From the NCBI GenBank assembly GCA_001002325.1, contig LCNZ01000005.1, forward strand, positions 18,274 through 82,273: a DNA stretch of 64,000 nt, read 5' to 3'. The notes beneath the pieces were generated by a model. The model was not told the origin of the DNA. It was given only the letters and a program-made list of their open reading frames with translations, and did not search any database. Positions 1 to 64,000 of the stretch are shown here, piece by piece. This DNA is from Candidatus Amesbacteria bacterium GW2011_GWB1_47_19. GTDB lineage: Bacteria; Patescibacteriota; Microgenomatia; CAZETR01; Amesbacteraceae. A program made the position numbers and the translations under genes. Position 1 is the stretch's first letter. The number at the start of each line of letters is the position of its first letter.

Positions 1-76
1 GCAACCGAACCTGTTGGCTTTGAATTTGCTGGTTGGTGCGGTAGTAGGGTTGACTCACTTAATTACGGGAATTATA

Positions 77-1852
77 TCAACTTAAACTTCTGCTGGCAAT
101 TTCCTCTTTAATGTCAGCAATAAATTTATTAGTTTTTATTTCACCGTAATTTTTTCCGGAACGTCCCCGCTCCGAAACCGTAGAATTTTTTATTTCGTTA
201 TCACCAACTACCAACATGTAGGGTATTTTTTGCAGTTGGGCGTCGCGGATGCGGGCATTCAGGGGTTCGTTTCTGGAATCCAGCTCACTGCGAATCCCCT
301 TCCCCATGAGTTGTTCTTGAACTTTTTTGGCGTAACCGGAATGTTTATCGGAAATGGGAAGAACCACTACCTGTACGGGTGACAGCCAGACCGGAAATAC
401 CCCGGCAAAATGCTCGATAAGAATGCCGATGAATCTTTCCAATGAGCCGTAAACCACCCGGTGAATACAAATGGGAGTTTTACCCTGTCCGTCTTTGTCA
501 ATATATTCCAGCTTGAAACGCAGCGGTTGTTGGAAATCCAGTTGAACGGTGCCCATCTGCCACTCACGGCCTAAAACATCTTTCATCAAAATGTCCACTT
601 TGGGTCCGTAAAACGCGCCATCTCCCTCCAGAACGAAATATTCCACCCCGCTTTTTTCCAGAATTTCTTTGAGCGAAGCCTCAGCTTTGTCCCAGGTGGA
701 TATTTCACCCATAAAGTTGTCGGGATTTCTGGTACCCAAGCGGAAAGAATAAGGGATATTGAATATGGAATAAAAGCGTTTTATTATTTCGAAAACCTCA
801 AGATATTCAGAGACAATCTGGTCTTCGGTGACATAAATGTGGGCATCGTCCTGGCGGAATTCACGCACTCGCAGCAACCCGTTTAATGTTCCGGAAAGTT
901 CGTAGCGGTGGAGAGTGTCGGTATCTGATAATCTGAGCGGCAGATCCCGGTAACTTCTGGTTTTTGAACCGAAAACTACATGGGCATTGGGGCAATTCAT
1001 GGCTTTGATACCATATTCACCTTCATCGGCGGTTTTGGAAATAAACATATTTTCCCAATAATGTTCAAAATGCCCGGATGTCACATACAATTCCTTTTTA
1101 TTGATCAGAGGGGAGGCAATTTCCTTGTAGCCCCGTTTGACGTGATCTTCACGCCAAAATTTAACAAGTTCGTTGTAGATAATCAGTCCGTTCGGAAGCC
1201 AATAAGGCATCCCCGGCGAAGTCTGATGGAACATAAATAACTCCAGTGCCGGTCCGATTTTGCGGTGATCGCGCTTTTTTGCCTCTTCAAGCATATTCAG
1301 ATGATCTTCCAACTCTTTTTTAGTAGGAAATACGGTACCGTAGATGCGAGTCAGCATTTTGTTTTTTTCATTGCCGCGCCAATACGCTCCGGCCAGGGAG
1401 AGCAGTTTGAAATGCTTTAATTCCCTATCCGGATGTTCGACGTGTCCACCGCGGCATAAATCCCAATACTGACCTGATTTATAGAACGTCAATTTCTGAC
1501 CCTCTGCGGCAAACTCGTCTATAAGCTCATATTTGTAGACATTTCCCGGATATTTTTTTTTGGCAGCGTCGGTATCAAGCTCATGACGCTCGAAATTTTT
1601 CCACCCGGGCAGTATTTCGTGCATTTTGGCTTCGATATGTGGTAAATCGCCATCGGTGATTTTGGAGTCGCCGAAGTCAAAATCAAAATAGAAGCCATTT
1701 TCGATTGAAGGACCAATGGTACGGCGAGCATGAGGCCAAAGCTCCATAACCGCCGCGGCCATCAAATGGGCACAGGAATGACGGAGGTTGGTTAATCGTT
1801 CATCGTTCATAGTTGATAGTAGTTTACCCCAAAATGTAATAAAAAAATCCAC
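77..1852 (-). CDS. thrS: Threonyl-tRNA synthetase
   Basis: 591 aa ORF. The N-terminal editing-domain motif HSCAHLMAAAV and class II aaRS core motifs are recognisable along the full length. GTG start. Confidence 0.93.
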   Translation of the reverse strand: MDFFITFWGKLLSTMNDERLTNLRHSCAHLMAAAVMELWPHARRTIGPSIENGFYFDFDFGDSKITDGDLPHIEAKMHEILPGWKNFERHELDTDAAKKKYPGNVYKYELIDEFAAEGQKLTFYKSGQYWDLCRGGHVEHPDRELKHFKLLSLAGAYWRGNEKNKMLTRIYGTVFPTKKELEDHLNMLEEAKKRDHRKIGPALELFMFHQTSPGMPYWLPNGLIIYNELVKFWREDHVKRGYKEIASPLINKKELYVTSGHFEHYWENMFISKTADEGEYGIKAMNCPNAHVVFGSKTRSYRDLPLRLSDTDTLHRYELSGTLNGLLRVREFRQDDAHIYVTEDQIVSEYLEVFEIIKRFYSIFNIPYSFRLGTRNPDNFMGEISTWDKAEASLKEILEKSGVEYFVLEGDGAFYGPKVDILMKDVLGREWQMGTVQLDFQQPLRFKLEYIDKDGQGKTPICIHRVVYGSLERFIGILIEHFAGVFPVWLSPVQVVVLPISDKHSGYAKKVQEQLMGKGIRSELDSRNEPLNARIRDAQLQKIPYMLVVGDNEIKNSTVSERGRSGKNYGEIKTNKFIADIKEEIASRSLS

Positions 1853-1955
1853 TTCTTCGTCAGAACCGGGGTTCCATCTGACTACTATGGTGGCTTAATT
1901 TGTCCGATTTAGCCCGGACAGCTTCCGGCTTTAATGTCAAGAATTTGTATGCGAC

Positions 1956-2342
1956 TTACTTTTCAGACCTGTTGTTAATAAGATTTAATATGAATTCAGG
2001 AGTTTGAAGGATACCACTAAAAGTATAAATACTAATGGCCCATAGCATGGCGTTTGCCACCTCAGGTGACTTTTCACTAAAAACTAAAGAGAGTATCCCT
2101 ATACCCGCTGCCCTCCCGAAATCCCATCCAATTGAAGTAGCATCGCTTCTGGCACTAAATCCTAATTCGCTGTTTTTTTGATCTATATATTGACTTTTTT
2201 CCGGAAAATAATATTTGCCAACCTCCACGATTGTTCCTGAAAGAGGTCTGTGGAAAAAACCGGGTAAGATTGCGGCTAACGGTGCGAATACACAACAAGC
2301 GCAACCCGCAATCTTTAAAGACTTCTGTTCCGTGGAATTCAT
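1956..2342 (-). CDS. hypothetical small membrane protein
   Basis: 128 aa ORF with hydrophobic segments. No recognisable family. Confidence 0.35.
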   Translation of the reverse strand: MNSTEQKSLKIAGCACCVFAPLAAILPGFFHRPLSGTIVEVGKYYFPEKSQYIDQKNSELGFSARSDATSIGWDFGRAAGIGILSLVFSEKSPEVANAMLWAISIYTFSGILQTPEFILNLINNRSEK

Positions 2343-2391
2343 CTGGGCAGCATTGTACTATAGGTTTATTAATAAATCAATCTGATGAAAT

Positions 2392-3318
2392 TCAATTCGC
2401 CAGGGATTTCAGGATGTCTAGATCTGTTTTCCGTGGACCGGTGTGGTTGTCGCCCGGGACTTCCAAAATCAGAGGGGGGCAAATCTTGGTAGCCGATTTA
2501 CATTTATCTATGAAATCCCTGAGATTTTCCAGGCCGATTTTGCCTTCACCCAGATTTGCATGACGGTCCCGACGGGAGGCGAAGTCTGTAGCGGAATCAT
2601 TGAGATGGATGACTGATAGAAATTTAAGTCCGATCTGACGGTCGAATCTTTCCAGGGCGGTTCCCAATTGGTACCCGGAGGCAAAAGCGTGTTGGGTGTC
2701 AAGGCAAATGCCGATTTTTGACCTGTCACCTACCCTTTTTATAATTTCTGACAGTTCCTCGAATGTTACACCGACAGTTCCTCCTTGGCCTGCGGTATTT
2801 TCCAGTATGAGCTTGATGCCTTTGGGACTGCTGTCTAAAATGTAGTTTACCGAAGCGACTATCTGGTTAATGGTGGCGGTTAAACCTTGACCTTTATGAC
2901 TGCCGATGTGCAGAATTGTTCCTTGGGCATTTATTGTGCCAGCCAGCCGTTGATAATAGATTACCGAAGCGATGCTGGCTTTGACATATGCGGAACTTTC
3001 CGAAGCCAGGTTGATCAGATAAGAAGCATGGAAAAAATGAGGACCGAGTTTGTATTCCGCTTTTTTGCGAAGGTAGTCCGCAATTTCTGCAGCAGAGAAA
3101 TTTTTTGTTTTGAGAGTGCGCGGCGGTGAGGCAAATGTCATCAGACAATTACCTCCCAGGTTGACTATCCGGTCCAGACATTTGTCAAAACCACCGCTTA
3201 TTGAGACATGAGCACCGAGGTACACAGATGAGCGCAGTTTAGCAGAAGTCGGGCTCAAGAGATAGTATAATATTCGAAATCGGGCACTTAGCTCAGGAGT
3301 AGAGCGCTTCTTTGACAT
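2392..3318 (-). CDS. nfo: Endonuclease IV (AP endonuclease family 2)
   Basis: Xylose-isomerase-like TIM barrel with the Nfo metal-site motifs (HxSY, ENTAG, DTQHAFASG, HLNDS). The ORF-track ORF extends to 3555. I chose the Met at 3318 (MSKKRS), which gives about 308 aa, typical for Nfo. Confidence 0.85.
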   Translation of the reverse strand: MSKKRSTPELSARFRILYYLLSPTSAKLRSSVYLGAHVSISGGFDKCLDRIVNLGGNCLMTFASPPRTLKTKNFSAAEIADYLRKKAEYKLGPHFFHASYLINLASESSAYVKASIASVIYYQRLAGTINAQGTILHIGSHKGQGLTATINQIVASVNYILDSSPKGIKLILENTAGQGGTVGVTFEELSEIIKRVGDRSKIGICLDTQHAFASGYQLGTALERFDRQIGLKFLSVIHLNDSATDFASRRDRHANLGEGKIGLENLRDFIDKCKSATKICPPLILEVPGDNHTGPRKTDLDILKSLAN

Positions 3319-3402
3319 AGAAGAGGTCAGGGGTGCGAAGCCCTTAGTGCCCACCATAAGGTGGGGTTGCGTGATATGTTGCGGGATATTGGCGTGATAT
3401 AA

Positions 3403-4425
3403 TTGGGTGTGTTCAGTCCTAAATACACCATAAACGACAGGATTGTCAGTCGGCTGACGGCGATTGCGGAGATCCGGGCGATGACTGAAGCTTCGAAGTT
3501 GTTGCCGGCGAGGGAGGCGTTCCTGCGACGGGTAGCGGTAGTGAAAATGGCCCATACTTCTACCTCAATTGAAGGCAATCAACTGGCCGAATATCAGGTA
3601 AAAGAGCTAGCTGAAGGCAAACAGGTCCGGGCTCAGGCGGACCAGATCAGGGAGGTGGAAAATTATCTGGTAGCGCTGCGGAAAGTGGATGAATTGTCGG
3701 AAAAAGGGGCTTTCACTCAGAAAGATGTGTTGTCGTTACACCGGACAGTGACGTCGGGATTGGTAGAATACGAAAAGTCTGGAAATTACAGGACAGGCCT
3801 GGTATATCCGGCATATACTCTCCCGCCATCTGCACAAGTACAGAAATTGGTTGAATATCTGATTAACTGGCTGGACCGGCATGGTGAGATTCATCCGATA
3901 ATCAGAGCTGGACTGTTTCATTACCAGTTTGAGACGATTTACCCTTTTACCGACGGTAACGGCAGGACCGGCAGACTCCTAACTCTGCTGCATTTATATC
4001 AGTCGGGATGGGATTTCAGAAAAGTTCTGGTGCTGGAAGATTTTTATAACCGGAACAGGAAACGATATTATCAGGCGTTACAGACCGGGGATACTTTCGA
4101 GTCCAGATCGGGGGTTGACCTGACGGGGTGGTTGGAGTATTTTGTGGAAGGTTTTGCAGATGAGACGACCCGGGTAAAAGAACAGATCCTGGCATTGCAG
4201 GTTGTGGGAGAAACGGGATTGACCAGAAATGTGCTGGACCATGACGAGCTAAAAATAGTTGATTTTGTGGTGACAGTAGGACGGATAACATCCGCGGATG
4301 TGGTAGACATTCTCAGGGTCCCGAAACGCACTGCACAAGGGAAACTTAAGAGACTGGAAGATATCAGAGTTCTTACAAAACAGGGTGCGGGACCGAATAC
4401 TTATTACGTGATTCCCAAAGTTTGA
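3403..4425 (+). CDS. Fic family protein with intrinsic inhibitory motif and C-terminal wHTH
   Basis: Fic active-site motif HPFTDGNGRTGR. An N-terminal (S/T)xxxE(G/N) inhibitory motif TSTSIEGN lies upstream of it (class II arrangement). TTG/GTG start. Confidence 0.85.
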   Translation: MGVFSPKYTINDRIVSRLTAIAEIRAMTEASKLLPAREAFLRRVAVVKMAHTSTSIEGNQLAEYQVKELAEGKQVRAQADQIREVENYLVALRKVDELSEKGAFTQKDVLSLHRTVTSGLVEYEKSGNYRTGLVYPAYTLPPSAQVQKLVEYLINWLDRHGEIHPIIRAGLFHYQFETIYPFTDGNGRTGRLLTLLHLYQSGWDFRKVLVLEDFYNRNRKRYYQALQTGDTFESRSGVDLTGWLEYFVEGFADETTRVKEQILALQVVGETGLTRNVLDHDELKIVDFVVTVGRITSADVVDILRVPKRTAQGKLKRLEDIRVLTKQGAGPNTYYVIPKV

Positions 4426-4540
4426 TTAATCATTGGGTTGCGGGTTATATAGCGCGATTATGGCGTGGTGTTTGGCAGGAAGGAAGGCGGGAGTAAATCC
4501 GGGTCGGTACCGACCGACGGGATACGCAACAGCTCGAGAC

Positions 4541-5161
4541 TTAACCGGTGGAAGTTACCATGTAGCGCTCGGAAGAGAGCATGTATTTCGCACCGGATTT
4601 ACCTACCTGGCCCCAATAATAACCCCGCTTGGAAGCTCGGGTATTGGCAGCGGCCAGCCATTGACGGGACGATTCAACTTTCTGACGCAGTCCTGATATA
4701 ACGCTTTTAAGGTGAATGTAAAAGTTTTTATGATAAACACCCGGCGAAGAGGGCATTTGAGAGGTGGCTTTCTGGACCTCGGAGGCAAAATCTCCGGCGG
4801 TTTTGGCAAATGCCAAAATTTCCTGCTTCAGAAGCTGAATTTGCTGGCGGATTTCAGCCTGTTTTTGGCGGGAGTAAGTTTCCTGTTGCTGGCGGAGTCC
4901 TTCCAGCTGGCGGGTGAAAGCCGCTTCAGCCTGTTGTTTACCCCGGTTTTCAGCCTGTTCAATTTGTGACAGGGAAAGAGACTCATTGGGATTTAAAGTA
5001 CCTGATAAACCAAAAGACTGCGGGAGGTCGGCCGAAAAAGCCTGTTTTACCTGGGTGGTGGCGTCGGACGCGAAATCTTTGCCCAGATCGCGCAGAGCTT
5101 CCAGGAAGTTGTCGTGAACCGGACCCTGCCGGCGGGATTTATGGGGTGTATTTGAGGCCAT
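4541..5161 (-). CDS. hypothetical protein, Q-rich coiled coil
   Basis: 206 aa ORF with a long Q/E/R-rich heptad-like region. No family recognised. Confidence 0.4.
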   Translation of the reverse strand: MASNTPHKSRRQGPVHDNFLEALRDLGKDFASDATTQVKQAFSADLPQSFGLSGTLNPNESLSLSQIEQAENRGKQQAEAAFTRQLEGLRQQQETYSRQKQAEIRQQIQLLKQEILAFAKTAGDFASEVQKATSQMPSSPGVYHKNFYIHLKSVISGLRQKVESSRQWLAAANTRASKRGYYWGQVGKSGAKYMLSSERYMVTSTG

Positions 5162-5187
5162 ACTATAGGGTAGCTAACGAAGCTATA

Positions 5188-5883
5188 TTATAGCATTCCT
5201 GTCAAAAAGTCCAGTGTGGCTTTGCGATCGGCCAATTGTTGCTGTTTTTGAATGTGCTGAAGAATGAATTCCACTTCCAGATCCGCCCGGGATTGAGAGG
5301 CTAATTGGCTTTTGAGAGTTTCGGGAGATAATTTTTTTGTCTGGAGATACTGGTCGATAGTCAGTCCCAGCCGGGTGATGTTTTCCGCCAGATTACTGAG
5401 CCGGTGGTTGGCTTCCTCCTCTACCAGCATATCGGGAATTTTGACTGATGAGTTATGGCGGAGAAGTTCGAGTTTGGCGGAAACATCCTTAATATCAGGA
5501 GGAAATTTGAGCGGGAATGACAGAGTAACAGCAGGAGATTCGCAGGTGAGGGCGGTGAATTGCCAATCCTGATCCTGTACCCCCTTATCGATATGAATGT
5601 GGGGATAAAGAATGGGTTTGAGCTGATGTTCGGCGACAGTCCGGGCATATATTTGGGGTAATAATTCTCTGACAGCTTCATTTAAGAGGCGGGATTTGTC
5701 GATAAGGGGTTCGACTAATTTCTTGGGAGCCGTGCCTTTTCTGAAACCGGGGACTTGGGCTGAACCGGCTGCTTTCTTTTCCTGATCCGAGATTCCTTTG
5801 GAAATATCGACCCAGGGGAGGATAAGCGTGATCTCGATGTTGCCATTTTCTAGTCGCCGGAGCTGTGAATCCGAATCGGGCAT
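5188..5883 (-). CDS. tig: Trigger factor (short form lacking PPIase domain)
   Basis: N-terminal ribosome-binding signature GFRKGTAPKK (canonical GFRxGxxP) plus a C-terminal helical arm. Only 231 aa, so the central FKBP domain is absent. Confidence 0.7.
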   Translation of the reverse strand: MPDSDSQLRRLENGNIEITLILPWVDISKGISDQEKKAAGSAQVPGFRKGTAPKKLVEPLIDKSRLLNEAVRELLPQIYARTVAEHQLKPILYPHIHIDKGVQDQDWQFTALTCESPAVTLSFPLKFPPDIKDVSAKLELLRHNSSVKIPDMLVEEEANHRLSNLAENITRLGLTIDQYLQTKKLSPETLKSQLASQSRADLEVEFILQHIQKQQQLADRKATLDFLTGML

Positions 5884-5885
5884 GT

Positions 5886-6479
5886 TTATTTGGTGAGAAT
5901 CTGGGTGGAGGTGATAGTGTCCCCGATTGAAATAGCGTTCACCACATCCATACCTGACAGTATGCGTCCAAAGTAAGTATACTCTCCATCGAGAAATTGA
6001 GCGTCTTTTTTGAGTATAAAGAATTGGGAGTCATTGGAAAAATCCCGAGGGGTGTTTTTTCGGGCGACGCCCAAGCTACCCGCGGAAAACTGCTCGGCTG
6101 AGAATTCCGTCGGCAGGTTGGTTTGCCCACCGGTGCCGTCCCCCGCGGGGTCGCAACCCTGGACTACCCAATCTTCCACCCGGTGAAATGTTTTGCCATT
6201 GCAGTAGCCGTTGGCCCATTTGGTGAGGAAATTGAGGACAGTTTTTGGTGAGATATCGGGGCGTAACTCAAGAGTGAATATACCCCGGGAGGTAGTCACT
6301 TCAACTTGAGGTTTGCCGGTAATGGGAGTGCTGGGAGCCGGACTGGGAAATGCCAGCTGTTCTGAAGTAGATAATTTACCCGGAGGAAGTATTCGGGATC
6401 CGTTGCGGCCGATGACAAATATGATAACCAACAGAATCCCCAAACCGATAAGCAGGGGACGACGATCCAGTTTCATCAA
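5886..6479 (-). CDS. Peptidyl-prolyl cis-trans isomerase, cyclophilin type, N-terminal TM anchor
   Basis: Cyclophilin motifs (FHRV, GGxSIYG-like region, FFI, DGxHxVFG) with an N-terminal hydrophobic helix. Confidence 0.85.
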   Translation of the reverse strand: MMKLDRRPLLIGLGILLVIIFVIGRNGSRILPPGKLSTSEQLAFPSPAPSTPITGKPQVEVTTSRGIFTLELRPDISPKTVLNFLTKWANGYCNGKTFHRVEDWVVQGCDPAGDGTGGQTNLPTEFSAEQFSAGSLGVARKNTPRDFSNDSQFFILKKDAQFLDGEYTYFGRILSGMDVVNAISIGDTITSTQILTK

Positions 6480-6520
6480 CGCCGATAATACACGATATAA
6501 AGAGAAAATTCAAAGTGCTG

Positions 6521-6925
6521 TCATTTCAATTCCGCCGGGCGGAACTTGTAGCCGTATATTAACATTCCCCGTTCATCGCCGTCCTGTCTGAGGCGGCGGG
6601 TGACCATTTCCACCGGAGTACCTATTTCCACGGGTTCTTTGCCCAAATCAGTAAGTTGGGCCGTCACTAAAGGGCCTTCCGCAAGTTTAATTAGGGCCAC
6701 CACATAGGGGGCGTTCTCCTCAAATCCGACCGGAGCATCATATACAGTGGTAAAAGAATATACTTCTCCCATACCGGAAAACCGGTACGGGGTCTCGGCT
6801 GTGTTTTTACAATAGGGACATATATCCCGGGGAGGAAAAATTTTAGTCTCACAGTGAGGGCAAATTTCACCGATCAGTTTGTACCGCTGGTTTTTCAGGC
6901 GCCAATGGCGGGGGATCTCCATCAT
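6521..6925 (-). CDS. DUF35-like Zn-ribbon plus OB-fold protein
   Basis: CxxC...CxxC zinc ribbon (CPHC, CPYC) followed by an OB-fold segment. This is the pattern of DUF35_N/DUF35 proteins that normally partner thiolase/HMG-CoA synthase. No such partner is present in the window. Confidence 0.65.
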   Translation of the reverse strand: MMEIPRHWRLKNQRYKLIGEICPHCETKIFPPRDICPYCKNTAETPYRFSGMGEVYSFTTVYDAPVGFEENAPYVVALIKLAEGPLVTAQLTDLGKEPVEIGTPVEMVTRRLRQDGDERGMLIYGYKFRPAELK

Positions 6926-7049
6926 CTGTTAGACGAAAAACCGAATATAAACCCACGGCAGGGTTGACAGATAAGACAATCAGAGTTAAGATGTGACCAC
7001 ACTCTTGTAACAGAGAGTGGAGATGACCCGCAAGGGAAATCTCACGAAA

Positions 7050-7078
7050 AGCCCGACCGCAAGGCCGGGTTTTTCAAA
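7050..7078. terminator. GC hairpin with flanking T/A runs, probable terminator downstream of tRNA-Leu(TAG)
   Basis: The sequence aagcccgaccgcaaggccgggttttt forms a stem-loop followed by a U-run. Read on the minus strand it follows the tRNA. Confidence 0.35.
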
Positions 7079-7080
7079 TG

Positions 7081-7161
7081 TGTCGGAGAGAGGAGTCGAA
7101 CCTCCATGGGTTACCCCACAGGTTCCTAAAACCTGCGCGTCTGCCATTTCGCCACTCCGAC
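7081..7161 (-). tRNA. tRNA-Leu (anticodon TAG), type II long variable arm
   Basis: Cloverleaf folded by hand. Acceptor is gtcggag/ctccgac, anticodon stem caggt/acctg with loop tttagga, and T-loop ttcgact. Confidence 0.75.
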
Positions 7162-7244
7162 GCGGATACGCTCATATCGGAAACCTCTTTCCTTTCGCTT
7201 TCGCTCAAGGTTTCTCCGATATATCTCGCTATGCTCGCTATAAA

Positions 7245-7287
7245 GCGCGCGCCTGCCTGCCGGCAGGCAGGTCTGCCAGTTCCGCCA
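7245..7287 (-). repeat. orphan tRNA-Leu 5' fragment interrupted by a 20-bp palindrome
   Basis: gcgcgc + CCTGCCTGCCGGCAGGCAGG (7252-7271) + tctgccagttccgcca. The last segment matches nt 1-23 of tRNA-Leu(CAG) at 9617-9700, not the adjacent tRNA-Leu(TAG). Confidence 0.6.
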
Positions 7288-7316
7288 TCGCCGCCCGTAA
7301 TTTGAGTATATTTTAC

Positions 7317-7358
7317 CAAAAAAAAGCCCCGGCTCCTGCCCGATGCCGAGGCTTTTTG
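7317..7358. terminator. bidirectional rho-independent terminator candidate
   Basis: An A-run, then gccccggctcctgcccgatgccgaggc hairpin, then a T-run. It lies downstream of the minus-strand methyltransferase gene. Confidence 0.4.
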
Positions 7359-7411
7359 GAAATTCCACCGTCCCGATTTTCATCGGAACCGCGGAACCTG
7401 ACGGGATTGTA

Positions 7412-8173
7412 CTATGATAGCGGATTAATGTCAACTCTATGGGATAATATAAACAGACTGGGACCAAAATAAACATGGGAAAGAAGCGGTTGGGAAAAAT
7501 ACTCCAGGATTAACAGCAGATGTCGGGGAAGAAATTTTTTAAGCTTTTGATAACGAAAATTGGATACGGAAAGGACGGTATCGACAAAAAACCCTGACCT
7601 TCGAAGTGATTTGATGACTGCCAGGGGATGATGATTGACAAAAGGTATAGACATCTTTTTGATGTTTTGGAGACTGCGTTTTTCAAGCGGAGTAAGCGGT
7701 ATCCGGGGACCGAAAAACAAACTGCGGAAACGGGATTTGAAGTTTTGGGAGTTGGCAAATTCCAGGATGAACCGACCACCGGGCGTTAGGAGGCGGTGAA
7801 TTTCGGTAAAGGTGGGTACGAGATCGGGCAAATGATGGGCAACCCGGATTAAGAGAGCCAGGTTTACCGATTGGGGATAAAGACGGATTTTCTGGGCAGA
7901 ACCGGACATAATGAAAATATTTTTATTTTTTTTGAGTTTGATGCGTGCCTGACGGCGGTGGTTCGCCGACGGGTCGACCAGAATAATCCGGGTACAGAAT
8001 TTTGTGAGCAGAGGTTCCAAACGGCCAAATCCTCCGCCAATATCGGCACAAACAGGAAAATTGCTGCCGGACAGTAAACGGTTTAAAGCTACGATTTCAG
8101 CCTGATGTTCGTAATCACGATTTTTCCAGTAATCGAGGTAGGAAAAATCCGGATCGTCGTAATGGTGAGTCAT
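7412..8173 (-). CDS. Class I SAM-dependent methyltransferase
   Basis: Motif I VCADIGGGFGR and motif post-II PGGRFIL. Confidence 0.75.
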   Translation of the reverse strand: MTHHYDDPDFSYLDYWKNRDYEHQAEIVALNRLLSGSNFPVCADIGGGFGRLEPLLTKFCTRIILVDPSANHRRQARIKLKKNKNIFIMSGSAQKIRLYPQSVNLALLIRVAHHLPDLVPTFTEIHRLLTPGGRFILEFANSQNFKSRFRSLFFGPRIPLTPLEKRSLQNIKKMSIPFVNHHPLAVIKSLRRSGFFVDTVLSVSNFRYQKLKKFLPRHLLLILEYFSQPLLSHVYFGPSLFILSHRVDINPLS

Positions 8174-8184
8174 GGGGAAAGCGG

Positions 8185-8754
8185 CTATTCCAAATCAGTC
8201 AAAAATTGGTTGATAGCTTTGGCCCAGGCACCGTCTTTTTCCAGGGAGGGAGGGGTATATTTCGCCATTATTTCCTCGGGTGTATCCAGTCCCTGGTCGA
8301 TATATTTACGTTTCAGGGTTTTGGCGACTGTTTCCATGGCTTCGGGGTAATTTCTGAAGCGGATAACCTGGTCGCCGTAGATGCCATATCCCCAGCAATT
8401 GTGTGACTCTTTGGGAATAATTTTACAGAGGTTGGACTCCTGTCGGGCGATGGCCACCAACAACCGATAATCAAGACGATATTTATCCGAAATGGCAATT
8501 ATCTGATCGGAATACGGTTCCAGAGGTGATCCATATCGGTGAAGATACCTGCGGATTGACAAAGCCCGAGCGTCTGAATAAGTAAATGCTGCGGACAAAT
8601 AGGGGGTGAATTCGGGAGATGAAATTCCCAAGACTTCCGGGGAAAAGGGTGAAGCCGGAACAATTGGCAAAGACATAAAAAGCAGCCTGACCGTGCCAAG
8701 AAACAAAAGGGGTAGCCCCAGGAAAAAAGTGCCTAGCCAAAATATACGGCGCAT
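8185..8754 (-). CDS. hypothetical secreted protein, possible peptidoglycan hydrolase-like
   Basis: N-terminal TM/signal. The QESNLC...NCWGYGI segment loosely resembles the SLT-type catalytic-Glu region. Weak call. Confidence 0.3.
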   Translation of the reverse strand: MRRIFWLGTFFLGLPLLFLGTVRLLFMSLPIVPASPFSPEVLGISSPEFTPYLSAAFTYSDARALSIRRYLHRYGSPLEPYSDQIIAISDKYRLDYRLLVAIARQESNLCKIIPKESHNCWGYGIYGDQVIRFRNYPEAMETVAKTLKRKYIDQGLDTPEEIMAKYTPPSLEKDGAWAKAINQFLTDLE

Positions 8755-8760
8755 AATTTT

Positions 8761-8806
8761 GAGCGGCTAAGGGGAATCGAACCCCTGTCACCCCGCCATG
8801 GCGGGG
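8761..8806 (-). repeat. duplicated 3' 30 nt of tRNA-Gly(GCC) followed by 16-bp perfect palindrome
   Basis: 8761-8790 is identical to 9072-9101. It is immediately followed by CCCCGCCATGGCGGGG (8791-8806). Confidence 0.75.
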
Positions 8807-8816
8807 AGTTCAGCTA

Positions 8817-9065
8817 TTAACAAGTATTACCTAGTAACCGCTTCATGGCATTTCCGCCTTTGTAAGATTTTAGCACTTTTTCTCTTTGTTTAGCTTCGAT
8901 GGGGATGGAATATTCTTCTTTATAAATTAGGATCCACTCCCCTCTCCTGCGAGTTGAAATATTTTGACCACGATTGTGTTCGGATAGACGACGGGATATA
9001 TCGTTGGTACTACCTATGTAATGCCGACCTGAGTAAGTATTTCTGAGAATGTATGTATAGAACAT
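8817..9065 (-). CDS. GIY-YIG nuclease family mini-protein
   Basis: YTYIL...GRHYIGST...RRLSEHN, the GIY-YIG core and Arg/Glu-His motif. 82 aa. Confidence 0.8.
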   Translation of the reverse strand: MFYTYILRNTYSGRHYIGSTNDISRRLSEHNRGQNISTRRRGEWILIYKEEYSIPIEAKQREKVLKSYKGGNAMKRLLGNTC

Positions 9066-9072
9066 TCTAATG

Positions 9073-9143
9073 AGCGGCTAAGGGGAATCGAACCCCTGTC
9101 ATCTCCTTGGCAAGGAGAAGTTCTACCATTGAACCATAGCCGC
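9073..9143 (-). tRNA. tRNA-Gly (anticodon GCC)
   Basis: Acceptor gcggcta/tagccgc, anticodon loop ttGCCaa, T-loop ttcgatt. Confidence 0.85.
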
Positions 9144-9147
9144 AGTG

Positions 9148-9220
9148 TGCCGAGAGCTGGAGTCGAACCAGCATCTGACGCTCTTCAGGCGCCCGCCGTA
9201 ACCACCTTGGCTATCTCGGC
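9148..9220 (-). tRNA. tRNA-Phe (anticodon GAA)
   Basis: Acceptor gccgaga/tctcggc, anticodon loop ctGAAga, T-arm gctggttcgactccagc. Confidence 0.85.
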
Positions 9221-9295
9221 GAAGGAATGAAATGACTGAGCTGAGATACAGCGTAAGTCGTATCTCGGCAAGGAACGAGCTTCAGTTGGATTTTA

Positions 9296-9478
9296 CTACA
9301 TCCGGGGAGGGCTTAAACAGTATCCAGTGCGGTCTCTCCCTTTTTTTAAAAATCTAAAATCTGTATTAAATAGTTTATCAACTTGAGCCGCGGATGGTCT
9401 AATACCTGTATTTTTTTCCACCAAATCTTGAAAATTAGATATTATTTCTTCCCGAAGTTGTTCTTGGGAGGTAGCCAT
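9296..9478 (-). CDS. hypothetical small ORF (60 aa)
   Basis: ORF only. Sits between tRNA-Phe and tRNA-Val. No similarity recognised. Confidence 0.2.
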   Translation of the reverse strand: MATSQEQLREEIISNFQDLVEKNTGIRPSAAQVDKLFNTDFRFLKKGRDRTGYCLSPPRM

Positions 9479-9523
9479 TTATTGATTGTATACCTGGGGT
9501 CAATAGTTGCTGACGCTGTCTGG

Positions 9524-9597
9524 TGGACGATGAGGGACTCGAACCCCCGACCCCCGCTGTGTAAAAGCGATGCTCTAACCAGCTGAGCTAATCGTCC
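9524..9597 (-). tRNA. tRNA-Val (anticodon TAC), CCA encoded
   Basis: Acceptor ggacgat/atcgtcc, anticodon loop ttTACac, T-arm gggggttcgagtccctc, followed by cca. Confidence 0.85.
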
Positions 9598-9616
9598 TGA
9601 GATTATATTACAGCTG

Positions 9617-9700
9617 TGGGCAAGAGAGGACTTGAACCTCCACTCCCTTGCGGGAACAGGCTCCTGAAGCCTGCGCGTCTGCCAGTTCCGCCACTTGCCC
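9617..9700 (-). tRNA. tRNA-Leu (anticodon CAG), type II
   Basis: Acceptor gggcaag/cttgccc, anticodon stem caggc/gcctg with loop ttCAGga, long variable arm, T-loop ttcaagt. Confidence 0.85.
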
Positions 9701-9945
9701 TAGAACTGATTCATGAGCTCCGCAATTATCTCACGTCCGAAACCGGATTTGAAGAATTTCTCAAGATTCCTGGCCTGTATTCTGGTATCGCACTCTTCGA
9801 CGTGAATCAATCGCAACGGCAAATGACCTCTTGTGGAGGGCGATTTACCACTTTCGTGTTGATACAGGCGTCTTTGTAAGTTGTTGGTTATCCCTTTGTA
9901 AATGAATTTATCCCCGTAACTTTGAAGGATATAAACAAAATACAT
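9700..9945 (-). CDS. GIY-YIG nuclease family mini-protein
   Basis: MYFVYILQS...KFIYKGITNNLQRRLYQHE. The stop codon overlaps nt 1 of tRNA-Leu(CAG). Confidence 0.8.
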   Translation of the reverse strand: MYFVYILQSYGDKFIYKGITNNLQRRLYQHESGKSPSTRGHLPLRLIHVEECDTRIQARNLEKFFKSGFGREIIAELMNQF

Positions 9946-9948
9946 GTT

Positions 9949-10073
9949 TGAAGCCTGCGCGCCTGCCTGCCGGCAGGCAGGTCTGCCAGTTCCGCCACTT
10001 GCCCTAGAACTGATTCATGAGCTCCGCAATTATCTCACGTCCGAAACCGGATTTGAAGAATTTCTCAAGATTC
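9949..10073 (-). repeat. direct repeat of 9665-9769 (GIY-YIG 3' end plus tRNA-Leu nt 1-36) with inserted 20-bp palindrome
   Basis: 13 + 92 nt are identical to 9665-9677 and 9678-9769. Perfect palindrome CCTGCCTGCCGGCAGGCAGG at 9962-9981 sits between them. Confidence 0.8.
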
Positions 10074-10194
10074 TTATGAGAAAAATGAATCAATCAAACT
10101 GCTTATATTGATGTACCCAAACCAAAATGTCATATGTCTTACGCGAAAAAAATATAAAATTGTCAATTCATTGGGTATAATTAAGAAAGTAGGA

Positions 10195-10278
10195 GCCGGG
10201 ATGCTGAAACTGGTAGACAGGCATGCTTGAGGGGCATGTGTCAGCAATGGCGTGGAGGTTCGAGTCCTCTTCCCGGCA
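10195..10278 (+). tRNA. tRNA-Leu (anticodon GAG), type II
   Basis: Acceptor gccggga/tcccggc, anticodon stem catgc/gcatg with loop ttGAGgg, long variable arm. Confidence 0.8.
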
Positions 10279-10282
10279 CACT

Positions 10283-10366
10283 GCCGGGGTGGCGAAATGG
10301 TAGACGCAAGGGCCTTAAGAGCCCTCGGTCCAAAAGACCATGCGAGTTCGAGTCTCGCCCCCGGCA
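10283..10366 (+). tRNA. tRNA-Leu (anticodon TAA), type II
   Basis: Acceptor gccgggg/ccccggc, anticodon stem agggc/gccct with loop ctTAAga, T-arm gcgagttcgagtctcgc. Confidence 0.85.
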
Positions 10367-10368
10367 CA

Positions 10369-10764
10369 ATGAGTTTTGAGTGTGTTAATTGTCATTACCT
10401 GGTACGGGAAGGTAAAAGATATGCCGGGACGGAAAACAGAAACCATTGCACGAAATGTTTGTGGTCATTGCATGCGGATTTAAGACCTGGTGACAGAAAA
10501 GCATTGTGCGGAGGAAAAATGAATCCCGCGGGGCTTACTTTTAAGCGGGTGAAAAAAGATAAGTACGGGAAAGAAAAGGTTGGAGAATTGATGCTAGTAC
10601 ACCAATGCGTAAAATGCCTAGAAGTATCAATAAACAGGATTGCGGCGGATGACGACCCGGTGGAAATAATGAATCTCGTAAATTCCGGTTTTTCTGTTGA
10701 AGGAATCAGTGTGCTGGATGAGGCTGACAGGTCGGAAGTACGCAGGCAGCTATTCGGGGTGTAA
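10369..10764 (+). CDS. RNHCP-domain zinc-ribbon protein
   Basis: Literal RNHCTKC signature plus additional CxxC pairs. The ATG lies 2 nt after tRNA-Leu(TAA). The ORF-track upstream extension from 10252 covers two tRNAs and is rejected. Confidence 0.6.
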   Translation: MSFECVNCHYLVREGKRYAGTENRNHCTKCLWSLHADLRPGDRKALCGGKMNPAGLTFKRVKKDKYGKEKVGELMLVHQCVKCLEVSINRIAADDDPVEIMNLVNSGFSVEGISVLDEADRSEVRRQLFGV

Positions 10765-10775
10765 AATTATAAACA

Positions 10776-10848
10776 CGGAGAGTGGCGCAGCTGGTAGCGC
10801 GCATCGTTTGGGACGATGAGGCCCCGGGTTCGAGTCCCGGCTCTCCGA
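10776..10848 (+). tRNA. tRNA-Pro (anticodon TGG)
   Basis: Acceptor cggagag/ctctccg, anticodon stem catcg/cgatg with loop ttTGGga, T-arm ccgggttcgagtcccgg. Confidence 0.85.
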
Positions 10849-10904
10849 CAAAGTTGAGGCGAAGTTTATTTTTAGCGTGAAATGGTTTAGGATATTGTCA
10901 GAGT

Positions 10905-11345
10905 ATGTGGAAAAAATCGTGGGGAGTGTTTGTAGGTGCGGGACTGGTAGCCGGTTTGTTGCCGGTGATGGTCTGGGGGGTTAGTTCCGGAACCAGGACA
11001 CTGTTCTCCACCCGGGCTCAGACACATGAACTGAGATTATGGTGGGAGCCGGCGGAAGCGACCCTGCGGATAGATCAGGCGATGAAATTTAAGCTGATGG
11101 CAAATGTTGAAAGTAAAAACGGAATTCCGGCACTGGAAATGGAATTGGATATCCCCAAGGGGATACTTGTAGCCCCGAAGATTGTCAGATACGGTAAACT
11201 TATCGGTACCTCAGTGGTCGGTGAAGTGGATGTAGTGGCGGTAAACCAGGGAGATTTTTTGATTGGTATCATAGAAGACAAAGTAGTTACCGGCTATCCT
11301 GATATCACCATAATAGCCTCTCCGGTAAAAATCAAAGTCAGGTAA
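10905..11345 (+). CDS. hypothetical secreted protein (first gene of pilin-like operon)
   Basis: N-terminal signal/TM. Ends 4 nt before the next gene. Confidence 0.45.
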   Translation: MWKKSWGVFVGAGLVAGLLPVMVWGVSSGTRTLFSTRAQTHELRLWWEPAEATLRIDQAMKFKLMANVESKNGIPALEMELDIPKGILVAPKIVRYGKLIGTSVVGEVDVVAVNQGDFLIGIIEDKVVTGYPDITIIASPVKIKVR

Positions 11346-11348
11346 AGT

Positions 11349-11795
11349 ATGAAGTTCAAGCCTGCCCTGTCCCTGATCGAATTATTGCTGGTAGTATCGC
11401 TGATCGGCATTCTGTCGCTGCCGGGAGTATTGGGAATAATTAATATCAGAGCCCGCCAGTCACTGGATGTATCTACTAACAAGTTTGCCGAGATTATGCG
11501 ACAAGCCCACATTTTTTCGAGGGAAAACAGAGAAAGTTTGAGTTGGGGAGTAAAAGGAACCGATAAGAATAGTTACCAACTGGTGACCCGGGATGCGACC
11601 AAGACAGTGACAGTCAGGGAAAAGCACAGACTGGAATCGCCGACAGTTTTTATAATTTATCCGTTTGAAGTGTGGTTTGACCAGGGAACGGGAAATACCG
11701 AAATCAACCGGATTTTCATGACCTATGCGTCCAAGGGCGGTACCCGAGTGGTGGGTTTGTCCCCGACCGGTTTAGTAGTTATCGGTATCCTATGA
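11349..11795 (+). CDS. Type IV pilin-like protein (prepilin-type N-terminal domain)
   Basis: N-terminus MKFKPA|LSLIELLLVVSLIGIL is a class III signal. Ala, not Gly, sits at position -1. Confidence 0.7.
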   Translation: MKFKPALSLIELLLVVSLIGILSLPGVLGIINIRARQSLDVSTNKFAEIMRQAHIFSRENRESLSWGVKGTDKNSYQLVTRDATKTVTVREKHRLESPTVFIIYPFEVWFDQGTGNTEINRIFMTYASKGGTRVVGLSPTGLVVIGIL

Positions 11796-12283
11796 AACCC
11801 CGGGCGTTTACAATAATTGAAGTTGTACTGGCGATAACTCTTTTAATCATTTTGGTAACCAGCGTATATCCCCTGGTGGGATGGATGAGAACCAAATCGA
11901 TACGTCTGCAATACGACAGCCAGGCAGCGCTGGTACTTCAGGAAGGGATGGAGGCGGCATACAGCGTTATGATGTCCGACTGGAGCGGCTTTCCTCCCGG
12001 ACCGGGTTATTTTTATCCGATAATTGATGCGTCTTCGGGAACACCAGTCTGGAAGCTGACTGCCGGAATACAATCTAATTATCAGGCCAGGTTTGAAAGA
12101 AAAATACTGATATCCCAGGTATGCCGGAGGCTGGTAACCGGTCAGATGGAAAATACTCCGTGCCAGGCCGATTATCCTGCCGATCCATACAGCCGGAAAG
12201 TTACAACCACCGTAAGCTGGAGGGAATCAGGAAAAACCAAGAGTATTAACGCCCAATTATTAACGGTGAGTATAAACCGATGA
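11792..12283 (+). CDS. Type IV pilin-like protein (prepilin-type N-terminal domain)
   Basis: MKPRA|FTIIEVVLAITLLIIL. ATGA overlap with the upstream gene. Confidence 0.7.
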   Translation: MKPRAFTIIEVVLAITLLIILVTSVYPLVGWMRTKSIRLQYDSQAALVLQEGMEAAYSVMMSDWSGFPPGPGYFYPIIDASSGTPVWKLTAGIQSNYQARFERKILISQVCRRLVTGQMENTPCQADYPADPYSRKVTTTVSWRESGKTKSINAQLLTVSINR

Positions 12284-12726
12284 AGAAGGGAATATCTCTA
12301 ATAGAATTGTTAATTGCCATGGCGCTGGCGGTGTTTGTATTTTTGCTGGTGATATCGATGCTGATGACAATACTAACGGCAAATGCCAGAAGCAGCCGGC
12401 AGGAGACGTTTGAGCAGACAAAAAACGATTTGCAGAGCGAGCTGACAAACGCTGTTAAATGGGGTAAGGATATCAGCTGGTCTTCAGGACAGCTGATCGT
12501 AGACGGTGTAGCGTATTCGAGGATCAGCAATGTGATAATAAAAAACGGACAGTTGTTGACGCCACCGCAAGTCAAAATCACCAACTGGACAATAACCGAG
12601 TTGGGGCAGGGAGATCCGAACATCAGTTTGCGCATGGAAATAGCTATGGAAAACGCAGCTAACAGCAGTATTAAAGACAACATGATTTTGACAGTTACAA
12701 AAAGGCAGACGATCATTGTGAAATGA
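12280..12726 (+). CDS. Type IV pilin-like protein (prepilin-type N-terminal domain)
   Basis: MKKG|ISLIELLIAMALAVFVF. ATGA overlap with the upstream gene. Confidence 0.7.
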   Translation: MKKGISLIELLIAMALAVFVFLLVISMLMTILTANARSSRQETFEQTKNDLQSELTNAVKWGKDISWSSGQLIVDGVAYSRISNVIIKNGQLLTPPQVKITNWTITELGQGDPNISLRMEIAMENAANSSIKDNMILTVTKRQTIIVK

Positions 12727-14021
12727 AAACCATGCGAAATACCAACGGTGTTGCTGTGATGATGCTGGTGCTGGTAGTGTCCATGATAGCGGCTTTTATG
12801 GCCATTGCCTGGCAGTCACGGATTTTATTGGGGGTATACAGGAATAAAGCCCTGTCGGACATTATTGCCGTTTCTTACCATGGGGAGTCCAAGGCCAATG
12901 ACATCCTGGGCAAATTCCTGGGAGATTATCCGGGGGCATTTACTTATAATTTTGAAACTCCATGGGAAGATTTGGGAGACGGAACACAATTGAAAGTCGA
13001 GGGAAAACTGATTGATAATAAGGAAACACTAAATATTACAGCCAAGCGAACGTATGCCAGCACCCAATATCAGGTTACCAGGGAGACGGAAACTTTTTCG
13101 GCGGAAGCTTCGGATGCCGAGATAGTATTTTCGCTGGACTGCACGGGATCCATGGCAGCTGCCGCTTGTGCGGATACAAATATTTGCAATTACCAGCCTC
13201 CCGGGAGTCCGTTTTACGCGATTACCAGGATGGACAAACTGAAAGAGGCCTTGATTGTTTTTCTGGACAAGCTGGAAGCGCTTCCAGGGCATGAAAAAAT
13301 AAAGATCGGACTCTCAGTGTTTACATTAAAGAGCGACTGGATGTATACCAGCTACGCTGCGGACGGAACCCCGACCGGACAGGCAATAAAACCCGATAAT
13401 GCGATATCGTCAGATATTCCGGCTATTAAAAGCGCCGTCAATAACTTTCTGGGAAGAAGCGGTGAAGAGCACAGTATGGCTTGTAAAAAAATTCTGACCT
13501 TTACGAATGTAGGAGGGGGACTGATTTTCGCCCATGACTACCTGAAGACCAGAAAACCACTGGGAAAGAAACAGATAGAAATATTGGTTACCGACGGCTG
13601 GTCTAATCAGAGAACTCCACACGCGGGATGCAGCCAAAATATTTTTTGCCCCGGGGATGCGATTTATTGCAGCGGCTATGGTTATACCTGCCCGGTTCCA
13701 TTACCGAACTGTCAGATGCATGGTTGGGAGTTTACAGCCTGTGCGCTGGCAAGTACCCAGCAACAATGGCAACCTATATCTTTTGCGTCCGATCCCTGGC
13801 CTGTCGGAGTACGTGACCCTGAGGTTGATATGTATACGGTGGGTGTATATTCTGATCCGCCTAATTATATAAATTCGGCATTCACCAATTTTTCAAATAA
13901 GTATTTTCAGAATGATGAGGCTTTTCAATTACCGGTTATATTGTCGGATATTTTTGATGAAATATTAGAAAGTTTTACAGTAATTAATGTTCAGCGACTG
14001 GTACCTTCGCCGATAAGATAA
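12723..14021 (+). CDS. von Willebrand factor type A domain protein with N-terminal TM (pilus-associated adhesin-like)
   Basis: MIDAS motif DCTGSM (DxSxS) and downstream TDG. N-terminal hydrophobic helix. ATGA overlap with the last pilin-like gene. Confidence 0.7.
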   Translation: MKTMRNTNGVAVMMLVLVVSMIAAFMAIAWQSRILLGVYRNKALSDIIAVSYHGESKANDILGKFLGDYPGAFTYNFETPWEDLGDGTQLKVEGKLIDNKETLNITAKRTYASTQYQVTRETETFSAEASDAEIVFSLDCTGSMAAAACADTNICNYQPPGSPFYAITRMDKLKEALIVFLDKLEALPGHEKIKIGLSVFTLKSDWMYTSYAADGTPTGQAIKPDNAISSDIPAIKSAVNNFLGRSGEEHSMACKKILTFTNVGGGLIFAHDYLKTRKPLGKKQIEILVTDGWSNQRTPHAGCSQNIFCPGDAIYCSGYGYTCPVPLPNCQMHGWEFTACALASTQQQWQPISFASDPWPVGVRDPEVDMYTVGVYSDPPNYINSAFTNFSNKYFQNDEAFQLPVILSDIFDEILESFTVINVQRLVPSPIR

Positions 14022-14046
14022 AATGGGTTATAATTCTTCGGGAATT

Positions 14047-14088
14047 GCGGGTGTAGCTCAATGGCAGACCTGCCTGTCGGCAGGCAGG
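14047..14088 (+). repeat. 5' 22 nt of tRNA-Gly(TCC) followed by 20-bp near-palindrome
   Basis: 14047-14068 gcgggtgtagctcaatggcaga is identical to 14341-14362. Then CCTGCCTGTCGGCAGGCAGG at 14069-14088. Confidence 0.75.
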
Positions 14089-14108
14089 GAGCCAGAACTT
14101 TGATTTTA

Positions 14109-14327
14109 ATGAAAAGGTATTTTGTATATATCACCCGCAGTAAATCAACCGGCAGATTTTATACCGGTATGACAAACGACTTGCAAAGAAGGTTAAAACA
14201 GCATAACCGACTAACATCAAATACCCTTGCTACAAGGAAATTGACCGACTTTGAAATTGTTTACAAAGAAATGCAACAAAGCAGAGCAGAAGCAAGAAAA
14301 GTAGAGAGTTTCGTGACAAAATTGTAA
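14109..14327 (+). CDS. GIY-YIG nuclease family mini-protein
   Basis: MKRYFVYITRSKSTGRFYTGMTNDLQRRLKQHN. The ORF-track start at 14061 lies inside the tRNA fragment/palindrome. The ATG at 14109 is preferred. Confidence 0.75.
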   Translation: MKRYFVYITRSKSTGRFYTGMTNDLQRRLKQHNRLTSNTLATRKLTDFEIVYKEMQQSRAEARKVESFVTKL

Positions 14328-14340
14328 AATTCGGTAGCAT

Positions 14341-14411
14341 GCGGGTGTAGCTCAATGGCAGAGCGCCAGTTTTCCAAACTGGTGACGAGGGTCCGATTCC
14401 CTTCACCCGCT
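14341..14411 (+). tRNA. tRNA-Gly (anticodon TCC)
   Basis: Acceptor gcgggtg/cacccgc, anticodon stem ccagt/actgg with loop ttTCCaa, T-loop tccgatt. Confidence 0.85.
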
Positions 14412-14561
14412 CAATAGCGAAATGGTTTTGTGTTTTCTCCAATTTTCCTCAAGAAATCGATCTTTTCCCGAGTTCTAGCCACCATTTTTAGCGTTTTATC
14501 TTTGGCCTGGAAAAAATCATACCGGTAACCGGAGTCGGACCTAATTTGTAGAAAAAATGAG

Positions 14562-15377
14562 TCAGTTTATACTGGAAACTCGCATCCAAATCGGATAATG
14601 GTCAGATAGATTTCCGTATTTTTCGTCAGTTATAACCTTGAATTCTTCTAGTTTTATCAGGTTGTTTCCGAAAGCATAATCTAATCTGAGTATAGGCTCA
14701 TTTACGGGAAGCGGAAATAATTTTGCCGGAACTGTGTCACCTTTTCCTTTACCAAGATCAACAAAACCTGCATTTGTAAGTATTTTCGTTACTTCGCCTC
14801 GTTTCATCTCGTTAAGTGATCCCTTCATACTTTTCATAGGTCCGGGGAATTTACGACCTAATGTCTCTAATTGTTTGTCGGTTTCTGCTAAATCATCATT
14901 ATCAAAGGTGTTTAAATCCCCTGTAATTATCGTTGGAGTGTTTGGGTTGACTAATTTTAATACTGCCTCGATTTGTTTAATTCTAGTATCTTCACTGACA
15001 TCGTCTAAATAGACTGAAAATATATCTATTCCACCAACCTTAGTTCTAATCGCATTTCTGGTAGCAAGCCAAATAGTTTGAATTTCCGTTTCGGCGATTT
15101 GAGAGAAAACAGTAATACCATTGTCATGTCCTTTTGTTACTAATCTTTGATCTTCTAGCTTTACTGTGTGCACGTAGGGGTATCCAAATATTTGTTTTAA
15201 CTCATCTGGTGTAAAAACTTCTGTCCATCTATGGGTATCAACTAAACTGACAATATCTGGGTTCAAATCTTTGATGACACTAGCTAAACCATCAATTCGT
15301 TCAGGTCTTTTTTCTGGGCTGCCATAATCTTTAAAACCACCACTTAAAATATTCCAAGACAAAATTTCTGTTGACAT
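14562..15377 (-). CDS. Endonuclease/exonuclease/phosphatase (EEP) family protein
   Basis: N-terminal SWNIL..GG, a D/N-rich core and C-terminal SDHYPI, all typical of the EEP fold. Start chosen at MSTEIL. Confidence 0.7.
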   Translation of the reverse strand: MSTEILSWNILSGGFKDYGSPEKRPERIDGLASVIKDLNPDIVSLVDTHRWTEVFTPDELKQIFGYPYVHTVKLEDQRLVTKGHDNGITVFSQIAETEIQTIWLATRNAIRTKVGGIDIFSVYLDDVSEDTRIKQIEAVLKLVNPNTPTIITGDLNTFDNDDLAETDKQLETLGRKFPGPMKSMKGSLNEMKRGEVTKILTNAGFVDLGKGKGDTVPAKLFPLPVNEPILRLDYAFGNNLIKLEEFKVITDEKYGNLSDHYPIWMRVSSIN

Positions 15378-15476
15378 ATGTTTTATTTCGGTCCTGCGGC
15401 TAAGATGGATCACAATTTGTGCCATCAGCTCCCTTAAAAGGTACTTTCACCGCAGAGATTATTCGGTACCCAAATA

Positions 15477-16154
15477 TTAGCATATTTTTCGATCTTTGTG
15501 ACGTTTGCCAAATACTTCTAAAAACAGAAAAGGATTCATTTTCTCAAGATAGTCTTCGAATACGTTTAGTTGTAAAATAACATCAGCTGTTACGTAATAG
15601 CGAAGAATTATTTTTACCGCTGTTGCAAATGACATATCAGAATGTTCGAGTAGATACGCTCCCAGGAAAGGGGTATAGATTCTGCCGGGGTTAGTTTCGA
15701 TGACTGTTTTTAACTCGCTTACTTTTATCCAATGGCAACCTTTGGTCTCATTGGTTTCACTGGCAGGAGTTCCTGTCGCAGTGCATCTGAAAATGAATCC
15801 AACAAATGGACCTTCCGGCGATTGAGTTACACAAAAGGGATGGAAAATATCTGAAGACATGTCATGTGAGCTTGTGTGTAGCGTTTCATCTTCGCCACCC
15901 ACCAATGTGATCTCCAGCCCAGATTCTTCCAGCACCTCTCTTCTGACCGTCTGGTATATTGACTCACCTGCACGGAATTTACCACCAGGTATTTCAAGCG
16001 TTCCTGAAAATTTAGGGTCGGACTCCTTACTGCGAGTCTGAACGATTATTTCTTTTTCGCCTGAATCCCCGAGTCTTTCGATTATCGCCCCGACAAATGG
16101 AATTGTCAGCGCCTCTGTGCCTATGCGCGGTAATTTATCATAGGGAATGTACAT
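15477..16154 (-). CDS. NUDIX hydrolase
   Basis: Nudix box GGKFRAGESIYQTVRREVLEESGL. Confidence 0.8.
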   Translation of the reverse strand: MYIPYDKLPRIGTEALTIPFVGAIIERLGDSGEKEIIVQTRSKESDPKFSGTLEIPGGKFRAGESIYQTVRREVLEESGLEITLVGGEDETLHTSSHDMSSDIFHPFCVTQSPEGPFVGFIFRCTATGTPASETNETKGCHWIKVSELKTVIETNPGRIYTPFLGAYLLEHSDMSFATAVKIILRYYVTADVILQLNVFEDYLEKMNPFLFLEVFGKRHKDRKIC

Positions 16155-16332
16155 GGGTGTATTTTAGTTTAAAAGTCGCAAAAATAACAGGTCTTGAGAA
16201 AGTTGTTGAATTCCGTGAGTTGGTAATAAAGCGTAATTATTTCTTCCGGGGTGATATTATTGAAAAGGTTATTTAGTTCGATTCCAGTACGGTTACCGGC
16301 TCATTAAAGATATGAGAATTGAGAAATGAGAG

Positions 16333-16884
16333 ATGAGAAATAAAATTGTTTTATTAATAGCGTTGGTGATAATAGCGGGAGGGTTGGGGTGGGGATGGAA
16401 AATGATGAAAAAGGGAAATACCGGTAAGTGGAGAGAATACCGAAGCACTACCGGAGGATTCAGGCTGGATTATCCTGAAAAGTGGGAGGTGAAGGAATAT
16501 CAAACGAATGAAAATTTTGAGCTGAGGGTGGAGTTTGTTCCGACTACCGAGTCCGACCGGATCGGTCAGGTGGGATTGATTTCCGCGACGGTGGTGGCCA
16601 GTCCAGGTGCCGGGCAGATGATGGCAACGCCGGAAGAGTTTGCGGATTGGGAAAAACAGAAGACAGCGACAACTAATTCCGGGATAGCAAAATACGGTGC
16701 CGGGAAGATCGGAGGAGAGAAAGCAGTGATTCTGTCGGACCAGCTGCGGGATTTCTGGGTCCTTACCGCATGGTTCCGTCGGCAGGACAGGAATTACTAT
16801 TTGGGGGTAATGGGTAATGACAGCCGGGGAAAAGCCGATGAGGATATATATAAAAAAATTGCAAACTCCTGGAAATGGCTTTAG
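16333..16884 (+). CDS. hypothetical secreted/membrane-anchored protein
   Basis: N-terminal TM. No family recognised. Confidence 0.4.
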   Translation: MRNKIVLLIALVIIAGGLGWGWKMMKKGNTGKWREYRSTTGGFRLDYPEKWEVKEYQTNENFELRVEFVPTTESDRIGQVGLISATVVASPGAGQMMATPEEFADWEKQKTATTNSGIAKYGAGKIGGEKAVILSDQLRDFWVLTAWFRRQDRNYYLGVMGNDSRGKADEDIYKKIANSWKWL

Positions 16885-17873
16885 CGCAAACGGGATAATA
16901 TGGTGGGGATCATGGATCCGGTGGCGATTTGCGGTTGACCGGCGGTAGAAATATAAACAGGTATAAAACGGGCATCGACTAATTGACGATTAAAGAATTT
17001 ATATTCGCCGACTACACCCTGGCGGGTGGTTTGGGACCAATTCTGGTCGAATACAAAATTTCCGTGTGAATAAACGATAAGTTTGTCTTTGTAAATTTCC
17101 AAGGGTTGAATCCAATGGGGATGATTACCCAATACAAGATCGGCACCCGAATCAATACTTAAATGCGCCAACTCTCTTTGGCGGTCGGTAACTTTGTGAG
17201 TATATTCATTGCCCCAATGAAATTGAACGATCACCTGCCGGGCATTTTTCCGGGCAAGTAGGATTTGAGCTGTTACAGATCCGGCATCTGCAGCAGCAAT
17301 ACCGGTGTAAGGACCACCGATATCATTGAATCCCAAAAAGGCATAAGCCCCTCCCCTTCTCTGAGTATATACCGGTCCGGAAACGCCAGTGGTGAGAATT
17401 TTATTTCGGTTTAACAGGTCCATGGTGGTGGCTAATCCATCGGGACCGAAGTTGGTGGAATGATTATTGGCCAGGTTGGCGATATCAATACCGGATTCGG
17501 ATAAAGACTTTGCGAATTCGGGACGGCCACAAAAGATGGTTCCCTGGGGCAGTACAGGGCAGGCAGGAAGCAGCGGGGATTCAAGATTGATGTATGTTAT
17601 GTCTGCGGAGGCAAGCAGGTTTTTGAGGGCTCTGAAAGGATAACCGAAGTCCCCGGAGTTTACAGCTGAAATATTTACGGATCTGGCGGTCAGAATATCC
17701 CCGGTTGAGAGCAAAGTAACGGTTTGTTCCGGATCAAGAGAAGCAGACCATGAATGGTCAGAGCCCAGAATACTATCTATAGTCGGCGGGGATATGATTG
17801 TGGGAGTGGGAGACGGAATGACCGGCAAGATGACGGAGGCCGGTGGCGGGGTAGGACAAAGGATTCCCCACAA
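16881..17873 (-). CDS. CapA/PGA_cap family metallophosphatase-like protein
   Basis: YINLESP...HWGNEY...GADLVLGNHPHWIQP...YSHGNFVFDQ, the CapA family signature. Confidence 0.75.
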   Translation of the reverse strand: MWGILCPTPPPASVILPVIPSPTPTIISPPTIDSILGSDHSWSASLDPEQTVTLLSTGDILTARSVNISAVNSGDFGYPFRALKNLLASADITYINLESPLLPACPVLPQGTIFCGRPEFAKSLSESGIDIANLANNHSTNFGPDGLATTMDLLNRNKILTTGVSGPVYTQRRGGAYAFLGFNDIGGPYTGIAAADAGSVTAQILLARKNARQVIVQFHWGNEYTHKVTDRQRELAHLSIDSGADLVLGNHPHWIQPLEIYKDKLIVYSHGNFVFDQNWSQTTRQGVVGEYKFFNRQLVDARFIPVYISTAGQPQIATGSMIPTILSRLR

Positions 17874-17982
17874 AGAACAAATGAGCAGACTGACGGCAGA
17901 AATGAATGAGCTGATAGTTAGATTTTAACTTAAAGATGCCGGGGGGTGTAAAATTTGTGTTAGAGCGACAGTCTCAAGTTAA

Positions 17983-18054
17983 GCCCTTGTAGCTCAACGG
18001 ATAGAGTACTTGTCTTCGGAACAAGTGATGGAGGTTCGATTCCTCCCAAGGGCA
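17983..18054 (+). tRNA. tRNA-Arg (anticodon TCG)
   Basis: Acceptor gcccttg/caagggc, anticodon stem cttgt/acaag with loop ctTCGga, T-arm ggaggttcgattcctcc. Confidence 0.85.
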
Positions 18055-18068
18055 CCCTTCGACTTCGC

Positions 18069-19685
18069 TCAGAGCAAGTGCTTTTGCACTATTGGGGAAG
18101 AACGGAGGAAGAGAATTAGAAAAATAATGATAGTGAGAAGAGAAACTAAGTTGGCCAGACGGTGGATAGGGGGTTCAAGAAGGCGGAATTCCAGAAGATG
18201 CGAGCCGGAGGGAATATTTACGGCCAGCAACCCCTGATTTTGTGGTAGCCGGGGGTTCAGGAGAGGAATTTTTTGCCGGTCAAGATAAGCTGTCCAGCCG
18301 GGAAAATAGACAGTGCGGTCGATAAAAACTCCGCCTGAAGATGAAGATATAAGAAATGAGTGGTAATTGGTTTTCCAAGAGGTTTGTGTGACAACAGATG
18401 AATCAGGGGCGATAAATCGGGAAGTTACGGATGTGTCGGCAGACTGCCAGACGGGGGTATGTTCAGCATCTGGAGTGGTCGTGGAAGGAATGGAGGTTTC
18501 AGCTAGCCAGCTGCCTGGGATTTCCAGATATTGATTTACCCGCCAGTGATTGCGGTTGGCATACAACAACAGAAGCGTGAATAGAATGACAGAAAGACGG
18601 GGCAGGGGTATACGTGAGACTACCCAAGCCGCAAGAAATGAGACACTTAGGGATACCAAGCCCAAAAGCCTCCAGGGGAATTGGAGTAAGTGTAGAGGGG
18701 GAATCAGATGCCAAACCGGTAAGCTGATTTTGAGCATCAGAAATACTGACAGGCATGTCGATATCATGAAGAAAAGGGGAAGAAGAGGGATTTTTTGGCG
18801 GTGGATAATGCTGATTAGGATCAGGAACACCGTTGAAATAAATATCAGGATTTGGGGAAGGCCGATTTGAAAAGACATCTCTCCCCTACTGGCACCCACA
18901 TTGGAAAATCCAAATCCCCAGGGAGAATAAATCAGTTGTTTGAGAGTGGCGAAATGTTCGGGATAATATTGCGAAAATGTCTTGTATATGGAGACATAAT
19001 GCAAGTCAAAAAGGGCAGGAATCCAGAAAAATGCGGTCAGGAGAACGGCCATAATCAGGGGAAGGATTTGTTGTTTACGGATTGCCAAAATATAAATAAT
19101 GATTACCGGCAGGAAGACCATCGCTGTGAGATTGTGAGCGAGAATGAGCATGGACAGAAGCAGAGTCACGGGGAATTTCCGTCCGGCAGAGTAAAGGATT
19201 GCGGGAACAAGAGTTAAAGCCAGAGCTTCACCGATATTTCCCCTGACGTAGACATTCAGAAAATGATACGGAATGTATGTATAGAATAAGCCTCCGGCTA
19301 TGGCCGGTAAGCGGGAAAAATGGCGGGATAACCAGAGATAGGTAAAGTATCCGCTTAAAGGGAAAGTCAGCAAAAACAATAATTTGAAGGCGCTGCCATA
19401 ATTTAAACCCAGATAAATCAGGCTGACAGCCAGGTAATAGACCCCGGGGTAATTGAAATTGAAAAAAGGGTAACCTAATCCCCAATTTAGGCGCTTTGCC
19501 CACCGGACAGGGAACTGACCATCTTTAAGCGCCTGGTGGAAATCAACCAGACGGATGATATGGCCTTCCAGATCGTGGGAGGTATAGATTCCGGGATGCA
19601 GGAGAGCCCGGTAAGCCGGGAAGGTGATGAGGAGAAAGAACAGAATAATTCCTACTTCCCTACCCCGGTTTTTGATTGATGACAC
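18069..19685 (-). CDS. polytopic integral membrane protein, possible GT-C-type glycosyltransferase
   Basis: About 12 predicted TM helices with an extracytoplasmic C-terminal domain. The architecture resembles ArnT/PMT-like enzymes. Weak family call. Confidence 0.35.
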   Translation of the reverse strand: MSSIKNRGREVGIILFFLLITFPAYRALLHPGIYTSHDLEGHIIRLVDFHQALKDGQFPVRWAKRLNWGLGYPFFNFNYPGVYYLAVSLIYLGLNYGSAFKLLFLLTFPLSGYFTYLWLSRHFSRLPAIAGGLFYTYIPYHFLNVYVRGNIGEALALTLVPAILYSAGRKFPVTLLLSMLILAHNLTAMVFLPVIIIYILAIRKQQILPLIMAVLLTAFFWIPALFDLHYVSIYKTFSQYYPEHFATLKQLIYSPWGFGFSNVGASRGEMSFQIGLPQILIFISTVFLILISIIHRQKIPLLPLFFMISTCLSVFLMLKISLPVWHLIPPLHLLQFPWRLLGLVSLSVSFLAAWVVSRIPLPRLSVILFTLLLLYANRNHWRVNQYLEIPGSWLAETSIPSTTTPDAEHTPVWQSADTSVTSRFIAPDSSVVTQTSWKTNYHSFLISSSSGGVFIDRTVYFPGWTAYLDRQKIPLLNPRLPQNQGLLAVNIPSGSHLLEFRLLEPPIHRLANLVSLLTIIIFLILFLRSSPIVQKHLL

Positions 19686-19832
19686 CAGTAATAATCATAG
19701 CACGAGCCATACCCAACCTGTGGAATAACCATACACCTATTCCCTCAATCGGTTTCGACGCCAAAGGATTCTTTCTTCGGTATTTCTACCCTGTCAACAG
19801 TATGACTCAAATATTCTAAGAGAATATCGCTT

Positions 19833-20327
19833 ATGATAAATAAAATGACCATAAATTCAACCTTTACTCACAAAGGGCGGGTTCTCAAGGTGAAGTATTA
19901 TGATTTAGACTCTTTTTCTTCTTTGCCTTATGCCAAATGCCAGCAGGTATATGGTGTATGCTTCTACAAAGATAAAATGGTTATTGTTTCAGGGGAAGGG
20001 ACCAGCGGAGGTTGGGGACTGGTCGGCGGCCACATCGAAAAGGGTGAAACCTACGACCAAACCCTGAGAAGAGAAGTCCGGGAAGAAACAAATATGCGGG
20101 TCTTAAAATCGTATCCAATAGGTGTTCAGGAGGTAACAACCCCTGACGGCAAAGTCGTTTTCCAGCTTCGATACTGTGCCATAGTCGAACCTCTGGGAAA
20201 ATTTGAGAAAGATCCCGCTGGTAGTGTAACCGAGATTAAACTTATTAATTCCGAAGACTACAAAAAATATTTCGACTGGGGTGAAATCGGGGAAAGAATT
20301 ATCCAAAGAGCGATAGACCTTAAATGA
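19833..20327 (+). CDS. NUDIX hydrolase
   Basis: Nudix box GGHIEKGETYDQTLRREVREETNM. Confidence 0.8.
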   Translation: MINKMTINSTFTHKGRVLKVKYYDLDSFSSLPYAKCQQVYGVCFYKDKMVIVSGEGTSGGWGLVGGHIEKGETYDQTLRREVREETNMRVLKSYPIGVQEVTTPDGKVVFQLRYCAIVEPLGKFEKDPAGSVTEIKLINSEDYKKYFDWGEIGERIIQRAIDLK

Positions 20328-20466
20328 AAAAGAAAGACGGTGCATTTGTCACACTTTTTAAAGATGAAGGACGGGATTAGATCTTTTTAGTCTTCAGATC
20401 CGACTGGCCAATTTGGGTCCAGCCGGGAGGAGGAATTGAGCCGGGAGAAAATCATAGGTACAATTG
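20324..20466 (+). pseudogene. NUDIX hydrolase relic (in-frame stop and truncation)
   Basis: Reads MKKKDGAFVTLFKDEGRD*IFLVFRSDWPIWVQPGGGIEPGENHRYN*. The start of the Nudix box (PGGGIEPGE) is intact, then the frame ends. Confidence 0.5.
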
Positions 20467-20511
20467 ATTCAAACGGGGAAGCGTTTCACAAGAAGTCATT
20501 CCCAGCCAGGG

Positions 20512-21012
20512 CTAGTCTAGAGCAACTTGGCTAAAAAAAGTTACTTTATGGGACTTGAGCTGGCTGCCGATGGAATAGAATTTGGCAGAAAAGAATTTCT
20601 TGTTTTTGTACACCCAGGGGGTAAATATTTTGTCTTTGTCAAAAATGTCGAGTGAGGAGATTTTCGGGTCGTGAACCCATTTCAGATAACCTTCCGGGGA
20701 GTCGATCAGTCTACCGGTGAATGAAGGGCTTTCGAAAACAAAGGTGTGGCAGGTTTCGAGGTATTTTTCCGGAGTTTCGATTACGAAAGTTATAATCCCC
20801 CGAAAAATTGTCTTTTTAAGTACTAGACCGGTTTCTTCCCGAACTTCCCTTGAGGCACAGTCTATCGGAGACTCTCCGGGTTCAAATTTTCCTCCCGGCA
20901 CGATCCATTTACCATGCAGGGGATCGTTTGGTTTTTTGTCACGATGTAACATTAGGGTTTTTCCACTTCTCCGAATATAGCAAAGCGAGGTGTTGATGGT
21001 GATATTACTCAT
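20512..21012 (-). CDS. NUDIX hydrolase (MutT-like)
   Basis: Nudix box GGKFEPGESPIDCASREVREETGL. Confidence 0.8.
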   Translation of the reverse strand: MSNITINTSLCYIRRSGKTLMLHRDKKPNDPLHGKWIVPGGKFEPGESPIDCASREVREETGLVLKKTIFRGIITFVIETPEKYLETCHTFVFESPSFTGRLIDSPEGYLKWVHDPKISSLDIFDKDKIFTPWVYKNKKFFSAKFYSIGSQLKSHKVTFFSQVALD

Positions 21013-21407
21013 AGATTAATCGTTTGAGATGTTTAATCATTTCAGCGGTTCCATATACCTTTGTCAGTAGATATTGAGAAAACGGTTCGGGGTTTTTAAG
21101 GTATTTTATAACCATTTCAAAGGGATTTTGTGGAAAGGTTTGCGATTGATCCCAACCAAGTAATTATTATGACACAAGGAGTAACCAGCGAAGAGGTGAA
21201 AGAGAATGCTCAAAAAGTGGCTGAGTTGGTTAAACATAGAGGATACAGGCTACTTACCAGATTGCACGTAGACTTGTGGGGAGCTAAAAGACGGGTTTAA
21301 AGATATGAGGCTAACAGGTTCGAATCTCGTCTTGGGGTGCAATAGTTTGATATGGTTGTCTGAAGCTAAATATTTTAGGGTGGTGTACGGAATGGTTCGA
21401 CGGGAGG

Positions 21408-21698
21408 TTAGGACATCTTTAAAGTGTTTTTCAAAATTTGTTTTAGTTGATTGTGACCGTAGCCACTTTTTAGATATATTTCTCTAGCTTCGGCATCTTG
21501 ACGATTTTGAAAATATTCGTAATGAATTAATTTTAAAGGTCGGCGGGTTTTGGTGGAATCGACTTTGCCTAAATTGTGATCTTGTAGGCGACGCTTTAAA
21601 TCGTTGGTGAAGCCAATATAAAGTTTTAAATCTTTTTGAGATTGAAGGACATAGACGTAGTATTTGTTTGTAAAAACGTCGGACGTTTTTGTAGGCAT
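21408..21698 (-). CDS. GIY-YIG nuclease family mini-protein
   Basis: KYYVYVLQS...LKLYIGFTNDLKRRLQDHN. Confidence 0.8.
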   Translation of the reverse strand: MPTKTSDVFTNKYYVYVLQSQKDLKLYIGFTNDLKRRLQDHNLGKVDSTKTRRPLKLIHYEYFQNRQDAEAREIYLKSGYGHNQLKQILKNTLKMS

Positions 21699-21729
21699 AA
21701 GTTCGGATGTCCCGTCAAACGGGACTATG

Positions 21730-21802
21730 GGTGGATGACGGGTGATGCTCCCGCTACCTCCGCATCCACAGTGCGGCGCTCTACTGATGAGCTACATCCA
21801 CC
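21730..21802 (-). tRNA. tRNA-His (anticodon GTG) with encoded G-1
   Basis: Extra 5' G, acceptor gtggatg/catccac, discriminator C, anticodon loop ctGTGga. The T-loop reads agcatca, which is atypical, so moderate confidence. Confidence 0.65.
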
Positions 21803-21841
21803 GTATAATTGATATCAATATTTTACAATATAATATCCCGG

Positions 21842-22807
21842 TTAGCGGAGATAGAAGAAGGATCCGGTAGTGATGAATACCAGGGCTGCCAATCCCAGGA
21901 TAAGTGTGGTCTGCATAGCCCCGGTTTGCGGCAAATTGCCGTCAGGAGTGGTGACAGAGACAGGAGTACGGGTAGGCGTAGGTGTTAAATCATTGCCGGT
22001 GCAGACACAATCGATATTGTAGGGACATGCCGGTGCCCGGCAATAACCCTGGAAACAATAAAGACTTGATTCGCAATTGGTGTTGTTGCCGCAGGAACCG
22101 CCACAGGAGTTGGGGTCACCAGAACCGGGGGAATCTGTAGGAGTAGCTGAGGGAGACGTCGGTGAGGTGGGTTCCGGTGTGGACGAAGGGGCGGCGGAGG
22201 GTGCAGGGGAGATAGAAGAAGAAACAAAAGTATATTCACCGGTGGAGGACGGAGTCAGCAGAACATCCTGGCCGTCAGATTTTCTGGTAACGATACTTTG
22301 CAGAGGATCGAATGTCAGGATAACGGGATTTACGACAGGAATATCACTGGACGTCAGATTGAAAGTGGCCAATGCAACTGCGGTATTTGAACTATATCCT
22401 TCAGTGGCGGTATTTAAGCAGGCTATATCGATTGTTACTATACCATTGGACGAGTTGGGGGATTTGACAGGACATACCCAGTCGTCGGAATTGCGAATGA
22501 CTGAACTGGTCTGGATATTGGATACAACTACTTCAGGCGTTTCACCACTGTATTCGAATTTAATCCGGGCGGAAACACCGGAGATCGGCAGACCGGCCGG
22601 ATCCAGATAGATGGTGACAACCTGGGACAAATTAACAGGAATACTGGCGGTGGCCGGAGAAAGTGAGATAGTGGCCTGACCGGCGGGAGTAGAGGCTTTT
22701 TTGGAGAACAACTGACGCTCACGGATAAGATAAACACCGGCAAAAGTTGCTAGCAGAACCACTAAAACCACGACAAGCGAAATGATGATTTTTACCGAGG
22801 CGCGCAT
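21842..22807 (-). CDS. Cell-surface protein: N-terminal TM, cohesin-like domain, S/T/P linker, Cys-rich module, LPQTG sortase signal
   Basis: C-terminal LPQTG plus a hydrophobic stretch ending ...YLR. N-terminal domain carries ARIKFEYSG...TIDIACLN motifs shared with 22822 and 23418. Confidence 0.55.
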   Translation of the reverse strand: MRASVKIIISLVVVLVVLLATFAGVYLIRERQLFSKKASTPAGQATISLSPATASIPVNLSQVVTIYLDPAGLPISGVSARIKFEYSGETPEVVVSNIQTSSVIRNSDDWVCPVKSPNSSNGIVTIDIACLNTATEGYSSNTAVALATFNLTSSDIPVVNPVILTFDPLQSIVTRKSDGQDVLLTPSSTGEYTFVSSSISPAPSAAPSSTPEPTSPTSPSATPTDSPGSGDPNSCGGSCGNNTNCESSLYCFQGYCRAPACPYNIDCVCTGNDLTPTPTRTPVSVTTPDGNLPQTGAMQTTLILGLAALVFITTGSFFYLR

Positions 22808-22821
22808 AAAGACAGAATAAC

Positions 22822-23421
22822 TTATTTAAGAATCAAAATCTCGGGAAAAGTTGTCAGAGAGATCTCTTCCCCGCGCTTACTGACCACTTTTGTGAGGGCG
22901 GAATCGAGGCTAAGAGAGAGGTTGGGAATGGCGGTAAGAGCAGTAATTTCAAATGTGGCCATATCGACCGGACCTTCGGGGATATAGCCTTCGGGAGTGA
23001 CATTAGCTGCTGCAAAATCAATGTTCACCTGTTTGTTGACTTTATCTATCTCGACCTTGTTGATCGGAAACAACCACCCGGCATCCAAAAGAGACTTATT
23101 GGATTTGGTCTGGACACCAGTTTTTAAGGTATCGGAGTCTGCAATTTTTATGTCCGGTTCATCGCCAGTGTAGTTATATTTAATCCGTGCTGCAAGTGCG
23201 GCCAGTTTAATTCCCTTGGCGTTAAGTGTCAGACTGACAGTGAGCTTATCACCCTTTGAGTTTAGAGATCTGATGAAGGGGGTGGGTGTAGGTTTGGGAA
23301 TTGAGGTAGCCTGAACAACAGCCTGACCTGAAGGGCTAGATGTAGATGGTTTGTAGGTTGATTTAAGAGCATACAAACCAACCAGCGCAGCGACAGCAAA
23401 AACAAGTACAACTATTTTCAT
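22822..23421 (-). CDS. Secreted cohesin-like domain protein
   Basis: Signal/TM plus a single domain with ARIKYNYTG...NIDFAAANV...GY...ATFEI motifs. Confidence 0.5.
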   Translation of the reverse strand: MKIVVLVFAVAALVGLYALKSTYKPSTSSPSGQAVVQATSIPKPTPTPFIRSLNSKGDKLTVSLTLNAKGIKLAALAARIKYNYTGDEPDIKIADSDTLKTGVQTKSNKSLLDAGWLFPINKVEIDKVNKQVNIDFAAANVTPEGYIPEGPVDMATFEITALTAIPNLSLSLDSALTKVVSKRGEEISLTTFPEILILK

Positions 23422-25721
23422 GGATTGTCTCCGAATACTTCTAATTGAGTGTAATTGCTTAATACTATAGCAATATCCGTGATAGTAATAAAGTTGTCGG
23501 CATCTATGTCGTATATCATATTTTCGGAAAAGACTGGAACGGCTAACTCTGTGTAGTTGCTGATCATCAGACCCAGGTCAATAATGTTGAGAATGTTGTT
23601 GTCATCAAAATCACCAGCCATCATTTCCAGTGATGCCCAAGCGGCGGGGCCGACATTGAGGCCGAAGACGAATCTTAGAGTACCCAGCCTTTTTTGCAGG
23701 TATCCGGGACCTTTGGAGTAGACATCATAGTTGGTACCGAGGGAAGAAATAGGAGACTGGGCGATGTCTATGGGAGCATCGGAGTTGAAGACTCCGTTGA
23801 TGGTACTGGTCATGGTGTGGGTATAGGTATAGCCGTCAAAAGCGTTTACCAGGGACGGGTTTACGCTACGGTTTACGAGAGATCTGGTAACCCCTTGCAT
23901 CCTGACCGAGTAGCGGAAAGTGGAAGGAGGAGGTTCGGTGGGGTAAGGAGTGTCTGTAGGATACGGAGTTTCGGTGGGGTAAGGAGTGTCTGTAGGATAC
24001 GGAGTTTCGGTGGGGTAAGGAGTCTCAGTCGGGGCCGTGACAAACGTATAGACAGGATTGGACGGAGGAATGAGAATATTACGTGTAGGACTGGCTTTGG
24101 TCATAACTTTAGTCTGAATCAGATCGTAAGTCAGGCGTACGGGGTTGGTAGGAGGTACGGTGAGCGCGTAAATATAGAACCTGACAATGGGCTGGCTGAC
24201 GTTGCTGGTATAGCCCACCGTGGAGGTATTAGTGGCAGCGAAGTCGATGGTTACCCGGCCATTTGCGCGTGAAACTGAATTGACGGGGAAAGTCCAATAG
24301 GGAGAACTATCAAACGGATCAACGGTGGTAATCTGGTAAACTGGGTTACCGAATTGGTCTGTAATATCCACTTCAACATCACCCGTGGCACTATACGGGT
24401 ATGAAAGCCGGAAACTAAGGGAGGAGATGGCCTGTCCTCCGGTATTGAGGCTGATGGTGATAGGAAACGCTTGGGTGGTTGGTTTGGTAGCGGTGAGCGG
24501 GTTTGTAGTTAGAGTGGCGGATCCAACGACACCAGTCGGAGTAGCTGAGGGAATGGGTGCGACGGTGGCGGTACCTCCAGGTAATGTCGGCACGACGGTG
24601 CCGGTACCCCCTGAGGGTTGTACTATAACGGAATACATACCCACAATGGTCGTGGGGTCATTGGGGCCGAGAGTGACAGTCTGACCAGCCGAAAAATCGC
24701 GTGAAAGCAGACTATATGTGGTAGGTTCACTATTAACCATATTCAGTCCGGTATCGGTATAAGCTGTGGTCCAGGACGGCCGGCCGGTAATACGATCATC
24801 GAACGCCAGATAGACAATTGCATGACTGGCAACGGTAAAAGTAGCCAGAGGGCTAGTGTTGTAGGAGCGGGAAACTTGAGCGGTGCGGATCCATTGCGAG
24901 CCTAAGACCAGAGAAGGAATAGTAGACCAAATATAGGTCCGATCTCCATATTGAGTGGAACCCACTTGAAGATTATTCTGGATGGACCAATTGACAGCAT
25001 TGGCTGAATCGTAAACTACCAGATTGGAAATCAGGGATCCGGGACCCGGGGTGGGTGTGTTGGTGCCCTGAATAGTAACATCAGCGGGAGAGGTAGAAAA
25101 AACGAGGTTAGTGCTAAGGTCGTTAACCAATTGGGAGTTGGGGGCATTGATGACAATTTGGGTAGGAACCGATTGGCCTTGTTGGAGTTTAAATGCCACC
25201 GGGAAACTGGCGGCTTCGATCAGGCCGGATTGGGCAGGGGGTTTGGGATCGCATTGACCCTGAATAGGATCACATAACGCCAGGGCAAAGATAACCCTGC
25301 CTGTGGAGTTGGCATTAGCCATGGTTGTTTTGGAAATAATAGCCGGGAACAAGGAAGTGGTGGTAACATCACCGGTTAACTGGATCAGGCTCTGGTTAAA
25401 GTTTAATTCGACCAGGATAAAACCAATCATGTGGGCTTTGGCATCGACCATCACTTTTACTGTTTGATTCGGAGGAAGAGTAAAAGATGAAGCGCCGGAA
25501 GAGCTGGTAACGTAAATATGCGGATCGGTGGCGGCGGCGCGGGAAGGCAGTTTGATGCCACCGGTCTTGAGGATATAAACGGCAACAGGAAGACTGAGGG
25601 CAAGAATTACCAGGGCGGCGATTTGGAGAAACAGCGGGAGCCGGACAAACTTTCCACGTAAGCGGTCAAAAAAACTTTCTTTAGGCAAAGACGGAGTCTC
25701 TTCCGACAAGTCTTTTTTCAT
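23418..25721 (-). CDS. Large surface protein with cohesin-like domain, (TPYPT[DE]) repeats and C-terminal dockerin-like double Ca-binding repeat
   Basis: C-terminus has DFDDNNILNIIDLGLMISNY followed by DIDADNFITITDIAIVLSNY, two DxDxDN-type repeats. Internal segment carries FRLSYPYSATG...VTIDFAATN. N-terminal TM. Confidence 0.55.
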   Translation of the reverse strand: MKKDLSEETPSLPKESFFDRLRGKFVRLPLFLQIAALVILALSLPVAVYILKTGGIKLPSRAAATDPHIYVTSSSGASSFTLPPNQTVKVMVDAKAHMIGFILVELNFNQSLIQLTGDVTTTSLFPAIISKTTMANANSTGRVIFALALCDPIQGQCDPKPPAQSGLIEAASFPVAFKLQQGQSVPTQIVINAPNSQLVNDLSTNLVFSTSPADVTIQGTNTPTPGPGSLISNLVVYDSANAVNWSIQNNLQVGSTQYGDRTYIWSTIPSLVLGSQWIRTAQVSRSYNTSPLATFTVASHAIVYLAFDDRITGRPSWTTAYTDTGLNMVNSEPTTYSLLSRDFSAGQTVTLGPNDPTTIVGMYSVIVQPSGGTGTVVPTLPGGTATVAPIPSATPTGVVGSATLTTNPLTATKPTTQAFPITISLNTGGQAISSLSFRLSYPYSATGDVEVDITDQFGNPVYQITTVDPFDSSPYWTFPVNSVSRANGRVTIDFAATNTSTVGYTSNVSQPIVRFYIYALTVPPTNPVRLTYDLIQTKVMTKASPTRNILIPPSNPVYTFVTAPTETPYPTETPYPTDTPYPTETPYPTDTPYPTEPPPSTFRYSVRMQGVTRSLVNRSVNPSLVNAFDGYTYTHTMTSTINGVFNSDAPIDIAQSPISSLGTNYDVYSKGPGYLQKRLGTLRFVFGLNVGPAAWASLEMMAGDFDDNNILNIIDLGLMISNYTELAVPVFSENMIYDIDADNFITITDIAIVLSNYTQLEVFGDNP
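23931..24040. repeat. three tandem 36-bp repeats encoding TPYPTETPYPTD
   Basis: ttcggtggggtaaggagtgtctgtaggatacggagt appears three times in tandem, inside CDS 23418-25721. Confidence 0.8.
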
Positions 25722-25783
25722 TGTACGTTTTCATAGTAGAACGATTTGGGAGGAGAAGTCAAGCGGTAATTATTTGATGTACA

Positions 25784-27322
25784 ATGCTTGAAGGTATGCA
25801 AAGTTCAGTGGTGAAACTTCTGGAAAGCTTAAATAAGGACAATCCGGTTCGGACGGACCAGAGGGAAGACGATGAAGGTCCGGTGGAAAAAATAGCCCAG
25901 GCGTATGAATTGGCACGCAACGCCATGGAATACAGGGCGGAGCATCTGGTACGGAGAGCGGCAATTGAAAGAATATTGAAAAGACAATTATTGTTCGGGA
26001 AGGATGCCTCGTCCCTGGCAGGTTTGCTGCTGCGGGAATTGAAATGGGCAAAATATATAGGTCTGGAAGGTGAAAGAGCGGCGAAGAAAGAGGAAGTCAG
26101 GAAAATACTGGAGACTTATACACCCTGGCTGGACGGAAGGCAATGGGAGAGGGAATGGCTGGTGGGGCTGATTTCGGCGGCGATTGAAGAGAGGTTGAGT
26201 CAAAACCGGGATTACCACGCATTTACGGGTTTCGTATTCGGACATTTAAAATCCGTGATAGTACCAGAGTCGGTGGCAGAATTCGACCTGATACTATATG
26301 TGGCTGTAGATAAAGTTTTTTCCCAGTCCGACAATCAACAGATCTCTTACCATTTGTACAATCTGGTGGCCGAACAAGCCGGCCGGGAGGGAGTATGCGA
26401 TACGGGGAAATTGTTGGAAATCACCCGGAAACAATTTCTGACCGGCGTTAACCATCCGTTGTTCAACAGGCTGTCGGTAGTGGTCAGAAAAATAACGGGG
26501 CCGCTGGTATTGGTCAGAGATATATATTTTTCCGACCCAACGGGTTTTGAGTATGTGCTGGCTGACGCGGATATTTTTAAAGACAAAGCGATGAGGGTGC
26601 TGTCGGAACAGTTGAGGTTGCTTCGGGGCAGGATGAGTACGGCCGGTTGGCGAAGCCTGATTTACGTATTTTTGACAAAAATGCTGTTTGCATTAATACT
26701 GGAAATTCCAATAGACAGGTGGTTGAGAGGTAATGTCGCCTGGATGACATTGACGGTAAATACCGTGTTTCCCGTTGGCTTGATGTGGGTATTGACGGCC
26801 AATATTCGGTTACCAGGAGGGCGGGATCAGGAGAAATTGGTGAAAAAAGCCTGGCTGGCGGTATCCGGGGAACCGGGTAAATGGCTGGAAGGAGAAGAAG
26901 TTATATTCCGCAAAGAAACAAAGGGGGTAAGGTTTAACACATTTCTTGTAGTCTATGCGATATTTTCCGCAGTAGTTTTCGGATTGATTTTAGGAGTTTT
27001 GTTTAAAGCGGGGTTCAGCGTAATCAGCGGTCTGATATTCATATTCTTCGTCACGGTAGTGAGCTTTTTTGCATACCGGATCCGGCAGACAGCCCAGATT
27101 TACTCTCAACGGACAGGCCGGGGTTTGGGTTCGTCGGTGGGAGATATGCTGATGCTGCCGATTGTGGCTGTAGGGAGCTGGCTGAGCCTGGGGGTATCGA
27201 AGCTGAATTTTCTGGTATTTGTTTTTGATTTTATTTTGGAGGCACCGTTTAAAATGATACTCCGGGTGCTGGATAACTGGTTTGATTTCCTATCCGGAAA
27301 AAGGGATGAAGTGGTAGGGTGA
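25784..27322 (+). CDS. hypothetical membrane protein (cytosolic helical N-domain plus 6-7 TM)
   Basis: 512 aa ORF with hydrophobic helices in the C-terminal half. No family recognised. Confidence 0.4.
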   Translation: MLEGMQSSVVKLLESLNKDNPVRTDQREDDEGPVEKIAQAYELARNAMEYRAEHLVRRAAIERILKRQLLFGKDASSLAGLLLRELKWAKYIGLEGERAAKKEEVRKILETYTPWLDGRQWEREWLVGLISAAIEERLSQNRDYHAFTGFVFGHLKSVIVPESVAEFDLILYVAVDKVFSQSDNQQISYHLYNLVAEQAGREGVCDTGKLLEITRKQFLTGVNHPLFNRLSVVVRKITGPLVLVRDIYFSDPTGFEYVLADADIFKDKAMRVLSEQLRLLRGRMSTAGWRSLIYVFLTKMLFALILEIPIDRWLRGNVAWMTLTVNTVFPVGLMWVLTANIRLPGGRDQEKLVKKAWLAVSGEPGKWLEGEEVIFRKETKGVRFNTFLVVYAIFSAVVFGLILGVLFKAGFSVISGLIFIFFVTVVSFFAYRIRQTAQIYSQRTGRGLGSSVGDMLMLPIVAVGSWLSLGVSKLNFLVFVFDFILEAPFKMILRVLDNWFDFLSGKRDEVVG

Positions 27323-28017
27323 GTGAAACTGAAACGGTTGTGAATAAAAACCGATAACATTTCAGACGCCTGCTGTAAGAACTGGCGACGTCTGACCTGA
27401 AACTTTTTGCGGCTCCATTCAAAATACATACGGGATCCGGTTTTTTTCATCATCCAGTGATCAAAGTAAAATTTGGCTACAAAGAAGAGACTGGGATTGA
27501 TTTTTTCGATTCCCCCGAGCTTTTCTACGGCCTGCAAAATACGGGGAAACGACCAGAGTTCCAGGGAATCCAGATCGTAAAGGATCCGGGCTTCGAGAGT
27601 GCGTTTGGGAAGGATCTGAAAAGAGGAGTGTTTGCGGATGGCGTATTTAATTTTTGAGGTTTGGGTCAGAGTCAGAGGAAAGCGGGCAGCATATCGGGAA
27701 AAAAGACGCATGGAACCGATACCTTCGGCGACGTTGTGGAAAATGACGGCCCTTTTCTTTGCGGGATTTTTGGTGGATTTCCAGATATCGTGCCAGCAAA
27801 TTGCCGGAAGTAGGGCGTCGAAGTCGATGCGGGAAAGTTTGACTTCAGCATTTTGGTCCAAGAATTCAGAAAGCGAGTCCAGAATGGAGTAAACATGATT
27901 TTGATTGTGGAGCGGATCGAGAGTACCCCGCATCCGCCGGATGGCATGGTCACAGACTGCAACGGTGGCGGGTGAGACCAGAATGCGGTGGCGGAGCAGG
28001 AAATGATGGAGAGTCAT
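27106..28017 (-). CDS. HD-domain-like phosphohydrolase (tentative)
   Basis: His residues followed by ICWHDIWK (HD). The C-terminal 70 aa are low-complexity and overlap the convergent gene 25784-27322. Confidence 0.35.
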   Translation of the reverse strand: MTLHHFLLRHRILVSPATVAVCDHAIRRMRGTLDPLHNQNHVYSILDSLSEFLDQNAEVKLSRIDFDALLPAICWHDIWKSTKNPAKKRAVIFHNVAEGIGSMRLFSRYAARFPLTLTQTSKIKYAIRKHSSFQILPKRTLEARILYDLDSLELWSFPRILQAVEKLGGIEKINPSLFFVAKFYFDHWMMKKTGSRMYFEWSRKKFQVRRRQFLQQASEMLSVFIHNRFSFTHPTTSSLFPDRKSNQLSSTRSIILNGASKIKSKTNTRKFSFDTPRLSQLPTATIGSISISPTDEPKPRPVR

Positions 28018-28484
28018 AGTGTTTGGGGCGCCGGCGTGACAAACCGGCGGTCTACGGCGGGTAAGGTAATGGTATCCCCCGTTCCCAGATGGATATCTAT
28101 TCCGGCCGGGTCCGGTTCCACAATTGCATTTACAACTTCGAATACGGAATCGGTAGGCATAACATCACCAGTGAAGTCCAGATCTTTGGTCCGGCCGAGA
28201 TATTTAACAATTGAACCGCGTTGTATATATATGTAGTGCATAGTTTTCCAATAAGGTTTGACCTCGGGCAGCTTATGAATAACACCCACGTAAACTTTAG
28301 CCAGTGTGCAGCAGACCTGTCCCCGGTACAGATAACCGGGAATTAGCCTGGCTTTGATTTTATCGGCTAAATCGGGATGCAACATAAAAAAAATTACTGC
28401 TGGACAGATTGGTTGGCATAATGATAGCATTGCCGATATGGCGATAAAAAGAGTCAGTAGAGTGACAAAGAGACAAAGTGACAT
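28014..28484 (-). CDS. hypothetical membrane-anchored protein
   Basis: Start trimmed to MSLCLFV... to avoid overlap with the opposite-strand gene. One TM segment. No family recognised. Confidence 0.3.
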   Translation of the reverse strand: MSLCLFVTLLTLFIAISAMLSLCQPICPAVIFFMLHPDLADKIKARLIPGYLYRGQVCCTLAKVYVGVIHKLPEVKPYWKTMHYIYIQRGSIVKYLGRTKDLDFTGDVMPTDSVFEVVNAIVEPDPAGIDIHLGTGDTITLPAVDRRFVTPAPQTL

Positions 28485-28497
28485 AGATAGAGAAGTG

Positions 28498-29118
28498 ATG
28501 CCGGAATCGCCGGTATTTGAGGTAACGTCTCCGGCCAAGCGCAAAAACAAAAAGTACCTATGGATTGCCGGGGTAATTCTGCTTTTGGGATTGTGGTGGT
28601 ATAAAACGAACACCTGGCCGGTGGTAGCGATGGTGGGTTTTACGCCCGTATTCAGGCATCAGGTAAACCAGGCCCTTTTTAAACAGGGAGGAAAGAATGT
28701 AGTAGAAGGAATTGTGACTGAGAGATTGGTAAAGGGGGAGTTGGCCAAGAAAGGAATTTCCGTATCTGATTCTCAGGCAGATGCAAAAATAGAGGAAGTC
28801 AAGAAAAGTCTGGGTGAGGGAGTGGACTTTGATGCTCTGCTGGCTGAAAAAGGGCTGACAGTGGATGAAGTTCGAAGCCAGGTTAAAATCCAGCTGGGGC
28901 TGGAGCAGATTATTGCCAGCCAGGCTACAGTCTCGGCTGAAGAAGTGGACAAATATGTCAAGGACAACGGAGCGTTTTTAAACGGAACAACCGATGCGGA
29001 AAAAAGGGCTAGCGCCGAGAAAATGCTGGCTGACCAGAAGGTGCAAACCGGCATCTCAACCTGGATCGAGGAACTGAAAACCAGGTCAAAAGTGTGGTAT
29101 ATAGGGATAAATCAGTAG
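28498..29118 (+). CDS. SurA N-terminal-domain-like chaperone (no PPIase domain), TM-anchored
   Basis: TM then the helical pattern LVKGELAKKGISVSDSQADAKIEEVKKSLG...FDALLAEKGLTVDEVRSQVKIQLGLEQII...VSAEEVDKY, typical of SurA_N/PpiD/PrsA N-domains. Start chosen at MPESPV. Confidence 0.45.
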   Translation: MPESPVFEVTSPAKRKNKKYLWIAGVILLLGLWWYKTNTWPVVAMVGFTPVFRHQVNQALFKQGGKNVVEGIVTERLVKGELAKKGISVSDSQADAKIEEVKKSLGEGVDFDALLAEKGLTVDEVRSQVKIQLGLEQIIASQATVSAEEVDKYVKDNGAFLNGTTDAEKRASAEKMLADQKVQTGISTWIEELKTRSKVWYIGINQ

Positions 29119-29183
29119 ATGTATAGTAAATAGGTTGTGATTTAGGGGTTGACATAACAGTAGGCCTGTAGTAGTATAAACGA

Positions 29184-30290
29184 ATGCCAAATAGTGAATT
29201 TCAGCCAAGGTTGCGAGAACGCCTGATGCCGAAGAATAACGGCCCGAGGCTCCCGAAACGTCCGGGTAAAGATTTAAATATTCCTGACTACAGAGAAAGA
29301 GCAGGGGTTGAGACGATGGCCATTGGAGGCATTGTAACGGTTGAAGCCATGAGACGACTGATGGATCAGTATTTTGATGCTCAAGATGGAGTAGCAACCC
29401 AAGCACCCGTTACCACTGAGGCGCCGGTTGTAACCCAGGAACCAACCCAGGAAGCAACTGCGACTCAAGTAGCATCTTCACCCACACCGGAAGCTACTAA
29501 CACGCAGGTTCCTGAACCCACTGCTACCCAACAGGGTTGTGGTAAGCAATATGATATTGACGGAATGAAGAGATACAAATTTGGAGGATTGGAGCATACT
29601 GAACAGACAATCAAAGTCGAACAGGAAAGTGATGTAACCGCAAAAATAAGATATGTACAGGATGTAGATAAATCAGGACGCGAATTTTGTGCTGAAAATG
29701 AATTGCAGACACACGAAACTGCTGTAGTTTATATCGATGGTTGTGGAAAAATTGAAATAACAGACGGCGTTAAAGGTGCAAATGAAGGTACTGATAAATT
29801 CAGTTGCGTTCTTCCGAAAGGTGAATATAAACTCCATGTACAATCGACAGCAAGTGATTACAATGACGTCGGAAGTATTAACATTGGAATAGATATAAAT
29901 ATGGAAGCTGTTCCGACCAAAACGCCGGCATCCCCCACTCCTATTCCTACGACCATGACACCGACTCTTGTTGCCCCGACGATTACACCTACACCTTATC
30001 CCACGGGTTTAGTAACACCTGAGAACTCACCTACACCCCCGTATTATACTGGGACTCCTACTCCTACGGGCGAGTTTCCAACTGCTACTCCTACTCGTAC
30101 AAACGATAATCCCCCCGGCCGTAAGCCGACACCTACTGAAACTTATGTACCAGGTGTTCCTGCACAGCAAAGAGCGATGGTGCCAGTAACCGGAGCTGAA
30201 GTAAACGGTGAGGTGACTGGAGCGGCAATTATGGCTCTGGCCTTTATTTTAGGTAGCATAGCGTATTCAAGAAATCACAGGAGAAGATAA
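29184..30290 (+). CDS. Thr/Pro-rich surface protein with small 4-Cys domain and C-terminal TM plus basic tail
   Basis: TP-rich linkers and C-terminus ...MVPVTGAEVNGEVTGAAIMALAFILGSIAYSRNHRRR. Confidence 0.45.
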   Translation: MPNSEFQPRLRERLMPKNNGPRLPKRPGKDLNIPDYRERAGVETMAIGGIVTVEAMRRLMDQYFDAQDGVATQAPVTTEAPVVTQEPTQEATATQVASSPTPEATNTQVPEPTATQQGCGKQYDIDGMKRYKFGGLEHTEQTIKVEQESDVTAKIRYVQDVDKSGREFCAENELQTHETAVVYIDGCGKIEITDGVKGANEGTDKFSCVLPKGEYKLHVQSTASDYNDVGSINIGIDINMEAVPTKTPASPTPIPTTMTPTLVAPTITPTPYPTGLVTPENSPTPPYYTGTPTPTGEFPTATPTRTNDNPPGRKPTPTETYVPGVPAQQRAMVPVTGAEVNGEVTGAAIMALAFILGSIAYSRNHRRR

Positions 30291-30430
30291 CGAAACAGAA
30301 TAAGAAATAATTTATTAGAAAAAAAGCTAGCACATTGATTAAAACCGCATACGGAATATGCGACGGGTTGAGGGCAGACAGGTGATGACTTACGAACGGA
30401 TTTTTGTGCTAGAAAGTCGGTTCGCTCAAA

Positions 30431-31858
30431 ATGTCTGCCTTCGACCGGCCGCATATGATAGAAACAGATAAGAATCAAATTATTGAACCAGGGAGCCAGT
30501 CTGACCTGGGATTTTTGAGGTCCATAAGAAAAACGGATCATCCCTGGCATGCAGTGTGGAAACAATTTACAGGAGAGAGAAAAGCTCTTGGACAAGGGAA
30601 TTGGTGTGAGTTAAATGTGGCCAGGGAAATAAACGGCCTGAGAAGGGAAGTGCAATTTGCCACATTATCAGAATGGGATTTTGATTTTTCAAAAATGCCC
30701 CAGGTGAAGGAACAATCCGACCAGGTGGCGGGGAGAGTAGCCAGGGAACTGATTAAACTGTCCCGGATGGAGAATCTCAAAACGATAAACGTCAGGCAGC
30801 TGGCCAAATCGGAAATAATCGGTGATGAAGAGGATGCCTGGGAAAAATATGTGAGAGAGACAATCAATAACGGGGAAGAGAGCCGGCCCGATCAAAACGG
30901 GAAAAATGTAAAATTGGCATTCGGGCTGGCAGCCATAGCCCTGGTGGTTGCCGGCAGCTGGTGGGGCTGGAATGTAGTGCATCGGCCGGACATCAAAACG
31001 GGAAATGAGCGGCAAAACAACGAATCCACACCGGTTGCCCGTAAGATGATTTTTGTAACCTGGCCGGAGAACCCCGACCTGCCAGTGGTGCAAAAACGGG
31101 TAAATACCGGTCAACCGGCAGTGCAGAAGACCGGGGACGCTGAAGTGTTCCGTCCGCCTGTGCCATGGTACACAATAAATTGGGAAGGAAATACTATTGA
31201 TTGGTCTATAGATGAACATGTAAGCATACAGGTGGCGGATGAAGATAGCAGGCAGATGAGTCTGGAATTGTCGAATTGGAGATCGCAACACGGAAAAGTA
31301 TCTGAGAGATCCGGAAAAGATAAAGGAAGGGGCGGTTTGGTGGATAAATTGATGAAAAAAGTAGGGATGAAGCCGCTGGAAAGAGGCGTGTCGGGAAAAT
31401 TTAAAAAGGTGGTGGATGATGTGAACGCCTGGTGGAAAAAAGAGGACAAAGCGATGCTTTTCAGGACATCTTCACCTGTCCGGATCGGGATGTTAATGCA
31501 TTCAGGTAGAGTGTTTTTACTGGAACAGGATTTATTGGCGGAGTATTTCCGGAAAAGCGGACAAAATGCGCTTGGGGATATCTTGAGATTAAAAAAAGGC
31601 GATAAAGTACTGGTTCTGAAGGTGGTTTGGGTATCGGAAAGTTTTTCGCAGGATGATTTTTTCAAATCCAAACTGGGAACACCCGCGGAGCCTTGGGAAC
31701 CTACCAGTCTGGATGAAAACGCCTTGGGTATACCTGACGAATACAGATCAAAACCGGGAGTAGATATTGTCTATTGTGCCGGGAAGAGCAAGATTAGCGA
31801 ATCCAGACAGGCAGTAGCTACAGAATTGATCGGAATTGAAGATGCCCCGCACAGATAA
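30431..31858 (+). CDS. hypothetical protein with one central TM
   Basis: 475 aa ORF. No family recognised. Confidence 0.4.
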   Translation: MSAFDRPHMIETDKNQIIEPGSQSDLGFLRSIRKTDHPWHAVWKQFTGERKALGQGNWCELNVAREINGLRREVQFATLSEWDFDFSKMPQVKEQSDQVAGRVARELIKLSRMENLKTINVRQLAKSEIIGDEEDAWEKYVRETINNGEESRPDQNGKNVKLAFGLAAIALVVAGSWWGWNVVHRPDIKTGNERQNNESTPVARKMIFVTWPENPDLPVVQKRVNTGQPAVQKTGDAEVFRPPVPWYTINWEGNTIDWSIDEHVSIQVADEDSRQMSLELSNWRSQHGKVSERSGKDKGRGGLVDKLMKKVGMKPLERGVSGKFKKVVDDVNAWWKKEDKAMLFRTSSPVRIGMLMHSGRVFLLEQDLLAEYFRKSGQNALGDILRLKKGDKVLVLKVVWVSESFSQDDFFKSKLGTPAEPWEPTSLDENALGIPDEYRSKPGVDIVYCAGKSKISESRQAVATELIGIEDAPHR

Positions 31859-31901
31859 CGGACGAGCAGATTTGGTGTAAAATTCGATTGGGCATTTAAA
31901 A

Positions 31902-31973
31902 GCCCCCGTAGCTCAACGGACAGAGTAAGTCCCTTCTAAGGACGAGATGGAGGTTCGATTCCTCCCGGGGGCA
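31902..31973 (+). tRNA. tRNA-Arg (anticodon TCT)
   Basis: Acceptor gcccccg/cgggggc, anticodon loop ctTCTaa, T-arm ggaggttcgattcctcc. Confidence 0.8.
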
Positions 31974-31978
31974 CTTGT

Positions 31979-32050
31979 GGGCCCGTAGCTCAGGGGTAGA
32001 GCAGTCGCCTCTTAAGCGAACGGTCGAAGGTTCGAATCCTTCCGGGCTCA
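31979..32050 (+). tRNA. tRNA-Lys (anticodon CTT)
   Basis: Acceptor gggcccg/cgggctc, anticodon loop ctCTTaa, T-arm gaaggttcgaatccttc. Confidence 0.8.
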
Positions 32051-32055
32051 CTTAA

Positions 32056-32126
32056 TGCGAGGTCGTCTAATGGTAGGACAGCAGACTTTGGATCTGCTTA
32101 TCTTGGTCCGAATCCAAGCCTCGCAG
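32056..32126 (+). tRNA. tRNA-Gln (anticodon TTG)
   Basis: U1:A72 acceptor tgcgagg/cctcgca, anticodon stem gcaga/tctgc with loop ctTTGga, T-arm cttggtccgaatccaag, discriminator G, followed by a T-run. Confidence 0.85.
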
Positions 32127-32180
32127 CTTTTTTATGATAGTGTTAGTGGACGATGTAAGAACCACCTATTGAGGTGTTAT

Positions 32181-32501
32181 CTACGAATTTATAGCCTTAA
32201 TTGCTTGTAATGTAAAAAACATTCCAAATATATAACTTAAGAGATGCGGAGCTATTAATAGACCAAAACTCATAATAAGATGTTTTCGTTGAATCAAGTT
32301 TGTTTTATCAAGTTTTTGCAAGTAGATTAAGTAGTATATGTTTACAGCGATAAATGTAAACCACAAAAGACTCGGCCATAAAAATCCAAAACTATACGCT
32401 CGATTACTTATTTGCGAATAACTGTATAACCTTTCAATAGAACCCCAAAGAAAAACTACGTTTATGAGTGTACTTACAGCTATCATTATTTTTGCTACCA
32501 T
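32181..32501 (-). CDS. hypothetical small membrane protein
   Basis: 106 aa with 3 predicted TM. Confidence 0.35.
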   Translation of the reverse strand: MVAKIMIAVSTLINVVFLWGSIERLYSYSQISNRAYSFGFLWPSLLWFTFIAVNIYYLIYLQKLDKTNLIQRKHLIMSFGLLIAPHLLSYIFGMFFTLQAIKAINS

Positions 32502-32541
32502 AATTGAAGTGTAGCATAATAAGTTCCAACATAGTCAACCA

Positions 32542-32898
32542 GTGCCAGCAGAAAAAATGAAAATAATTAATAAGAAAATATCTTTGAAAGAATTGGAGAA
32601 GCTGGCGGCAGGGAAATTCGGAATGCTGGTAAAGGCGGTTGTGGATATTGAACATAAAATCATGGCTGTTGATGGCGAATTGCATTCCGACGAAGAAGGA
32701 TTTCTGATATCGCAAGGATCCAAACAATCAAATTTATGGGGTATAATTCTTTACCCTGAACTTAACGGCGAAGAGTTTGTGGAATTCGATTCCATGATAA
32801 ATATCAGACCTTCGGCGGGGAATAACTCGAGATCAGTTGAAGATCCGAAAGTTAGAAAAATAATTATCGATATAGTGAATGATTTGGTAGAAAAATGA
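32542..32898 (+). CDS. hypothetical protein
   Basis: 118 aa ORF. ATGA overlap with the next gene. Confidence 0.4.
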   Translation: MPAEKMKIINKKISLKELEKLAAGKFGMLVKAVVDIEHKIMAVDGELHSDEEGFLISQGSKQSNLWGIILYPELNGEEFVEFDSMINIRPSAGNNSRSVEDPKVRKIIIDIVNDLVEK

Positions 32899-33236
32899 AT
32901 ACCTGGCACAAGGGATTGACTTCGGAAAGATGGGGGGAAATGTCATTAGCCGAACAGATGGCTAACGTAGCCAGCGAGGTGGGCAGGACAATCAGCTGGA
33001 GGAATAAAGGAAATACGGAGTACAGCAGACTGGCGTTTGAGAGAGCTCTTGAACTATTAACATTGACGAAAACATCTTTTAAAAAGGAGGAATCTATATT
33101 AAAGGAAATAAGCCGGGTTTATGAAGCGTTGGCGGATTATTTCCTGGGAGAAAACAAATTTGGGTCAAGCGATGAATTGTGGGAGAAGTATTTTGCGCCT
33201 TTTGAATACCTGGCAGCCCGGGAACGATTAGAGTAA
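32895..33236 (+). CDS. hypothetical all-alpha protein (MazG/NTP-pyrophosphatase-like pattern, weak)
   Basis: 113 aa ORF. Helical LAEQMANVASEVGRTI segment. Weak call. Confidence 0.35.
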   Translation: MNTWHKGLTSERWGEMSLAEQMANVASEVGRTISWRNKGNTEYSRLAFERALELLTLTKTSFKKEESILKEISRVYEALADYFLGENKFGSSDELWEKYFAPFEYLAARERLE

Positions 33237-33251
33237 TATAAATATTGACTT

Positions 33252-34796
33252 ATGATATCGGCGGAATTAGAGAATTATCTGAAGAATTGCCGGGACAGCG
33301 GAGCCAAGTTTGACGAGGTGGAAAAAGCACTTTCTATACAAGGTTATTCTTCAAACCAGATATCTGAGGCAGGACAGTGGTACAACCCGGTCGTCCCCAA
33401 AACAAAAATCCGGAAACCGCTGGCGGTGGTACTGCTGATGCTGGCGATATTTTTGTTGGCGGGAACGGGGGCGGCTGCATATCTGGTAGCCGCGGAAAAA
33501 ATTAAAATAAACAACCCCGGACTGGTAGTGGGAATCCAGAAGGTGGTATACAGTATCCCCTTTGTCCCCAAAACGCCCAAGATGGTGATTTTGAAGGCAG
33601 TGGAAGCACATAAAAAGATTTCCCGGAATACCTGGGAACTATCAATCTCCGGAAGAGGAATGGGATCGGAATTGGGGGAAATTTTCGGATCCGACACCAC
33701 GGACCTGCTTATTTCCGGTTATTCGGACTTTTCCGATTCGGAAAACGTCAGGTTTAAAATATCAGCAAATCTGGGGAAAGAGGTGCAGGTCGAACTGCGG
33801 AAGAAAGACAAAATACTGTATGCAAATGTATCCAAGATGCCGTTGGCTATATATGCATTTATCGGATTGGAACCGGATAAAGTAAAGCTGATATTGGCCA
33901 ACTGGATAGCGATAGACGTTTCGGGACTGAATACGGAGGCCAGGAATTTATTGTCGGAAATTCCGGAAAGCAGCAGACAGTCACAGACGCAGGAAACGAC
34001 ACAGGAAATATTGGAGAAGTTGCTGAATGAAGAAGTCATTCCCCTGTCAAGCATGACAACCGATAAAAGCCAGGGATATGCGGTCTATAAAATTGTATTT
34101 AGGGCTTCACCGGAACAATTGGACAGAATTGAAGAGGCGGCGGGAACAGATCCGGGCAGGCTGAAATTTTCAGAATGGCTGAAGAACCCGGTGATTACTC
34201 TATTCATAGATAAGGAGAAGAATCTGGTAAGAAGGGCGGAAGCGACCTTCACTATAGATTACGACCAGCCGGAAACGTCGATTCCCCTAATAGGCAGCGG
34301 GGAGGAAAAGGCGGATGTGGCAGTGGTATTAAAATTGGACAATTTCGGGGAAGAGATGATCATTGATGTTCCGGATAAATCACTGACTCCCGATGAATTT
34401 TACCAGATGGTGATGGATGCGGAACCCGGGGGATTATTGACGATTAACCCCGATAGACAGTTAGCCCGGGTACGGGATGCCAAAAGAAGGGCGGATATTT
34501 CCGCCATACTATCCGCAACTTACCAGTTTACGGCCGATAACAGAGGGATATTACCGGTGACGATAGGGACGGAGGCGAAAAAGATATCCGAGTCCGGGGC
34601 GAATCTGTGTAAATACCTGGTACCGGAATACCTGGCTGCATTTCCCATTGATCCGAGACAGGGAGACGGTAAGAATTTTGTGAATTGCCCGAAAGGGTAT
34701 GATACCGGATACACGATTTTTAAGGATAAAAACGACAGGATTACAATTTTGGCACCCATGTCCGAAGGGAATGAAATAGTTACGGTTACCCGGTGA
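33252..34796 (+). CDS. membrane protein with cytosolic N-domain, one TM, large extracytoplasmic region ending in a pilin-like (GspG-like) globular domain
   Basis: C-terminal RVRDAKRRADISAILSATYQFTADNRGILP...DPRQGDG...GYDTGYTIF follows the pseudopilin head-domain pattern. Confidence 0.4.
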   Translation: MISAELENYLKNCRDSGAKFDEVEKALSIQGYSSNQISEAGQWYNPVVPKTKIRKPLAVVLLMLAIFLLAGTGAAAYLVAAEKIKINNPGLVVGIQKVVYSIPFVPKTPKMVILKAVEAHKKISRNTWELSISGRGMGSELGEIFGSDTTDLLISGYSDFSDSENVRFKISANLGKEVQVELRKKDKILYANVSKMPLAIYAFIGLEPDKVKLILANWIAIDVSGLNTEARNLLSEIPESSRQSQTQETTQEILEKLLNEEVIPLSSMTTDKSQGYAVYKIVFRASPEQLDRIEEAAGTDPGRLKFSEWLKNPVITLFIDKEKNLVRRAEATFTIDYDQPETSIPLIGSGEEKADVAVVLKLDNFGEEMIIDVPDKSLTPDEFYQMVMDAEPGGLLTINPDRQLARVRDAKRRADISAILSATYQFTADNRGILPVTIGTEAKKISESGANLCKYLVPEYLAAFPIDPRQGDGKNFVNCPKGYDTGYTIFKDKNDRITILAPMSEGNEIVTVTR

Positions 34797-34797
34797 T

Positions 34798-36498
34798 CTA
34801 CTTCCAAGCTTTTTGGAGATAGTCGCGGACGCAGCGGTGGGTATTGAAGTAAGACCCTAAAGAGATGGACTGCTTCATTTTGGCAATCCAGTCCTGACGG
34901 TGGTCATAGTACATGGGAATTATTTCGTGCTCCAATTTGCTATAGAGATCTTCGGCATCAGCGGCATCAGAGTCTGTCGGGTCAAGAGATCCTTCATCGG
35001 CACCAATGGACCAGCCGGAAGAAGGATTTTGACGCTTGGCCTCTATCCACCAGCCATCCAAAACGGAAAAATTTATGGTACCATTAAGCGCGGCTTTCAT
35101 ACCGGAAGTGCCGGAAGCTTCCAGGGGGCGGCGGGGGGTGTTGAGCCAGACGCTGGAGCCGGAAATGAGAATGCGGGCGATTTTAGGGGAGTAGTTTTCC
35201 AGATACGCAATCTTGATGACATCCCTGAAATTTTTTGAATGGTTGACGATTTCCCGGACTATCCCCTGGGAGATATCGTCATCGGCATGCGATTTGCCGC
35301 ACTGGATGATCTGCAGTTTACCGGAACCGATACGTACAAAACGTTCCAGATCACGGTACAAAAGGAGAGGGCGTTTGTAGGCAACCGGCCGACGGGCCAG
35401 GGAGACAGTCAGGGTGTCGGTGTCGAACAACTCACTTTTTAGGGGATGTTCTTTTTCGTTAAGAGAGGAGATGGAGGTGAGATGGCGATTGACGATGCGC
35501 ACCAGCTTGGTTTTAGCGTCAATGTGATGGTTCCAGAGATCGGCATCCGGTATTTTTTGGGGAGCCTGACTTAGAAGACCGGGGTCTTCCAGCCAACCGG
35601 GGAGATATTTGTCGAACAGATTTTGCATCGTGGGGGCGGTCCAATTGCGGTGATATACCCCATTGGTAACGAAATCGAATTTAAATCCAGGGAAAAGATG
35701 TTCGGATACCAGGCGATGCTTTTCGGAAACGGCAAAAGCCTTGCGTGAGAGGTTTAAAGCCAGGTGAGACATGGAGAGGCAGTCCTGCCCGGCAATTTTT
35801 TTGATGTGCCAGGGAAGATGGGGACCAGCGAAACGGTAAGCCAAACCGTAGTCGAATTTGTCGTGGCCCTCCGGGACGGGAGTGTGGGTGGTAAAAACAC
35901 AAAGTTTCCTGACCGCTTCGTCCTGCCAGTTATTTTCGGCCAGAAGTCCCAGGGTGAGAAATGAACTATGACCTTCATTGAGGTGAAATGTATTGACTTT
36001 GTCGTAACCCAGCGCCCGAAGCATTTTTAAGCCACCTAAACCTAGAACCAGTTCCTGACAAATCCGGGTTTCCGGTTTGGAGCTGTAGAGATTGACAGTA
36101 ATTTCCTTGGCCCAATCGGGGTTGCCCAGAAAATTGGTGTCCAGCATAAAAATCGGCACGATGAAACCGGAAGCACCGATAATGTCATAACGCCAACAGC
36201 CGATTTCAATTCGGGTGCTATCGAGTTCCAGGCTGACCCGAGTCGGCAATTTGACCAACTGATCCAGTTTCTGCCAATCGGAACGGTAGAACGATTGAGA
36301 ACCATCCAGGTTAATGATCTGGCTGAAAGTGTCTCCGGAATAGACCAGGGTAATTCCTACGGCGGGAATTTTGAGATCGGCACAGGAACGAAGCAGATCA
36401 CCGGCCAAGACCCCTAATCCGCCGGCGTAGGTAGGGATATCCGATTCCAACATCATTTCCAGGGAGAAATACGCAACTTTGAGGGCAGGCAAAGCCAT
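34798..36498 (-). CDS. glgP: Alpha-glucan (glycogen/maltodextrin) phosphorylase, GT35
   Basis: PLP-lysine site EASGTSGMKAALNG and overall GT35 core. 566 aa. Confidence 0.85.
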   Translation of the reverse strand: MALPALKVAYFSLEMMLESDIPTYAGGLGVLAGDLLRSCADLKIPAVGITLVYSGDTFSQIINLDGSQSFYRSDWQKLDQLVKLPTRVSLELDSTRIEIGCWRYDIIGASGFIVPIFMLDTNFLGNPDWAKEITVNLYSSKPETRICQELVLGLGGLKMLRALGYDKVNTFHLNEGHSSFLTLGLLAENNWQDEAVRKLCVFTTHTPVPEGHDKFDYGLAYRFAGPHLPWHIKKIAGQDCLSMSHLALNLSRKAFAVSEKHRLVSEHLFPGFKFDFVTNGVYHRNWTAPTMQNLFDKYLPGWLEDPGLLSQAPQKIPDADLWNHHIDAKTKLVRIVNRHLTSISSLNEKEHPLKSELFDTDTLTVSLARRPVAYKRPLLLYRDLERFVRIGSGKLQIIQCGKSHADDDISQGIVREIVNHSKNFRDVIKIAYLENYSPKIARILISGSSVWLNTPRRPLEASGTSGMKAALNGTINFSVLDGWWIEAKRQNPSSGWSIGADEGSLDPTDSDAADAEDLYSKLEHEIIPMYYDHRQDWIAKMKQSISLGSYFNTHRCVRDYLQKAWK

Positions 36499-36521
36499 AA
36501 ATTAATTGTATACTAAAGTCA

Positions 36522-36758
36522 ATGAAATTTTACGAACATTATAAAAGATCGCTGGTAAAGACGGTCACTTACAGGATACTGATTATCATCTCGACTTTGT
36601 TTGTGGTTTATGCGGTAACTCAAAAGACGTGGCCGACCTTGGAAATTACCGGAATTGCTAGTATATCCAGTACCCTGATATATTTTTTACATGAAAGAGT
36701 GTGGAGTGCAGTAAGGTGGGGGAAACAGAACCATGTCAAGGAAGGCCGCAGCCGGTAG
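36522..36758 (+). CDS. DUF2061-like small membrane protein
   Basis: KTVTYRILIIISTLFVVYAVT pattern. 78 aa. Confidence 0.45.
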   Translation: MKFYEHYKRSLVKTVTYRILIIISTLFVVYAVTQKTWPTLEITGIASISSTLIYFLHERVWSAVRWGKQNHVKEGRSR

Positions 36759-37101
36759 CTTCGGAAAGTTTTTTTATCCCCTGCTCCCCCACCAGTTTAG
36801 TGCCGTCATCTAAAATCCAGGTGGGATAACTTTCCACCCCTTTGTCCAGACATTTTTGCGGATCAGCCGGACATTCGAAGTAGGAAACATATTTGAAGGA
36901 ATCACCGAAAGCTTTTTTCTCCCGTTGGCAATGGGAACACCAGGCGGCACCGTACATAACGACATTTTTTGAAGTGAGGCATTTAGCAAAATCATCCAGG
37001 CCGGTGATAACCGGGGCAGTTGACCGGGTAGCAAGGACGATGCCTCCGCCCAGTAGAAGCAAGGAGGCGATTATGAATACAATTATTACCGATTTATTCA
37101 T
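36736..37101 (-). CDS. Secreted thioredoxin-fold thiol:disulfide oxidoreductase (CxxC)
   Basis: Signal/TM plus the WCSHCQ active site. Confidence 0.7.
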   Translation of the reverse strand: MNKSVIIVFIIASLLLLGGGIVLATRSTAPVITGLDDFAKCLTSKNVVMYGAAWCSHCQREKKAFGDSFKYVSYFECPADPQKCLDKGVESYPTWILDDGTKLVGEQGIKKLSEATGCGLP

Positions 37102-37598
37102 TCTTTACAGCAGTCGACCAACTTGTTAACGATTTCCTCATAAGACCAGGCGGAAGACTGAGGAATGGGTTTTTTTTGAACATTATTAAGATCTATCAAT
37201 TTAAGCCGGACTGCCCAGAAAAGGGAGAAGACTTTGTAGGCTTCATGAAACATTTCCTCAGACTCCTTTTTCCGGCCGTCGGTCTGGAGCTTTGTGGCTA
37301 CTTCCATAATGCGCATTGTGGAAGCCAGGAGATGCTTGGAGATACACCACGTCTCTCCTTGGTGTTTGTCAATCATTCGGGCCAGAAGAGATTTCCTGAT
37401 TTCACGGGTTTGGGCCAGTAGTTCGAGGTATGAATTATCATGGGTTTTCTGGGAAGTGAAGAAGAAATGCTCTTCAAGGCTGATCAGGTTCATGACTGCT
37501 AAACTTAAATCCTCTTCAAGAGACAGGTCAAAATCCTTACCGGCTTTGAGCAGGTTTACTTTGTCAATAAGTTTTTGGAAATCGGAATCGGCGGACAT
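37098..37598 (-). CDS. hypothetical cytosolic protein
   Basis: 166 aa ORF between ccdA and the thioredoxin gene. ATGA overlap. Confidence 0.4.
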   Translation of the reverse strand: MSADSDFQKLIDKVNLLKAGKDFDLSLEEDLSLAVMNLISLEEHFFFTSQKTHDNSYLELLAQTREIRKSLLARMIDKHQGETWCISKHLLASTMRIMEVATKLQTDGRKKESEEMFHEAYKVFSLFWAVRLKLIDLNNVQKKPIPQSSAWSYEEIVNKLVDCCKE

Positions 37599-37610
37599 GG
37601 TTTTTGTATA

Positions 37611-38279
37611 TTAAAGCAAAAAAATAATTAATGCCAGAATGATCATGGCCAGTGAGCTGAAAATATCCAGGCTACGGCTGCGGCTTTTGCGCCAGTTTTG
37701 GAACCTGGTCATGACCGGCTGACTGCCGGAAATAAGCAATATCAGGACCAAAGGTGAAATAAAAATGAGGTTGTAATAAATGAGATATAAGGCGCCTGTT
37801 ACAAACGTAGCGGAATCGTGGAGCAGAGTGAGAACGAACAAATATGGCCCTCCGGTGCAGGGGAACTCAAACAGACCGACCAAAACTCCCATAAAAAAAA
37901 CGGCAGGAATAGTTCCCCGCTGAAGAAGCCCAGCCAGACCCGGCTTGGCCGATTGAGGAATCTGCAGTTTGACGGGAAAGTCGGGAATTAACCGGTCCAG
38001 AAGACCCAGAACTCCGGTGCATATCAGGATTAGCGCGCCGAATTTGGTGATTGCCCGGGGAATGCCGAAAAATGACAATGCCTGCAATACCCCCAAACCG
38101 ATGAGGATATATGTGATAAATATACCCAGAATATAGGATCCGGCAATAACTAATACTTCACGGTGGGACTTTTCCAGGCTGATGAGAAAACCCAGGGTTA
38201 AAAGAAGAACGGAGATGGCGCAAGGGTTGATACTATCCAGGAGAGCTCCAGCGGTAATAACGGGCAACTGGTTAAGCAT
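37611..38279 (-). CDS. ccdA: Cytochrome c biogenesis / DsbD-family thiol:disulfide transporter CcdA
   Basis: Two conserved Cys in TM helices (DSINPCAIS and EFPCTGGPY). 6 TM. Confidence 0.8.
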   Translation of the reverse strand: MLNQLPVITAGALLDSINPCAISVLLLTLGFLISLEKSHREVLVIAGSYILGIFITYILIGLGVLQALSFFGIPRAITKFGALILICTGVLGLLDRLIPDFPVKLQIPQSAKPGLAGLLQRGTIPAVFFMGVLVGLFEFPCTGGPYLFVLTLLHDSATFVTGALYLIYYNLIFISPLVLILLISGSQPVMTRFQNWRKSRSRSLDIFSSLAMIILALIIFLL

Positions 38280-38308
38280 CGGAAAATTATATCATCCTCC
38301 CCGGCGAA

Positions 38309-39676
38309 TTATTTACGGGAGATGTTAAAAGAGTTTGGATAGAAAAGAAACACGGCAGGGGCTTCTTCAAGGAGAAACTTCTGGAAATCGGAATAAATAC
38401 CGAATCGGACTGCGTAATCCGAAGTTTTCCGGCCATCTTCCAAAAGTTTGTCTATCCGGGGATTTTTGAGGCGGGAGAGATTTGTAGTGTCCTGGGTTGA
38501 ATGCCAGAGATTGTACTGGTCCGGGTCTGAGGGGATGGCTTGAGCAATCAGTATAATCTGGTACTCCGAGGGTAGTTCGGTGGACACAATTATTTTGGTA
38601 TCCACGCCTATGGCAGACCAGTCTTTTTTGATGTCTTCGGCAATTTCCGAATATGCAGGAACCGTAGATAAGATAACTGATTCCGGAATCTTTTCAACCT
38701 TTTTGAGCAATTCTTTAGCCTTGGCGGGATCCAAATCGTATTTTTTTACCTCCGAATTAAAAGCCCAGGATTCGGGTGAAATCGGTCCCAGAGCCCGGTC
38801 CGACCAACGGGATTTGTCTATAGCATATGTCAGAGCCAGACGCAGGTTTTTACCGGAGGGACCGGATAGCTGGGGGTCCTGAGTGTTGAAAAAGATACCG
38901 ATATATCGATCTTTCTGAGTATGAGAATTGATTTCCAGGTTTGACCAGGATGAAAGATCATTAGGTTCTGTAAGGCCGACAATTTCATGAAGAATACCCA
39001 GCTTCAGAGCGAGCCGAGCCTGATCTCCCGAGGAATAGAAATGATAGATCAGCCCAGGCAGAGCGGAGTTACTGGGGACAGGGACGAGAGTTAGAATTGA
39101 GAGCAGACTGCCGTTTTTGCGATAAGATTTTATGCGGTATGTACCCAGGCCGGAAATCTGCGGGCGGTTAAAACGTGTCAAGAGGCCAGATGTTTTTAGC
39201 ACCGGCCGGGATACCACAGAAGGCAAAGGCGAAAACGGATCGGTAAGTTTTATGAGCAGATGATCTGAATCGGGATACTCGATTGAGGCATCGCGAAAGT
39301 TGTAGCGGATGTCTTGGCTCTTGACAGAGGAACCGTCATGCCAGACCAGGGAGCGGTCAATGGTAAAAATATATGTTTTTCCGCTGTCCGTTGCCTGCCA
39401 GGAGGAAGCAATTCCGGGTGAAGCGACACCGGTAGGATCTAAATTGGTGAGTCCGATGCTGACTTTTTGCATCAAAGATAGCGGCAGGTCGTTGAGAGTG
39501 TACCGGCCTATTATTCCGATGCGGCGGACATTCCCGATACGGTTACCCAAAATAAACAACCTCGGAGCGACAATTGCTGAAATAACCGCCAGTGTTAAAC
39601 CCAAAAGTATCGGTAACCAATGCTTGGCAGTCAGGGCGCGAATAAAGCGGAGGTAAAATCTCAGCTTTTTATACAT
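38309..39676 (-). CDS. ABC transporter substrate-binding protein, family 5 (peptide/nickel type)
   Basis: ASSWQATDSGKTYIFTIDRSLVWHDGSSVKSQDIRYNF matches the SBP_bac_5 N-lobe signature. N-terminal anchor. Confidence 0.65.
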   Translation of the reverse strand: MYKKLRFYLRFIRALTAKHWLPILLGLTLAVISAIVAPRLFILGNRIGNVRRIGIIGRYTLNDLPLSLMQKVSIGLTNLDPTGVASPGIASSWQATDSGKTYIFTIDRSLVWHDGSSVKSQDIRYNFRDASIEYPDSDHLLIKLTDPFSPLPSVVSRPVLKTSGLLTRFNRPQISGLGTYRIKSYRKNGSLLSILTLVPVPSNSALPGLIYHFYSSGDQARLALKLGILHEIVGLTEPNDLSSWSNLEINSHTQKDRYIGIFFNTQDPQLSGPSGKNLRLALTYAIDKSRWSDRALGPISPESWAFNSEVKKYDLDPAKAKELLKKVEKIPESVILSTVPAYSEIAEDIKKDWSAIGVDTKIIVSTELPSEYQIILIAQAIPSDPDQYNLWHSTQDTTNLSRLKNPRIDKLLEDGRKTSDYAVRFGIYSDFQKFLLEEAPAVFLFYPNSFNISRK

Positions 39677-39682
39677 GAAGTG

Positions 39683-39895
39683 TCAGATAAACAACTGACT
39701 GACAACCGAGACAATTACAAAAAGAACAGAAAGAACGATGGTGGAACGGAAAACCAGATTTTCCACTCCCCGTTTGGAATGATATGCCTGGCTGCCGAAA
39801 GCCCGGCCCAGTCCGGTACCTTTGGCTTGAATCAGAATCAAGCCCACTACGGCCAGGGAAAGAATTATCTGAAACAGAAGCAGGACATTTTTCAT
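39683..39895 (-). CDS. secG: Preprotein translocase subunit SecG
   Basis: 70 aa with LILIQAKGTGLGRAFGS motif between two TM helices. Confidence 0.7.
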   Translation of the reverse strand: MKNVLLLFQIILSLAVVGLILIQAKGTGLGRAFGSQAYHSKRGVENLVFRSTIVLSVLFVIVSVVSQLFI

Positions 39896-39922
39896 AGACG
39901 CTGATATTATACCCCAAACAGG

Positions 39923-40333
39923 TCAATCCTGGAGAAGCCAATAGAGAAAGTGAAAGGTCAGAGTCAGCACGAGAGTGGCCACGAGAAAGGCAGCAAACGG
40001 GGAAAAGCTAAGGGGAGGAATGATAACATACTGCAGGTTTAGTCCCGGGAATACGAAGGGCTGGATGCGGAGGTTGGGAACCAACCAGGTGACCAGATAC
40101 AAAGTTATAATGTTTGATATCCAGCGAAAAAGACCGAGGGTTACCAAATGGATAGGCAGCAGAAGCAGATTAACGACAGGGCGGACAAAAAGATTGACGG
40201 CGGCTATGGCCAGTGCGGCCAGCAACAGCGTCTGATAGCCTCCGACATACGTAATAACCGGAGATAAAATTTGGGCTGCCAGGAAAATACCGGCGAGGTT
40301 AATGGCAATTGATCTAAGTAAAAGTCTTAACAA
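39923..40333 (-). CDS. hypothetical 4-TM membrane protein (holin-like/DUF)
   Basis: Hydrophobic profile only. Confidence 0.35.
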   Translation of the reverse strand: MLRLLLRSIAINLAGIFLAAQILSPVITYVGGYQTLLLAALAIAAVNLFVRPVVNLLLLPIHLVTLGLFRWISNIITLYLVTWLVPNLRIQPFVFPGLNLQYVIIPPLSFSPFAAFLVATLVLTLTFHFLYWLLQD

Positions 40334-40365
40334 TAATTTTATTATTTACTTTTAGGAGAAAATTA

Positions 40366-41673
40366 TCAAATTTCAGACAGGAATTCCCGTTTGCGGTGGA
40401 GATGGTGGAGGCGGCGGGAAAAGCGATGGGCTTCGTCCCGCAGGCGAATTAAAAGCTGTAGACCCGGATGATAACGAGGCAGGTTAATTTCGGTAAAGCC
40501 GACGGGTGAAGGAATAATCAGGGTTTCGATGCGTTTAGCGAGGGCGAGGATAGGGATTAGGTTATAGGGGTTAGGGTCCAGATTTTTCAAAATACTTAAC
40601 TGGGGTTTGCCCCCATCCAGGACTATCAGGTCCGGGGCAGGCCAATCGGTCCGTTTGAGACGACGGTTAAGAATACCCAGAAGAGATGCCACATCATCGG
40701 CTGAATCGGGGGTACGAACAGTAAAATGGCGGTAATCCCGGTGAGAAATACGACCGTCTACAGCTACAGCCATGGCGGCAGTAGCTGACCCGCCTCTCAG
40801 ATGCGATACATCGTACATTTCAATCCGTTTCAAGGATTTGAGATAGGGTAAGCAGGGATTCAGAATTTGAATTAGGGAGGCCAGGGCTTCAGATCGCAGG
40901 TCATGAAGTAAATTGGGGTTTTGCAGATAAAGATCCGGTGAAGACGGAGGGTGCTGTAAATAGTTAAGGGCAGTCAGACGGTCACGCAACAGGGCAGCCG
41001 ATTCATAATTCTGATTTTTAGACGCTGTCGACATGGCTGTCTCCAGTTGCCGGTTAACAGAAATGAAATCACCTTTGAGCAGACGGCGCAAACGGGCTAT
41101 GTTTTTTCGGTAATCGAGAATTTGTGGCGGTGACAGGACATCTCCGGGACAAGGACGACAGAGACCTAAATGGGAGTACAGACAGGGACGTTTGACCGGC
41201 CGGGGTAAGCTGCAGAAAGGCGTAACGGTACGGAACCAGCGCAGGATCCGGGAAGGTAAACGGCGGTTGAGGAAGGGACCGGCAACGGCCAGGCGGGATT
41301 GGTGATTGATCAGGGGGCGGGGAAATTTTTCGCGGGTAAGATGTATATGGTACGGTGTTTTGTCATCTTTGGACACCGAGTTGAATCCGGGTTTGAGTTT
41401 TCGGATTAAACTGGATTCCAGGAGCAAAGCTTCGACTTCGGAAATGACCTCAATATATTCCAGGGAAATGATACGGCTAACAAGAAGCGAAGTTTTAGGA
41501 CCCAGGCGTACAGGAGATTGAAAATAGGATTTAACCCGGTTTTTAAGGTTTTTGGCTTTGCCGACGTAGAGGATTTTGCCTGCGGCGTCTTTGAAGAAAT
41601 AGACTCCAGGTGCGGTAGGCAATGAGCGCCACAAAGATGAGCGAGACGGCCGTAAAGATGATAAACGCGACAT
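40366..41673 (-). CDS. uvrC: Excinuclease ABC subunit C (short form)
   Basis: N-terminal GIY-YIG domain PGVYFFKDAAGKILYVGKAKNLKNRVKSYF and the UvrC endonuclease region. The 5' 131 nt overlap the upstream transglutaminase-like ORF, so the true start may be an internal TTG. Confidence 0.85.
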   Translation of the reverse strand: MSRLSSLRPSRSSLWRSLPTAPGVYFFKDAAGKILYVGKAKNLKNRVKSYFQSPVRLGPKTSLLVSRIISLEYIEVISEVEALLLESSLIRKLKPGFNSVSKDDKTPYHIHLTREKFPRPLINHQSRLAVAGPFLNRRLPSRILRWFRTVTPFCSLPRPVKRPCLYSHLGLCRPCPGDVLSPPQILDYRKNIARLRRLLKGDFISVNRQLETAMSTASKNQNYESAALLRDRLTALNYLQHPPSSPDLYLQNPNLLHDLRSEALASLIQILNPCLPYLKSLKRIEMYDVSHLRGGSATAAMAVAVDGRISHRDYRHFTVRTPDSADDVASLLGILNRRLKRTDWPAPDLIVLDGGKPQLSILKNLDPNPYNLIPILALAKRIETLIIPSPVGFTEINLPRYHPGLQLLIRLRDEAHRFSRRLHHLHRKREFLSEI

Positions 41674-43384
41674 ACCAACCCAGGAGCAGCCGGGCAGGGA
41701 TATTATATGTCACACCAGCGCTACCGGCGGAAACTAGAAGAGATTTTGGAGAAATATCAGGAATATATGATGAGAATAATGACAGGGGATAGGTTTGGCT
41801 GGAAAAAGGCGGCATTACACCCAGGTCAGAAGGAGGAACGGGGGAAATATTCAGATTTTCGGGTTTGAGCAACAGCCGGGGATGATTTACTGACTGACCG
41901 GAGGGGTTGGAGATCCTGAGGTCCGAAAAAAATATCGGCAGGGGAAGAATCTGGAAAGGCGGAGTCCAGGAAATTGAAAGGGAGGGAGGTAGATATTCAC
42001 GGAATTTGGACAAAGTAATTTCTACATCCCGGGAACTGGAACCGGTATCGTAGAGACCGGCCGCGACAGGATAGGAAGCGTCGACACCATGAATGGTAAA
42101 TGCGAAGTGATTGAAGTCAAATTTAGAAAAATAATCCAAACCCCCGGTGGTGTTTTCCCAAGTGGGATCAACACTAATCCAAGCCCCAGACTGGCTGTCC
42201 CAGTATTCAGGCCAAGCGTGAAGAATGTCTTGCTGGAGACTGAGGGGACGGAGGCGGCTGTCCGTGGTATATGCGTAACCGTTCAGCTCCCTGGCAGGGA
42301 TACCGGCCGCATGGGCAAGGGTGATGAAAAGATCAGTAAAGTCCTGGCAGCGGCTTTTTGATGGGTCATCGAGGATTGCGGACGATGTACGCCGGGAGGC
42401 TGCGGGCCCGATTTCGGAATAATCGTAATCCAATAGTTTGACTACGTAATCATAAATATCGCGGGGCGTACGATGTTTTTTGACCAGATCTGCAATCCGG
42501 TCATCTGAAACAATCCAGTAATCCGAAGGCTGTGTGTAAACTGACAAATCAGTAGGCGGGTCCGAAACCGCACCGGGTTCAGCCAGCAGATGAACCTGCC
42601 CGGAAGCAGTAACTTTCAGTTCCTGACCGGCGGTCAGTAAATACTGGGCCAACCAGTTACCATCGGCATCAGCCAGGACATTTTGGGGGGCGGGATTTAA
42701 CGAATCGTAAAATACTTTTTGATATGCGGTATCCGGAGGTAAAGCTATCTCGGTAAGAATCGGCTCGGAACGGGTATTGGTAAGCGGGTAAGACAGGCGG
42801 AAATCAAAAACCTGAAAATTGCCAAACGCTGCGGAAATACCTACGGAATCCGCAACTGAGGGGGAGAAGAGATAAACATTGTCAACACTTTCGCGGATTG
42901 ATGACGAAGGCGGAGGGGATATATAAGCCGGATCTCCGAATGATGAAGGAACAATCAGGCGGAAATCATGAGAGATTCGGGGAAGGTTAATTTCCCAAAT
43001 CTGGCCCTTTTTAACTGCGGGCTGGCCTTCGTAACGGATAGTAAAAACGCGGGTCTGGTCTTTACCCACCAGGGGTGTGGGAAATTCGATGGTAATAAGA
43101 TATGTGTCCGATCCCTCGGAAACTGTAGTGGTTTTGAGCGGCCCACCGGTATCGGAGGCGGAAAAGTTTTTTGGCAGCTCGCCGGAAAACTTCAGCTGAT
43201 AAGAAGGAGCGTAAATTTTGGACTGCAGGTTGGTGAGTGTTACCTGCTGGGTAACTGCAGAGATACCGGAGGAGGCGAAACGATAATCCATGGAGACGGT
43301 AGATTCGAAATTCGCTGCATGAGCGGAGGAGAGGGTGAGGGTAAGGAATTGAAAGACAAACAGAGAGAATAATCGATACCGCAT
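41543..43384 (-). CDS. Transglutaminase-like domain protein, secreted with C-terminal TM
   Basis: Cys-His-Asp core CQDFTDLFITLAHAAGIPAR...HAWPEYW...D. Signal peptide and C-terminal TM with basic tail. Confidence 0.7.
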   Translation of the reverse strand: MRYRLFSLFVFQFLTLTLSSAHAANFESTVSMDYRFASSGISAVTQQVTLTNLQSKIYAPSYQLKFSGELPKNFSASDTGGPLKTTTVSEGSDTYLITIEFPTPLVGKDQTRVFTIRYEGQPAVKKGQIWEINLPRISHDFRLIVPSSFGDPAYISPPPSSSIRESVDNVYLFSPSVADSVGISAAFGNFQVFDFRLSYPLTNTRSEPILTEIALPPDTAYQKVFYDSLNPAPQNVLADADGNWLAQYLLTAGQELKVTASGQVHLLAEPGAVSDPPTDLSVYTQPSDYWIVSDDRIADLVKKHRTPRDIYDYVVKLLDYDYSEIGPAASRRTSSAILDDPSKSRCQDFTDLFITLAHAAGIPARELNGYAYTTDSRLRPLSLQQDILHAWPEYWDSQSGAWISVDPTWENTTGGLDYFSKFDFNHFAFTIHGVDASYPVAAGLYDTGSSSRDVEITLSKFREYLPPSLSISWTPPFQILPLPIFFSDLRISNPSGQSVNHPRLLLKPENLNISPVPPSDLGVMPPFSSQTYPLSLFSSYIPDISPKSLLVSAGSAGVTYNIPARLLLGWYVAFIIFTAVSLIFVALIAYRTWSLFLQRRRRQNPLRRQSQKP

Positions 43385-43396
43385 ACGGTAATTTTA

Positions 43397-46237
43397 CTAT
43401 TTCAGGAACCGCCCCGTAGGGGAACCGGAGACGGATGCCAGTTTATGAGGCGGTCCGGCAGCAATCAAACGCCCGCCGTCATCGCCACCTTCGGGACCGA
43501 GCTCTATAATCCAGTCGGCATTTTTTATAACATCCAAATTATGCTCGATGACCACCACGGTGTTACCCGCGGCAACCAAACGGTGAAGGACCAAAAGAAG
43601 TTTTTCCAAATCGGCAAAATGCAGTCCGGTGGTGGGTTCGTCGAGTATATAAAAAGCCCTTTTGCCCGTAGAACGCTTGGATAATTCGGTGGCTAGCTTT
43701 ACCCGCTGGGCTTCACCTCCCGAAAGCGTTGGTGCAGGTTGTCCGAGGCGAATATAATCCAGGCCAACATCCTTTAAAGTCCGCAGTTTTTCCTGAGCCT
43801 GGGGAATGTTGGCAAAAAAATCCAGAGCCTCCTCGACTGTCATTTCTAACACGTCGGCGATGTTTTTATTTTTGAATGAGACTTCCAGAGTTTCGGAATT
43901 GTAGCGTGAACCCCCACAGAGTTCACATTTGACGTAAACATCGGGCAAAAACTGCATTTCTATTTTGATCTGTCCTTCCCCCTGGCAATTTTCGCAGCGG
44001 CCGCCCCTGACGTTAAATGAAAACCTACCGGGCAGATAACCGCGGATACGGGCTTGGGAGGTGAGGGCGAAAATATCGCGGACCGGCGTAAAAAGTCCGG
44101 TGTATGTAGCGGGATTTGAGCGGGGGGTGCGGCCGATGGGAGACTGATCGACCATGATGACCCGGCTAATACTGTCCATTCCTTCCAAACGATCAAACGT
44201 ACCTGGTTTTTCGCGGTGTTCCCGGCTCAAGTGAGATGCCAGGGCATGATATAAAATATCTATCAAAAGAGTAGATTTACCTGAACCGGAAACACCGGCA
44301 ACAACTATGAATTTTCCCAAAGGGAAACTGACGTCAATATGCTGCAAATTGTGTTCGGAAGCACCGTATACAGTCAGTTGATCAGTGGTCAGATGACTGG
44401 TGAGGGGGAGCGGCCGGAGAGTGATCTGTTTTTTACCGGACAGATATTGACCGGTAAGGGAAGCGGGATCGGAAGCGATATGGCGGGGAGTACCTCGGGA
44501 AACAATTTTGCCCCCGTGATCTCCGGCTCCTGGCCCGAAATCGATAATCCAGTCACTCTGATTCATCATATCCCGGTCGTGTTCGACTACAATTACAGAG
44601 TTTCCCAGGTCACGCAGGCGTTTGAGAGTGTCGATCAAGCGTTGATTGTCCCGCTGATGCAGACCAATCGACGGTTCATCCAGAACGTATAAAACCCCTG
44701 ACAGACCGCTGCCAATCTGCGAAGCCAGGCGAATACGCTGGGCTTCTCCGCCGGCCAGGGAGTTAGCCGGGCGGTCCAGTGTCAGATAATCCAAGCCCAC
44801 GGACACAAGAAAATTAAGCCGTTCGGATATTTCCTTGAGTATGGGACGGGAGACAGTCTGATCACGCGAATTCAATGAAGGAAGAGAGCCAAGAACCGAC
44901 AAAGTTCCGGTTATGGACATACGGGTAATTTCAACAATGGATTTTGCGTCAATAGTTACGGAAAGGGCTTCCGGTTTGAGACGAGCTCCACGGCAGGAAG
45001 GGCAAATTTCCTTGCGCATATATTTTTCTATCTCGTTTCTTATGAAGTCGGATTGGGTTTGACGGTGGCGGCGGGAGAGATTGGGAATAATGCCTTCAAA
45101 AGAAATGATTTCATCGGTACCGAATAAAAGGATTTTCTTCTGAGACGGGGTTAATTCCTTAATCGGGATACGCAGGGGGACGATGGCGCCGATTTTTTGG
45201 GAAAACCAGGAATCGTAACTGAAAATATTGGCATAAGGAAGTATTCCCCCCTCACTGATAGTCAGATTGGGATTGAGGATGAGATTTTCGTCAATTTTGA
45301 GAAGTGTTCCCAACCCTGTGCAGGTAGTACAAGCACCATGGGGAGAATTGAAGGAAAACATCCGGGGTTCGATGGGGGGAAGAGATATATTGTCGACGGG
45401 ACAGGAAAATTTTTCAGAAAATAAGTGGTCATCCAGATGTGAAGGACGATCTGGCAGATCGAAAGATTTGTCAAGAATTTCCGTGACTATGCACAGACCC
45501 TCAGACAGTTTTAGTGCCTGTTCGACCGAGTCAAACAGGCGGCTGCGCAACGAGGAAATATCGACCAACTGCGGTTTGGTGACCGAAAGACGATCTATCA
45601 CCACGTCGATGGCGTGCTTGTTGTTTTTCAGAAGAAAAACGTCTTCGTCCAGTCCTACAATCTTGCCGTCGATACGAATCTGAGAATAACCTTTTTGGCG
45701 AAGACTGCCAAAAAGGTCTTTAAATTCTCCTTTTCTATCTCTGATTACGGGAGACAGCAGCAGAAAACGGAATTGCCTGTGAGCAGAAAGTTTTTCGCGG
45801 GTAAGGACAAATATTTGTTCCACGATTTGCTGGGCGGACATTTGAGATATCTCTCGGCCGCATTTCGGACAGTGGGGGTGACCGATCCGGGCGAATAAAA
45901 GACGGAGATAGTCGTAAATTTCGGTGACCGTACCGACCGTGGAACGGGGATTATGGGAAGCACTTTTCTGATCTATGGAAATGGCCGGGGAAAGACCGGT
46001 AATATTGTCTACATCGGGTTTGTCCATGACTCCCAGGAATTGACGGGCATAAGAGGATAATGATTCCACGTAACGCCGCTGGCCTTCGGCATAGATGGTA
46101 TCAAATGCCATTGAGCTTTTGCCGGAACCTGATAGACCGGTAAAGACCACCAACTTATTTTTGGGAATGTCCAAATCGACATTTTTCAGGTTATGTTCAC
46201 GGGCACCCCTGACTTTGATGAAATCGTTCATTTTCAA
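43397..46237 (-). CDS. uvrA: Excinuclease ABC subunit A
   Basis: Two ABC ATPase modules with Walker A (GLSGSGKSS, GVSGSGKST) and zinc-finger CxxC pairs. The better start is probably the ATG at 46231 (MNDFIKVRGAREHNL). Confidence 0.95.
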   Translation of the reverse strand: MKMNDFIKVRGAREHNLKNVDLDIPKNKLVVFTGLSGSGKSSMAFDTIYAEGQRRYVESLSSYARQFLGVMDKPDVDNITGLSPAISIDQKSASHNPRSTVGTVTEIYDYLRLLFARIGHPHCPKCGREISQMSAQQIVEQIFVLTREKLSAHRQFRFLLLSPVIRDRKGEFKDLFGSLRQKGYSQIRIDGKIVGLDEDVFLLKNNKHAIDVVIDRLSVTKPQLVDISSLRSRLFDSVEQALKLSEGLCIVTEILDKSFDLPDRPSHLDDHLFSEKFSCPVDNISLPPIEPRMFSFNSPHGACTTCTGLGTLLKIDENLILNPNLTISEGGILPYANIFSYDSWFSQKIGAIVPLRIPIKELTPSQKKILLFGTDEIISFEGIIPNLSRRHRQTQSDFIRNEIEKYMRKEICPSCRGARLKPEALSVTIDAKSIVEITRMSITGTLSVLGSLPSLNSRDQTVSRPILKEISERLNFLVSVGLDYLTLDRPANSLAGGEAQRIRLASQIGSGLSGVLYVLDEPSIGLHQRDNQRLIDTLKRLRDLGNSVIVVEHDRDMMNQSDWIIDFGPGAGDHGGKIVSRGTPRHIASDPASLTGQYLSGKKQITLRPLPLTSHLTTDQLTVYGASEHNLQHIDVSFPLGKFIVVAGVSGSGKSTLLIDILYHALASHLSREHREKPGTFDRLEGMDSISRVIMVDQSPIGRTPRSNPATYTGLFTPVRDIFALTSQARIRGYLPGRFSFNVRGGRCENCQGEGQIKIEMQFLPDVYVKCELCGGSRYNSETLEVSFKNKNIADVLEMTVEEALDFFANIPQAQEKLRTLKDVGLDYIRLGQPAPTLSGGEAQRVKLATELSKRSTGKRAFYILDEPTTGLHFADLEKLLLVLHRLVAAGNTVVVIEHNLDVIKNADWIIELGPEGGDDGGRLIAAGPPHKLASVSGSPTGRFLK

Positions 46238-46243
46238 ACAATT

Positions 46244-46273
46244 ATTGTACTACGGGTTTCGGGTTTTGTTCAA
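46244..46273 (-). promoter_or_regulatory. candidate sigma70-type promoter of uvrA (TTGAAC-N18-TACAAT), near-leaderless
   Basis: Read on the minus strand, TTGAAC (46273-46268) and TACAAT (46249-46244). The -10 ends 12 nt before the ATG at 46231. Confidence 0.35.
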
Positions 46274-46532
46274 GTATCAGAAGAGGTTATTTGGAAAGAT
46301 GCTTACCATCCTGGGTCACATGTTTTTTTAAGCATTCCGGTTTCCTGGTTTGAGGAGCTTTTTGGGGATTTCCGGGATGATGAAGTTTTTCGGTCCGGGG
46401 CTTGGGTTTCCAACCTTTCATGAATTCCGCCGATACCATGGTATTTTTATAATTAAATGAAGCTGACTATTTGTCAATAAGAGATTTTAGAGAATCCTTT
46501 ATAATATGCTATAGGTTATGATATAATAACGA

Positions 46533-46781
46533 ATGGGAAAAAATGAAACAGAAAGCGATATTCATTGTGAGGTGATAGGCGATGTATGTAAGCATATAGG
46601 TGAAGGAAGGGGGAAATGTATGTTTTGTACGGATGCAACGAGACACTTTATTGATTTGGTAAAAAAACTGGGTATTAAAAAAGGTGAAATTAAAACCGAC
46701 GGGTCTGAGGACGGTAACAGATTTACGGTGTATACAGATAATGGCTGGAGACGGAGTATAAGGAGCGGTAGGATCAGCTAA
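46533..46781 (+). CDS. hypothetical small Cys-rich protein
   Basis: 82 aa with HCEVIGDVCKH and GKCMFC (possible zinc knuckle). Lies between uvrA and uvrB on the opposite strand. Confidence 0.3.
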   Translation: MGKNETESDIHCEVIGDVCKHIGEGRGKCMFCTDATRHFIDLVKKLGIKKGEIKTDGSEDGNRFTVYTDNGWRRSIRSGRIS

Positions 46782-46787
46782 GTTCAG

Positions 46788-48818
46788 TTACTTATCTTTT
46801 AAACCTCGAATCTCGGCTATACGGTCGCGGATTTTGGCGGCAAGTTCGAAATCCAGGTTTTTGGCGGCCCTGATCATGTCACGGTTCATTATTTTTACCA
46901 GTTTGGTGAGGTCCGAAGGGGTAAGCTGGAAAACACGAGACATGTCCACATCGGAAGCGTCAAGTGAACGGCCTTTGAGAATCTGTGCGGGATCGAGTTT
47001 GACCGGAGAGTCTTCGGTTGCTGCCTCGACAATCCTTTCCCGGATGGGCTTGGTAATACTGGCAGGAATAATATGGTGTTTGAGGTTATATTCCAGCTGG
47101 ATCTCTCTCCGGCGTTCGACCTCGGAGATAGCATGGCGCATGGAGTCAGTAATGTGATCAGCATACATAATCACCTGACCGTCTACATGACGGGCAGCTC
47201 TGCCCATGGTCTGAATCAGGGACGTTCGGGATCGCAAAAATCCTTCCTTGTCCGCATCCAAAATTGCCACCAGCGAAACTTCGGGTAAATCCAAACCTTC
47301 GCGCAATAAATTGATGCCTACTACCACATCGTAAGTTCCGGAGCGCAAATCGCTGAGCACATCCAGGCGGGTTAAGGTCTCGATATCCGCATGCAGATAA
47401 TGGACTTTTATGCCGTGTTCCTGAAGGTAGGCGGACAGATCTTCAGCCATCCTTTTGGTAAGGGTGGTAACCAGAACCCGCTGACCGCGGGAGGTGCGAT
47501 CTGAGATATGAGAAACGAGAGATGAAATTTGATTTTTGGTCGGTAGAACCAGGATCTGTGGGTCAACCAGGCCGGTGGGACGGATGAGCTGTTCGACTAT
47601 TTGACCCGATGACAGGGATATTTCCCAGTCGTTGGGAGTAGCAGAGGTGTACATTGTCAACCCCATACGCCTCTGGAATTCGTCAAACTTGAGCGGCCGG
47701 TTGTCCAGAGCAGAAGGCAAGCGGAAACCAAAATCTATAAGTGTCTGCTTGCGGGATCTGTCTCCGTTGTACATTCCGCGGACCTGAGGGACCGTAATGT
47801 GAGACTCGTCGATAATCAATAAGTAATCCTTGGGAAAATAATCAAGAAGACTGTATGGCGGGTCACCGGGATTACGACCGTCAAAATAACGGGAGTAATT
47901 TTCGATGCCGTTGACGTATCCCAATTCGCGGATCATTTCCAAATCGTAGGTGACACGCTGATGTAGCCGATGCGCCTCCAGAATTTTTCCTGATCCGCGC
48001 AGCAACTTTTCCTGTGAGGTCAAGTCGGAAGTGATCTGAGAAAATATTTCATTCTGATTATCGCGTGAAGCGATGTAATGCTTGGCGGGATAGATCACAT
48101 GATTGATGATTGGAGATTCAGGATTGATGATTTCTCCCGTAAAGGAATTAATTTTTTCAATTTTTGTGATTTTTATTCCGTCGTGACGGATGCGGACGGC
48201 CGTATCCTCATAAGCCGGATAGATATCGATTACTTCACCCCTGAGACGGTAAGTTCCCCGGCGGAAGTCAAAATCAGAGCGGGAATATTGAAGATGGTTG
48301 AGGCGCAGCGTGATCTGTTCCCGGGTAACTTTCAAACCGGGAACAAGTTCAAGTACAGATTTGCCATATTCAGCCGGTGAGCCGAGGTTGTAGATACATG
48401 AGACCGAAGCTACAACCAGAGTATCTTTGCGGGTAAGCAGGTTCGTGGTAGCTGCTAAACGAAGCTTGTCGATCTCGGCGTTGATGTCTGTTTCTTTTTC
48501 GATGTAAGTGTCGGTTGAGGGAATATATGCTTCGGGCTGGTAATAATCGTAATAGGACACAAAATATGAGACAGCGTTGTCAGGGAAATATTCTTTGAAT
48601 TCCTGATAAAGCTGGGCAGCTAGAGTCTTGTTATGGGAAATTATCAGAGTGGGTTTCTGATATGCAGCAATAACGTTGGCCATGGTAAAAGTTTTGCCGC
48701 TGCCGGTAACTCCCAGAAGCACCTGATGGGACTGGCCGGACTTCAGACCAGCGATCAATTTTTCAATCGCCTGTGGCTGATCACCGGTGGCATGATATGG
48801 AGAGACTAATTTAAACAT
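46788..48818 (-). CDS. uvrB: Excinuclease ABC subunit B
   Basis: Helicase motifs (GVTGSGKT, DESH) and the C-terminal UvrB/UvrC interaction domain. Confidence 0.95.
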   Translation of the reverse strand: MFKLVSPYHATGDQPQAIEKLIAGLKSGQSHQVLLGVTGSGKTFTMANVIAAYQKPTLIISHNKTLAAQLYQEFKEYFPDNAVSYFVSYYDYYQPEAYIPSTDTYIEKETDINAEIDKLRLAATTNLLTRKDTLVVASVSCIYNLGSPAEYGKSVLELVPGLKVTREQITLRLNHLQYSRSDFDFRRGTYRLRGEVIDIYPAYEDTAVRIRHDGIKITKIEKINSFTGEIINPESPIINHVIYPAKHYIASRDNQNEIFSQITSDLTSQEKLLRGSGKILEAHRLHQRVTYDLEMIRELGYVNGIENYSRYFDGRNPGDPPYSLLDYFPKDYLLIIDESHITVPQVRGMYNGDRSRKQTLIDFGFRLPSALDNRPLKFDEFQRRMGLTMYTSATPNDWEISLSSGQIVEQLIRPTGLVDPQILVLPTKNQISSLVSHISDRTSRGQRVLVTTLTKRMAEDLSAYLQEHGIKVHYLHADIETLTRLDVLSDLRSGTYDVVVGINLLREGLDLPEVSLVAILDADKEGFLRSRTSLIQTMGRAARHVDGQVIMYADHITDSMRHAISEVERRREIQLEYNLKHHIIPASITKPIRERIVEAATEDSPVKLDPAQILKGRSLDASDVDMSRVFQLTPSDLTKLVKIMNRDMIRAAKNLDFELAAKIRDRIAEIRGLKDK

Positions 48819-48830
48819 TTATTATGAGTA

Positions 48831-48860
48831 TTGACATTTGGGTAATGTTCGGTTTATATT
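48831..48860 (+). promoter_or_regulatory. candidate lexA promoter TTGACA-N17-TTATAT with embedded imperfect palindrome (possible SOS operator)
   Basis: TTGACA at 48831-48836 and TTATAT at 48854-48859, 7 nt before the lexA ATG. The spacer contains GACATttgggtaATGTTC. Confidence 0.4.
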
Positions 48861-48866
48861 ATAGAT

Positions 48867-49511
48867 ATGCCGGTGACACTTTACAACAGACAGAGACAAA
48901 TTTTAGATTTTATCGCCCAATTTATCCAGAGGAACGGTTACTCCCCTACTCTTCAGGAAATTGCTGGAGCTTTGGGAGTATCTTCCCTGGCAACGGTTCA
49001 TGAACACTTGGAAGCAATGTCTAAAAAAGGCATCATCAAAAGGTTTGAGGGCACGGTCCGGGGGATAGAAATCCTGGATAAGGAGGTGGCGGCCCGCCAG
49101 GCGGCGGGCCCAGCGGCCGTGGAACTGCCTATCTTAGGATTTATTGCCGCCGGGCAGCCGATTGAGCCGTTTACCGATCCCAACGCCACGTTCGGAGTAC
49201 CGCCACTGATGGTGTCACCGAAAAAGAGATGTTTCGTCCTGCAGGTAAAAGGTGAATCCATGATTGAAGCGGGGATTTTTGACAGGGACTACGTGGTGAT
49301 TGAACAAACAGAAACTGCAAAAGACGGGGAAGTGGTGGTAGCTTTGTTGGATAACGGGTTTGCTACCCTGAAGAGATTCTTTAAGGAGGCTACCAGAATC
49401 CGCCTGGAACCGGCCAATTCCAGCATGTCCCCTATTTTCGTGGCAGGTGATAAGGTCAGGATACAGGGGAAAGTAGTGGGAGTTATCAGAAGGTATAATC
49501 AGGTAAATTAG
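48867..49511 (+). CDS. lexA: LexA repressor
   Basis: N-terminal wHTH (LTxRQxxIL, TLQEIA) and C-terminal S24 peptidase with the Ser...Lys dyad region (VKGESMIEAGI...VVALLDNGFATLKRF). Confidence 0.85.
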   Translation: MPVTLYNRQRQILDFIAQFIQRNGYSPTLQEIAGALGVSSLATVHEHLEAMSKKGIIKRFEGTVRGIEILDKEVAARQAAGPAAVELPILGFIAAGQPIEPFTDPNATFGVPPLMVSPKKRCFVLQVKGESMIEAGIFDRDYVVIEQTETAKDGEVVVALLDNGFATLKRFFKEATRIRLEPANSSMSPIFVAGDKVRIQGKVVGVIRRYNQVN

Positions 49512-49832
49512 ATCCATATGAACGATATTCAGTATGATCAGTTGGTTCGTATATACGGACTTGAAAGAACCGACAAGTACGTAAGTGCAGTAGATGTTGA
49601 AAAATGTAATTATTATAGAATATTGGGATTATTAGCCTAAGCAGTAGAAGAGGTTGCTGCCCCCCCTGAGAATCCAGCCGTAAAAGTCATTATCAGAGAT
49701 GGTTTACGGCCTAATCATAGTCAATTACTAGGAGCGAGGAGGTTCAACCGTCGCGGAGGCAAGATTTTTATAAAGATAGGAAGAGAAGAAGATAATCCGA
49801 CATAGAAATAAGTTAAGAATTAAATCGCAAGA

Positions 49833-50453
49833 CTAACCACGGCGGAGACGGTTGGAAATGAAGTGGTAAATTATGGGAGCGACGGAGAGGAAGATGATGG
49901 CGAGGATGACCAGGGTGAAGTTGTGTTTGACGGTGGGGATATTGCCGAAGAAGTAACCGGTCAGGGTGAAAGCAAATACCCAAACCAGCCCTCCGAAGAT
50001 GTTATAAGAGATAAATTTGGAATATTCCATTTTGCCTATTCCGGCCACAAAGGGGGCAAAAGTTCGCACGATAGGTACAAAACGGGCCAGAAATATGGTT
50101 TTCCCCCCATGTTTGGCAAAAAAAGCATTGGTCTGGTCGATGTGGTGCTTGTTGATCGGGATTTTCGGGTTAGCGATAATTTTTTCACCGAAAAAATGGC
50201 CTATCCAATAATTGGCGGTGTCTCCCAGAACGGCAGCAAAAAAGAGCAGGCCCAATAAAAGATAAAGGTTAAGTGAACCCATGGCGGCAAAAGCACCGGA
50301 TGCGAACAAAAGACTGTCACCGGGAAGAAATGGGGTGATGACAAAGCCGGTTTCCAGAAAAATTATGAAAAACAAGATGGCATATACAAAAACACCGTAA
50401 TTGGCTATCAGCTCTCCCAGATGCACGTCGATATGCAGTATAAAATCGATCAC
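49833..50453 (-). CDS. DedA family membrane protein
   Basis: GFVITPFLPGDSLLFASGAFAA DedA signature. Confidence 0.8.
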   Translation of the reverse strand: MIDFILHIDVHLGELIANYGVFVYAILFFIIFLETGFVITPFLPGDSLLFASGAFAAMGSLNLYLLLGLLFFAAVLGDTANYWIGHFFGEKIIANPKIPINKHHIDQTNAFFAKHGGKTIFLARFVPIVRTFAPFVAGIGKMEYSKFISYNIFGGLVWVFAFTLTGYFFGNIPTVKHNFTLVILAIIFLSVAPIIYHFISNRLRRG

Positions 50454-50478
50454 AGGTTATAATAATAATGGATATATG

Positions 50479-51162
50479 GGTAAGTTGTACATAGTCGCCA
50501 CACCGATTGGTAATCTGGAAGACATTACCATCAGAGCGGTCAGGATTTTGCTGGAGACTGAAGTAATAGTGTGCGAGGATACAAGACGTACCGGGATCTT
50601 GATAAAACTTATTTTTGAAAAGTTCGGTACTTCAATTTTCAATTTTCAATATAAAAATTCCAAAAAAAAGAAATTTATTTCCGTCAGGGATTGGAATGAA
50701 GCGGAAATGTTACCAAAGGTGCTGGAAGAATTGGAGAAGGGGGATGTGGCTGTAGTAAGCGATGCCGGGACTCCCCTGTTATCAGACCCGGGTTTTAAGC
50801 TGGTGAGAGCCGCCAGAAAGGGTGGATTTAACGTCTCCCCTATCCCCGGTCCGTTCGCGGGAGCGGCGGCCCTGAGCGCCGCAGGATTGCCTACCAATAA
50901 ATTTATGTTTTGGGGATTTTTACCCAAAAAATGGGAGCTGTTACCCGGAATGACGCATGTGATTTATGAGTCACCGATAAGACTTAGTAAGACTTTGGAG
51001 ATTATTTCCGGGAGATATCCAAATGCGGAAGTTGTAGTAGCCAGGGAGATGACTAAGATACACGAGAAAATTTACAATTTTAAATTTGAAATTTTAAATC
51101 AAGAACAAAATTCAAAAACAAAGGGAGAGGCGACGATTCTGGTATATTTTCCGGAGATTTAA
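50479..51162 (+). CDS. rsmI: 16S rRNA (cytidine1402-2'-O)-methyltransferase
   Basis: LYIVATPIGNLEDIT...VCEDTRRT...VSDAGTPLLSDPG, the tetrapyrrole-methylase-fold RsmI pattern. Start chosen at MGKLYIV. Confidence 0.85.
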   Translation, partial: GKLYIVATPIGNLEDITIRAVRILLETEVIVCEDTRRTGILIKLIFEKFGTSIFNFQYKNSKKKKFISVRDWNEAEMLPKVLEELEKGDVAVVSDAGTPLLSDPGFKLVRAARKGGFNVSPIPGPFAGAAALSAAGLPTNKFMFWGFLPKKWELLPGMTHVIYESPIRLSKTLEIISGRYPNAEVVVAREMTKIHEKIYNFKFEILNQEQNSKTKGEATILVYFPEI

Positions 51163-51392
51163 AGTTTTGACTTGGTAACACTATTCGGAAAGAATCTTTT
51201 CATAGTTGACCTGGACGTTCGGATTTTAACTATACTAGGTTTGACAGCTGTTGATGCCAATATTTCAAGATCCTCGGCGGTAGGATTTCTTGCTAAAAAA
51301 GCTAGTAAATATCCCCATGCTGTTACCGGACTGGGTATGGTTTGAGGTTCAACTTCTTTGAGGCGGATTGATTCATGTATTGCTTTTGCCAT
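51159..51392 (-). CDS. hypothetical small protein
   Basis: 77 aa ORF only. Confidence 0.25.
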   Translation of the reverse strand: MAKAIHESIRLKEVEPQTIPSPVTAWGYLLAFLARNPTAEDLEILASTAVKPSIVKIRTSRSTMKRFFPNSVTKSKL

Positions 51393-51427
51393 GACTGAAT
51401 TATACTACAAGCCGAAGCATTGTCAAT

Positions 51428-53080
51428 TTAAGTTTGGGGGAGGGTGGAGAGGAGGTTGCGGCCGGTCATATTGATGGGGATGGGAATTTTCATAAGCGAC
51501 AACAGAGTGGGTGCGACATCGGCAAGTATACCCTGGGAAACCTGGGCAGAAAAACGCATGGAATTGCCGGCTACAATAAACGGCACGGGATTGGCATTGT
51601 GCTCGGTATCCACGCCTCCCGTGGCCATATTTATCATTTCTTCAGCATTACCGTGATCTGCGGTTAATACCAGCACACCGTCGCTGCCGATTACCGTGGC
51701 GGCCAAATCGGTGAGACAGCTGTCAACGGTCTGACAAGCTTTGACCGTGGCTTCAATGTTTCCGGTATGTCCGACCATATCGGGGTTGGCATAATTTATG
51801 ACAATCAGGTCATGGTTGGCAGAGCGGATCATGGCAATCACCCTGTCGGTAATTTCCCTGGCTGACATTTCCGGTTTTTTGTCATATGTGGGGACATTGG
51901 GGGATGGAATAATCAGGCGGTCTTCACCAATAAACGCCTCTTCACGAAGTCCGTTAAAATAGTAAGTGACAAACCGCTCTTTTTCGGATTCACAGATACG
52001 CAGCTGACGCAGGCCATGATCAGCAACGACGCGACCCAAAGGGTTTTCCACCACTTGTGGAGGAAAAGCGACATTAACAGGAAGATTTTTTTCATATTCG
52101 GTCATGGTGACAAAAAACAGATTTTTGAGCATTTTGGGACGGGAAAAAGGCTGCTGTTTTGATACCATGGAAGCGTCTATCTCATGCTTTTTGAGGTATT
52201 TGATAGCATAAGGGTCGAACCCGACAATGTTGGCGGTTTTTTCGAAATCGGGCAGGACAAAGGATTTTGCCAGCTGCCGGGGACGGTCAATGCGAAAATT
52301 GACGAAAATTACAGCATCGTTATCTTTTATGAGAGCTGTGGGACGGTTGTCGGAATCGGTAATGATCGTAGGTTCGACAAATTCATCAGTCTGGTTGGCG
52401 GCATAGGACTGAGTGATGACCTGTTCCACGGAAGAAGCGGTTTTACCCCGACCTTCGGTGAGACAAAAATAAGCTTTCGCTGTTCGGTCCCAGCGAAAAT
52501 CTCGGTCCATGGCATAATACCTGCCCATGACAGAGGCGATTTTGCCGATACCCTCGCGAGCAATAACGGTCTGTAATTGTTTGATATAAGTCATAGCGGC
52601 GGAAGGGGGTGAATCCCGCCCGTCAGTAAAAATATGCAAAAATATGTCAGGCAAAAGCTGTTCATGACAAAATCGGAGAAGGGCAAAGAAATGCGACAAA
52701 TCGGAATGGACTCCTCCACCCCCCACCAAACCCAGGAGATGCAGACGGGATTTGTGGGCGGTGAGGTGCTTGGCGGCAGAGATCAGAGCGGTATTCTGAA
52801 AGAAACTGCCGTCGGCGATGGACATGTTAATCCGGGGTAAATCCTGGTAAATAATACGGCCGGCTCCCAGATTTAAGTGGCCGGTTTCGGTATTGCCGGG
52901 TTCACGTTTGGGCAGACCCACGGATTCACCGTGAGCTATCAGCTGGGTGTGGACATAAGCCGAAGACAGAGAAGAAAAAGTTGGGGTATTTGCCTGGGAA
53001 ATGGCGTTTCCCTTTCCGGGAGGGGCAATGCCCCAACCATCCAGTATTGCTAAAACGACTTGTCGGATATTTTTGGCCAT
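51428..53080 (-). CDS. gpmI: 2,3-bisphosphoglycerate-independent phosphoglycerate mutase
   Basis: VLAILDGWG start motif and the iPGM metalloenzyme core. Start chosen at MAKNIRQ (the ORF extends further upstream). Confidence 0.9.
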   Translation of the reverse strand: MAKNIRQVVLAILDGWGIAPPGKGNAISQANTPTFSSLSSAYVHTQLIAHGESVGLPKREPGNTETGHLNLGAGRIIYQDLPRINMSIADGSFFQNTALISAAKHLTAHKSRLHLLGLVGGGGVHSDLSHFFALLRFCHEQLLPDIFLHIFTDGRDSPPSAAMTYIKQLQTVIAREGIGKIASVMGRYYAMDRDFRWDRTAKAYFCLTEGRGKTASSVEQVITQSYAANQTDEFVEPTIITDSDNRPTALIKDNDAVIFVNFRIDRPRQLAKSFVLPDFEKTANIVGFDPYAIKYLKKHEIDASMVSKQQPFSRPKMLKNLFFVTMTEYEKNLPVNVAFPPQVVENPLGRVVADHGLRQLRICESEKERFVTYYFNGLREEAFIGEDRLIIPSPNVPTYDKKPEMSAREITDRVIAMIRSANHDLIVINYANPDMVGHTGNIEATVKACQTVDSCLTDLAATVIGSDGVLVLTADHGNAEEMINMATGGVDTEHNANPVPFIVAGNSMRFSAQVSQGILADVAPTLLSLMKIPIPINMTGRNLLSTLPQT

Positions 53081-53106
53081 ATCGCTATTAATTAAATATA
53101 ACACTT

Positions 53107-54171
53107 GTGATAGCATTAACTCAAAAGCGGATGATAATTGAATTAATTGAACCCAGGAAAATAATTTCGTCGATGGGAAGCGATACGGTGGAGGTGAGGA
53201 TGGTGACTGCGGCCGGGGAATATACGGCATCCGTTCCGGCAGGAATCTCCGCCGGAAAATATGAGGTATCAAAAGTGTCTCCTGAGGAAGCGATAGTCCA
53301 AATAGATGAATTTAAGAAAGAATTAACAGGGAAGGAATTTAATCAGCTGGGGTTGGACGAAATATTAAATAAATCCAATTTGGGGGGAAATGCCAAACTG
53401 GCGGTGTCGGCGGCTTTCTGGAAATCGGAAGTCAGATCAAAACTCAGAAAATATCAAAAATTTCCTAAGCTGTTCACACTAATGTTTGAAGGAGGCAAAC
53501 ACGGAAATCCGGAAATTACCATACAGGAAATTGCAGTGGTGGAAGATACAGTAAATACAGCTGTGATTGATTTTCAGGTGCTGAAAAAATATCTTGAAAA
53601 TCAAGGGACGGAGACGACCGTGGGGGCTGAAGGGGCATTTTCTCCGAAAGACTGGGATAACGAACGAGTTTTACAAACCATAAGCGATGTGTTTGGAGAG
53701 AAAAAAATGGCTTTGGATATGGCCGGAAGTTTTATTCCCGATTCATTGAATATAAAGGAAATTATCGCAAAGTATCCGGTGTTTTCCGTGGAGGATCCGT
53801 TTGACGATGAAAGCTGGAATGAATGGAAAACATTTTATGAAGATTATAAAGACAAAATATTGATAGTAGGTGACGATTTGACAGCGACGAACCCAATCCG
53901 ATTGCAGATGGCAACCAATCCCAGAGTTATTAATGCAATGGTAATTAAGCCAAACCAGAACGGGACGATCAGCGGAACCATAGAAACTGCCAAAATAGCC
54001 AGAGAAAACGGTATAGCAACTGTGGTTTCCCACCGGGGTGAAGAGACGGATGATGACTGGCTGGTAGACCTGGCTTTAGAAATAGAAGCTGATTATGTGA
54101 AGTTCGGCGGATTGGAAAGAGGAGAACGGGTGGCAAAGTATAACAGACTCAGAGAATTGGGAATGACATAA
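53107..54171 (+). CDS. Enolase-like paralog (short, 354 aa) with conserved catalytic and metal residues
   Basis: DTVEVRMVTAAGEYTASVPAGIS...; ALDMAGSF; SVEDPFDDESW; IVGDDLTATN; VIKPNQNGTISGT; SHRGEETDD; VKFGG. Confidence 0.6.
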   Translation: MIALTQKRMIIELIEPRKIISSMGSDTVEVRMVTAAGEYTASVPAGISAGKYEVSKVSPEEAIVQIDEFKKELTGKEFNQLGLDEILNKSNLGGNAKLAVSAAFWKSEVRSKLRKYQKFPKLFTLMFEGGKHGNPEITIQEIAVVEDTVNTAVIDFQVLKKYLENQGTETTVGAEGAFSPKDWDNERVLQTISDVFGEKKMALDMAGSFIPDSLNIKEIIAKYPVFSVEDPFDDESWNEWKTFYEDYKDKILIVGDDLTATNPIRLQMATNPRVINAMVIKPNQNGTISGTIETAKIARENGIATVVSHRGEETDDDWLVDLALEIEADYVKFGGLERGERVAKYNRLRELGMT

Positions 54172-55431
54172 TCAACGAGTGGAAGAAATTTCGGTATCGA
54201 TGGAAAGGAAATGGTTGTACTTGGCTACTCTTTCTCCGCGAGCAGGCGCACCGAATTTGGCATAATCCGCTCCTACCCCGACGGCAAAGTCGGCAATAAA
54301 GGTGTCGTTGGTCTCTCCTGAACGGTGGGTAATGTTAATTTTCCATCCGGCGTCCCTGGCTTTTTTAACCGCTGCGATGGCCTCGGAAACGGTGCCGATT
54401 TGATTTGGTTTGATGATAGCCCCATTGCAGGCTTTTTCGGCGATAGCTTTGGAAATTTTGGTCAGGTTGGTAGCCAGCAAATCGTCGCCGACGATAGTGG
54501 TATTCTGGCCAAGCTCCGAAGTAATCTGAGTCCAACCTTTCCAGTCATTTTCGTGCAGAGGGTCTTCTAAAAGACGTAAATGGTATTGCTTGTTGAGATC
54601 CCGAAGATACTCTATGAATTCGGAAGTATCCATGGGAGAGCTGCGATCCTTGATGGTATATCGGCCATCCTTGTAAAAACTATCGGAAGCTACGTCCAAG
54701 CCAAGTTCCACGTCGATCTGGGGTTGTTTCTTGCACTCAATAATCGCCTCGCTTAATATTTCCAGTGCATCCAGATTGGTAAAAAGATTTGGAGCAAAAC
54801 CGCCTTCGTCACCGACGCTGTGAATCGCACCCCGACGGACAAGCAGATTTTTTATCGAATGGTAAATTTCAGCGCCGGTTTGGAGCATTACTGAGAATGT
54901 GGATTTACGGCTGGGGATGATATGGAACTCCTGAAAATCCAGATTACCGGCGCCATGCTTGCCGCCGTTGATCATATTGAAAACAGGAGTGGGGATAAAC
55001 AGCTGGGAGCTGTTTTCAGCCAGTGTGGCAATATAGCGATAAAGCGGAAGAGAAGCCGCCTGGGCCAGAACTTTTGTGACAGACATAGAGACTCCCAACA
55101 GGGAGTTAGCCCCGAAACGGCTCTTGCTGGGGGTACCGTCCAATTGATTTAATATGTTATCCACCTCTTTGACTGTGGAAAAATCCATGCCCACAAGCTT
55201 GGCAGCAATCTCCCGGTTTACGTGGCCCACTGCCTGCAGAACACCTTTTCCGAAATAACGATTGGGGTCGTTGTCGCGCAGTTCAGACGAGTCCGGTATA
55301 CCGATTGAGGATCCCGAAGGGACTGAAGAAACACCGTATTGGCCGGTGTCAAGTATGGCTATGACTTCAACCGTAGGAGTAGCCCGTGAATCCAGGATTT
55401 CTCTGGCGTAAAGCTGTTTAAGTTTGGCCAT
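54172..55431 (-). CDS. eno: Enolase
   Basis: ILDSRATPTVEV, IKPNQIGTVSEAI, SHRSGETNDTFIADFAV, full-length 419 aa. Confidence 0.92.
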   Translation of the reverse strand: MAKLKQLYAREILDSRATPTVEVIAILDTGQYGVSSVPSGSSIGIPDSSELRDNDPNRYFGKGVLQAVGHVNREIAAKLVGMDFSTVKEVDNILNQLDGTPSKSRFGANSLLGVSMSVTKVLAQAASLPLYRYIATLAENSSQLFIPTPVFNMINGGKHGAGNLDFQEFHIIPSRKSTFSVMLQTGAEIYHSIKNLLVRRGAIHSVGDEGGFAPNLFTNLDALEILSEAIIECKKQPQIDVELGLDVASDSFYKDGRYTIKDRSSPMDTSEFIEYLRDLNKQYHLRLLEDPLHENDWKGWTQITSELGQNTTIVGDDLLATNLTKISKAIAEKACNGAIIKPNQIGTVSEAIAAVKKARDAGWKINITHRSGETNDTFIADFAVGVGADYAKFGAPARGERVAKYNHFLSIDTEISSTR

Positions 55432-57745
55432 AAGGATGATTAGTTTTTAATGAAATAAGCTTTTCCTCACAATGGTATACGATTTCCCGGGTGCGGGCAA
55501 TAGCGTCAGGATTAACAGAGATGCTGGTAATACCCCAGGAAACGAGTTTTTCCACCAGATCCGGATACTGGGAGGGTGCCTGACCGCAAATACTGCAAAG
55601 AATTCCTCTTTTGACACAGGTTTTGATGGTTTTTTCTAATGCCCAGAGCACTGCAGGGTTCAGTTCACTGAACTGGGATGCGACTTCTGAGTTGTCACGG
55701 TCTATTCCCAGAATCAGCATGGTGAGGTCGTTACTGCCGATAGATACGCCGTCGATACCGACATCAATGAAGTCGTCCAGAAGGATGACGTTGGCCGGAA
55801 TTTCCACCATCATGTAAAGCTTGAAAGATGAAGATCGATAGAGACCGGCGGCAGCTACCAATTTTTTTACTTCGGTCAGTTCAAATACGGTAGATACGAA
55901 AGGTATCATCAAATGCAGATTTTTCAGGTCCATTTTGTGACGGACGAGTTTAATGGCTTCCAATTCCAAATTGAATACCTCCGGGGTTTTGATATAACGG
56001 AATGCTCCCCTGAAACCGAGCATAGGATTGGATTCTTCTGGTTCGAACTTCTCCCCTCCCTTAAGAGCCCGGTATTCGTTGGTTTTGAAATCTGTTGCCC
56101 GGTAAATCACAGGGCGGGGGTGGAAGGCTTTGCAAAAGATGCCGATGTCTTGAGCCAACTTATTTATAAATTGAAGGCTTTTACCCTCGGCGATGAGTTT
56201 TTTGGGATGAATGCCGATACCGGCTATCATGAATTCAGCCCGCAGGAGACCAACACCGTCGACGTGGATGGTGGAGATTTTTTCCGCCAGATCAGGCTCG
56301 GCCAAATTGACATAAATTTTGGTTGCGGTTTTTAATAAAGAATCCGGAGGCGGTTTTTTGGGATCGGACTGAGCTACCTGTATGGAAGATCGGGGTAATG
56401 AACCTTTGAAAACTTCCCCCGTGACTCCATTTACGGTGATAATCATACCTTCTTTAAGGAATTTGGTGGCCGTGGTGGTGCCGACTACACAGGGTACACC
56501 TAATTCCCGGGAAACGATGGCAGCATGGGAGGTTAGCCCACCCCGGTTGGTAACTATTGCCGAGGCCCGTTTCATGGCCGGGACAAAGTCTGGTGTGGTC
56601 ATATCGGTTACCAAAATGTCGCCTGTTTTGACTTTGTCCAAATGTTTGGTATCCGGAACCAGGCGGACTGGCCCCGAAGCTATTCCGGGGGATGCGGGGG
56701 CTCCGGTAAGTATTGATTTACCGAGATTTTTTGTCAGATCTGCGGGTACGGCGGACTGTTTTTCACCCAAAGTAGTAATGGGCCGGCTCTGGGTGATAAA
56801 CAAGCGATCCTTATATAAAGCCCATTCTATGTCCTGGGGAAAAAAATAATGATGATGGACCTTTTTTCCGATTTTGGCCAGTTCAATAATATATTTATCC
56901 GATAATTTCTGGTGTTTGCGACGGGAACGGGGAACCGGCAGTTGTTTGACACCCAAGGTTTTCCTGACTTCCATCACTTCCTGATTGCTGATTTGGCGCG
57001 AACGGATTTCCAGATCTGACTTTGAGACTTCATAATGATCGGGAGTAACCACACCCTGAACAATATAATCACCCAGGCCATAAATGGCTTCTATCACCAG
57101 AAGGTTTTTGTCCTGGGTTATGGGGTCGATTGTGAACATGACTCCCGAGACTTCTGATTGAACCATCTGCTGAACAGGAACGGCAATACCGACTTTGAAA
57201 TGGTCGAATTTTTTTTGGACCCGATAGAAAATGCTTCTTTCACCGAAAAGCGACAGCCAACACTCCTTAACTTTTAAAAGGACGTTGGAGTCTCCTGAAA
57301 TGTTGAGATAAGATTCCTGCTGACCGGCAAACGAAGCGTCCGGCAAATCCTCGGCGGTGGCAGATGAACGGACAGCCACGGGAATATTTGACCCCAGATT
57401 CCAGTGATCAATATTGAGTTGATGGTAAGCGGAAAATATTTCTGCGGAAACTGCCGGCGGCATTTCGGCGTGATCCAACAAATGCCTGACTTTTTGTGAA
57501 GCCTGTCTGAGCTGTGCCGGGTCCAGGACGTCGACGGAAGACAACAATTGATGGATTTGAGAGCGAAGGCGGTTGTGTTCCAGAAAATTGAAGTAGGCGT
57601 CGGCAATAACCACAAATCCCGGAGGCACGGGAATTCCGGCCGAGGTTAATTCTCCGAGATTGGCTCCTTTACCACCGGCTATATCGATGTCCTCTTTTCC
57701 CAACTGGTCAAACCAGCGGATATATTTATATTTTTTTAATTTCAT
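55418..57745 (-). CDS. ppsA: Phosphoenolpyruvate synthase (pyruvate, water dikinase)
   Basis: N-terminal ATP-grasp GGKGANLGEL, phospho-His domain TNRGGLTSHAAIVSRELGVPCVVG, C-terminal PEP-utilising TIM barrel. 775 aa. Confidence 0.8.
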   Translation of the reverse strand: MKLKKYKYIRWFDQLGKEDIDIAGGKGANLGELTSAGIPVPPGFVVIADAYFNFLEHNRLRSQIHQLLSSVDVLDPAQLRQASQKVRHLLDHAEMPPAVSAEIFSAYHQLNIDHWNLGSNIPVAVRSSATAEDLPDASFAGQQESYLNISGDSNVLLKVKECWLSLFGERSIFYRVQKKFDHFKVGIAVPVQQMVQSEVSGVMFTIDPITQDKNLLVIEAIYGLGDYIVQGVVTPDHYEVSKSDLEIRSRQISNQEVMEVRKTLGVKQLPVPRSRRKHQKLSDKYIIELAKIGKKVHHHYFFPQDIEWALYKDRLFITQSRPITTLGEKQSAVPADLTKNLGKSILTGAPASPGIASGPVRLVPDTKHLDKVKTGDILVTDMTTPDFVPAMKRASAIVTNRGGLTSHAAIVSRELGVPCVVGTTTATKFLKEGMIITVNGVTGEVFKGSLPRSSIQVAQSDPKKPPPDSLLKTATKIYVNLAEPDLAEKISTIHVDGVGLLRAEFMIAGIGIHPKKLIAEGKSLQFINKLAQDIGIFCKAFHPRPVIYRATDFKTNEYRALKGGEKFEPEESNPMLGFRGAFRYIKTPEVFNLELEAIKLVRHKMDLKNLHLMIPFVSTVFELTEVKKLVAAAGLYRSSSFKLYMMVEIPANVILLDDFIDVGIDGVSIGSNDLTMLILGIDRDNSEVASQFSELNPAVLWALEKTIKTCVKRGILCSICGQAPSQYPDLVEKLVSWGITSISVNPDAIARTREIVYHCEEKLISLKTNHPYGQT

Positions 57746-60122
57746 CCTTGTACCAGTCTACCCAAGGAATAGGTCCGGGGTCAATGTGATTTAACAGAGA
57801 TAAATAATAAGCTATAAAACTACCGGTCTGTACCAAATCCATCGACTCAAAGAAACGGGACGGCCCGACAGGTTTGAGGCTTATGACGGGTAAGTGATGG
57901 CGAGTTACGGCAGAAACTGTGACAGGCAGAGTGCGGTTAATTTCCGGGTTATAAAGATCGGAGCCGATAATAACAAAAACCAGGTTTTGGGGAAGAGTTG
58001 AAGGAAAAGTCAATCCTTCCAACAAGTGGTGGTTGGCTTCGGGAACGTCAAACAGAACCGCAAATGTCTTGGCGTTTTCATTTATCTGATTTTTAAATCC
58101 ATGCGCCGGCCCTTTGAGATGTTCTGAGGCAATGAGGACAGGGATGCGGCCGACCAGCTGTTTGGCCAGATTGAAATATGAGTCGGCTAATTCCTGACGT
58201 TTTTTCAGGAAATCGGGCAAATGGTTTAGGTCCTTTATGGGATGAATCAGGCGGCATCGGGAAAGCAATGTGATCAATGCCAGTATGCTGTAACCTAAAC
58301 CCATACGAGGCTGGGTGGAGGGGTTTGCATCAGTTGAAAAAACATAGTGAGGCAGATTTTGGTCGAGGGCAACTTCGGCCAACTTTCCTCCACTGGTAAG
58401 AATATAAATTTGGGCTCCTCGGCTACGGGCTTCGGCCAGTGAGGTGAGAGTCTCTTCGGTATTACCGGAGTAACTGGATATGACTACCAAAGAATTATTG
58501 TCGACAAAATTCGGTAAATGGTATTCAGTCGAAACTACGATAGGGATTTTCAGCTGCTGGCGCTCCAAACCGGCGATAATCCGCCCACCCAGGGCGGATC
58601 CACCCATTCCGGAAATAACGATGTTTTTGGACAGGAAACATGATTCGGGAATATACTGCTGTACCAGATCTCTGATAACCTGGGAACATTGGTCCGGAAA
58701 GGAGGTAATCGAATCACCTACCCTGAGAGAATCCTGGGACTCAAGTTCGGACAGAGATTGATAACCTGAAGTGGTTGTATTAACGGAGGGATTGATAAGA
58801 CCTTTCAGCCAGGCAAGATTTTCCTGGCCGAGTTTTTCACAGCGGGATTTATCGTTACTTTGAACGTACACTCTGAATTCGGGCGCATTACCGGATCCGC
58901 GGAATAACAGCCAATCATGATTGTTCAGTATTACTTTCAGACCGTCCGTGGCGTCAATATCATGAGAGGAATATTTTTCGCGAACCCGGTCGAGAATGTA
59001 GGCATATTTGGAAAAAGGACAGTCTGATTTTTCGCGGAAAAGATAGAATTTTGGGAGTGTGGCGACAGATCGGGAAAGACTGCCTCCCCGGTGTTTGAGG
59101 TAGTTGAGCATTTTTATAAGAGTAGAGCCTCCGTCCCGGCCGTAAAATATTTCACTGCTGATACCGCCGCCATTGGCTTCGAACCCGAATTTTGAACCAT
59201 AACGTTTCATGGCTTCTATAACAAATGTGGAGCCGACTTTGGTACGGTAAACCTTTTTACCCAGGGCATCCACTACGGAGCTGGTACTGACGGGGGTAAC
59301 AAAAGAAGCAGAGTCACTAACAGATGCCAATAAAGAGCAGGAGTAGTCACCGGGAATATAATTTCCCTGCTCGTCGATAAAAACAATGCGATCACCGTCA
59401 ACATCAAATCCCAACCCCAGATCCGCACCTTTGGCCAATATGAGACGTGAGGCCTCTAAAAAAGAGGTGGAAATTTCCGTGTCACGGGGAACAAAATGAG
59501 GCGCCTGGATATCACATTCTTCGGTAGTGATGAAATCAAGACCCAGATCCGAAAGCAGAGCAGGCATGATTTGCGATTGGGTACCATTGGCAGTGTCCAG
59601 GACAATTTTCCAGGAGGGATAAGGCGTGTCTGCCAAATTCTTTAACATATCCAGATACAAATCCCTGGCTGCGTCGGATCTTGTCACCACCGGAATGACC
59701 TGGTTATCAGATGCAGGTGCGTCGTGTTGTGTAAATAAATTCTCGATTTCAATTTCCTGTTTTTTGTTGACTTCCTCACCGTCAAATAAAAATTTAACCC
59801 CGTTTAAATTCGCGGTAATATGGCTGCCGGTAATCATAACCGCTCCACCCAGGTAACCGGTTTGCTTTAAAAAGTAGGTGAGGCAGGGTGTGGGAATCAC
59901 ACCCTGGTCGGATATTTCCCAACCACATGCTGATAAACCTCTGATAACGTCAGTTTTAATGCGGGGGCTGCTGTCGCGGGGATCCATAGCAACAGCGATT
60001 TGGCCGGTTTTCCCTTTGGAAATGAGCCATGAACCGTAGGTATATCCCAGGCGAAAACAGAATTGGGGAGTGAAAAGCTGATCTGCTGGGCCACGAACAC
60101 CGCTGGTACCGAAAAGTTTCAT
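57726..60122 (-). CDS. Fusion protein: alpha-D-phosphohexomutase (PMM/PGM) N-terminal half plus bifunctional phosphoglucose/phosphomannose isomerase (SIS) C-terminal half
   Basis: N-terminal GTSGVRG and the TGSHITANLNG phosphoserine loop. C-terminal GMGGSALGGR plus the PGI/PMI C-domain. Confidence 0.7.
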   Translation of the reverse strand: MKLFGTSGVRGPADQLFTPQFCFRLGYTYGSWLISKGKTGQIAVAMDPRDSSPRIKTDVIRGLSACGWEISDQGVIPTPCLTYFLKQTGYLGGAVMITGSHITANLNGVKFLFDGEEVNKKQEIEIENLFTQHDAPASDNQVIPVVTRSDAARDLYLDMLKNLADTPYPSWKIVLDTANGTQSQIMPALLSDLGLDFITTEECDIQAPHFVPRDTEISTSFLEASRLILAKGADLGLGFDVDGDRIVFIDEQGNYIPGDYSCSLLASVSDSASFVTPVSTSSVVDALGKKVYRTKVGSTFVIEAMKRYGSKFGFEANGGGISSEIFYGRDGGSTLIKMLNYLKHRGGSLSRSVATLPKFYLFREKSDCPFSKYAYILDRVREKYSSHDIDATDGLKVILNNHDWLLFRGSGNAPEFRVYVQSNDKSRCEKLGQENLAWLKGLINPSVNTTTSGYQSLSELESQDSLRVGDSITSFPDQCSQVIRDLVQQYIPESCFLSKNIVISGMGGSALGGRIIAGLERQQLKIPIVVSTEYHLPNFVDNNSLVVISSYSGNTEETLTSLAEARSRGAQIYILTSGGKLAEVALDQNLPHYVFSTDANPSTQPRMGLGYSILALITLLSRCRLIHPIKDLNHLPDFLKKRQELADSYFNLAKQLVGRIPVLIASEHLKGPAHGFKNQINENAKTFAVLFDVPEANHHLLEGLTFPSTLPQNLVFVIIGSDLYNPEINRTLPVTVSAVTRHHLPVISLKPVGPSRFFESMDLVQTGSFIAYYLSLLNHIDPGPIPWVDWYKDEIKKI

Positions 60123-60135
60123 AGGCAGGACAAAA

Positions 60136-60852
60136 TTATCCTACATTTTTTAGGACCCAAAGTTCAAGAGCAGAAGCCAAATCGAAAGGGGAAGAAGATG
60201 TTTTTTGGGCATAATCCAGAGACAACAAACGGTCATTGGCCATAATCAATCCTTCAAGAGTAAAGCGGTCAGACAGAGATTTTAGTGATGACAATTGCCA
60301 GGCCGGGAAATTTCCTGTACCGTCTTTGACCATAATGAGTTTGTGTAACTGACCGGCCAACAGGGAAAAAACCAATTCGGGAGGTGAAACCTCCAATGCT
60401 CTGTGCAATGCCGGAAGGTTTAATGTATCCAGAAAACGGAAAACATATTTGGGATACTCAAATTTTCGGATATGAGATGAAGGAAAATCCCTGATCTGGG
60501 AGGATACATCCTTCGGTTCCCAAATTGAAACGGGAGAGGAGAGATGTGAAAGGAAATATTTAATTAGTTCACTCTTTTCAGAAGAAGGGCGGCGGGAAAA
60601 GATTTCTTCGACAAATATAGCTTTTGAATCGTTAAAAAGCGAATCCGATTCAAAGGAAAATGTCAGGTCGGGAAGTGTCAGGGTATGACCTGACAGAGTA
60701 ATAAGATGTTTATCTTCGGCGACAGCTGTAGATTTAAGCTTGAGGAAAAGTTCCCTGGAAGACAATTGGTTGTCGCCGTGGATGATGATTAATCCGGGAG
60801 ACGGGTTACTCATATGATTTGACGGAAAGTGAGTAATAAAGCTGATCGACAA
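60136..60852 (-). CDS. DNA polymerase III delta subunit-like (tentative)
   Basis: LIIIHGDN N-terminal motif and helical C-terminal part. Short. Weak call. Confidence 0.3.
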   Translation of the reverse strand: MSISFITHFPSNHMSNPSPGLIIIHGDNQLSSRELFLKLKSTAVAEDKHLITLSGHTLTLPDLTFSFESDSLFNDSKAIFVEEIFSRRPSSEKSELIKYFLSHLSSPVSIWEPKDVSSQIRDFPSSHIRKFEYPKYVFRFLDTLNLPALHRALEVSPPELVFSLLAGQLHKLIMVKDGTGNFPAWQLSSLKSLSDRFTLEGLIMANDRLLSLDYAQKTSSSPFDLASALELWVLKNVG

Positions 60853-61204
60853 GATCGTGATAGTGGCGGAAAGTCCTGCGTCCAGCGAGCCGCGAACGGT
60901 GCGGGACTAGAGCGCCGGAAAAAGTTTTTGGTACGTGTATTAATTCGTGTATAAGAACTTTTTCCTGGTCGGAAAGAGAAAGACGGTCAAATTTTTCGGC
61001 GATCACCTCCAGGCAATAATGAGGAGGGGTGTCCAGGGCAATCTGCCAAATTCGGGGAAGACTCCAAATTCTGGCAGTCGACCGTCCCTGAGAACCTTGG
61101 CTTCTGAAGCATATAATTCTTTCAGCGCGGATATGAGTCAATCGCAGTTGACTCACCAGAAAACTTATACGACTGGCAATGTCCGGAGCCGGTTTCCACT
61201 GCAT
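60806..61204 (-). CDS. putative HExxH metal-dependent hydrolase (DUF45/YgjP-like)
   Basis: LIHELIHVP motif. Confidence 0.4.
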   Translation of the reverse strand: MQWKPAPDIASRISFLVSQLRLTHIRAERIICFRSQGSQGRSTARIWSLPRIWQIALDTPPHYCLEVIAEKFDRLSLSDQEKVLIHELIHVPKTFSGALVPHRSRLAGRRTFRHYHDLVDQLYYSLSVKSYE

Positions 61205-61234
61205 AGGATGTAATGATACAGCAGAGGTGATAAT

Positions 61235-61492
61235 TTATCCGATTTTGACGATTTCATCCCCCGGTTTAACTGCCTGAGCGACTTTGAGTCCGATAGTGTC
61301 ACCCTTTTTGGCTGAAGTGACCTGCTGGTGTTCTACCTGCATAGAGTCAACTTTTTGAGAAAATTCGGCAGAACCGGAGACTCGGATATTTTCGCCCAGA
61401 GTCAGCCCGGCCGTGAGATCTACAACGGCTACTCCGATGTGATCGTAGTAGTGGGTGACATTACCTGCTTTGATGTCTGACGTGGAAATCAC
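61235..61492 (-). CDS. hypothetical small beta-barrel protein (EF-Tu domain-2-like)
   Basis: 85 aa ORF. Pattern only. Confidence 0.3.
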   Translation of the reverse strand: MISTSDIKAGNVTHYYDHIGVAVVDLTAGLTLGENIRVSGSAEFSQKVDSMQVEHQQVTSAKKGDTIGLKVAQAVKPGDEIVKIG

Positions 61493-61527
61493 CCCCTTTC
61501 TTTCAGGTGAGTATAGGATGAAGATCC

Positions 61528-62991
61528 TCAGAGGGCAAGAGAAACATTGTCATTGACCTTGATCCCATGGGTAGCAATGAAACCGGCGTTGACTTCCAGA
61601 ACCTGGCTTACCGGGACATCAGGTAAAATAATCAGTGGCTGGCCAGAAGTAGCAGACGGCGGTAAAACGTCCGGAGTGAGTCCGACTACCCGGTCTCCGT
61701 TGATCCAGATAAAGTCCAGGGGGAAGATCATATCCTTCATCCAAAACTGATGCAGGCCGGGTTGGGGAAAATTAAAAAGCATACCGTGATCAGGCGAAAG
61801 ATTTTCCCGGTTTGACAAACCGACAGATCTTTCAATTTGAGAATCCGCAATCTCGACCTTTATCAGGGTGTTACCAATAGTTAACAGAGATGCGGTACCA
61901 GTTAACTGGCGGAAAAATCGGCGCAACCGGCCGAGGATATCTTTTCCTGATATTAAGGGAACCGGGGAAACACTGACGACTGGAGCAACAGAAGGAACCG
62001 GCTGGATTGACAGGAGAGGACTTCCCGGTGTTTTGGGGAAAGAGAATATGTCACGGTAAGATGCAGTAGGCTGACCCTGTTTATCCATCAAAGAAAATCC
62101 GGCAAAATCCCCGGCAGCGGCATTTAATAGAAAGGGAGTTATAGCTACAATATTCTTTTCGGTCCATACGGAGGTAAGAGCAGTTGAAAAAAATGACGGA
62201 TCGCCGGGTTTGCCGGTTTCGGTTATAAATACCGGTTTATCCGGGAAACCCAGAGATTTCAAGAAGGACAGCTCATAACGGTAGCTGGTGATGCCGTAGC
62301 GGGAAGTAGAAAATACTGAAGCGGTGTAACCGGGATTGGGATATGCATGAACCGAAAGGCCGTCTAGACTTCCGTACCAGTCAGGTTGAAAAGATGTAAG
62401 CAACCGGTAATATTTTAAGGCGTCAAGGGAAGTATGGTTTGACGGAGCGGACATATCAAGGCCGGAACTGAGAAGAAAATAATCCTCGGAACGGCTTTTG
62501 AAGATTGTATGAGCATCCAGGATAATATTTGAGTATTCCGGAGGAGATACATAACCCCCCCATTCAGCCGCATGATTAGGCTCGTTGAAGAGGATAATAT
62601 AGCGGTTTTTAACCGGCCAGGAAAGGTTATTCAGAAAGTTGGCAAAATCCAACAGATCAGAAGCGGCAGGTGTAACCCACCGGCCAGAACCGGCATAAGT
62701 AGCCAGACGAATAACCGGGATTACGTGCAAAGTCCGGCACTGATTAAAGAAGAGAGACCATTTTTCCAAATCCCGGTCGTCAATACGAATGGGAATTGTG
62801 ACATAGCCCCAATCTCCACCGGAACTGTTTACCAGCTTAGATGCTTCAACTATTTCAGAAGGCTCGAGAATATGAACCCCGATACGATTGTTGGGTACGG
62901 ATAACGGATTATATATTGCTGCCGAAGTGACCGGCCACAAAATTAACACAGAGATATAAACCACGAGAGATAAAAAAATTAATCGCAGCAT
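61528..62991 (-). CDS. Secreted glycoside hydrolase (clan GH-A TIM barrel) fused to C-terminal DUF192 domain
   Basis: ILFNEPNH (acid/base Glu) and FITETG (nucleophile Glu) motifs. C-terminal DHGMLFNF...FWMKDMIFPLDFIWI...VLEVNAGF matches DUF192. Confidence 0.6.
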   Translation of the reverse strand: MLRLIFLSLVVYISVLILWPVTSAAIYNPLSVPNNRIGVHILEPSEIVEASKLVNSSGGDWGYVTIPIRIDDRDLEKWSLFFNQCRTLHVIPVIRLATYAGSGRWVTPAASDLLDFANFLNNLSWPVKNRYIILFNEPNHAAEWGGYVSPPEYSNIILDAHTIFKSRSEDYFLLSSGLDMSAPSNHTSLDALKYYRLLTSFQPDWYGSLDGLSVHAYPNPGYTASVFSTSRYGITSYRYELSFLKSLGFPDKPVFITETGKPGDPSFFSTALTSVWTEKNIVAITPFLLNAAAGDFAGFSLMDKQGQPTASYRDIFSFPKTPGSPLLSIQPVPSVAPVVSVSPVPLISGKDILGRLRRFFRQLTGTASLLTIGNTLIKVEIADSQIERSVGLSNRENLSPDHGMLFNFPQPGLHQFWMKDMIFPLDFIWINGDRVVGLTPDVLPPSATSGQPLIILPDVPVSQVLEVNAGFIATHGIKVNDNVSLAL

Positions 62992-62999
62992 GAGGTTAA

Positions 63000-63500
63000 T
63001 TATACCCGGCAGGGAAGATCGGTTTTGCGGATGTGACAGATGGCCAGTGCCAAGGCGTCGGCCATATCATCGAAGTGGGACTTGGTGCCCTTTTTTTCGC
63101 GGAATTTAAGCAGTTGTTTAACTTTTTTTTTCATCACTTTTTTATCAGCTTTGCCTGATCCCCCAACATAGAGTTTTACCTGCATCGGAGTGTAGTCAAA
63201 TACCGGTAAGCCGTGGTGGTGAATTGCCAGCTTGATAACACCTATTGCCTGGCCGACTGAAATGGCAGTCAGGGCGTTGGTGGCAAAAAATAGCCGTTCG
63301 ATGGAAACCACATCGGGAGAATGTTTGTCAATGATTTCCGAAATACCCCGGTAGATTATATCCAGTCTCTGACCGTGCGGCAATTCCTTGGAGGTGGAGA
63401 CCAGACCGAAATCAAGCAGTGTATAATTTTCACCGCCCAGGTGATCTATGACTCCGAAACCAGTAGTTGCAGTGCCCGGATCAATTCCTAAAATACGCAT
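63000..63500 (-). CDS. ruvC: Holliday junction resolvase RuvC
   Basis: MRILGIDPGTATTGFGVI... with catalytic Asp/Glu positions. 166 aa. Confidence 0.9.
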   Translation of the reverse strand: MRILGIDPGTATTGFGVIDHLGGENYTLLDFGLVSTSKELPHGQRLDIIYRGISEIIDKHSPDVVSIERLFFATNALTAISVGQAIGVIKLAIHHHGLPVFDYTPMQVKLYVGGSGKADKKVMKKKVKQLLKFREKKGTKSHFDDMADALALAICHIRKTDLPCRV

Positions 63501-63540
63501 ATATCAGGTTTATATACCCATTTAGATTAATATAGTAATT

Positions 63541-64000
63541 ATGAGAAAGCTAGTGATACTTCTGGTAATTGCGTTGGGAGTAGTGATGATTTTATGGAAA
63601 AGTGATATGTCACGGGAAACGGAATTTGTTGCAATATCCCCTACCCCTAATAAAGAGACTGAAGTAAAAGTCACTATAGATATATATGAAGCAGGTGACA
63701 AGGCAATAACTCTGGTTCCCAATTTTCAGGAAAAATTAAAAATCAGCGAACTAGTAGCAAAGCACGGTTGTGTAGCCGGCATAAATGGCGGTTTTTATGA
63801 CACAGACAACCAACCGTTGGGTTGGATGGCGGCCGGAGGAAAAATAATTTCCGGGGAAAAATCCAGCAATTTATTTAACGGATTTTTATGGCAAGAAAAA
63901 CAACCGGAAGTGCACATTTCGCGTGATTTACCCCTGAGGGATGTATTGTGGGGTCTCCAATCGGGTCCGCTAATAATGGAATCAGGCAGAGCGTTGACAT
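63541..64000 (+). CDS. partial CDS (runs off window end): TM-anchored phosphodiester-glycosidase-like protein
   Basis: MRKLVILLVIALGVVMIL...AGINGGFYDTDNQPLGWMAAGG. No stop before 64000. Confidence 0.4.
   Translation, partial: MRKLVILLVIALGVVMILWKSDMSRETEFVAISPTPNKETEVKVTIDIYEAGDKAITLVPNFQEKLKISELVAKHGCVAGINGGFYDTDNQPLGWMAAGGKIISGEKSSNLFNGFLWQEKQPEVHISRDLPLRDVLWGLQSGPLIMESGRALT

Follow-up and report, generated by a model that had tools for sequence, protein, structure and literature searches.

Three adjacent genes in the 64-kb stretch of DNA analysed here (the window) probably encode a conserved, miniature cell-surface cohesin/dockerin scaffold cassette of an uncultured, ultra-small Amesbacteria-like member of the Microgenomates (CPR/Patescibacteria). 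In cellulose-degrading bacteria the cohesin–dockerin pair serves as a "plug and socket" scaffold by which protein complexes are hung on the cell wall. The open reading frames of 321, 199 and 767 aa noticed in the initial annotation are present exactly as described there, all on the minus strand, and are referred to below as p321, p199 and p767.

23418..25721, minus strand: p767 gene, scaffoldin-like protein of 767 aa (ORF and domain map)
22822..23421, minus strand: p199 gene, small single-cohesin protein of 199 aa (ORF)
21842..22807, minus strand: p321 gene, predicted anchoring protein of 321 aa with a single cohesin (ORF)
25733..25762, minus strand: promoter-like site, TTGACT, 18-nt spacer, TACTAT (consensus scan, 9/12 matches)

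The stop codon of p767 overlaps the start of p199 by 4 nt and a gap of 14 nt separates p199 from p321, so that p767, p199 and p321 look like one operon. The promoter-like site is located 12 nt ahead of the start codon of p767 and is a possible, weakly indicated candidate for the operon promoter. The neighbours of the cassette are housekeeping genes, e.g., UvrA, UvrB, PPDK, ThrRS and tRNAs, and because these surround it a mobile-element origin was rejected. A contig variant (L014) seemingly without p321 represents no true gene loss, its sequence being identical apart from deletions or frameshifts in low-complexity regions. The public database entries of all three proteins carry no Pfam domain annotation.

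The three proteins share a domain to a degree far beyond chance in pairwise BLASTP, as had been proposed: p321 aa 43–232 matches p767 aa 400–597 with 35% identity (E 7e-31), and p199 matches p321 with 26% (E 1e-16) and p767 with 29% identity (E 2e-15). The conserved core motifs quoted in the initial annotation were found in each of the three sequences and the beta-rich character of the domain stands, while its length, given as about 130 aa, had to be corrected to about 150–165 aa. A second, more divergent copy in p767 (aa 66–225) had been missed. Pfam Cohesin (PF00963) gave no match at E<1 to p321, p199 or p767, none of which reaches its gathering score. Since phmmer with p767 and with small and wide family profiles against the PDB sequences returned only non-significant R. 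flavefaciens cohesin matches (E 0.15–0.4), a fold search was needed for the cohesin assignment. The model of p767 aa 395–767 has a pLDDT of 91.3 and a pTM of 0.58, so that the relative orientation of its modules is uninformative; its top Foldseek match, over the whole length, is the CipA CohI9-X-DocII fragment 4fl4 (E 4.7e-12), followed by single cohesins, with ScaE (2zf9) and CohG (4n2o) also among the structural matches. The shared domain has the nine-strand beta-sandwich (jelly-roll) fold of cohesins. Structure prediction, which had been named as a potentially refuting test, came out in favour of a cohesin-like fold for this domain and of a dockerin for the C-terminal repeats of p767.

An exhaustive profile search revealed a cohesin-like family of 483 representative clusters at E<=1e-3; word-indexed homologue searches gave few matches or PT-linker noise. 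The proposed check with the Pfam cohesin and dockerin models was passed by relatives or orthologues for each model but not by the window proteins, which fall below both thresholds. When the family members were scanned together with the three window proteins, Pfam Cohesin was matched by 7 of the 103 aligned sequences at E<0.01 (best 5e-7) and Dockerin_1 by 10 of the 103 (best 7e-8). Among 150 examined family representatives, 61 carry an LPxTG-like signal with a hydrophobic tail at the C-terminus, 28 end in an X-module/dockerin dyad (X-Doc) as in p767, and nine in a canonical dockerin. The assignment of the shared domain as cohesin-like is supported by structure, profiles and relatives, and the cohesin modules of the window and the related loci fall into four position-specific clades.

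The largest protein, p767, consists of a hydrophobic N-terminus, cohesin A, a CBM-like module, cohesin B, a PT linker, an X module and a dockerin, in this order:

25569..25640, minus strand: p767 aa 28–51, N-terminal hydrophobic segment, a putative signal peptide or membrane anchor (sequence)
25047..25526, minus strand: p767 aa 66–225, cohesin-like module A, the divergent copy (i-E 4.7e-32 with a family profile built including this module's own sequence)
24612..25040, minus strand: p767 aa 228–370, beta-sandwich accessory module, CBM-like (homology, profile, model)
24036..24527, minus strand: p767 aa 399–562, cohesin-like module B, adjoining the X-Doc
23922..24035, minus strand: p767 aa 563–600, Pro/Thr linker with five hexapeptides TPYPT[ED] (sequence)
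23649..23921, minus strand: p767 aa 601–691, X module, beta-rich, packed ahead of the dockerin
23421..23648, minus strand: p767 aa 692–767, dockerin with two Ca-loop/helix repeats (partial Pfam match, orthologues, model)
23577-23612 and 23475-23510, minus strand: Ca loops of the dockerin

The orthologues of cohesin A in two Amesbacteria loci (L001 and L005) form a clade of their own. The middle module is 63–64% identical to modules preceding dockerins in GH5-type and other proteins. By profile it matches the GH2 structure 6hpd in its C-terminal domain (E 2e-11), and its AF2 model (pLDDT 85.7) retrieves 6hpd (E 8e-8) and the GH138 structure 6hzf (E 2e-3) in Foldseek; we regard it as a putative carbohydrate-binding module of a type also present in glycoside hydrolases. 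The Pro/Thr linker has low pLDDT in the model and its length differs among assemblies. The earlier reading of p767 as simply a large adhesin, or as an enzyme, does not hold: with its Coh, CBM-like, Coh, X, Doc layout the protein is scaffoldin-like, combining several cohesins and an anchoring dockerin with a substrate-binding module, the carbohydrate binding of which is putative.

The two tandem dockerin-type repeats recognised at the C-terminus of p767 were confirmed as DFDDNNILNIID...SNY (loop aa 704–715) and DIDADNFITITD...SNY (loop aa 738–749). Both 12-residue loops have D/N at positions 1, 3, 5 and 12, and at position 9 the first repeat has N and the second T. The duplicated Ca-loop and helix typical of dockerins is present, the loops being kept in 19 orthologues, and the model contains three helices, each loop being followed by a helix. 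Dockerin_1 (PF00404) covers profile positions 1–52 of 57 in p767 at 12.6 bits (E 0.16), below its gathering score of 22.9 bits, which is exceeded by the X-Doc orthologues P0141 (33.0), P0133 (30.8), P0097 (25.6) and P0104 (25.4) as well as by the X-Doc proteins of the related loci L008 (26.1 bits) and L009 (23.8 bits). The X module lies directly upstream of the dockerin and is homologous to those of scaffoldin X-Doc dyads; the X-Doc profile matches the X-Doc chains of CipA and A. cellulolyticus by sequence (2.9e-7 to 3e-4).

The other two proteins carry one cohesin each:

22220-22684, minus strand: p321 aa 42–196, cohesin-like domain
22106-22216, minus strand: p321 aa 198–234, PT linker
22001-22105, minus strand: p321 aa 235–269, Cys-rich segment
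21845..21934, minus strand: p321 aa 292–321, sorting signal (LPQTG, hydrophobic stretch, terminal R)
22825-23331, minus strand: p199 aa 31–199, cohesin-like domain

The view of p321 as a sortase substrate is upheld by its C-terminus, in which LPQTG is followed by 24 mostly hydrophobic residues and a single R, and by the curated NCBIfam model TIGR01167 (LPXTG_anchor), which it passes with 17.7 bits against a cut-off of 15.9; with Pfam Gram_pos_anchor it scores 15.7 bits, below the threshold of 20. In the related loci, the cohesins of the LPXTG type group together in a single clade. p199 has an N-terminal hydrophobic segment and is without a C-terminal anchor; a small-cohesin gene likewise sits in the middle of the related loci, and seven of the nine small-cohesin sequences from these and the window group in one clade.

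A genome scan with the X-Doc alignment gathered ten related Microgenomates loci, one of which (L002) belongs to a Shapirobacteria genome, and in 8/10 of them the X-Doc protein is followed by the small cohesin and then by the LPXTG cohesin. Of the ten X-Doc proteins scanned, seven have a cohesin ahead of the X-Doc (family profile or Pfam); those of L003 and L006 pass the Pfam Cohesin threshold of 24.1 with 30.3 and 29.1 bits, and a third reaches 21.1. The region upstream of the X-Doc differs by locus (cohesins, fn3, CARDB, unknown), whereas the X-Doc and the two cohesin genes are constant.

No sortase was found in the 64-kb window, where no plausible ORF has a TLxTC-type motif, and the genes called over 10 kb on its left side and the regions flanking the ten related loci also yielded none. 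Sortases are reported to be near ubiquitous in Microgenomates (PMC6744442), and a class A PBP encoded on the same contig 10 kb from the window indicates that a peptidoglycan cell wall is made. A further dockerin-bearing protein, enzymes included, was likewise not found within the window. Dockerin-bearing proteins that have the middle module in common with p767, among them GH5 and pectate-lyase-like ones, form an array in the same sample series (L015, L016). Composition does not assign this array to the present genome (GC 0.50 vs 0.465, tetranucleotide r 0.76–0.81), and it is on far fewer contigs (2, versus 47 index blocks for p199).

A close counterpart is the sca cluster of Ruminococcus flavefaciens, where the XDoc of ScaB/CttA binds the sortase-anchored cohesin ScaE (PMC5301203). 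As in p321, ScaE combines one cohesin with an LPXTG signal in an anchoring protein; ScaB and CttA, like p767, bear cohesins and/or CBMs with an X-module/dockerin dyad at the end, and the stand-alone cohesin ScaG is comparable to p199 as a small extra single-cohesin protein (PMC5301203). Scaffoldin genes are typically clustered, as in the sca cluster (PMC5301203), and the compact layout is hence not the rarity it was taken for. The present cassette differs in belonging to CPR Microgenomates and not to Firmicutes, in comprising only three genes with four cohesins, in the merging of a ScaB-like part (cohesins) and a CttA-like part (CBM-like) in p767 alone, in the divergence of its cohesins beyond the reach of Pfam, and in an X-Doc sequence nearer to the CipA type II dyad than to the insertion-bearing type III dyad of R. 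flavefaciens. The CohI9-X-DocII of Clostridium (Acetivibrio) thermocellum CipA, which binds SdbA-type type II cohesins (PDB 4fl4, 3kcp, 2b59, 5g5d), is also close. However, CipA carries nine cohesins and a CBM3, and it is anchored by partners with SLH domains where p321 has a sortase signal; the CBM-like module of p767 is of an uncharacterised family akin to the 6hpd C-terminal domain. Within the CPR, the key-term passages of two reports describe cohesin/dockerin proteins in a Ca. Shapirobacterales metaproteome (bioRxiv 10.1101/2021.08.21.457207 = PMC9123182) and a 'two-subunit cellulosome' in a rhizosphere Saccharibacterium (bioRxiv 10.1101/211649 = PMC6031116). These share the broad lineage and the domain types with our cassette; the same passages give domain annotations only, and the three-gene cassette, the X-module, the LPXTG anchor and Microgenomates-wide conservation are absent from them.

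By analogy with these systems, p321 would be exported and cut at LPQTG by a sortase, which would couple it covalently to peptidoglycan, so that one cohesin is displayed on a Pro/Thr- and Cys-rich stalk. The X-module/dockerin dyad of exported p767 would then plug, with calcium, into this cohesin, a pairing that we infer from analogy and gene neighbourhood; p199 or the cohesins of p767 itself could be the partner instead. The two further cohesins of wall-bound p767 would offer sockets for other dockerin-bearing proteins, and its CBM-like beta-sandwich probably binds a glycan. p199, a third kind of cohesin, may be held by its N-terminal hydrophobic segment alone or be released, providing an alternative or auxiliary socket.

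The same parts may also play another role, which we consider possible though less than probable: an attachment device of an ultra-small episymbiont to a host cell or particle, in which adhesion falls to the CBM-like module or to other variable N-terminal payloads. Enzymes would not be recruited, and the device would hence not be a cellulosome. The absence of a dockerin-bearing enzyme from the window and the variable part upstream of the constant X-Doc and two cohesin genes are in line with this, as is CttA, an XDoc protein with CBMs that serves adhesion in R. flavefaciens (PMC5301203); cultivated Patescibacteria are described as obligate episymbionts (PMC11623550). On the other hand, p767 retains two cohesins, whose sole known function is dockerin binding, its CBM-like module is elsewhere carried by glycoside hydrolases with a terminal dockerin, and glycoside hydrolases were also encoded by the Shapirobacterales population that expressed cohesin and dockerin proteins, according to the passages cited above (bioRxiv 10.1101/2021.08.21.457207). 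Extended to the lineage, the idea becomes a rather speculative one: a sortase-anchored docking station with a constant X-Doc plug, two constant cohesin sockets and interchangeable N-terminal payloads, which would attach ultra-small cells to host cells or host surface glycans and not digest cellulose.

It is unlikely that the shared domain serves sortase-anchored surface proteins or pilins only as a beta-sandwich stalk of structural function, with the dockerin-like tail binding another target or just calcium. Quite improbable, too, is the binding of the p767 X-Doc to cohesin B of its own or another p767, which would give self-capped or chain-forming scaffolds and leave p321 as a terminal anchor only, or unrelated. 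Among the paralogues, cohesin B is indeed the nearest to the p321 cohesin (35% identity) and Coh-X-Doc is the minimal conserved architecture of X-Doc proteins, but cohesin B and the LPXTG cohesins belong to two distinct orthologous clades that diverged long ago, which suggests different specificities. In the established systems (CipA, ScaB) the X-Doc of a scaffoldin is not known to bind the cohesins of that same scaffoldin.

The type of cassette is already known; the present one is well preserved, comes from a lineage that has received little study and reveals no new principle. Nevertheless, it carries the X-dockerin/anchoring-cohesin arrangement beyond the cellulolytic Firmicutes, where this has been studied until now, into a distant lineage, and adds about 480 clusters of divergent cohesins mostly missed by current domain models. 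In CPR/Patescibacteria, with their tiny genomes, most of the surface proteins bear a hypothetical annotation and attachment to substrates or hosts is largely obscure; recognition of the cassette provides a concrete, testable model for the build of the Microgenomates cell surface. If the docking station were real, the episymbiotic lifestyle would have its attachment organ in cohesin–dockerin pairing, and the four conserved classes of cohesin would constitute a small self-contained specificity code.

The three adjacent surface-protein genes proposed in the initial annotation were all found as described, and we refer to their products of 767, 199 and 321 aa as p767, p199 and p321, and to the genes together as the cassette. 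The ORFs and the segments within them are as follows:

23418–25721, minus strand: p767 gene, ORF
23922–24035, minus strand: p767 linker, aa 563–600, hexapeptide repeat TPYPT[ED] x5
22822–23421, minus strand: p199 gene, ORF
21842–22807, minus strand: p321 gene, ORF
22001–22216, minus strand: p321 aa 198–269, PT linker and Cys-rich segment

There is a 4-nt overlap between the stop of p767 and the start of p199, and the gap between p199 and p321 is 14 nt. Directly upstream of p767 is a promoter-like site, and downstream of p321 a tRNA gene (21730–21801). The claim of a domain common to all three proteins is confirmed by pairwise BLASTP, in which p321 aa 43–232 is 35% identical to p767 aa 400–597 (E 7e-31) and p199 is 26–29% identical to p321 and p767 (E about 1e-15 to 1e-16). 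With the domain profile, p767 shows another, divergent copy at aa 66–225, which brings the locus to four copies, the other three being the cohesins at p767 aa 399–562, p199 aa 31–199 and p321 aa 42–196; the rest of the 64-kb window contains no further one.

In single-sequence scans Pfam Cohesin gave no match at E<1 for p767, p199 or p321, and PDB sequence searches with the shared domain returned Ruminococcus flavefaciens cohesins only, all of them non-significant. An exhaustive profile search over 1.84 billion representatives yielded a family of 483 clusters at E<=1e-3 (254 at E<=1e-10), whose sole named member comes from a "Patescibacteria group bacterium". When the aligned family members and the three window proteins were scanned together (103 sequences), Pfam Cohesin was matched by seven (best 5e-7) and Dockerin_1 by ten. 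The HMM check was positive for some relatives but not for the window proteins, p767 itself reaching 12.6 bits on Dockerin_1 against a threshold of 22.9 bits. The model of p767 aa 395–767 built from the 103-sequence alignment (mean pLDDT 91.3) has as its best Foldseek match in the PDB the CohI9-X-DocII fragment of CipA, the C. thermocellum scaffoldin (4fl4, E 4.7e-12, whole query), followed by single cohesins with a TM of about 0.7 relative to the target. The shared domain, as modelled, has the cohesin fold, in line with the cohesin-like character first proposed for it. Pfam Dumpy_DPY was matched by four family members.

The last 170 aa of p767 make up a conserved unit, present at the very end of 25 or more family representatives. 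A profile of this unit built from seven sequences matches, by sequence alone, the X module and type II dockerin of CipA (2b59_B, E 2.9e-7), 3kcp_A/4fl4 (E 1e-6), 5g5d_B (E 3.6e-6) and the A. cellulolyticus X-Doc chains 4wi0_B and 4u3s_B. The orthologues of the dockerin module score 25–33 bits on Dockerin_1, above the threshold. The two C-terminal dockerin repeats suggested earlier are borne out: both 12-residue loops keep D/N at calcium-ligand positions 1, 3, 5 and 12, position 9 is N in loop one and T in loop two, and a helix follows each loop in the predicted model. Taken together, the profile matches, the orthologue scores and the loops with their helices identify the p767 tail (aa 601–767) as an X-Doc dyad; dockerins of this kind join primary scaffoldins to anchoring scaffoldins. 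The rest of the 64-kb window holds no other dockerin.

Between the two p767 cohesins, aa 228–370 are 63–64% identical to a module directly preceding the dockerin in GH5-type and other proteins, and GH28-type proteins carry this module C-terminally at 45–51% identity. By profile it matches the C-terminal domain of 6hpd, a GH2 structure (E 2e-11); its model (pLDDT 85.7) resembles 6hpd (E 8e-8) as well as the C-terminal domain of GH138, and known CBMs only weakly. We consider it a putative carbohydrate-binding module. The order in p767 is a hydrophobic N-terminus, cohesin, CBM-like module, cohesin, PT linker, X module and dockerin. The initial annotation had regarded the dockerin-bearing protein as a possible large adhesin or enzyme; this layout is that of a scaffoldin and not of an enzyme. 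Assemblies of the same population vary in the linker region, p767 being called as 755, 767 or 696 aa.

In p321 a single cohesin is followed by a PT linker, 35 residues that include eight cysteines, the LPQTG motif, a hydrophobic stretch and a final R. Its supposed sortase-substrate signal passes the NCBIfam LPXTG_anchor cut-off, and terminal signals of the [LVIM]Px[TSA]G type are present in 61 of 150 family representatives. The p321 tail also varies between same-population assemblies, and on one contig variant (L014) p321 is lost to a frameshift. Apart from a divergent cohesin, p199 has only a hydrophobic segment at its N-terminus. Most family members share with p321 (aa 1–45; 22673–22807, minus strand) a conserved N-terminal pattern of a short basic start, ~20 hydrophobic residues and a charged block "RQRQEIRKKAAVPxGxA" directly before the cohesin, which in p321 reads IRERQLFSKKASTPAGQA. 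Ordinary Sec signals do not usually have a conserved basic block behind their hydrophobic segment, and the pattern may represent a lineage-specific export or processing signal.

The X-Doc profile, run against a single genome for each GTDB species, gave ten loci, from Ca. Amesbacteria (two), Shapirobacteria, Microgenomatus, Woesebacteria, a Patescibacteria bacterium and four MAGs labelled otherwise. The order of X-Doc protein, small cohesin (about 160–235 aa) and LPXTG-like-anchored cohesin (about 280–330 aa) is kept in eight of them. In three X-Doc proteins missed by the family profile Pfam recognises a cohesin (30.3, 29.1 and 21.1 bits; two exceed the threshold of 24.1 bits). A neighbour-joining tree (no bootstrap) separates four position-specific cohesin clades, namely scaffoldin N-terminal, scaffoldin X-Doc-proximal, small and LPXTG-anchored, and this sequence grouping speaks for paralogues that are old and specialised, and against recent duplication. 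Microgenomates-type X-Doc proteins occur in three MAGs labelled "uncultured Gammaproteobacteria" (L003, L006 and L008, all with the full cassette and a GC of 0.38–0.46) and one labelled "Chloroflexota" (L007); we suspect that these labels are wrong. With a GC of 0.58 and a tetranucleotide r of 0.07, L007 may genuinely stand apart or result from a transfer.

CipA X-DocII binds anchoring cohesins. In R. flavefaciens the XDoc of ScaB and CttA binds sortase-anchored ScaE (PMC5301203). The folds, homology, sorting signal and synteny of the cassette are observed, and by analogy with these two systems we infer all of its binding steps: a sortase would fix p321 to the cell wall, the p767 X-Doc would plug into the p321 cohesin, the wall-bound p767 would present two cohesins and the CBM-like module outward, and p199 could be an auxiliary socket like R. 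flavefaciens ScaG. No sortase motif was found in the 64-kb window or the related loci, and the genes called in the 10 kb left of the window, which include a class A PBP, contain no sortase. Sortase is reported to be near ubiquitous in Microgenomates (PMC6744442), and one complete Microgenomates genome encodes it (PMC7143001).

Two ENA contigs (L015, 1–14310; L016, 1–11437) from ANAN16-1, a sample series in which the cassette locus is present too, carry eight or more genes in tandem, all ending in a canonical dockerin (GDxNGDGxVxGVDYMIWF...GDYNSSGYVDGVDYMxWFTNYG). Six of these genes have the p767 aa 228–370 module (62–64% identity), and GH5, pectate-lyase-like with CBM6, PQQ propeller and FG-GAP are among the catalytic or binding parts. 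The GC of the array is 0.50 versus 0.465 in the window, with a tetranucleotide r of 0.76–0.81.

The neighbours of the cassette are housekeeping genes (UvrA, UvrB, PPDK, ThrRS, iPGM, NUDIX hydrolases and many tRNAs). The window composition is nearest to the two Amesbacteria loci (tetranucleotide r 0.94), and its sequence also lies within contig DNMO01000005.1 (GCA_003488165.1) and recurs in many ENA and JGI assemblies. Directly 3' of the cassette, adjoining the tRNA gene, is a 96-aa GIY-YIG nuclease ORF (21408–21698, minus strand); further GIY-YIG ORFs in the first 10 kb (gene calls of the source contig) suggest that such small endonuclease genes form a family, which may be mobile. Of the 15 tRNA genes in the window, most form dense clusters at 9073–10848 and 31902–32126. 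A 798-aa fusion (57726–60122, minus strand) joins phosphoglucomutase/phosphomannomutase domains I–III to a bacterial PGI-type SIS domain. Plus-strand GC skew is positive almost throughout 1–64000 (typically +0.1 to +0.27), the cumulative skew climbs steadily, and the minus strand holds most long ORFs; strand composition disparity has been noted for a published complete genome from Microgenomates (PMC7143001).

Clustering of scaffoldin genes with a sortase-anchored cohesin is textbook knowledge for R. flavefaciens. Earlier reports already mention cohesin and dockerin proteins in Ca. Shapirobacterales (bioRxiv 10.1101/2021.08.21.457207 = PMC9123182) and a "simple cellulosome" in a Saccharibacterium (bioRxiv 10.1101/211649 = PMC6031116). 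What our analysis adds is the recognition of the three-gene cassette as conserved in Microgenomates, its X-module and four cohesin classes, and a family of divergent cohesins, about 480 clusters in size, most of which escapes the domain databases.

Follow-up and report, generated by a model that had tools for sequence, protein, structure and literature searches.

A probable LexA-linked nucleotide-excision-repair locus in Candidatus Amesbacteria

Does a run of uvrB, uvrA and uvrC beside a divergent lexA in a MAG of Candidatus Amesbacteria (Microgenomates, CPR) mark a compact SOS regulon, and do the extra ORFs lodged among these genes belong to it? The original prediction, made from the window alone (the whole 64,000-nucleotide stretch of DNA that was analysed), proposed the former and put the extra ORFs forward as candidates for the latter. 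ORF coordinates and Pfam place all of the gene features that it named at the positions given: a complete UvrABC set, with uvrC, a transglutaminase (TGase)-like gene, uvrA and uvrB on the minus strand and lexA divergent from uvrB. Judged by its sequence, this is a real and largely ordinary SOS/NER locus, all of whose regulation is predicted. As a whole, the region is probably (roughly 70%) the Microgenomates version of a nucleotide-excision-repair locus, LexA-linked as proposed.

The 214-aa product of lexA (48867-49511, plus strand) has both an N-terminal winged-helix DNA-binding domain (PF01726) and a C-terminal S24 peptidase domain (PF00717), and scores 203.7 bits against the NCBIfam equivalog TIGR00498, for which the cut-off is 111. 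Its sequence and an alignment to the solved LexA structure 3K2Z locate the Ala-Gly cleavage site in FIAAGQP, the Ser in KGESM and the Lys in TLKRF, supporting a canonical, cleavable-type repressor. Only 48 bp separate lexA from the start codon of uvrB (46788-48818, minus strand), which encodes 676 aa and is identified by Pfam and by a score of 983 bits against NF003673, above its cut-off. Two divergent, interleaved promoters occupy 48831-48886 on both strands, an arrangement that is kept in relatives, and they are the two best matches of the promoter scan (11/12 and 10/12). PlexA is TTGACA-18-TATATT (48831-48860, plus strand), with the ATG 6-7 nt past the -10 box, and PuvrB is TTGTAA-17-TATAAT (48886-48858, minus strand), with a start predicted near 48851. 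This layout suggests the transcript starts of both genes and leaderless translation of lexA.

The candidate LexA operator TTTGGGTAATGTTCGGTT (48837-48854, plus strand), a direct repeat of the form TTYGG-N6-TTYGG whose period is 11 bp, is flanked by the -35 and -10 boxes of PlexA and covers the point at which the uvrB transcript is predicted to begin. By PWM it scores 24.4 bits, compared with a maximum of 19.5 over 30 shuffles; this evidence is partly circular because the repeat was spotted by eye and then used to choose the training sites, so that independent PWM evidence comes only from untrained sites. In 1.37 Mb of sequence from relatives, 23 of the 25 sites of at least 19 bits are upstream of lexA, uvrB or uvrA, and shuffled sequence yields 0-1 such sites. 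The order TTGACA, TTYGG-N6-TTYGG, -10 box and ATG is kept at lexA in about 20 species. One relative (L080) has a site in a uvrB/uvrA divergent region with no lexA nearby, and three others have sites of 16-18 bits upstream of a displaced uvrA. A single operator common to the lexA and uvrB promoters is a well-supported candidate. An operator overlapping the promoter, as expected of SOS-regulon members, is found at both genes, and LexA binding to it is what we infer. A LexA dimer sitting there, in the spacer of the leaderless PlexA and across the uvrB transcript's first ~15 nt, would shut off both promoters; these would presumably be freed once LexA undergoes RecA-stimulated self-cleavage.

A rival reading is that there is no SOS control: the direct repeat would be promoter architecture (spacer or discriminator) or the site of another regulator, and the cluster a constitutive housekeeping block. 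The repeat does overlap promoter elements, so that part of its conservation could be promoter conservation, yet at lexA, uvrB and uvrA it is found in both orientations and its position relative to the -35 and -10 boxes varies. Furthermore, in a relative (L013) where an 864-bp insertion splits uvrB from lexA, the repeat is retained twice, the second copy before uvrB. The repeat also follows the repressor gene: of the 30 loci with a divergent lexA, 20 have a site of at least 15 bits upstream of uvrB, and such a site is missing from 39 of the 40 loci without an adjacent lexA, a contrast in which phylogeny is a confounder, most of the loci that lack lexA being Roizmanbacteria-like. On the side of a housekeeping block, unrelated housekeeping genes are indeed present in it, LexA binding to the repeat is a prediction, and the PWM finds one strong site alone in the 64-kb window. 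However, autoregulation of LexA at its own promoter is the norm. Taken together, the absence of SOS control seems unlikely.

A simple pattern search for exact repeats in the window returned the lexA site only, and one-mismatch matches at 6941 and 61353 appeared unrelated. No operator site was found at ruvC (63000-63500), and the 10-kb extension past ruvC contains only a 14.2-bit site. A recA gene is absent from all sequence examined, which offered no other classical SOS gene as a further case.

LexA control of uvrA is less certain than that of lexA and uvrB. The uvrA ORF spans 43397-46237 (minus strand), and its true start is probably the ATG at 46231, giving the 944 aa (43397-46231) proposed by the gene callers; the protein scores 1379 bits against NF001503, above the cut-off. 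Its promoter, TTGAAC-18-TACAAT (46244-46275, minus strand), has the core AAAACCCGAAAC, which 12 of 12 Amesbacteria-clade species share without change and which consists of one operator-like unit (TTCGGGT on the plus strand) and a second, degenerate one that the -35 box forms. The site scores 12.0 bits by PWM, within chance for 64 kb. Control of uvrA, and with it of the TGase-like gene and uvrC, is uncertain because only one repeat unit is good, and the odds are about even that uvrA may be weakly LexA-controlled.

The original prediction regarded the clustering itself as unusual, on the view that uvrABC genes are normally scattered. A comparison of 80 related species contradicts this for Microgenomates, in which the cluster is the rule. 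uvrA lies no more than 1.3 kb from uvrB in 55 of the 68 species loci whose downstream sequence is long enough, and among the 56 loci in which one strand carries both uvrA and uvrC, the TGase-like gene is between them in 50 and missing from five in which they are directly adjacent. The order uvrB-uvrA-TGase-uvrC sits within a longer conserved block that also carries unrelated genes (TP methylase, VTT/DedA, secG and a solute-binding protein). uvrB would form its own transcription unit. The second unit would consist of uvrA, the TGase-like envelope gene and a short uvrC, translationally coupled and running on into secG and other housekeeping genes. Rfam detects only tRNAs in the window; the uvrB-uvrA spacer has no Rfam match at E up to 1, and no meaningful repeats were found in it.

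That spacer holds the small ORF which the original prediction put forward as an SOS-controlled candidate. The 82-aa ORF (46533-46781, plus strand) is present on the strand opposite uvrA and uvrB, with a GC content of 40%; four Cys residues make its description as Cys-rich generous. Homologues were lacking in the 80 related species (tblastn and phmmer), where the ORF is absent from the corresponding site and other, unrelated inserts occur. No credible homologue was found in a word-indexed library of 5.8e9 sequences or by exhaustive HMMER search among 1.84e9 representatives, and there was no match in phage genomes, Pfam or NCBIfam. The only other match among the 1.84e9 proteins, a repetitive 720-aa protein with E 1.6e-5 summed over six repeats, was rejected. 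With an LLR of 0.025, the codon usage of the 82-aa ORF looks like that of spurious ORFs and ranks below every 82-codon chunk of real genes. The strain assemblies differ by no more than one real SNP in 12-22 kb; with strains this clonal, selection on the ORF is beyond strain comparison.

Could the ORF nonetheless be a real, lineage-specific SOS effector, such as a small cell-division inhibitor of a poorly conserved kind? SOS division inhibitors tend to be small, with little conservation, and often lie beside lexA in other bacteria. Moreover, gene callers report the 82-aa ORF in every assembly, and a good extended -10 promoter (TGnTATAAT, 46498-46527, plus strand) is placed for a leaderless transcript, as at lexA, with a terminator-like hairpin downstream. 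This promoter, however, has no operator of at least 8 bits near 46498-46533, and the protein has no TM segment and an uninformative single-sequence AF2 model (pLDDT 54.8). With the missing homologues and the spurious-like codon usage, these results make an SOS effector very unlikely. The ORF is an orphan confined to one species, sits in a variable insertion site and lies outside any conserved SOS set. The original prediction had named missing conservation of the small ORF in relatives as grounds for refuting it, and that conservation is indeed missing. Its interpretation is partly supported, with lexA and uvrB sharing a candidate operator.

Eye-catching as it is, the 82-aa ORF is the wrong small ORF to follow up. 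The same spacer contains a second one, missed in the original prediction and conserved in three relatives. It encodes 50 aa, basic and Pro/Lys-rich (46287-46439, minus strand), with host-like codon usage (LLR 0.299) and a leaderless-type promoter at 46449-46477. Its syntenic homologues share the motif PEC[LQ]KKH (L014, tblastn E 2.7e-6; L008; L021) and end 22-29 nt before the uvrA promoter core.

At the far end of the cluster, uvrC (40366-41673, minus strand) encodes a short form of 435 aa. In common with canonical UvrC (TIGR00194; Thermotoga maritima 1YCZ and 2NRT), it has a GIY-YIG nuclease domain for the 3' incision, a four-Cys region, a UVR domain and an RNase H-like endonuclease domain for the 5' incision (PF01541, PF02151 and PF08459), and it aligns to 1YD6 and 2NRT. 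It differs in a shorter linker and in lacking the C-terminal (HhH)2 domain: the alignment to 2NRT covers residues 3-167 of 220 and then ends, and against the 574-position TIGR00194 model the protein scores 262.3 bits, below the equivalog cut-off of 285.45. In relatives, uvrC encodes 403-454 aa (all 49 with a measurable ORF), and in every relative of measurable length UvrC is without (HhH)2. With the domain missing, one may ask how the 5' incision is placed.

The 5' end of uvrC overlaps the TGase-like gene by 131 nt (41543-41673, minus strand), as the original prediction had it. In this stretch two frames encode the TM helix and basic tail of the TGase-like protein and residues 1-43 of UvrC, which include the GIY-YIG signature. 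The overlap is 101-131 nt in 11 of 11 Amesbacteria-clade species, with both peptides conserved. Outside that clade, the junction is tight in 29 of 39 measurable loci (an overlap of 1-56 nt or a gap of at most 12 nt), and in 19 of these the overlap is 1-11 nt. Translational coupling of the TGase-like gene to uvrC is predicted from this arrangement.

The TGase-like gene itself (41543-43384, minus strand) encodes 613 aa with a Transglut_core match (PF01841, 57 bits). The sequence reads as a signal peptide with an AHA-A site, beta-sandwich domains, the TGase core, a C-terminal TM helix and a basic RRRR tail. The signal peptide and the helix with its tail would put the enzyme domain outside the cytoplasm, so the protein described as secreted, and correctly placed between uvrA and uvrC, is predicted to be membrane-anchored and not freely secreted. 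The C346/H389/D406 triad is invariant across 27 homologues. An AF2 model (pLDDT 82.9) has 3ISR and TG2/TG3/FXIII as its best PDB matches, and its structural neighbours are a putative Cys protease, protein-crosslinking transglutaminases and an OST-like beta-sandwich. The predicted product is an extracytoplasmic, membrane-anchored Cys-His-Asp enzyme. Retention between uvrA and uvrC and coupling to uvrC might suggest a functional partner in excision repair, given that eukaryotic XPC/Rad4 has a transglutaminase-fold domain, but this idea is hardly credible when the enzyme domain lies outside the cytoplasm, its triad is intact, unlike the inactivated Rad4 domain, its structural neighbours are of the kinds just listed and five loci dispense with the gene. 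The TGase-like gene is best read as a long-standing operon passenger, not a repair factor.

The locus shares features with several known systems. The Bacillus subtilis uvrBA operon (LexA/DinR, Cheo box) likewise has uvrB next to uvrA on the same strand and a LexA operator at the promoter of uvrB; here, uvrC joins the cluster, the divergent lexA has its operator in common with uvrB, and a separate promoter serves uvrA. The operators also differ, as the candidate described here is a direct repeat and no GAAC-N4-GTTC palindrome is near these promoters. The Cheo box was rejected as the operator, with 16 matches in the window compared with 26 expected. As predicted here, Escherichia coli has the damage-recognition genes uvrA and uvrB as LexA targets and an autoregulated lexA, whereas its uvr genes are scattered, its operator is the palindrome CTGT-N8-ACAG and its UvrC is full length with (HhH)2. 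The Alphaproteobacterial LexA box, GTTC-N7-GTTC (PMC8565304), resembles the candidate operator in repeat layout: neither is a palindrome, and in both a unit is repeated directly with an 11-bp period. That unit is TTYGG in the candidate operator (CCRAA on the opposite strand) in place of GTTC.

LexA control of excision-repair genes is textbook knowledge, and a comparative study of SOS in the superphylum has been published, so the locus mainly adds an example. Sanchez-Osuna, Barbe and Erill reportedly described the LexA motif and regulon of the Patescibacteria SOS network in 2017 (Environ Microbiol 19:3465; cited as reference 9 in PMC8565304), and the locus is very probably a member of what they describe. 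For work on CPR bacteria, its interest lies in a single direct-repeat operator that apparently serves two interleaved, partly leaderless promoters, in a UvrC without (HhH)2, in a 101-131-nt stretch whose two reading frames encode the GIY-YIG active-site region and the tail of a membrane protein, and in the order uvrB / uvrA-TGase-uvrC, a stable marker block across Microgenomates. A more speculative proposal concerns the TGase-like gene, which has no operator site of its own: co-transcribed from a LexA-controlled uvrA promoter and coupled to UvrC, the enzyme could be damage-inducible in Microgenomates. This is unlikely; if true, these episymbiotic cells would remodel their envelope or the surface by which they attach when responding to DNA damage.

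The uvr/lexA cluster comprises genes for a UvrC-like protein (40366-41673), a transglutaminase-like (TGase-like) protein (41543-43384), UvrA (43397-46237) and UvrB (46788-48818) on the minus strand, together with LexA (48867-49511) and an 82-codon ORF (46533-46781) on the plus strand; the ORF list and domain scans bear out the gene map of the original prediction. UvrA, UvrB and LexA score well over the NCBIfam equivalog cut-offs. The alignment of LexA with solved LexA structures spans its full length, and its sequence contains FIAAGQP as Ala-Gly site as well as the S24 peptidase Ser and Lys. The start codons of lexA and uvrB are 48 bp apart.

The source genome is a member of the CPR/Patescibacteria, and TGase homologues carry Microgenomates names. 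At least 24 contigs in ENA, JGI and NCBI assemblies, among them the MAG GCA_003488165.1, encode a residue-for-residue identical TGase protein, and the assemblies of the source species are clonal (no more than one real SNP over 12-22 kb). GC skew is positive in 30 of 32 2-kb windows over 1-64000 (up to 0.27), irrespective of gene strand; the title of a Microgenomates genome paper speaks of an unusual strand composition disparity (PMC7143001). Elsewhere in the window, 15 tRNA genes lie within 29 kb (3282-32127) as several small clusters on both strands, and six large ORFs (368-767 aa) in 18069-34796 match no Pfam family at E 1e-5. Two enolase-like genes, 53107-54171 (+) and 54172-55431 (-), meet tail to tail with zero spacer; one encodes a full enolase of 419 aa, and the other, an ORF of 354 aa, matches Enolase_N and Enolase_C in part.

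A UvrB scan of one genome per species gave 80 loci (UvrB identity 55-77%) from Amesbacteria, Gottesmanbacteria, Roizmanbacteria, Woesebacteria and relatives, onto which the window proteins were mapped. The widespread order is TP-methylase, VTT/DedA, divergent lexA, uvrB, uvrA, TGase, uvrC, a holin-4-like gene, secG and a solute-binding protein. Among the 68 loci with enough downstream sequence, uvrA lies within 1.3 kb of uvrB in 55 and beyond larger insertions in 6 more. TGase sits between uvrA and uvrC in 50 of the 56 loci with both genes on one strand, and uvrA and uvrC are directly adjacent in 5, including a Parcubacteria record. The original premise that uvrABC genes are normally scattered does not apply to this lineage, because the order uvrB-uvrA-TGase-uvrC recurs so widely. 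The conserved block holds non-repair genes too, so adjacency alone becomes weaker ground for a functional reading. Of the 68 loci whose upstream sequence is long enough, 28 have a divergent lexA, no more than 300 nt from uvrB in 22 of these 28; most Roizmanbacteria-titled loci lack it.

The lexA/uvrB promoter region has no classical Gram-positive LexA box. It contains a direct repeat, TTYGG-N6-TTYGG (48837-48854), as a candidate operator. Upstream of lexA, the alignment of relatives shows a constant layout of a -35 TTGACA, the repeat, a -10 box and an ATG 6-7 nt further on, a distance so short that a leaderless lexA mRNA is predicted. In each of the 12 Amesbacteria-clade relatives that have lexA, the repeat ends 11-12 nt ahead of the gene's start codon. 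The predicted promoters of lexA (48831-48860, 11/12 matches) and uvrB (48886-48858, 10/12 matches) are the top two matches of a promoter scan over 10 kb, with predicted transcript starts near 48867 for lexA and 48851 for uvrB. They are interleaved: the -35 box of uvrB falls within the coding region of lexA, and the repeat spans about +1 to +15 of the transcript predicted for uvrB.

With an operator weight matrix trained on 18 relatives, the window's own species excluded, the window site scores 24.4 bits, against a mean of 14.5 and a maximum of 19.5 for the best site of each of 30 shuffles. Across 1.37 Mb of the relatives, 25 sites reach at least 19 bits, of which 23 precede lexA, uvrB or uvrA and two fall within coding sequence, and shuffled loci yield 0-1 such sites. 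Independent weight rests with sites outside the training set. One locus (L013) has a second copy of the repeat directly upstream of uvrB, where an 864-bp insertion divides uvrB from lexA; another (L080) has a site in a uvrB/uvrA divergent region with lexA not nearby; and in three (L034, L042 and L069) a displaced uvrA is preceded by a site. Among the 30 loci that have divergent lexA, 20 carry a site of at least 15 bits in the 300 nt preceding uvrB, versus 1 of the 40 that lack it, a contrast that is phylogenetically clustered. Taken together, the matrix scores, the untrained sites and the co-occurrence with lexA make LexA the obvious candidate to bind the repeat. The alphaproteobacterial LexA box, given in a passage of PMC8565304 as GTTC-N7-GTTC, is alike in architecture (a direct repeat of 11-bp period) but unlike the window repeat in sequence.

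Two other operator-like sites were observed. One, of 15.2 bits, lies next to tRNA-Leu (6939-6956, plus strand); after it come a promoter-like pair (TTGACA...TAAGAT), some 80 nt of sequence, and a hairpin with a run of T that resembles a terminator (to 7075). This element (6939-7075, plus strand) may be a small RNA; it has no Rfam match. The second, about 430 nt past the window's right end (9069-9086 of the extension L087), has a borderline score of 14.2 bits, within chance, and precedes by 64-81 nt a gene of 133 aa without a Pfam family.

The proposed LexA control may also extend to the rest of the cluster. Species of the Amesbacteria clade have a separate promoter for uvrA (TTGAAC-18-TACAAT, 46273-46244 in the window, with a predicted transcript start near 46237), and 12 of 12 species share its core AAAACCCGAAAC unchanged. 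On the opposite strand this core offers one good unit, TTCGGGT, and 11 nt later TTCAA, which is the -35 box; its 12.0 bits are not significant in 64 kb. TGase starts 12 nt after the uvrA stop. LexA control of a uvrA-TGase-uvrC unit stands at about even odds.

The uvrB-uvrA spacer, 559 nt in the window and from a few nt to 6.5 kb in relatives, is by comparison of the loci a variable site and a hot spot for species-specific insertions of mutually unrelated content. Such insertions are seen in L010, L011, L013, L015, L016, L022, L034 and L042; those of L011, L022, L034 and L042 measure 4.7-6.5 kb, and that of L015 and L016 carries an antisense Nudix-like gene of 174 aa. The window spacer holds two small ORFs, both named in databases as hypothetical proteins of Candidatus Amesbacteria bacterium GW2011_GWB1_47_19. 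The 82-aa ORF, originally proposed as a candidate SOS-controlled gene to be judged partly by its conservation, fared poorly: the matrix scan found no operator at its promoter, and searches of the 80 relatives, 5.8e9 clustered proteins, 1.84e9 representatives (exhaustively, with HMMER) and phages gave no credible homologue. It stands as a sequence orphan, with a codon-usage score (0.025) that falls mid-range among spurious ORFs and under every 82-codon chunk of real genes. It may be expressed, since a good TGnTATAAT promoter is placed for a leaderless transcript. A second ORF, basic and Pro/Lys-rich (50 aa; 46287-46439, minus strand), sits shortly before the uvrA promoter and has a leaderless-type promoter of its own (46449-46477). 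This ORF appears genuine, with host-like codon usage (LLR 0.299) and with syntenic homologues in L014, L008 and L021 that share the motif PEC[LQ]KKH and all stop 22-29 nt ahead of the uvrA promoter core.

ORF coordinates confirm the 131-nt overlap of TGase and uvrC. Outside the Amesbacteria clade, the junction is tight in 29 of 39 measurable loci, where the ORFs overlap by 1-56 nt (by 1-11 nt in 19) or are separated by no more than 12 nt; within the clade, the overlap is 101-131 nt in 11 of 11 species. Both overlap peptides are conserved there, the TGase tail as ...AWSLYLQ(K/R)...RR and the UvrC N-terminus as ...LP..PGVYIFK...G..IYVGKAKNL. Since the GIY-YIG signature codons (about 41607-41554) lie entirely within the TGase ORF, a miscalled start codon is ruled out as its source and the overlap reads as genuine dual coding.

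The TGase-like protein is predicted to have a signal peptide that ends in AHA|A, a beta-sandwich region of some 270 residues, the TGase core, more beta domains, a single C-terminal TM helix and an Arg-rich tail. C346, H389 and D406 are invariant across 27 homologues (36-51% identity). Its AF2 model (pLDDT 82.9) matches best the putative cysteine protease 3ISR, followed by TG2, TG3 and factor XIII, with an N-terminal part similar to OST ribophorin-type sandwiches. The TGase-fold domain of Rad4/XPC has a direct role in repair, and the same might be supposed here; the predicted topology, which places the enzyme domain outside the cytoplasm, argues against such a role.

UvrC is a short form of 435 aa (403-454 aa in 49 relatives with a measurable full ORF) and scores under the TIGR00194 cut-off. 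Its alignment to the T. maritima C-terminal half ends at residue 167 of 220, which indicates that the (HhH)2 domain is absent. This C-terminal domain is missing from UvrC in the window and in all 49 measurable related Microgenomates species, and no separate gene for it was found in the cluster.

A Patescibacteria SOS network has already been published, to judge by reference 9 of PMC8565304, so the regulatory part of the locus is probably known. Functionally, this is a LexA-linked nucleotide-excision-repair locus whose nearest counterpart is the B. subtilis uvrBA arrangement. Unlike that arrangement, it adds uvrC and a passenger envelope gene, its UvrC is truncated, and its candidate operator is a direct repeat held in common with lexA.

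Follow-up and report, generated by a model that had tools for sequence, protein, structure and literature searches.

LexA is the textbook example of a regulator with a binding motif that drifts from phylum to phylum. SOS boxes shared by divergent gene pairs include those of E. coli uvrA-ssb and B. subtilis lexA-yneA, and Sanchez-Osuna, Barbe and Erill reportedly described, in 2017 (Environ Microbiol 19:3465), the SOS network of Patescibacteria with its LexA motif and a reduced SOS regulon. The LexA boxes of Alphaproteobacteria, and that of Acidobacterium, are direct repeats of the form GTTC-N7-GTTC (PMC8565304). Bacterial bidirectional promoters possess overlapping -10 elements with reciprocal -11A and -7T positions, and their start sites are usually 18 bp apart (PMC10268837). 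Leaderless genes carry a TANNNT hexamer about 12 nt upstream of the start codon (PMC3160421, PMC12340547).

The window studied here, a stretch of 64,000 nucleotides from Candidatus Amesbacteria (Patescibacteria/Microgenomates), contains lexA and uvrB, which are divergent and separated by a gap of 48 bp, as well as uvrA:

48867-49511, plus strand: lexA, 214 aa, with Pfam domains LexA_DNA_bind and Peptidase_S24
46788-48818, minus strand: uvrB, with Pfam UvrB domains
43397-46231 (or 46237), minus strand: uvrA, with Pfam UvrA domains

The N-terminus of UvrA aligns with orthologues as M-x-D-F-I, which favours the ATG at 46231. The length of the uvrA-uvrB spacer varies, being 40 bp in locus L086, 200-290 bp in L083 and L085 and 550 bp in the window (46238-46787), where the spacer contains an 82-aa Cys-rich ORF (46533-46781, plus strand) with no Pfam match. 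This ORF is preceded by TTTATA-N18-TATAAT, the hexamer ending 5 nt before the ATG in a leaderless-like arrangement. The Rfam search of the window found 15 tRNAs only, with no rRNA and no other family; 11 of these 15 tRNAs lie in the clusters 9073-10848 and 31902-32126. Signature searches of the window and close loci for recA, ruvB, recN, dinB and uvrC gave nothing usable, and recA was not found in the 10 kb past either window end.

As was found by the Pfam search, the lexA product comprises an N-terminal winged-HTH domain (PF01726, 3.6e-19) and a C-terminal S24 peptidase domain (PF00717, 1.8e-29), and it matches PDB LexA structures along its full length. Its sequence is 100% identical to LexA of Candidatus Amesbacteria bacterium GW2011_GWB1_47_19. 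The recognition helix is SSLATVHEHL (residues 39-48). The Ala-Gly cleavage site in IAAGQP (93-98), the catalytic Ser in KGESM (128-132) and the catalytic Lys in TLKRF (167-171) align with E. coli VAAGEP, GMSM and TVKRL, respectively. Judging from this alignment, the cleavage site and the Ser/Lys dyad of the window LexA are intact.

Thirteen further lexA loci of the Amesbacteria clade were gathered (72-88% protein identity), giving 14 promoters together with that of the window, and 12 orthologous lexA promoters (LexA identity 72-88%) compose the alignment A1. The single-LexA contig scans included mostly Firmicutes and alphaproteobacterial loci and 11 close relatives, the remainder being used as controls. 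The lexA promoter was placed as follows:

48831-48836, plus strand: lexA -35 TTGACA, from the promoter scan; invariant in 12/12 orthologous loci
48855-48860, plus strand: lexA -10 TATATT, from the promoter scan and the orthologue alignment

The sequence TTGACA-N18-TATATT has 11 of 12 consensus matches and stands at the top of the 12 sites found by the scan in 4 kb. The sequence-only reading of this DNA had proposed a sigma70-type promoter, TTGACA-N17-TTATAT, ending 7 nt before the lexA ATG. The promoter type and the TTGACA hexamer were borne out, being kept across the 12 orthologous loci, but the N17-TTATAT register was not: it lies one base to the left of N18-TATATT, which is favoured by the scan and by the orthologues, which carry TAnATT in the N18 register. 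The distance between the -10 and the ATG is 6 nt rather than 7, and is gap-free in 12/12 aligned loci. Given this distance and the usual spacing of 7 nt from the -10 to the start site, the predicted start falls on A48867, the A of the AUG, and with such a start the lexA mRNA should be fully leaderless. There is no other in-frame lexA start upstream because of the TAA at 48843-45. The earlier suggestion of a near-leaderless lexA mRNA with no visible Shine-Dalgarno (SD) sequence agrees with this geometry, which is kept in 12/12 loci, and GGAG, GAGG and AGGA were not found upstream of lexA.

A TAnnnT hexamer ending exactly 6 nt before the start precedes 10 of 60 window genes, whereas the other offsets average ~1.9 genes (Poisson P 3e-5, ~1e-3 corrected). 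The 60 genes are crude gene calls; examples with this geometry are the genes at 29184 and, on the minus strand, 37611, 41543, 15477 and 34798. SD-like sequences (GGAG/GAGG/AGGA) were found in only five of the 60. The leaderless geometry is therefore real, but it is a habit of the whole stretch and not peculiar to lexA, which suggests that leaderless translation is widespread in this Amesbacteria genome. Like the leaderless genes of Actinobacteria and Deinococcus-Thermus, lexA has the first T of the hexamer at -12, 6 nt to the AUG and no SD (PMC3160421; PMC12340547). The window lineage differs in belonging to Patescibacteria, for which no report of this geometry was found in the literature searched. 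The lexA genes of the sister clade possess a leader of ~70 nt with a strong SD, AAGGAG, and thus the leaderless state is specific to Amesbacteria-type loci.

The imperfect palindrome GACAT-N7-ATGTTC had been proposed as a lineage-specific LexA operator within the lexA promoter. An inverted repeat is indeed present in the window sequence, and LexA operators are usually palindromic (PMC8565304). However, the perfect form of this repeat is only ACATT-N5-AATGT, with 5-nt arms, and the GACAT/ATGTTC pairing needs a bulge. Of the shuffles of the 48-bp spacer, 25% held a perfect 5-nt inverted repeat with a gap of 3-10 nt, and 58% did so with one bulge, so that the repeat is at chance level. The left arm is the -35 plus one T, and the right arm is variable in the 12 orthologous promoters, its bases reading TAATG, ATTTC, ATAAC, TAAGT and others, with any base (G/C/T/A) in the place of the G of 'GTTC'. 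In addition, the uvrA promoter and the separate uvrB promoters lack such a palindrome. It is very improbable that GACAT-N7-ATGTTC, or ACATT-N5-AATGT, is the operator of a symmetrically bound LexA dimer. Another inverted repeat, AACATT/AATGTT (48814-19 / 48844-49), was rejected, since one of its arms coincides with the start codon region of uvrB and its other arm is not conserved.

The comparison of lexA upstream regions across genomes, which the same reading had named as the test of its palindrome, brought out a different conserved motif:

48837-48852, no strand assigned: TTTGGGTAATGTTCGG, a 16-bp element and candidate LexA operator, from the cross-genome alignment, regular expression and PSSM

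What survives of the proposed lineage-specific operator is its position between the -35 and the -10; in place of the palindrome stands this non-palindromic 16-mer, which meets the proposed right arm only through TTC. The consensus of the element is T[TA][TC]GG[GT]-N5-TTC[GA][GA] (TWYGGK-N5-TTCRR). Its half-sites, TTTGG (48837-41) and TTCGG (48848-52), are TWYGG-like pentamers that form a direct repeat with an 11-bp period and no dyad symmetry. The element fills the lexA -35/-10 spacer and also covers the predicted uvrB start site. In the 12-sequence alignment, little or no variation is seen in TTGACAT, G19/G20, TTCGG and the ATG, the variable parts are the sequence 5' of the -35 and the five central bases of the element, and the sole indel is located between the element and the -10.

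By regular expression and PSSM, the element fills the stretch between -35 and -10 in 13 of the 14 Amesbacteria lexA promoters; the lexA copy of L161 is degenerate (TTTGTATTTTATTTGG). In loci L002 and L089, the pentamers occur at other spacings, of 9, 12 and 22 bp, which means that the 11-bp rule is not strict. The pattern TWYGGK-N5-TTCRR has 25 matches in ~94 kb of Amesbacteria loci, all at lexA, uvrB or uvrA promoters, versus 11 matches in ~1.03 Mb of other LexA loci, none of them at a lexA promoter. The all-site PSSM gave 21.9 bits to the lexA site and 21.7 bits to the uvrA site in the 64-kb window, and the next best score, 15.0, was in a coding region. A 22-mer pattern that includes the -35 has no second copy within the window. 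Three PSSM or pattern matches were dismissed as due to chance: those at 38404 on the minus strand (inside a coding region), at position 58 of L002 (inside miaA) and at 55338 on the minus strand (weak).

Several observations were made in individual loci. L178 comes from the same or a near-identical strain and contains the match TTTGAGTATTGTTCGG at 9069-9084, ~430 bp past the 3' end of the window, which with 17.5 bits scores above any non-promoter site of the window. A hypothetical lipoprotein-like gene (133 aa) begins 64 nt downstream of this match, which overlaps no obvious -35/-10 and may be an extra regulon member or a chance occurrence. The contig of L001 (CAZWKN010000001.1) is labelled 'uncultured Gammaproteobacteria bacterium'; its LexA is 80% identical to that of the window, uvrB is divergent directly upstream and the Amesbacteria lexA operator is present, and the label looks wrong. 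L001 (3877-3965), L163 (3916-3965) and L084 (1-27) have a common insertion that separates uvrB from the lexA promoter (…ttcaggatgacaaattgcgtg…), which in L001 bears the motif cattgcgagcgcagcgaagcaatc and resembles a small repeat element.

On the opposite strand, a uvrB promoter is predicted to overlap that of lexA:

48858-48863, minus strand: predicted uvrB -10 TATAAT, from the promoter scan, overlapping the lexA -10
48881-48886, minus strand: predicted uvrB -35 TTGTAA, from the promoter scan, putatively assigned, inside lexA codons 5-7
48861..48856, minus strand: alternative uvrB -10 TAATAT, which gives a symmetric bidirectional geometry

The predicted uvrB promoter is a consensus match: TTGTAA-N17-TATAAT (48886..48858, minus strand) agrees with the consensus at 10 of 12 positions in the promoter scan. 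The predicted uvrB leader is ~33 nt long, has no SD and begins inside the element, the expected start site being at 48849-48851. ATTATA stands next to the element both in loci that have uvrB adjacent to lexA and in the separate uvrB copies of loci L081 and L082. Like E. coli uvrA-ssb and B. subtilis lexA-yneA, the locus offers one candidate operator for two divergent promoters. It also resembles the described bidirectional promoters (PMC10268837), for A48856 and T48860 are usable reciprocally as -11A/-7T on both strands, within TATATT on the top strand and TAATAT (48861..48856) on the bottom strand. Unlike the shared-box and bidirectional systems, the gap is only 48 bp long, one partner is predicted to be leaderless and each -35 lies in the transcribed region of the other gene; in the TATAAT register, the predicted start separation is 16 bp instead of the usual 18 bp. 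All loci whose uvrB promoter could still use TTGTAn inside lexA have TAC as the codon for LexA Tyr6 (48882-48884); the codon is TAT in L081 and L082, where uvrB has its own promoter, and in L002 and L089 of the sister clade. In this small sample, such codon usage may point to selection on a -35 that lies within the lexA coding sequence.

In L081 and L082, uvrB is split from lexA, and each gene retains its own copy of the element:

L081, 2620-2635: uvrB copy, 4 nt upstream of the uvrB ATG, followed by ATTATA (minus-strand TATAAT)
L082, 2079-2094: uvrB copy, upstream of a 23S-rRNA-IVP gene and uvrB, followed by ATTATA
L081 and L082, 2971-2986 in each: lexA copies

The intervening gene of L082, between the operator and uvrB, encodes a 23S-rRNA intervening-sequence protein. 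The uvrB copies have lost TTGACA and kept ATTATA, whereas the lexA copies have kept TTGACA and lost ATTATA, and the 16-bp element is the sole part retained by both. The PSSM built from lexA sites only gave 18.9 and 16.8 bits to the uvrB copies of L081 and L082, versus a background maximum of 12.5 in 59 kb.

A further copy of the element was detected at uvrA:

46258-46273, no strand assigned: second copy, TTCGGGTTTTGTTCAA, inverted relative to uvrA and overlapping the uvrA -35
46273..46268, minus strand: uvrA -35 TTGAAC, from the promoter scan, N18 to the -10
46244-46249, minus strand: uvrA -10 TACAAT, from the promoter scan, kept in relatives

The last 6 nt of TTCGGGTTTTGTTCAA are the complement of the -35 TTGAAC, and the copy spans this -35 and the upstream part of the spacer. 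The uvrA promoter of relatives reads TTGAAYAAAACCCGAA...TAcAAT, which on the other strand is TTCGGGTTTT[G/A]TTCAA (window 46258-73) and there agrees with the lexA element at the conserved positions; the copy was found at the same place in nine loci. The uvrA gene is near-leaderless: the TACAAT hexamer is followed by a TTG 6 nt downstream and by the orthologue-supported ATG (46231) 12 nt downstream. The distance from the -10 to the uvrA start codon in relatives is 8-12 nt. In the window, uvrA transcription is expected to start at about 46237.

Within the window, the lexA and uvrA copies are identical at 11/16 positions, which is not significant, as 789 of 1000 shuffles reach 11/16, and the lexA-only PSSM ranks the uvrA site 13th of 127,970 positions. 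With a PSSM built without uvrA sites, the uvrA site came out on top in 8/8 uvrA upstream regions (P ~0.014-0.02 each); the nine uvrA sites are orthologous, hence not independent. The uvrA link therefore rests on cross-species conservation and P ~0.02, and the statistical support suggested for it by these comparisons is modest.

The sister clade (Pacebacteria/Cerribacteria-like), whose LexA has an identical recognition helix, carries TTCGT-N6-TTCGG in the lexA spacer. In the Pacebacteria-like locus L166, a strict TTCGG-N6-TTTGG is located between a -10-like box and the uvrA ATG, in the opposite orientation and at a different position versus the Amesbacteria uvrA site. Chance would produce this strict form 0.9 times per 34 kb with both strands counted, or an estimated ~0.003 times per 130-bp promoter region, and the L166 uvrA-leader site gives some independent support for the uvrA link. 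The lexA leaders of L166 (3880-4000), L168 (3898-4000) and L171 (3862-4000) contain a conserved inverted repeat, GTTCG(C)-N11/13-(G)CGAAC, which encloses TTCGG pentamers and may represent either an RNA hairpin or a second type of operator.

The element thus stands in three registers: in the lexA -35/-10 spacer, directly downstream of the uvrB TATAAT and inverted over the uvrA -35. Its recurrence at repair promoters in three registers argues for an operator and not for a core promoter part. The element is nevertheless situated inside core promoter regions, and it also makes up the beginning of the predicted uvrB leader in the window; the conserved spacer might then be a promoter feature of the lineage, acting through spacer or discriminator-like contacts or DNA bending, or reflect a constraint on the uvrB leader. 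This explanation is quite improbable, given the three positions and both orientations relative to the -35/-10, the retention of the element by the L081 and L082 lexA promoters, which no longer face uvrB, and the uvrA copy, which is upstream of the -10 and so untranscribed. Other window promoters of the same leaderless geometry are devoid of the element.

Read as an operator, the element shares its arrangement with the LexA box of Alphaproteobacteria: each is a non-palindromic direct repeat that has an 11-bp period, a TTC core in either half-site and a place in the promoters of SOS genes (PMC8565304). Unlike in the alphaproteobacterial GTTC, the base before TTC is unconserved here, and the conserved bases come after it (TTCGG / TTTGG / TACGG). 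The pattern GTTC-N7-GTTC was found in 0/14 Amesbacteria lexA promoters with one mismatch allowed, as against 10/10 alphaproteobacterial control loci, and the recognition helices differ, being SSLATVHEHL in the window and KSKSG[IV]HRLI in Alphaproteobacteria. The closest proteins outside Patescibacteria are LexA/DinR of Firmicutes and Actinobacteria (41-46% identity to the window LexA), and the recognition helix of the window LexA comes nearest to the Firmicutes type, SSSSTVHGHL. The element and the Gram-positive Cheo box CGAAC-N4-GTTCG have the half-site core TTCG in common. Unlike the Cheo box, the element has a direct, not an inverted, arrangement, and the G of GTTC is unconserved. The earlier statements that the site is neither the E. 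coli box CTGT-N8-ACAG nor a Cheo box were correct: CTGT and ACAG are absent from 48819-48866, and GAAC-N4-GTTC, one mismatch allowed, was found in 0/14 Amesbacteria lexA promoters, with exact matches in 21/68 mixed non-alpha controls. The element may be regarded as a half-site of Gram-positive-like type that has been rearranged into a direct repeat, which makes it an analogue of the alphaproteobacterial box while being distinct from it.

The 16-mer at lexA, uvrB and uvrA is probably the lineage's own LexA binding site. Its asymmetry speaks against this, as LexA dimers usually bind palindromes, and the element is tied to LexA indirectly. It could instead be the operator of a non-LexA regulator, e.g., a nucleotide-excision-repair repressor as yet unknown, with LexA acting elsewhere or nowhere in this region; among the genes examined, only lexA, uvrA and uvrB carry the element, with one further candidate upstream of the hypothetical lipoprotein gene. 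Such a regulator is unlikely, as no features of SOS regulons are more widespread than the autoregulation of lexA and the control of uvrA and uvrB by LexA (PMC8565304), and the 48-bp gap has no other conserved block to serve as a LexA site. Asymmetry itself has a precedent in the direct-repeat LexA boxes of Alphaproteobacteria (PMC8565304), and the TTCG core resembles the Gram-positive half-site GTTCG, just as the recognition helix is Gram-positive-like.

What was observed in silico is that the element is conserved, where it lies and that it recurs; from this we infer LexA binding, repression and the transcription start sites. In the preferred reading, with LexA as the regulator, PlexA (TTGACA-N18-TATATT) would start on the A of the lexA AUG, and the leaderless mRNA would be translated. 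The divergent PuvrB would have its -10 overlapping the lexA -10 on the other strand and its -35 within the first lexA codons. A LexA dimer of this lineage would bind TTTGGGTAATGTTCGG through two TWYGG-type half-sites one helical turn (11 bp) apart, and would then sit on the PlexA spacer and the PuvrB start region, repressing lexA and uvrB. A single LexA dimer could shut both promoters, as the candidate operator spans the PlexA spacer and approximately +1 to +15 of the uvrB transcript. The inverted second copy over the PuvrA -35 would bring about repression of uvrA, and RecA-stimulated self-cleavage of LexA would release lexA, uvrB and uvrA. It seems rather likely that the uvrB-lexA region is a compact bidirectional one with a single LexA operator, and that a second copy serves uvrA, LexA binding being deduced from sequence data.

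A broader proposal is put forward tentatively, as a possibility that we would sooner doubt than accept: in LexA of the Amesbacteria/Pacebacteria Microgenomates, a Gram-positive-like helix would read TTCGG-type tandem half-sites (TWYGG-N6-TTCGG), an undescribed shift from palindrome to tandem repeat independent of that in Alphaproteobacteria, and a minimal SOS unit would use one operator for leaderless lexA and uvrB, expressed from a 48-bp bidirectional promoter. The novelty of the element is uncertain and conditional on how it compares with the Patescibacteria motif that Sanchez-Osuna et al. are said to have described in 2017.

Current models stand, and the element appears to be a lineage-specific variant of well-known mechanisms. 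The commonness of SD-less, promoter-adjacent starts in this stretch matters for the calling of gene starts and for translation initiation with reduced ribosomes. If the proposed reading is true, this would be an independent case of the change from a palindrome to a direct repeat in LexA operators, in an uncultured lineage with reduced genomes and with a Gram-positive-like half-site, and the SOS regulon of Amesbacteria and related Microgenomates would be predictable from genomes alone.

Follow-up and report, generated by a model that had tools for sequence, protein, structure and literature searches.

A shortened gene beside the canonical enolase gene of an Amesbacteria genome probably encodes a miniaturised, catalytically complete enolase

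In the window, which is the whole analysed stretch of 64,000 nucleotides from Candidatus Amesbacteria bacterium GW2011_GWB1_47_19, two enolase genes lie next to each other. The shorter one, named enoS in the following, is likely to encode a miniaturised, catalytically complete enolase, which would act as the lower-glycolysis enzyme in many Microgenomates and is probably an acquired extra copy in this genome; its canonical neighbour is named enoC. The predicted reaction of EnoS is the reversible conversion of 2-phospho-D-glycerate to phosphoenolpyruvate (PEP) and water (phosphopyruvate hydratase, EC 4.2.1.11). A preliminary description of the locus had regarded the short gene as a divergent paralog of the canonical one; it is supported in part. 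Its wider setting had been missed: enoS represents a widespread, lineage-specific family and not a private paralog. Our literature searches found no published description of a short CPR enolase.

The two convergent reading frames lie exactly where they had been described, with stop codons that directly abut at 54171/54172, and Pfam domains confirm the block of gpmI, short eno, eno, ppsA and PMM/PGI (Table 1). The mechanically called frame of enoS (53107-54171, plus strand, 354 aa) starts with GTG; the start is more likely the ATG at 53131, which gives 346 aa. The homologues of EnoS comprise 344-350 aa and begin at the methionine aligned with this ATG. EnoS is 73 aa shorter than EnoC, and not about 65 aa as first estimated. 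Judged by its domains, the gpmI product would be the source of 2-phosphoglycerate; the orthologue in relative L001 also consists of 550 aa. The ppsA product, which scored 952 bits with NF005057 (cutoff 598) and 902 bits with TIGR01418 (cutoff 740), is predicted to interconvert PEP and pyruvate; its gene overlaps enoC by 14 nt. The two halves of the PMM/PGI fusion are separate genes in the relatives L051, L052 and L057. The divergent spacer is presumed to be the promoter region of both gpmI and enoS; a scan with promoter consensus sequences gave weak sites only (9 of 12 matches, partly within coding sequences), and nothing around the enoS/enoC pair exceeded the shuffled expectation in a scan for promoters and terminators. 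For positional comparisons, the genes uvrB, lexA, dedA and rsmI (46788-51162) served as anchors of a Microgenomates block; their order is shared with loci L001-L003 and about 25 more.

Table 1. Features of the window around the two enolase genes
Feature	Position	Strand	Description
uvrB	46788-48818	-	synteny anchor
lexA	48867-49511	+	synteny anchor
dedA/VTT	49833-50453	-	synteny anchor
rsmI	50401-51162	+	synteny anchor
gpmI, cofactor-independent phosphoglycerate mutase	51428-53080	-	550 aa from ATG 53080; Pfam iPGM_N and Metalloenzyme
divergent spacer gpmI/enoS	53081-53130	.	50 bp, AT-rich, between the starts at 53080 and 53131
enoS, short enolase	53131-54171	+	346 aa from probable ATG 53131; Pfam, alignment and model
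enoC, canonical enolase	54172-55431	-	419 aa; final gene of the PMM/PGI-ppsA-eno operon; TIGR01060 match
ppsA, phosphoenolpyruvate synthase (pyruvate, water dikinase)	55418-57745	-	NF005057, TIGR01418 and Pfam
fused phosphomannomutase/phosphoglucomutase and bacterial PGI (SIS)	57726-60122	-	798 aa; first gene of the operon; Pfam PGM_PMM_I-III, SIS, bact-PGI_C

EnoS contains the Pfam domains Enolase_N (2.9e-11) and Enolase_C (3.3e-44), as does EnoC, with which it shares 30% identity (E 2e-41). With the enolase model TIGR01060 (cutoff 300 bits), EnoC scored 478.7 bits and EnoS 191.2 bits, which is below the cutoff. By its scores, EnoS appears to fall outside the other subgroups of the enolase superfamily (MR/MLE, OSBS, MAL): MR_MLE_C gave 16.6 bits (cutoff 29.4) and menC 16.8 bits (cutoff 200). 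A PROSITE-type enolase signature matches EnoS and misses EnoC; because the miss concerns a peripheral position and the pattern is unverified, we gave this result no weight. A database search with EnoS retrieved 891 proteins at E<=1e-5, which places the gene well outside what chance would produce. The best 120 of these all have lengths of 316-380 aa, and their sources, where named, are Amesbacteria, Levybacteria, Microgenomates or Patescibacteria; the NCBI names among the family matches listed are "hypothetical protein" and, in one case, "Enolase". In neighbour-joining (NJ) trees, EnoS belongs to a core clade of short forms (334-351 aa, widespread in Microgenomates), which is separated from the other enolases with 100% bootstrap support. 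Note that shallow clades are well resolved in these trees, while the deep nodes among the shortened forms are not, with bootstrap values of 0-27%; the grouping of every form up to 382 aa into one clade reached 15%.

The active site was compared by aligning the family to E. coli enolase, whose sequence was verified to be identical to PDB entry 3h8a and whose numbering is used here (yeast numbers in brackets). S42, H159, Q167, E168, E209, D246, E290, D291, D317, D318, K342, Q345, H370, R371 and K393 are invariant in all 121 aligned members. Among these are the ligands of the two Mg2+ ions, namely Asp246, Glu290(295), Asp317(320) and Ser42(39) of loop L1, the base Lys342(345), the acid Glu209(211), and the substrate-binding residues His159, Gln167, Glu168, His370(373), Arg371(374) and Lys393(396). 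EnoS keeps the residues of the metal site and of the acid-base pair of an enolase. The motifs ALDMAGSF, SVEDPFDD, VGDDLTATN, IKPNQNGT, SHRGEETDD and VKFGG, which had been quoted earlier, were all found and contain Asp246, Glu290, Asp317, Lys342, His370 and Lys393, respectively. The initial statement that all catalytic and metal residues are kept is correct for the acid/base residues and the metal ligands, none of which is missing on careful alignment. The one exception is the phosphate-contacting Ser372 (yeast Ser375; HRSGET motif), which is a glycine in EnoS; in the 121 family members, this position is occupied by glycine (113) or alanine (8). The exchange is visible in the quoted motif SHRGEETDD, where it had been overlooked. 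In the core clade, the residue after position 372 is a glutamate instead of a glycine, and Asp208 is replaced by alanine or valine. More basal short forms (L033, L045) keep Ser-Gly at positions 372-373, glycine or alanine at position 372 also occurs in some full-length enolases, and Asp208 is also variable among canonical CPR enolases. Across the entire size series of enolases from 334 to 445 aa, 12 catalytic positions are kept.

About 70-85 residues are gone from EnoS. They belong to six surface segments, which are the stretch following L1, the "LDGTxNKS" loop, the fourth helix of the N-domain together with the linker, two barrel loops, the L3 hairpin and the C-terminal tail; the deletions are in-frame and occur at the same positions throughout the family. 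The preliminary description had pointed to divergence of the N-domain; the shortening extends to the C-domain, as the six deletions and the shorter C-terminal tail are spread over both domains. Loops L1 (GxSxG..E) and L2 (GGxH...QE) are retained. L3, which comprises about 20-25 residues after Asp246 in enolases, is reduced to about 5 residues in EnoS (MAGSFIPDS); L3 is one of the three catalytic loops, but is poorly conserved (PMC6311853). The AlphaFold model of EnoS (pLDDT 90.9, pTM 0.90) has a complete barrel topology, with three strands and three helices preceding the full barrel and one N-domain helix absent. A Foldseek comparison with the PDB gave enolases exclusively among the top 50 matches (TMq 0.85-0.91), at 26-32% sequence identity. 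The model thus predicts that the enolase fold, an N-terminal cap followed by a beta-beta-alpha-alpha(beta-alpha)6 barrel, is kept. The solved enolase chains listed have 400-462 residues; EnoS is shorter than every one of them and about 20% smaller. Counting against a working enolase are the glycine or alanine at position 372, the neighbouring glutamate, the replacement of Asp208, the reduced L3 and the TIGR01060 score below the cutoff.

The genomic position of the short form in relatives gives indirect evidence with respect to function. The conserved block reads PMM/PGI-ppsA-ENO-(gpmI or dPGM)-rsmI-dedA-lexA-uvrB; the ENO slot is occupied by a canonical enolase in eleven loci, among them L047, L051 and L052, and by the short form only in 15 others. 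At least 15 related loci have the short form adjoining PEP synthase and/or phosphoglycerate mutase; the ppsA product scores above the PEP-synthase equivalog cutoff and the His_Phos_1 neighbour above that of the dPGM subfamily. In a further locus (L006), the short gene adjoins PGK-GAPDH and a dPGM. Both enolase genes together were seen only in Amesbacteria-like genomes, as judged from the DNA around the loci; outside this group, no canonical-length enolase was found within up to 10 kb of the short-form genes. The scan of genome contigs used two peptide patterns, was not exhaustive and covered 46 loci, each from a different assembly; a missing canonical enolase counts as weak evidence here, because the window's own enoC is without the searched motif. 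It is the occupation of the canonical enolase's slot that leads us to read the short form as a working 2-phosphoglycerate/PEP enolase, which in many Microgenomates would serve lower glycolysis from a gene flanked by those of PEP synthase and a phosphoglycerate mutase. The proposal of a second enolase isozyme gains support from this slot, from the residues invariant in 121 members and from the predicted intact fold.

In the Amesbacteria-like lineage, enoS is probably a laterally acquired extra copy, because the corresponding site is empty or otherwise filled in the closest relatives and because its GC content is lower. In L057, which has the closest relative of EnoC (75% identical), the canonical gene directly overlaps gpmI with no insert; the site is also empty in L062 and L063, contains a DUF559 gene in L059 and, in L058, an unrelated second enolase of 402 aa in the same orientation as enoS. 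The GC content of enoS is 42.6% versus 46.6-49.8% in its neighbours, and GC and GC3 are 4-12 points below those of the neighbouring genes. In the NJ trees, the Amesbacteria EnoS nests within the core clade (92% and 77% bootstrap), while for EnoC, as for the flanking housekeeping genes, the grouping is with the enoC-only genomes L051/L052 (79% and about 63%). These moderate supports, together with the linkage of the genes in one block, are what the suggested direction of transfer rests on. The insertion presumably placed enoS, inverted, between gpmI and the canonical eno already resident there, and the cell would therefore possess two enolase isozymes.

EnoC retains every catalytic residue and the NQIGT motif. 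Its L1 loop reads SGSSIGIPDSSELRD, unlike the S[ST]G..E[AS].ELRD of nearly all 119 relatives listed. A Q345E exchange in the long copy occurs at seven of the eight two-enolase loci observed directly, versus one of five single-enolase loci, and the Ser42 loop is deleted in the long copy of four loci; the long copies remain under purifying selection. A tentative interpretation is that a displacement of paralogs is in progress, in which the enoC|gpmI junction of Amesbacteria acts as a recurrent landing site for foreign enolase genes and the resident copy then drifts. In most lineages, the captured gene would be a mini form of 345 aa, and in L058 the unrelated 402-aa form. If this were true, the mini-enolase would take over glycolysis and the long copy would be repurposed; the window, with NQIGT intact and the L1 loop already atypical, would represent the earliest stage. 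The more general idea that canonical enolases decay wherever a short form exists was rejected. A Levybacteria locus (L050) has a dead 417-aa enolase, but its PpsA is truncated too, and 109 of the 120 listed matches, of Levybacteria/Patescibacteria type where named, are intact; the better interpretation of the L050 clade is that of a small lineage in which lower glycolysis is being lost.

Among the alternatives, an improbable one is that EnoS is a neofunctionalised paralog, which applies enolase chemistry to another phosphorylated or alpha-hydroxy acid by means of a pocket changed through Ser372Gly, Gly373Glu, Asp208Ala and the loss of L3, and leaves glycolysis to the canonical copy. The family-specific substitutions beside the phosphate-binding Arg371 and the intact canonical enolase in the window are consistent with it. 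In L004, L008 and L017, moreover, the short gene lies downstream of ppsA and overlaps by a few bases a D-2-hydroxyacid dehydrogenase gene of unassigned specificity; in the Levybacteria-type loci, a 292-aa uncharacterised protein follows. However, the short form occupies the ppsA/phosphoglycerate-mutase slot at no fewer than 15 loci where a canonical copy is absent from the vicinity, and the residues contacting the carboxylate, the C3-OH and both metals are all invariant. The substitutions are absent in basal short forms and sporadic in full-length enolases, and where sister genomes carry the pair, the departure from the enolase consensus is seen in the long copy, not in the short one.

It is very unlikely that EnoS is a non-catalytic partner, for example a regulator or a scaffold forming a heterodimer with the canonical enolase. 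The adjacency of the two genes, the score below the curated equivalog cutoff and the dead enolase homologues known in this group (L050/P0270 clade) would fit such a role; pseudoenzymes, however, drop catalytic residues, for which the L050 clade is an example, whereas the EnoS family has 15 invariant functional positions in 121 sequences, and most short-form genomes have no long partner nearby. The weakest reading of its function, a surface-displayed moonlighting enolase acting as an adhesin or plasminogen-type binder, had been raised in the preliminary description and is hardly credible. Many bacterial enolases moonlight without signal peptides, which is nothing specific to EnoS; against this role, its N-terminus is not signal-peptide-like and has no hydrophobic segment, its C-terminus (RELGMT) contains no lysines, and its genomic context is purely glycolytic. 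In addition, EnoS has lost L3, the region in which the internal plasminogen-binding motif (FYDKERKVY-type) of S. pneumoniae enolase lies (PMC6311853). A frameshifted fragment, a decaying duplicate or an assembly artefact, at which the small size compared with solved enolases might hint, can be dismissed on account of the family-wide conservation of length and in-frame indels, the uninterrupted reading frame, hundreds of same-length homologues from independent assemblies and the high-confidence model.

Should the mini form prove active, it would reveal to what extent the scaffold of this very conserved enzyme can be trimmed, and it would be useful for determining which parts serve catalysis, dimerisation or moonlighting. 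The family also bears on the metabolic reconstruction of CPR/Patescibacteria, being well below the curated NCBI enolase threshold and mostly labelled "hypothetical protein". Surveys have described the occurrence of enolase in CPR lineages as patchy or lacking, and have explicitly allowed for undetected divergent enzymes (PMC7304191); once the mini family is recognised, the gap in lower glycolysis would be closed for many genomes of Microgenomates. A corollary of the displacement considered above is that annotation might account for part of the patchy distribution as an artefact, because mini forms score below curated HMM cutoffs. With its two enolases, the window lends itself to the study of paralog replacement in a natural setting.

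With respect to known systems, NF006223 / PRK08350, a 341-position NCBIfam model named "hypothetical protein", is enolase-related and similar in length to EnoS; we take it to represent a short enolase-like family of Thermococcales. EnoS does not belong to it, because it gave no match to the model at E<=0.01; the N-domain of EnoC does match. With the canonical bacterial enolase (E. coli Eno, PDB 3h8a/1e9i; TIGR01060), EnoS shares the two domains, the barrel topology, the Mg2+ ligands, the Lys/Glu acid-base pair, the substrate-binding residues and the lower-glycolysis neighbourhood. It differs in being about 85 residues shorter, in having glycine for Ser372, and in lacking L3, the "ELRDGDKSRYxGKG" stretch after L1, one N-domain helix and the C-terminal tail. 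The canonical enolases of CPR/Microgenomates (EnoC, L051/L047-type) have the motifs IKPNQxGT, AD[YF]VKFGG and RGERxAKYNRL and the same syntenic slot in common with EnoS, from which they are set apart by the 30% identity, the six deletions and the separate clade. Further counterparts are the intermediate shortened CPR enolases of WWE3 (371-375 aa), L035 (377 aa), Shapirobacteria (351-352 aa) and Wildermuth-/Nealsonbacteria (349 aa), which are 36-41% identical to EnoS and have deletions at the same positions and the same catalytic set. They mostly occur in a ppsA/phosphoglycerate-mutase context (L034-L037), with no neighbours recognised around L033 and L045. Unlike EnoS, they have fewer deletions, with segments B and C still present in WWE3 and L035, or keep Ser372-Gly373. 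The shortened enolases of CPR bacteria form a graded series, with EnoS at its extreme end.

The preliminary description had placed two adjacent convergent enolase genes in the window and had suggested that the shorter one could be a second isozyme or a moonlighting surface enolase. The arrangement was confirmed: the short gene (enoS) and the canonical one (enoC) are convergent, their stop codons adjoin immediately, and all motifs cited for the short protein are present. Between the two enolases, sequence identity is 30% (E 2e-41). When compared with TIGR01060, the NCBIfam phosphopyruvate hydratase equivalog, enoC reached 478.7 bits, which is above the cutoff of 300, and enoS reached 191.2 bits, which is below it. 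Judged by its homologues, which comprise 344–350 aa and align from this methionine, the most likely start of enoS is ATG 53131, giving 346 aa; the divergent spacer to gpmI is then 50 bp long and AT-rich.

Enolase genes, neighbours and deletions. Genes of the window are given in window coordinates, the second enolase of locus L058 in locus coordinates, and deletions A to F of the short enolase in E. coli enolase numbering.
Feature	Location	Strand	Remarks
enoS (short enolase ORF)	53107..54171	+	354 aa from GTG; Enolase_N + Enolase_C (Pfam)
enoC (canonical enolase)	54172..55431	-	419 aa; Enolase_N + Enolase_C (Pfam)
gpmI (iPGM)	51428-53080	-	
ppsA			flanking gene; above PEP synthase equivalog cutoff
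PMM/PGM-PGI fusion	57726-60122	-	798 aa; PMM/PGM + bacterial PGI (SIS)
L058 second enolase	8252-9460	-	between enoC (7001-8263) and gpmI (9482-11140)
Deletion A	residues 48-66		after loop L1; 19 to 8 residues
Deletion B	residues 90-104		15 to 8 residues
Deletion C	residues 118-150		last N-domain helix and linker; 33 to about 20 residues
Deletion D	residues 169-186		18 to 11 residues
Deletion E	residues 222-243		22 to 14 residues
Deletion F	residues 247-287		loop L3 hairpin; about 40 to 22 residues

The stops abut in the window (54169-54174); in relatives, the convergent genes overlap by 14–24 nt (L001, 7015-7038; L011, 2824-2838; L-numbers denote loci from related genomes). No terminator-like structure was found between the convergent enolase genes; consequently each transcript should read antisense into the other gene, and transcriptional interference or mutually exclusive expression of the pair is possible. 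PMM/PGM and PGI are fused in the window, L001 and L061 and are separate adjacent genes in L051 and L052; the loci L057, L059 and L062, as fetched, possess upstream of ppsA only a stand-alone PGI gene (339–342 aa). Over the 64 kb, the GC skew of the + strand is positive in 30 of 32 2-kb windows and its cumulative rise is monotonic after the first one, which resembles the strand composition disparity of other Microgenomates (Kadnikov et al. 2020, PMC7143001); despite this skew, most long ORFs lie on the - strand. Fifteen tRNA genes occupy the first half of the window (3282-32127), with tight clusters at 9072-9700, 10195-10849 and 31902-32127.

A search of 5.8 billion proteins with the short enolase gave 891 matches at E<=1e-5. 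The best 120 of these comprise 316–380 aa and are 48–59% identical to the window protein, except for one identical 332-aa fragment; named sources among them are Amesbacteria, Levybacteria, Microgenomates or Patescibacteria. The label 'enolase' is used for the family by JGI and UniRef, and the NCBI names shown are nearly all 'hypothetical protein'. Profile searches rejected membership in the short PRK08350/NF006223 family as well as in other enolase-superfamily subgroups. When 121 proteins of the short family are aligned with MAFFT and numbered according to E. coli enolase (identical to PDB 3h8a chain A), the residues Ser42, His159, Gln167, Glu168, Glu209, Asp246, Glu290, Asp291, Asp317, Asp318, Lys342, Gln345, His370, Arg371, and Lys393 are invariant in all 121 sequences; they comprise the residues that bind Mg2+, the acid-base pair (Lys/Glu), and those in contact with the substrate. 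Three positions are consistently changed, namely Asp208 to Ala/Val, the phosphate contact Ser372 (Ser375 in yeast) to Gly/Ala, and Gly373 to Glu/Gln/Asp. A new function cannot be read from these exchanges: Ser-Gly is retained in more basal short forms, Gly or Ala also stands at position 372 in several full-length enolases, and position 208 is variable in canonical CPR enolases, too.

The shortening is due to six discrete in-frame deletions (A to F) plus a shorter C-terminal tail. An AlphaFold2 model based on a 24-sequence alignment (mean pLDDT 90.9, pTM 0.90) consists of a three-stranded sheet and three helices, after which comes the complete beta-beta-alpha-alpha(beta-alpha)6 barrel. The top 50 Foldseek matches in the PDB were all enolases (TMq 0.85–0.91, 26–32% identity); because the listed target chains all have 400–459 residues, none of these solved structures represents the reduced form. 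Loop L3, the site of deletion F, is one of three catalytic loops, though poorly conserved, and harbors the internal plasminogen-binding motif in the S. pneumoniae enolase (PMC6311853).

The reduced form is the end of a graded series. Among 1.84 billion cluster representatives searched with the family profile, a single one (clustered at 50% identity; 588 bits) covered the core short family, and a continuum of enolases with 348–445 aa follows below it. Segment lengths tabulated for 195 sequences indicated that deletion A is common, including many proteins of 380–413 aa, that deletion F proceeds stepwise (40, 27, 23 residues), and that deletions D, E, B, and C accumulate progressively; the 12 core catalytic positions are intact along the whole size series. 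Intermediate forms occur in WWE3 (371–375 aa), L035 (377 aa), Shapirobacteria (351–352 aa), and the Parcubacteria groups Wildermuthbacteria and Nealsonbacteria (349 aa). NJ analysis of 335 shared columns recovered the core short clade with 100% bootstrap support and placed all proteins of at most 382 aa in one nested, weakly supported clade (0–27%).

The genomic context was deduced from 46 loci found by scanning genome contigs, with ORFs labelled by BLASTP against reference proteins. In Microgenomates, the block PMM/PGI – ppsA – enolase – (gpmI or His_Phos_1 protein) – rsmI – dedA – lexA – uvrB is conserved; the His_Phos_1 protein passed the cutoff of the dPGM subfamily TIGR01258 (144 versus 81.7 bits). 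The enolase slot is held by a canonical protein of 417–431 aa in L038, L039, L041-L043, L046, L047, L049-L052, and L054, and by the short form only in L013, L016, L023, L025-L032, L034, L035, L037, and L055. In Levybacteria-type loci (L004, L008, L017), ppsA is followed by genes for a D-2-hydroxyacid dehydrogenase and the short enolase, which share a few overlapping bases; in L006, the short gene is divergent from PGK-GAPDH, followed by dPGM. Thus, the short gene adjoins genes for enzymes making 2-phosphoglycerate and using PEP, in the slot held by the standard enolase in relatives. Given this slot and the invariant active site, the short protein is probably a catalytically active enolase, which supports the earlier proposal of a second isozyme. 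The moonlighting alternative found no support.

Levybacteria-type operons contain, directly downstream of the short enolase, a gene for a conserved protein of 291–292 aa (L004, 9047-9925 (+), where the genes overlap; L014, 1816-2691 (+)), for which no Pfam or NCBIfam match was found. A small Levybacteria clade (L050/L056, 10001-11254 (+), and the comparison proteins P0270-P0276 and P0256) possesses an enolase of canonical length with a destroyed active site (S42Q, H159N, Q167S/A, E209I, D246N, D317S, H370G/E/A), named 'enolase C-terminal domain-like protein' by NCBI. It adjoins a PpsA truncated to the N-terminal domain (352 aa), and lower glycolysis looks to be decaying there. Many TPA MAG loci (L011, L013, L016-L018, L020-L022, L026, L027, L029, L030, and others) are titled 'uncultured Gammaproteobacteria bacterium'; their gene content and synteny are clearly those of Microgenomates/Patescibacteria, and the title looks like a placeholder or mislabel.

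The only loci found with enoC and enoS side by side are Amesbacteria-like (the window, L001-L003, L010-L012, L015, L040, L061), always with the short gene inverted between enoC and gpmI. In L057, whose enoC is closest to that of the window (75% identity), enoC overlaps gpmI with no gene between, and the site is also empty in L062 and L063. L058 (Amesbacteria RIFCSPHIGHO2_01_FULL_48_32) contains at this site a different inverted enolase of 402 aa, which has only deletions A and E (two of six) and the motifs SHRAGET and GFEGG; its nearest representative is the comparison protein P0188 (49% identity, 90% bootstrap), and it falls outside the short clade. This points to at least two captures of a second enolase by the enoC|gpmI junction. 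A DUF559 gene occupies the junction in L059 (8291-8674), and a small DUF559 gene (Vsr-like endonuclease fold) lies at another one, PMM-PGI|ppsA, in L063 (1336-1704); these may be selfish elements marking junctions of the glycolytic block as insertion-prone. The short gene of the window has a GC content of 42.6% (GC3 42.9%), whereas its neighbours have 46.6–49.8% (GC3 47–55%). Amesbacteria short enolases form a clade (92%) nested among Levybacteria-type sequences (77%). Amesbacteria enoC groups with enoC of the enoC-only genomes L051/L052 (79%), and this grouping recurred with a concatenate of UvrB, LexA, RsmI, and PpsA (about 63%). Most simply, the canonical gene would be resident and the short gene an acquired extra copy; we slightly favor its lateral acquisition in the lineage of the window. 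Alternatively, an ancient enolase duplication may have been followed by repeated loss.

Within the window, both enolases keep the catalytic set. In sister lineages with a second enolase, it is the long copy that deviates from the consensus: in L001, L011, L012, L015, L040, L058, and L061, its otherwise invariant K-x-N-Q motif is replaced by K-x-N-E (NQIGT to NE..T); enoC of L011, L012, L015, and L040 (408 aa) additionally lacks six residues of loop L1, among them Ser42. Among the directly inspected loci, Q345E occurs in seven of eight with a second enolase, the exception being the window, and in one of five without (Fisher's exact test, p = 0.03, uncorrected for phylogenetic relatedness). The single-enolase loci L057, L059, L062, and L063 keep NQIGT; L060 has NE and Ser42Ala, though no second enolase is adjacent. 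Seven further putative enoC/enoS pairs, paired solely by an identical length of the longest contig, are all of the NE type. Loop L1 of the window's enoC, SGSSIGIPDSSELRD, is atypical: of the 119 relatives listed for this protein, nearly all carry S[ST]G..E[AS].ELRD. Between genomes, the long copies are 63–79% identical, whereas the short ones are 53–67% identical; being more conserved, the long copies are not decaying pseudogenes. As a more speculative reading, this correlation suggests that the short enolase may take over catalysis and the long copy change its role.

Full-text literature searches did not find a description of a shortened CPR enolase. The main survey of CPR glycolysis reported enolase as patchy and did not rule out divergent enzymes missed by its HMM approach (PMC7304191). 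The function of the mini-enolase appears ordinary, and what is unusual, and apparently undescribed, is its architecture and evolutionary situation. By its fold, its metal ligands, its acid/base pair, and its context, which are most of the defining features, the short protein is an enolase; it differs from the canonical enzyme in falling below the curated HMM cutoff, in Ser372, and in loop L3.
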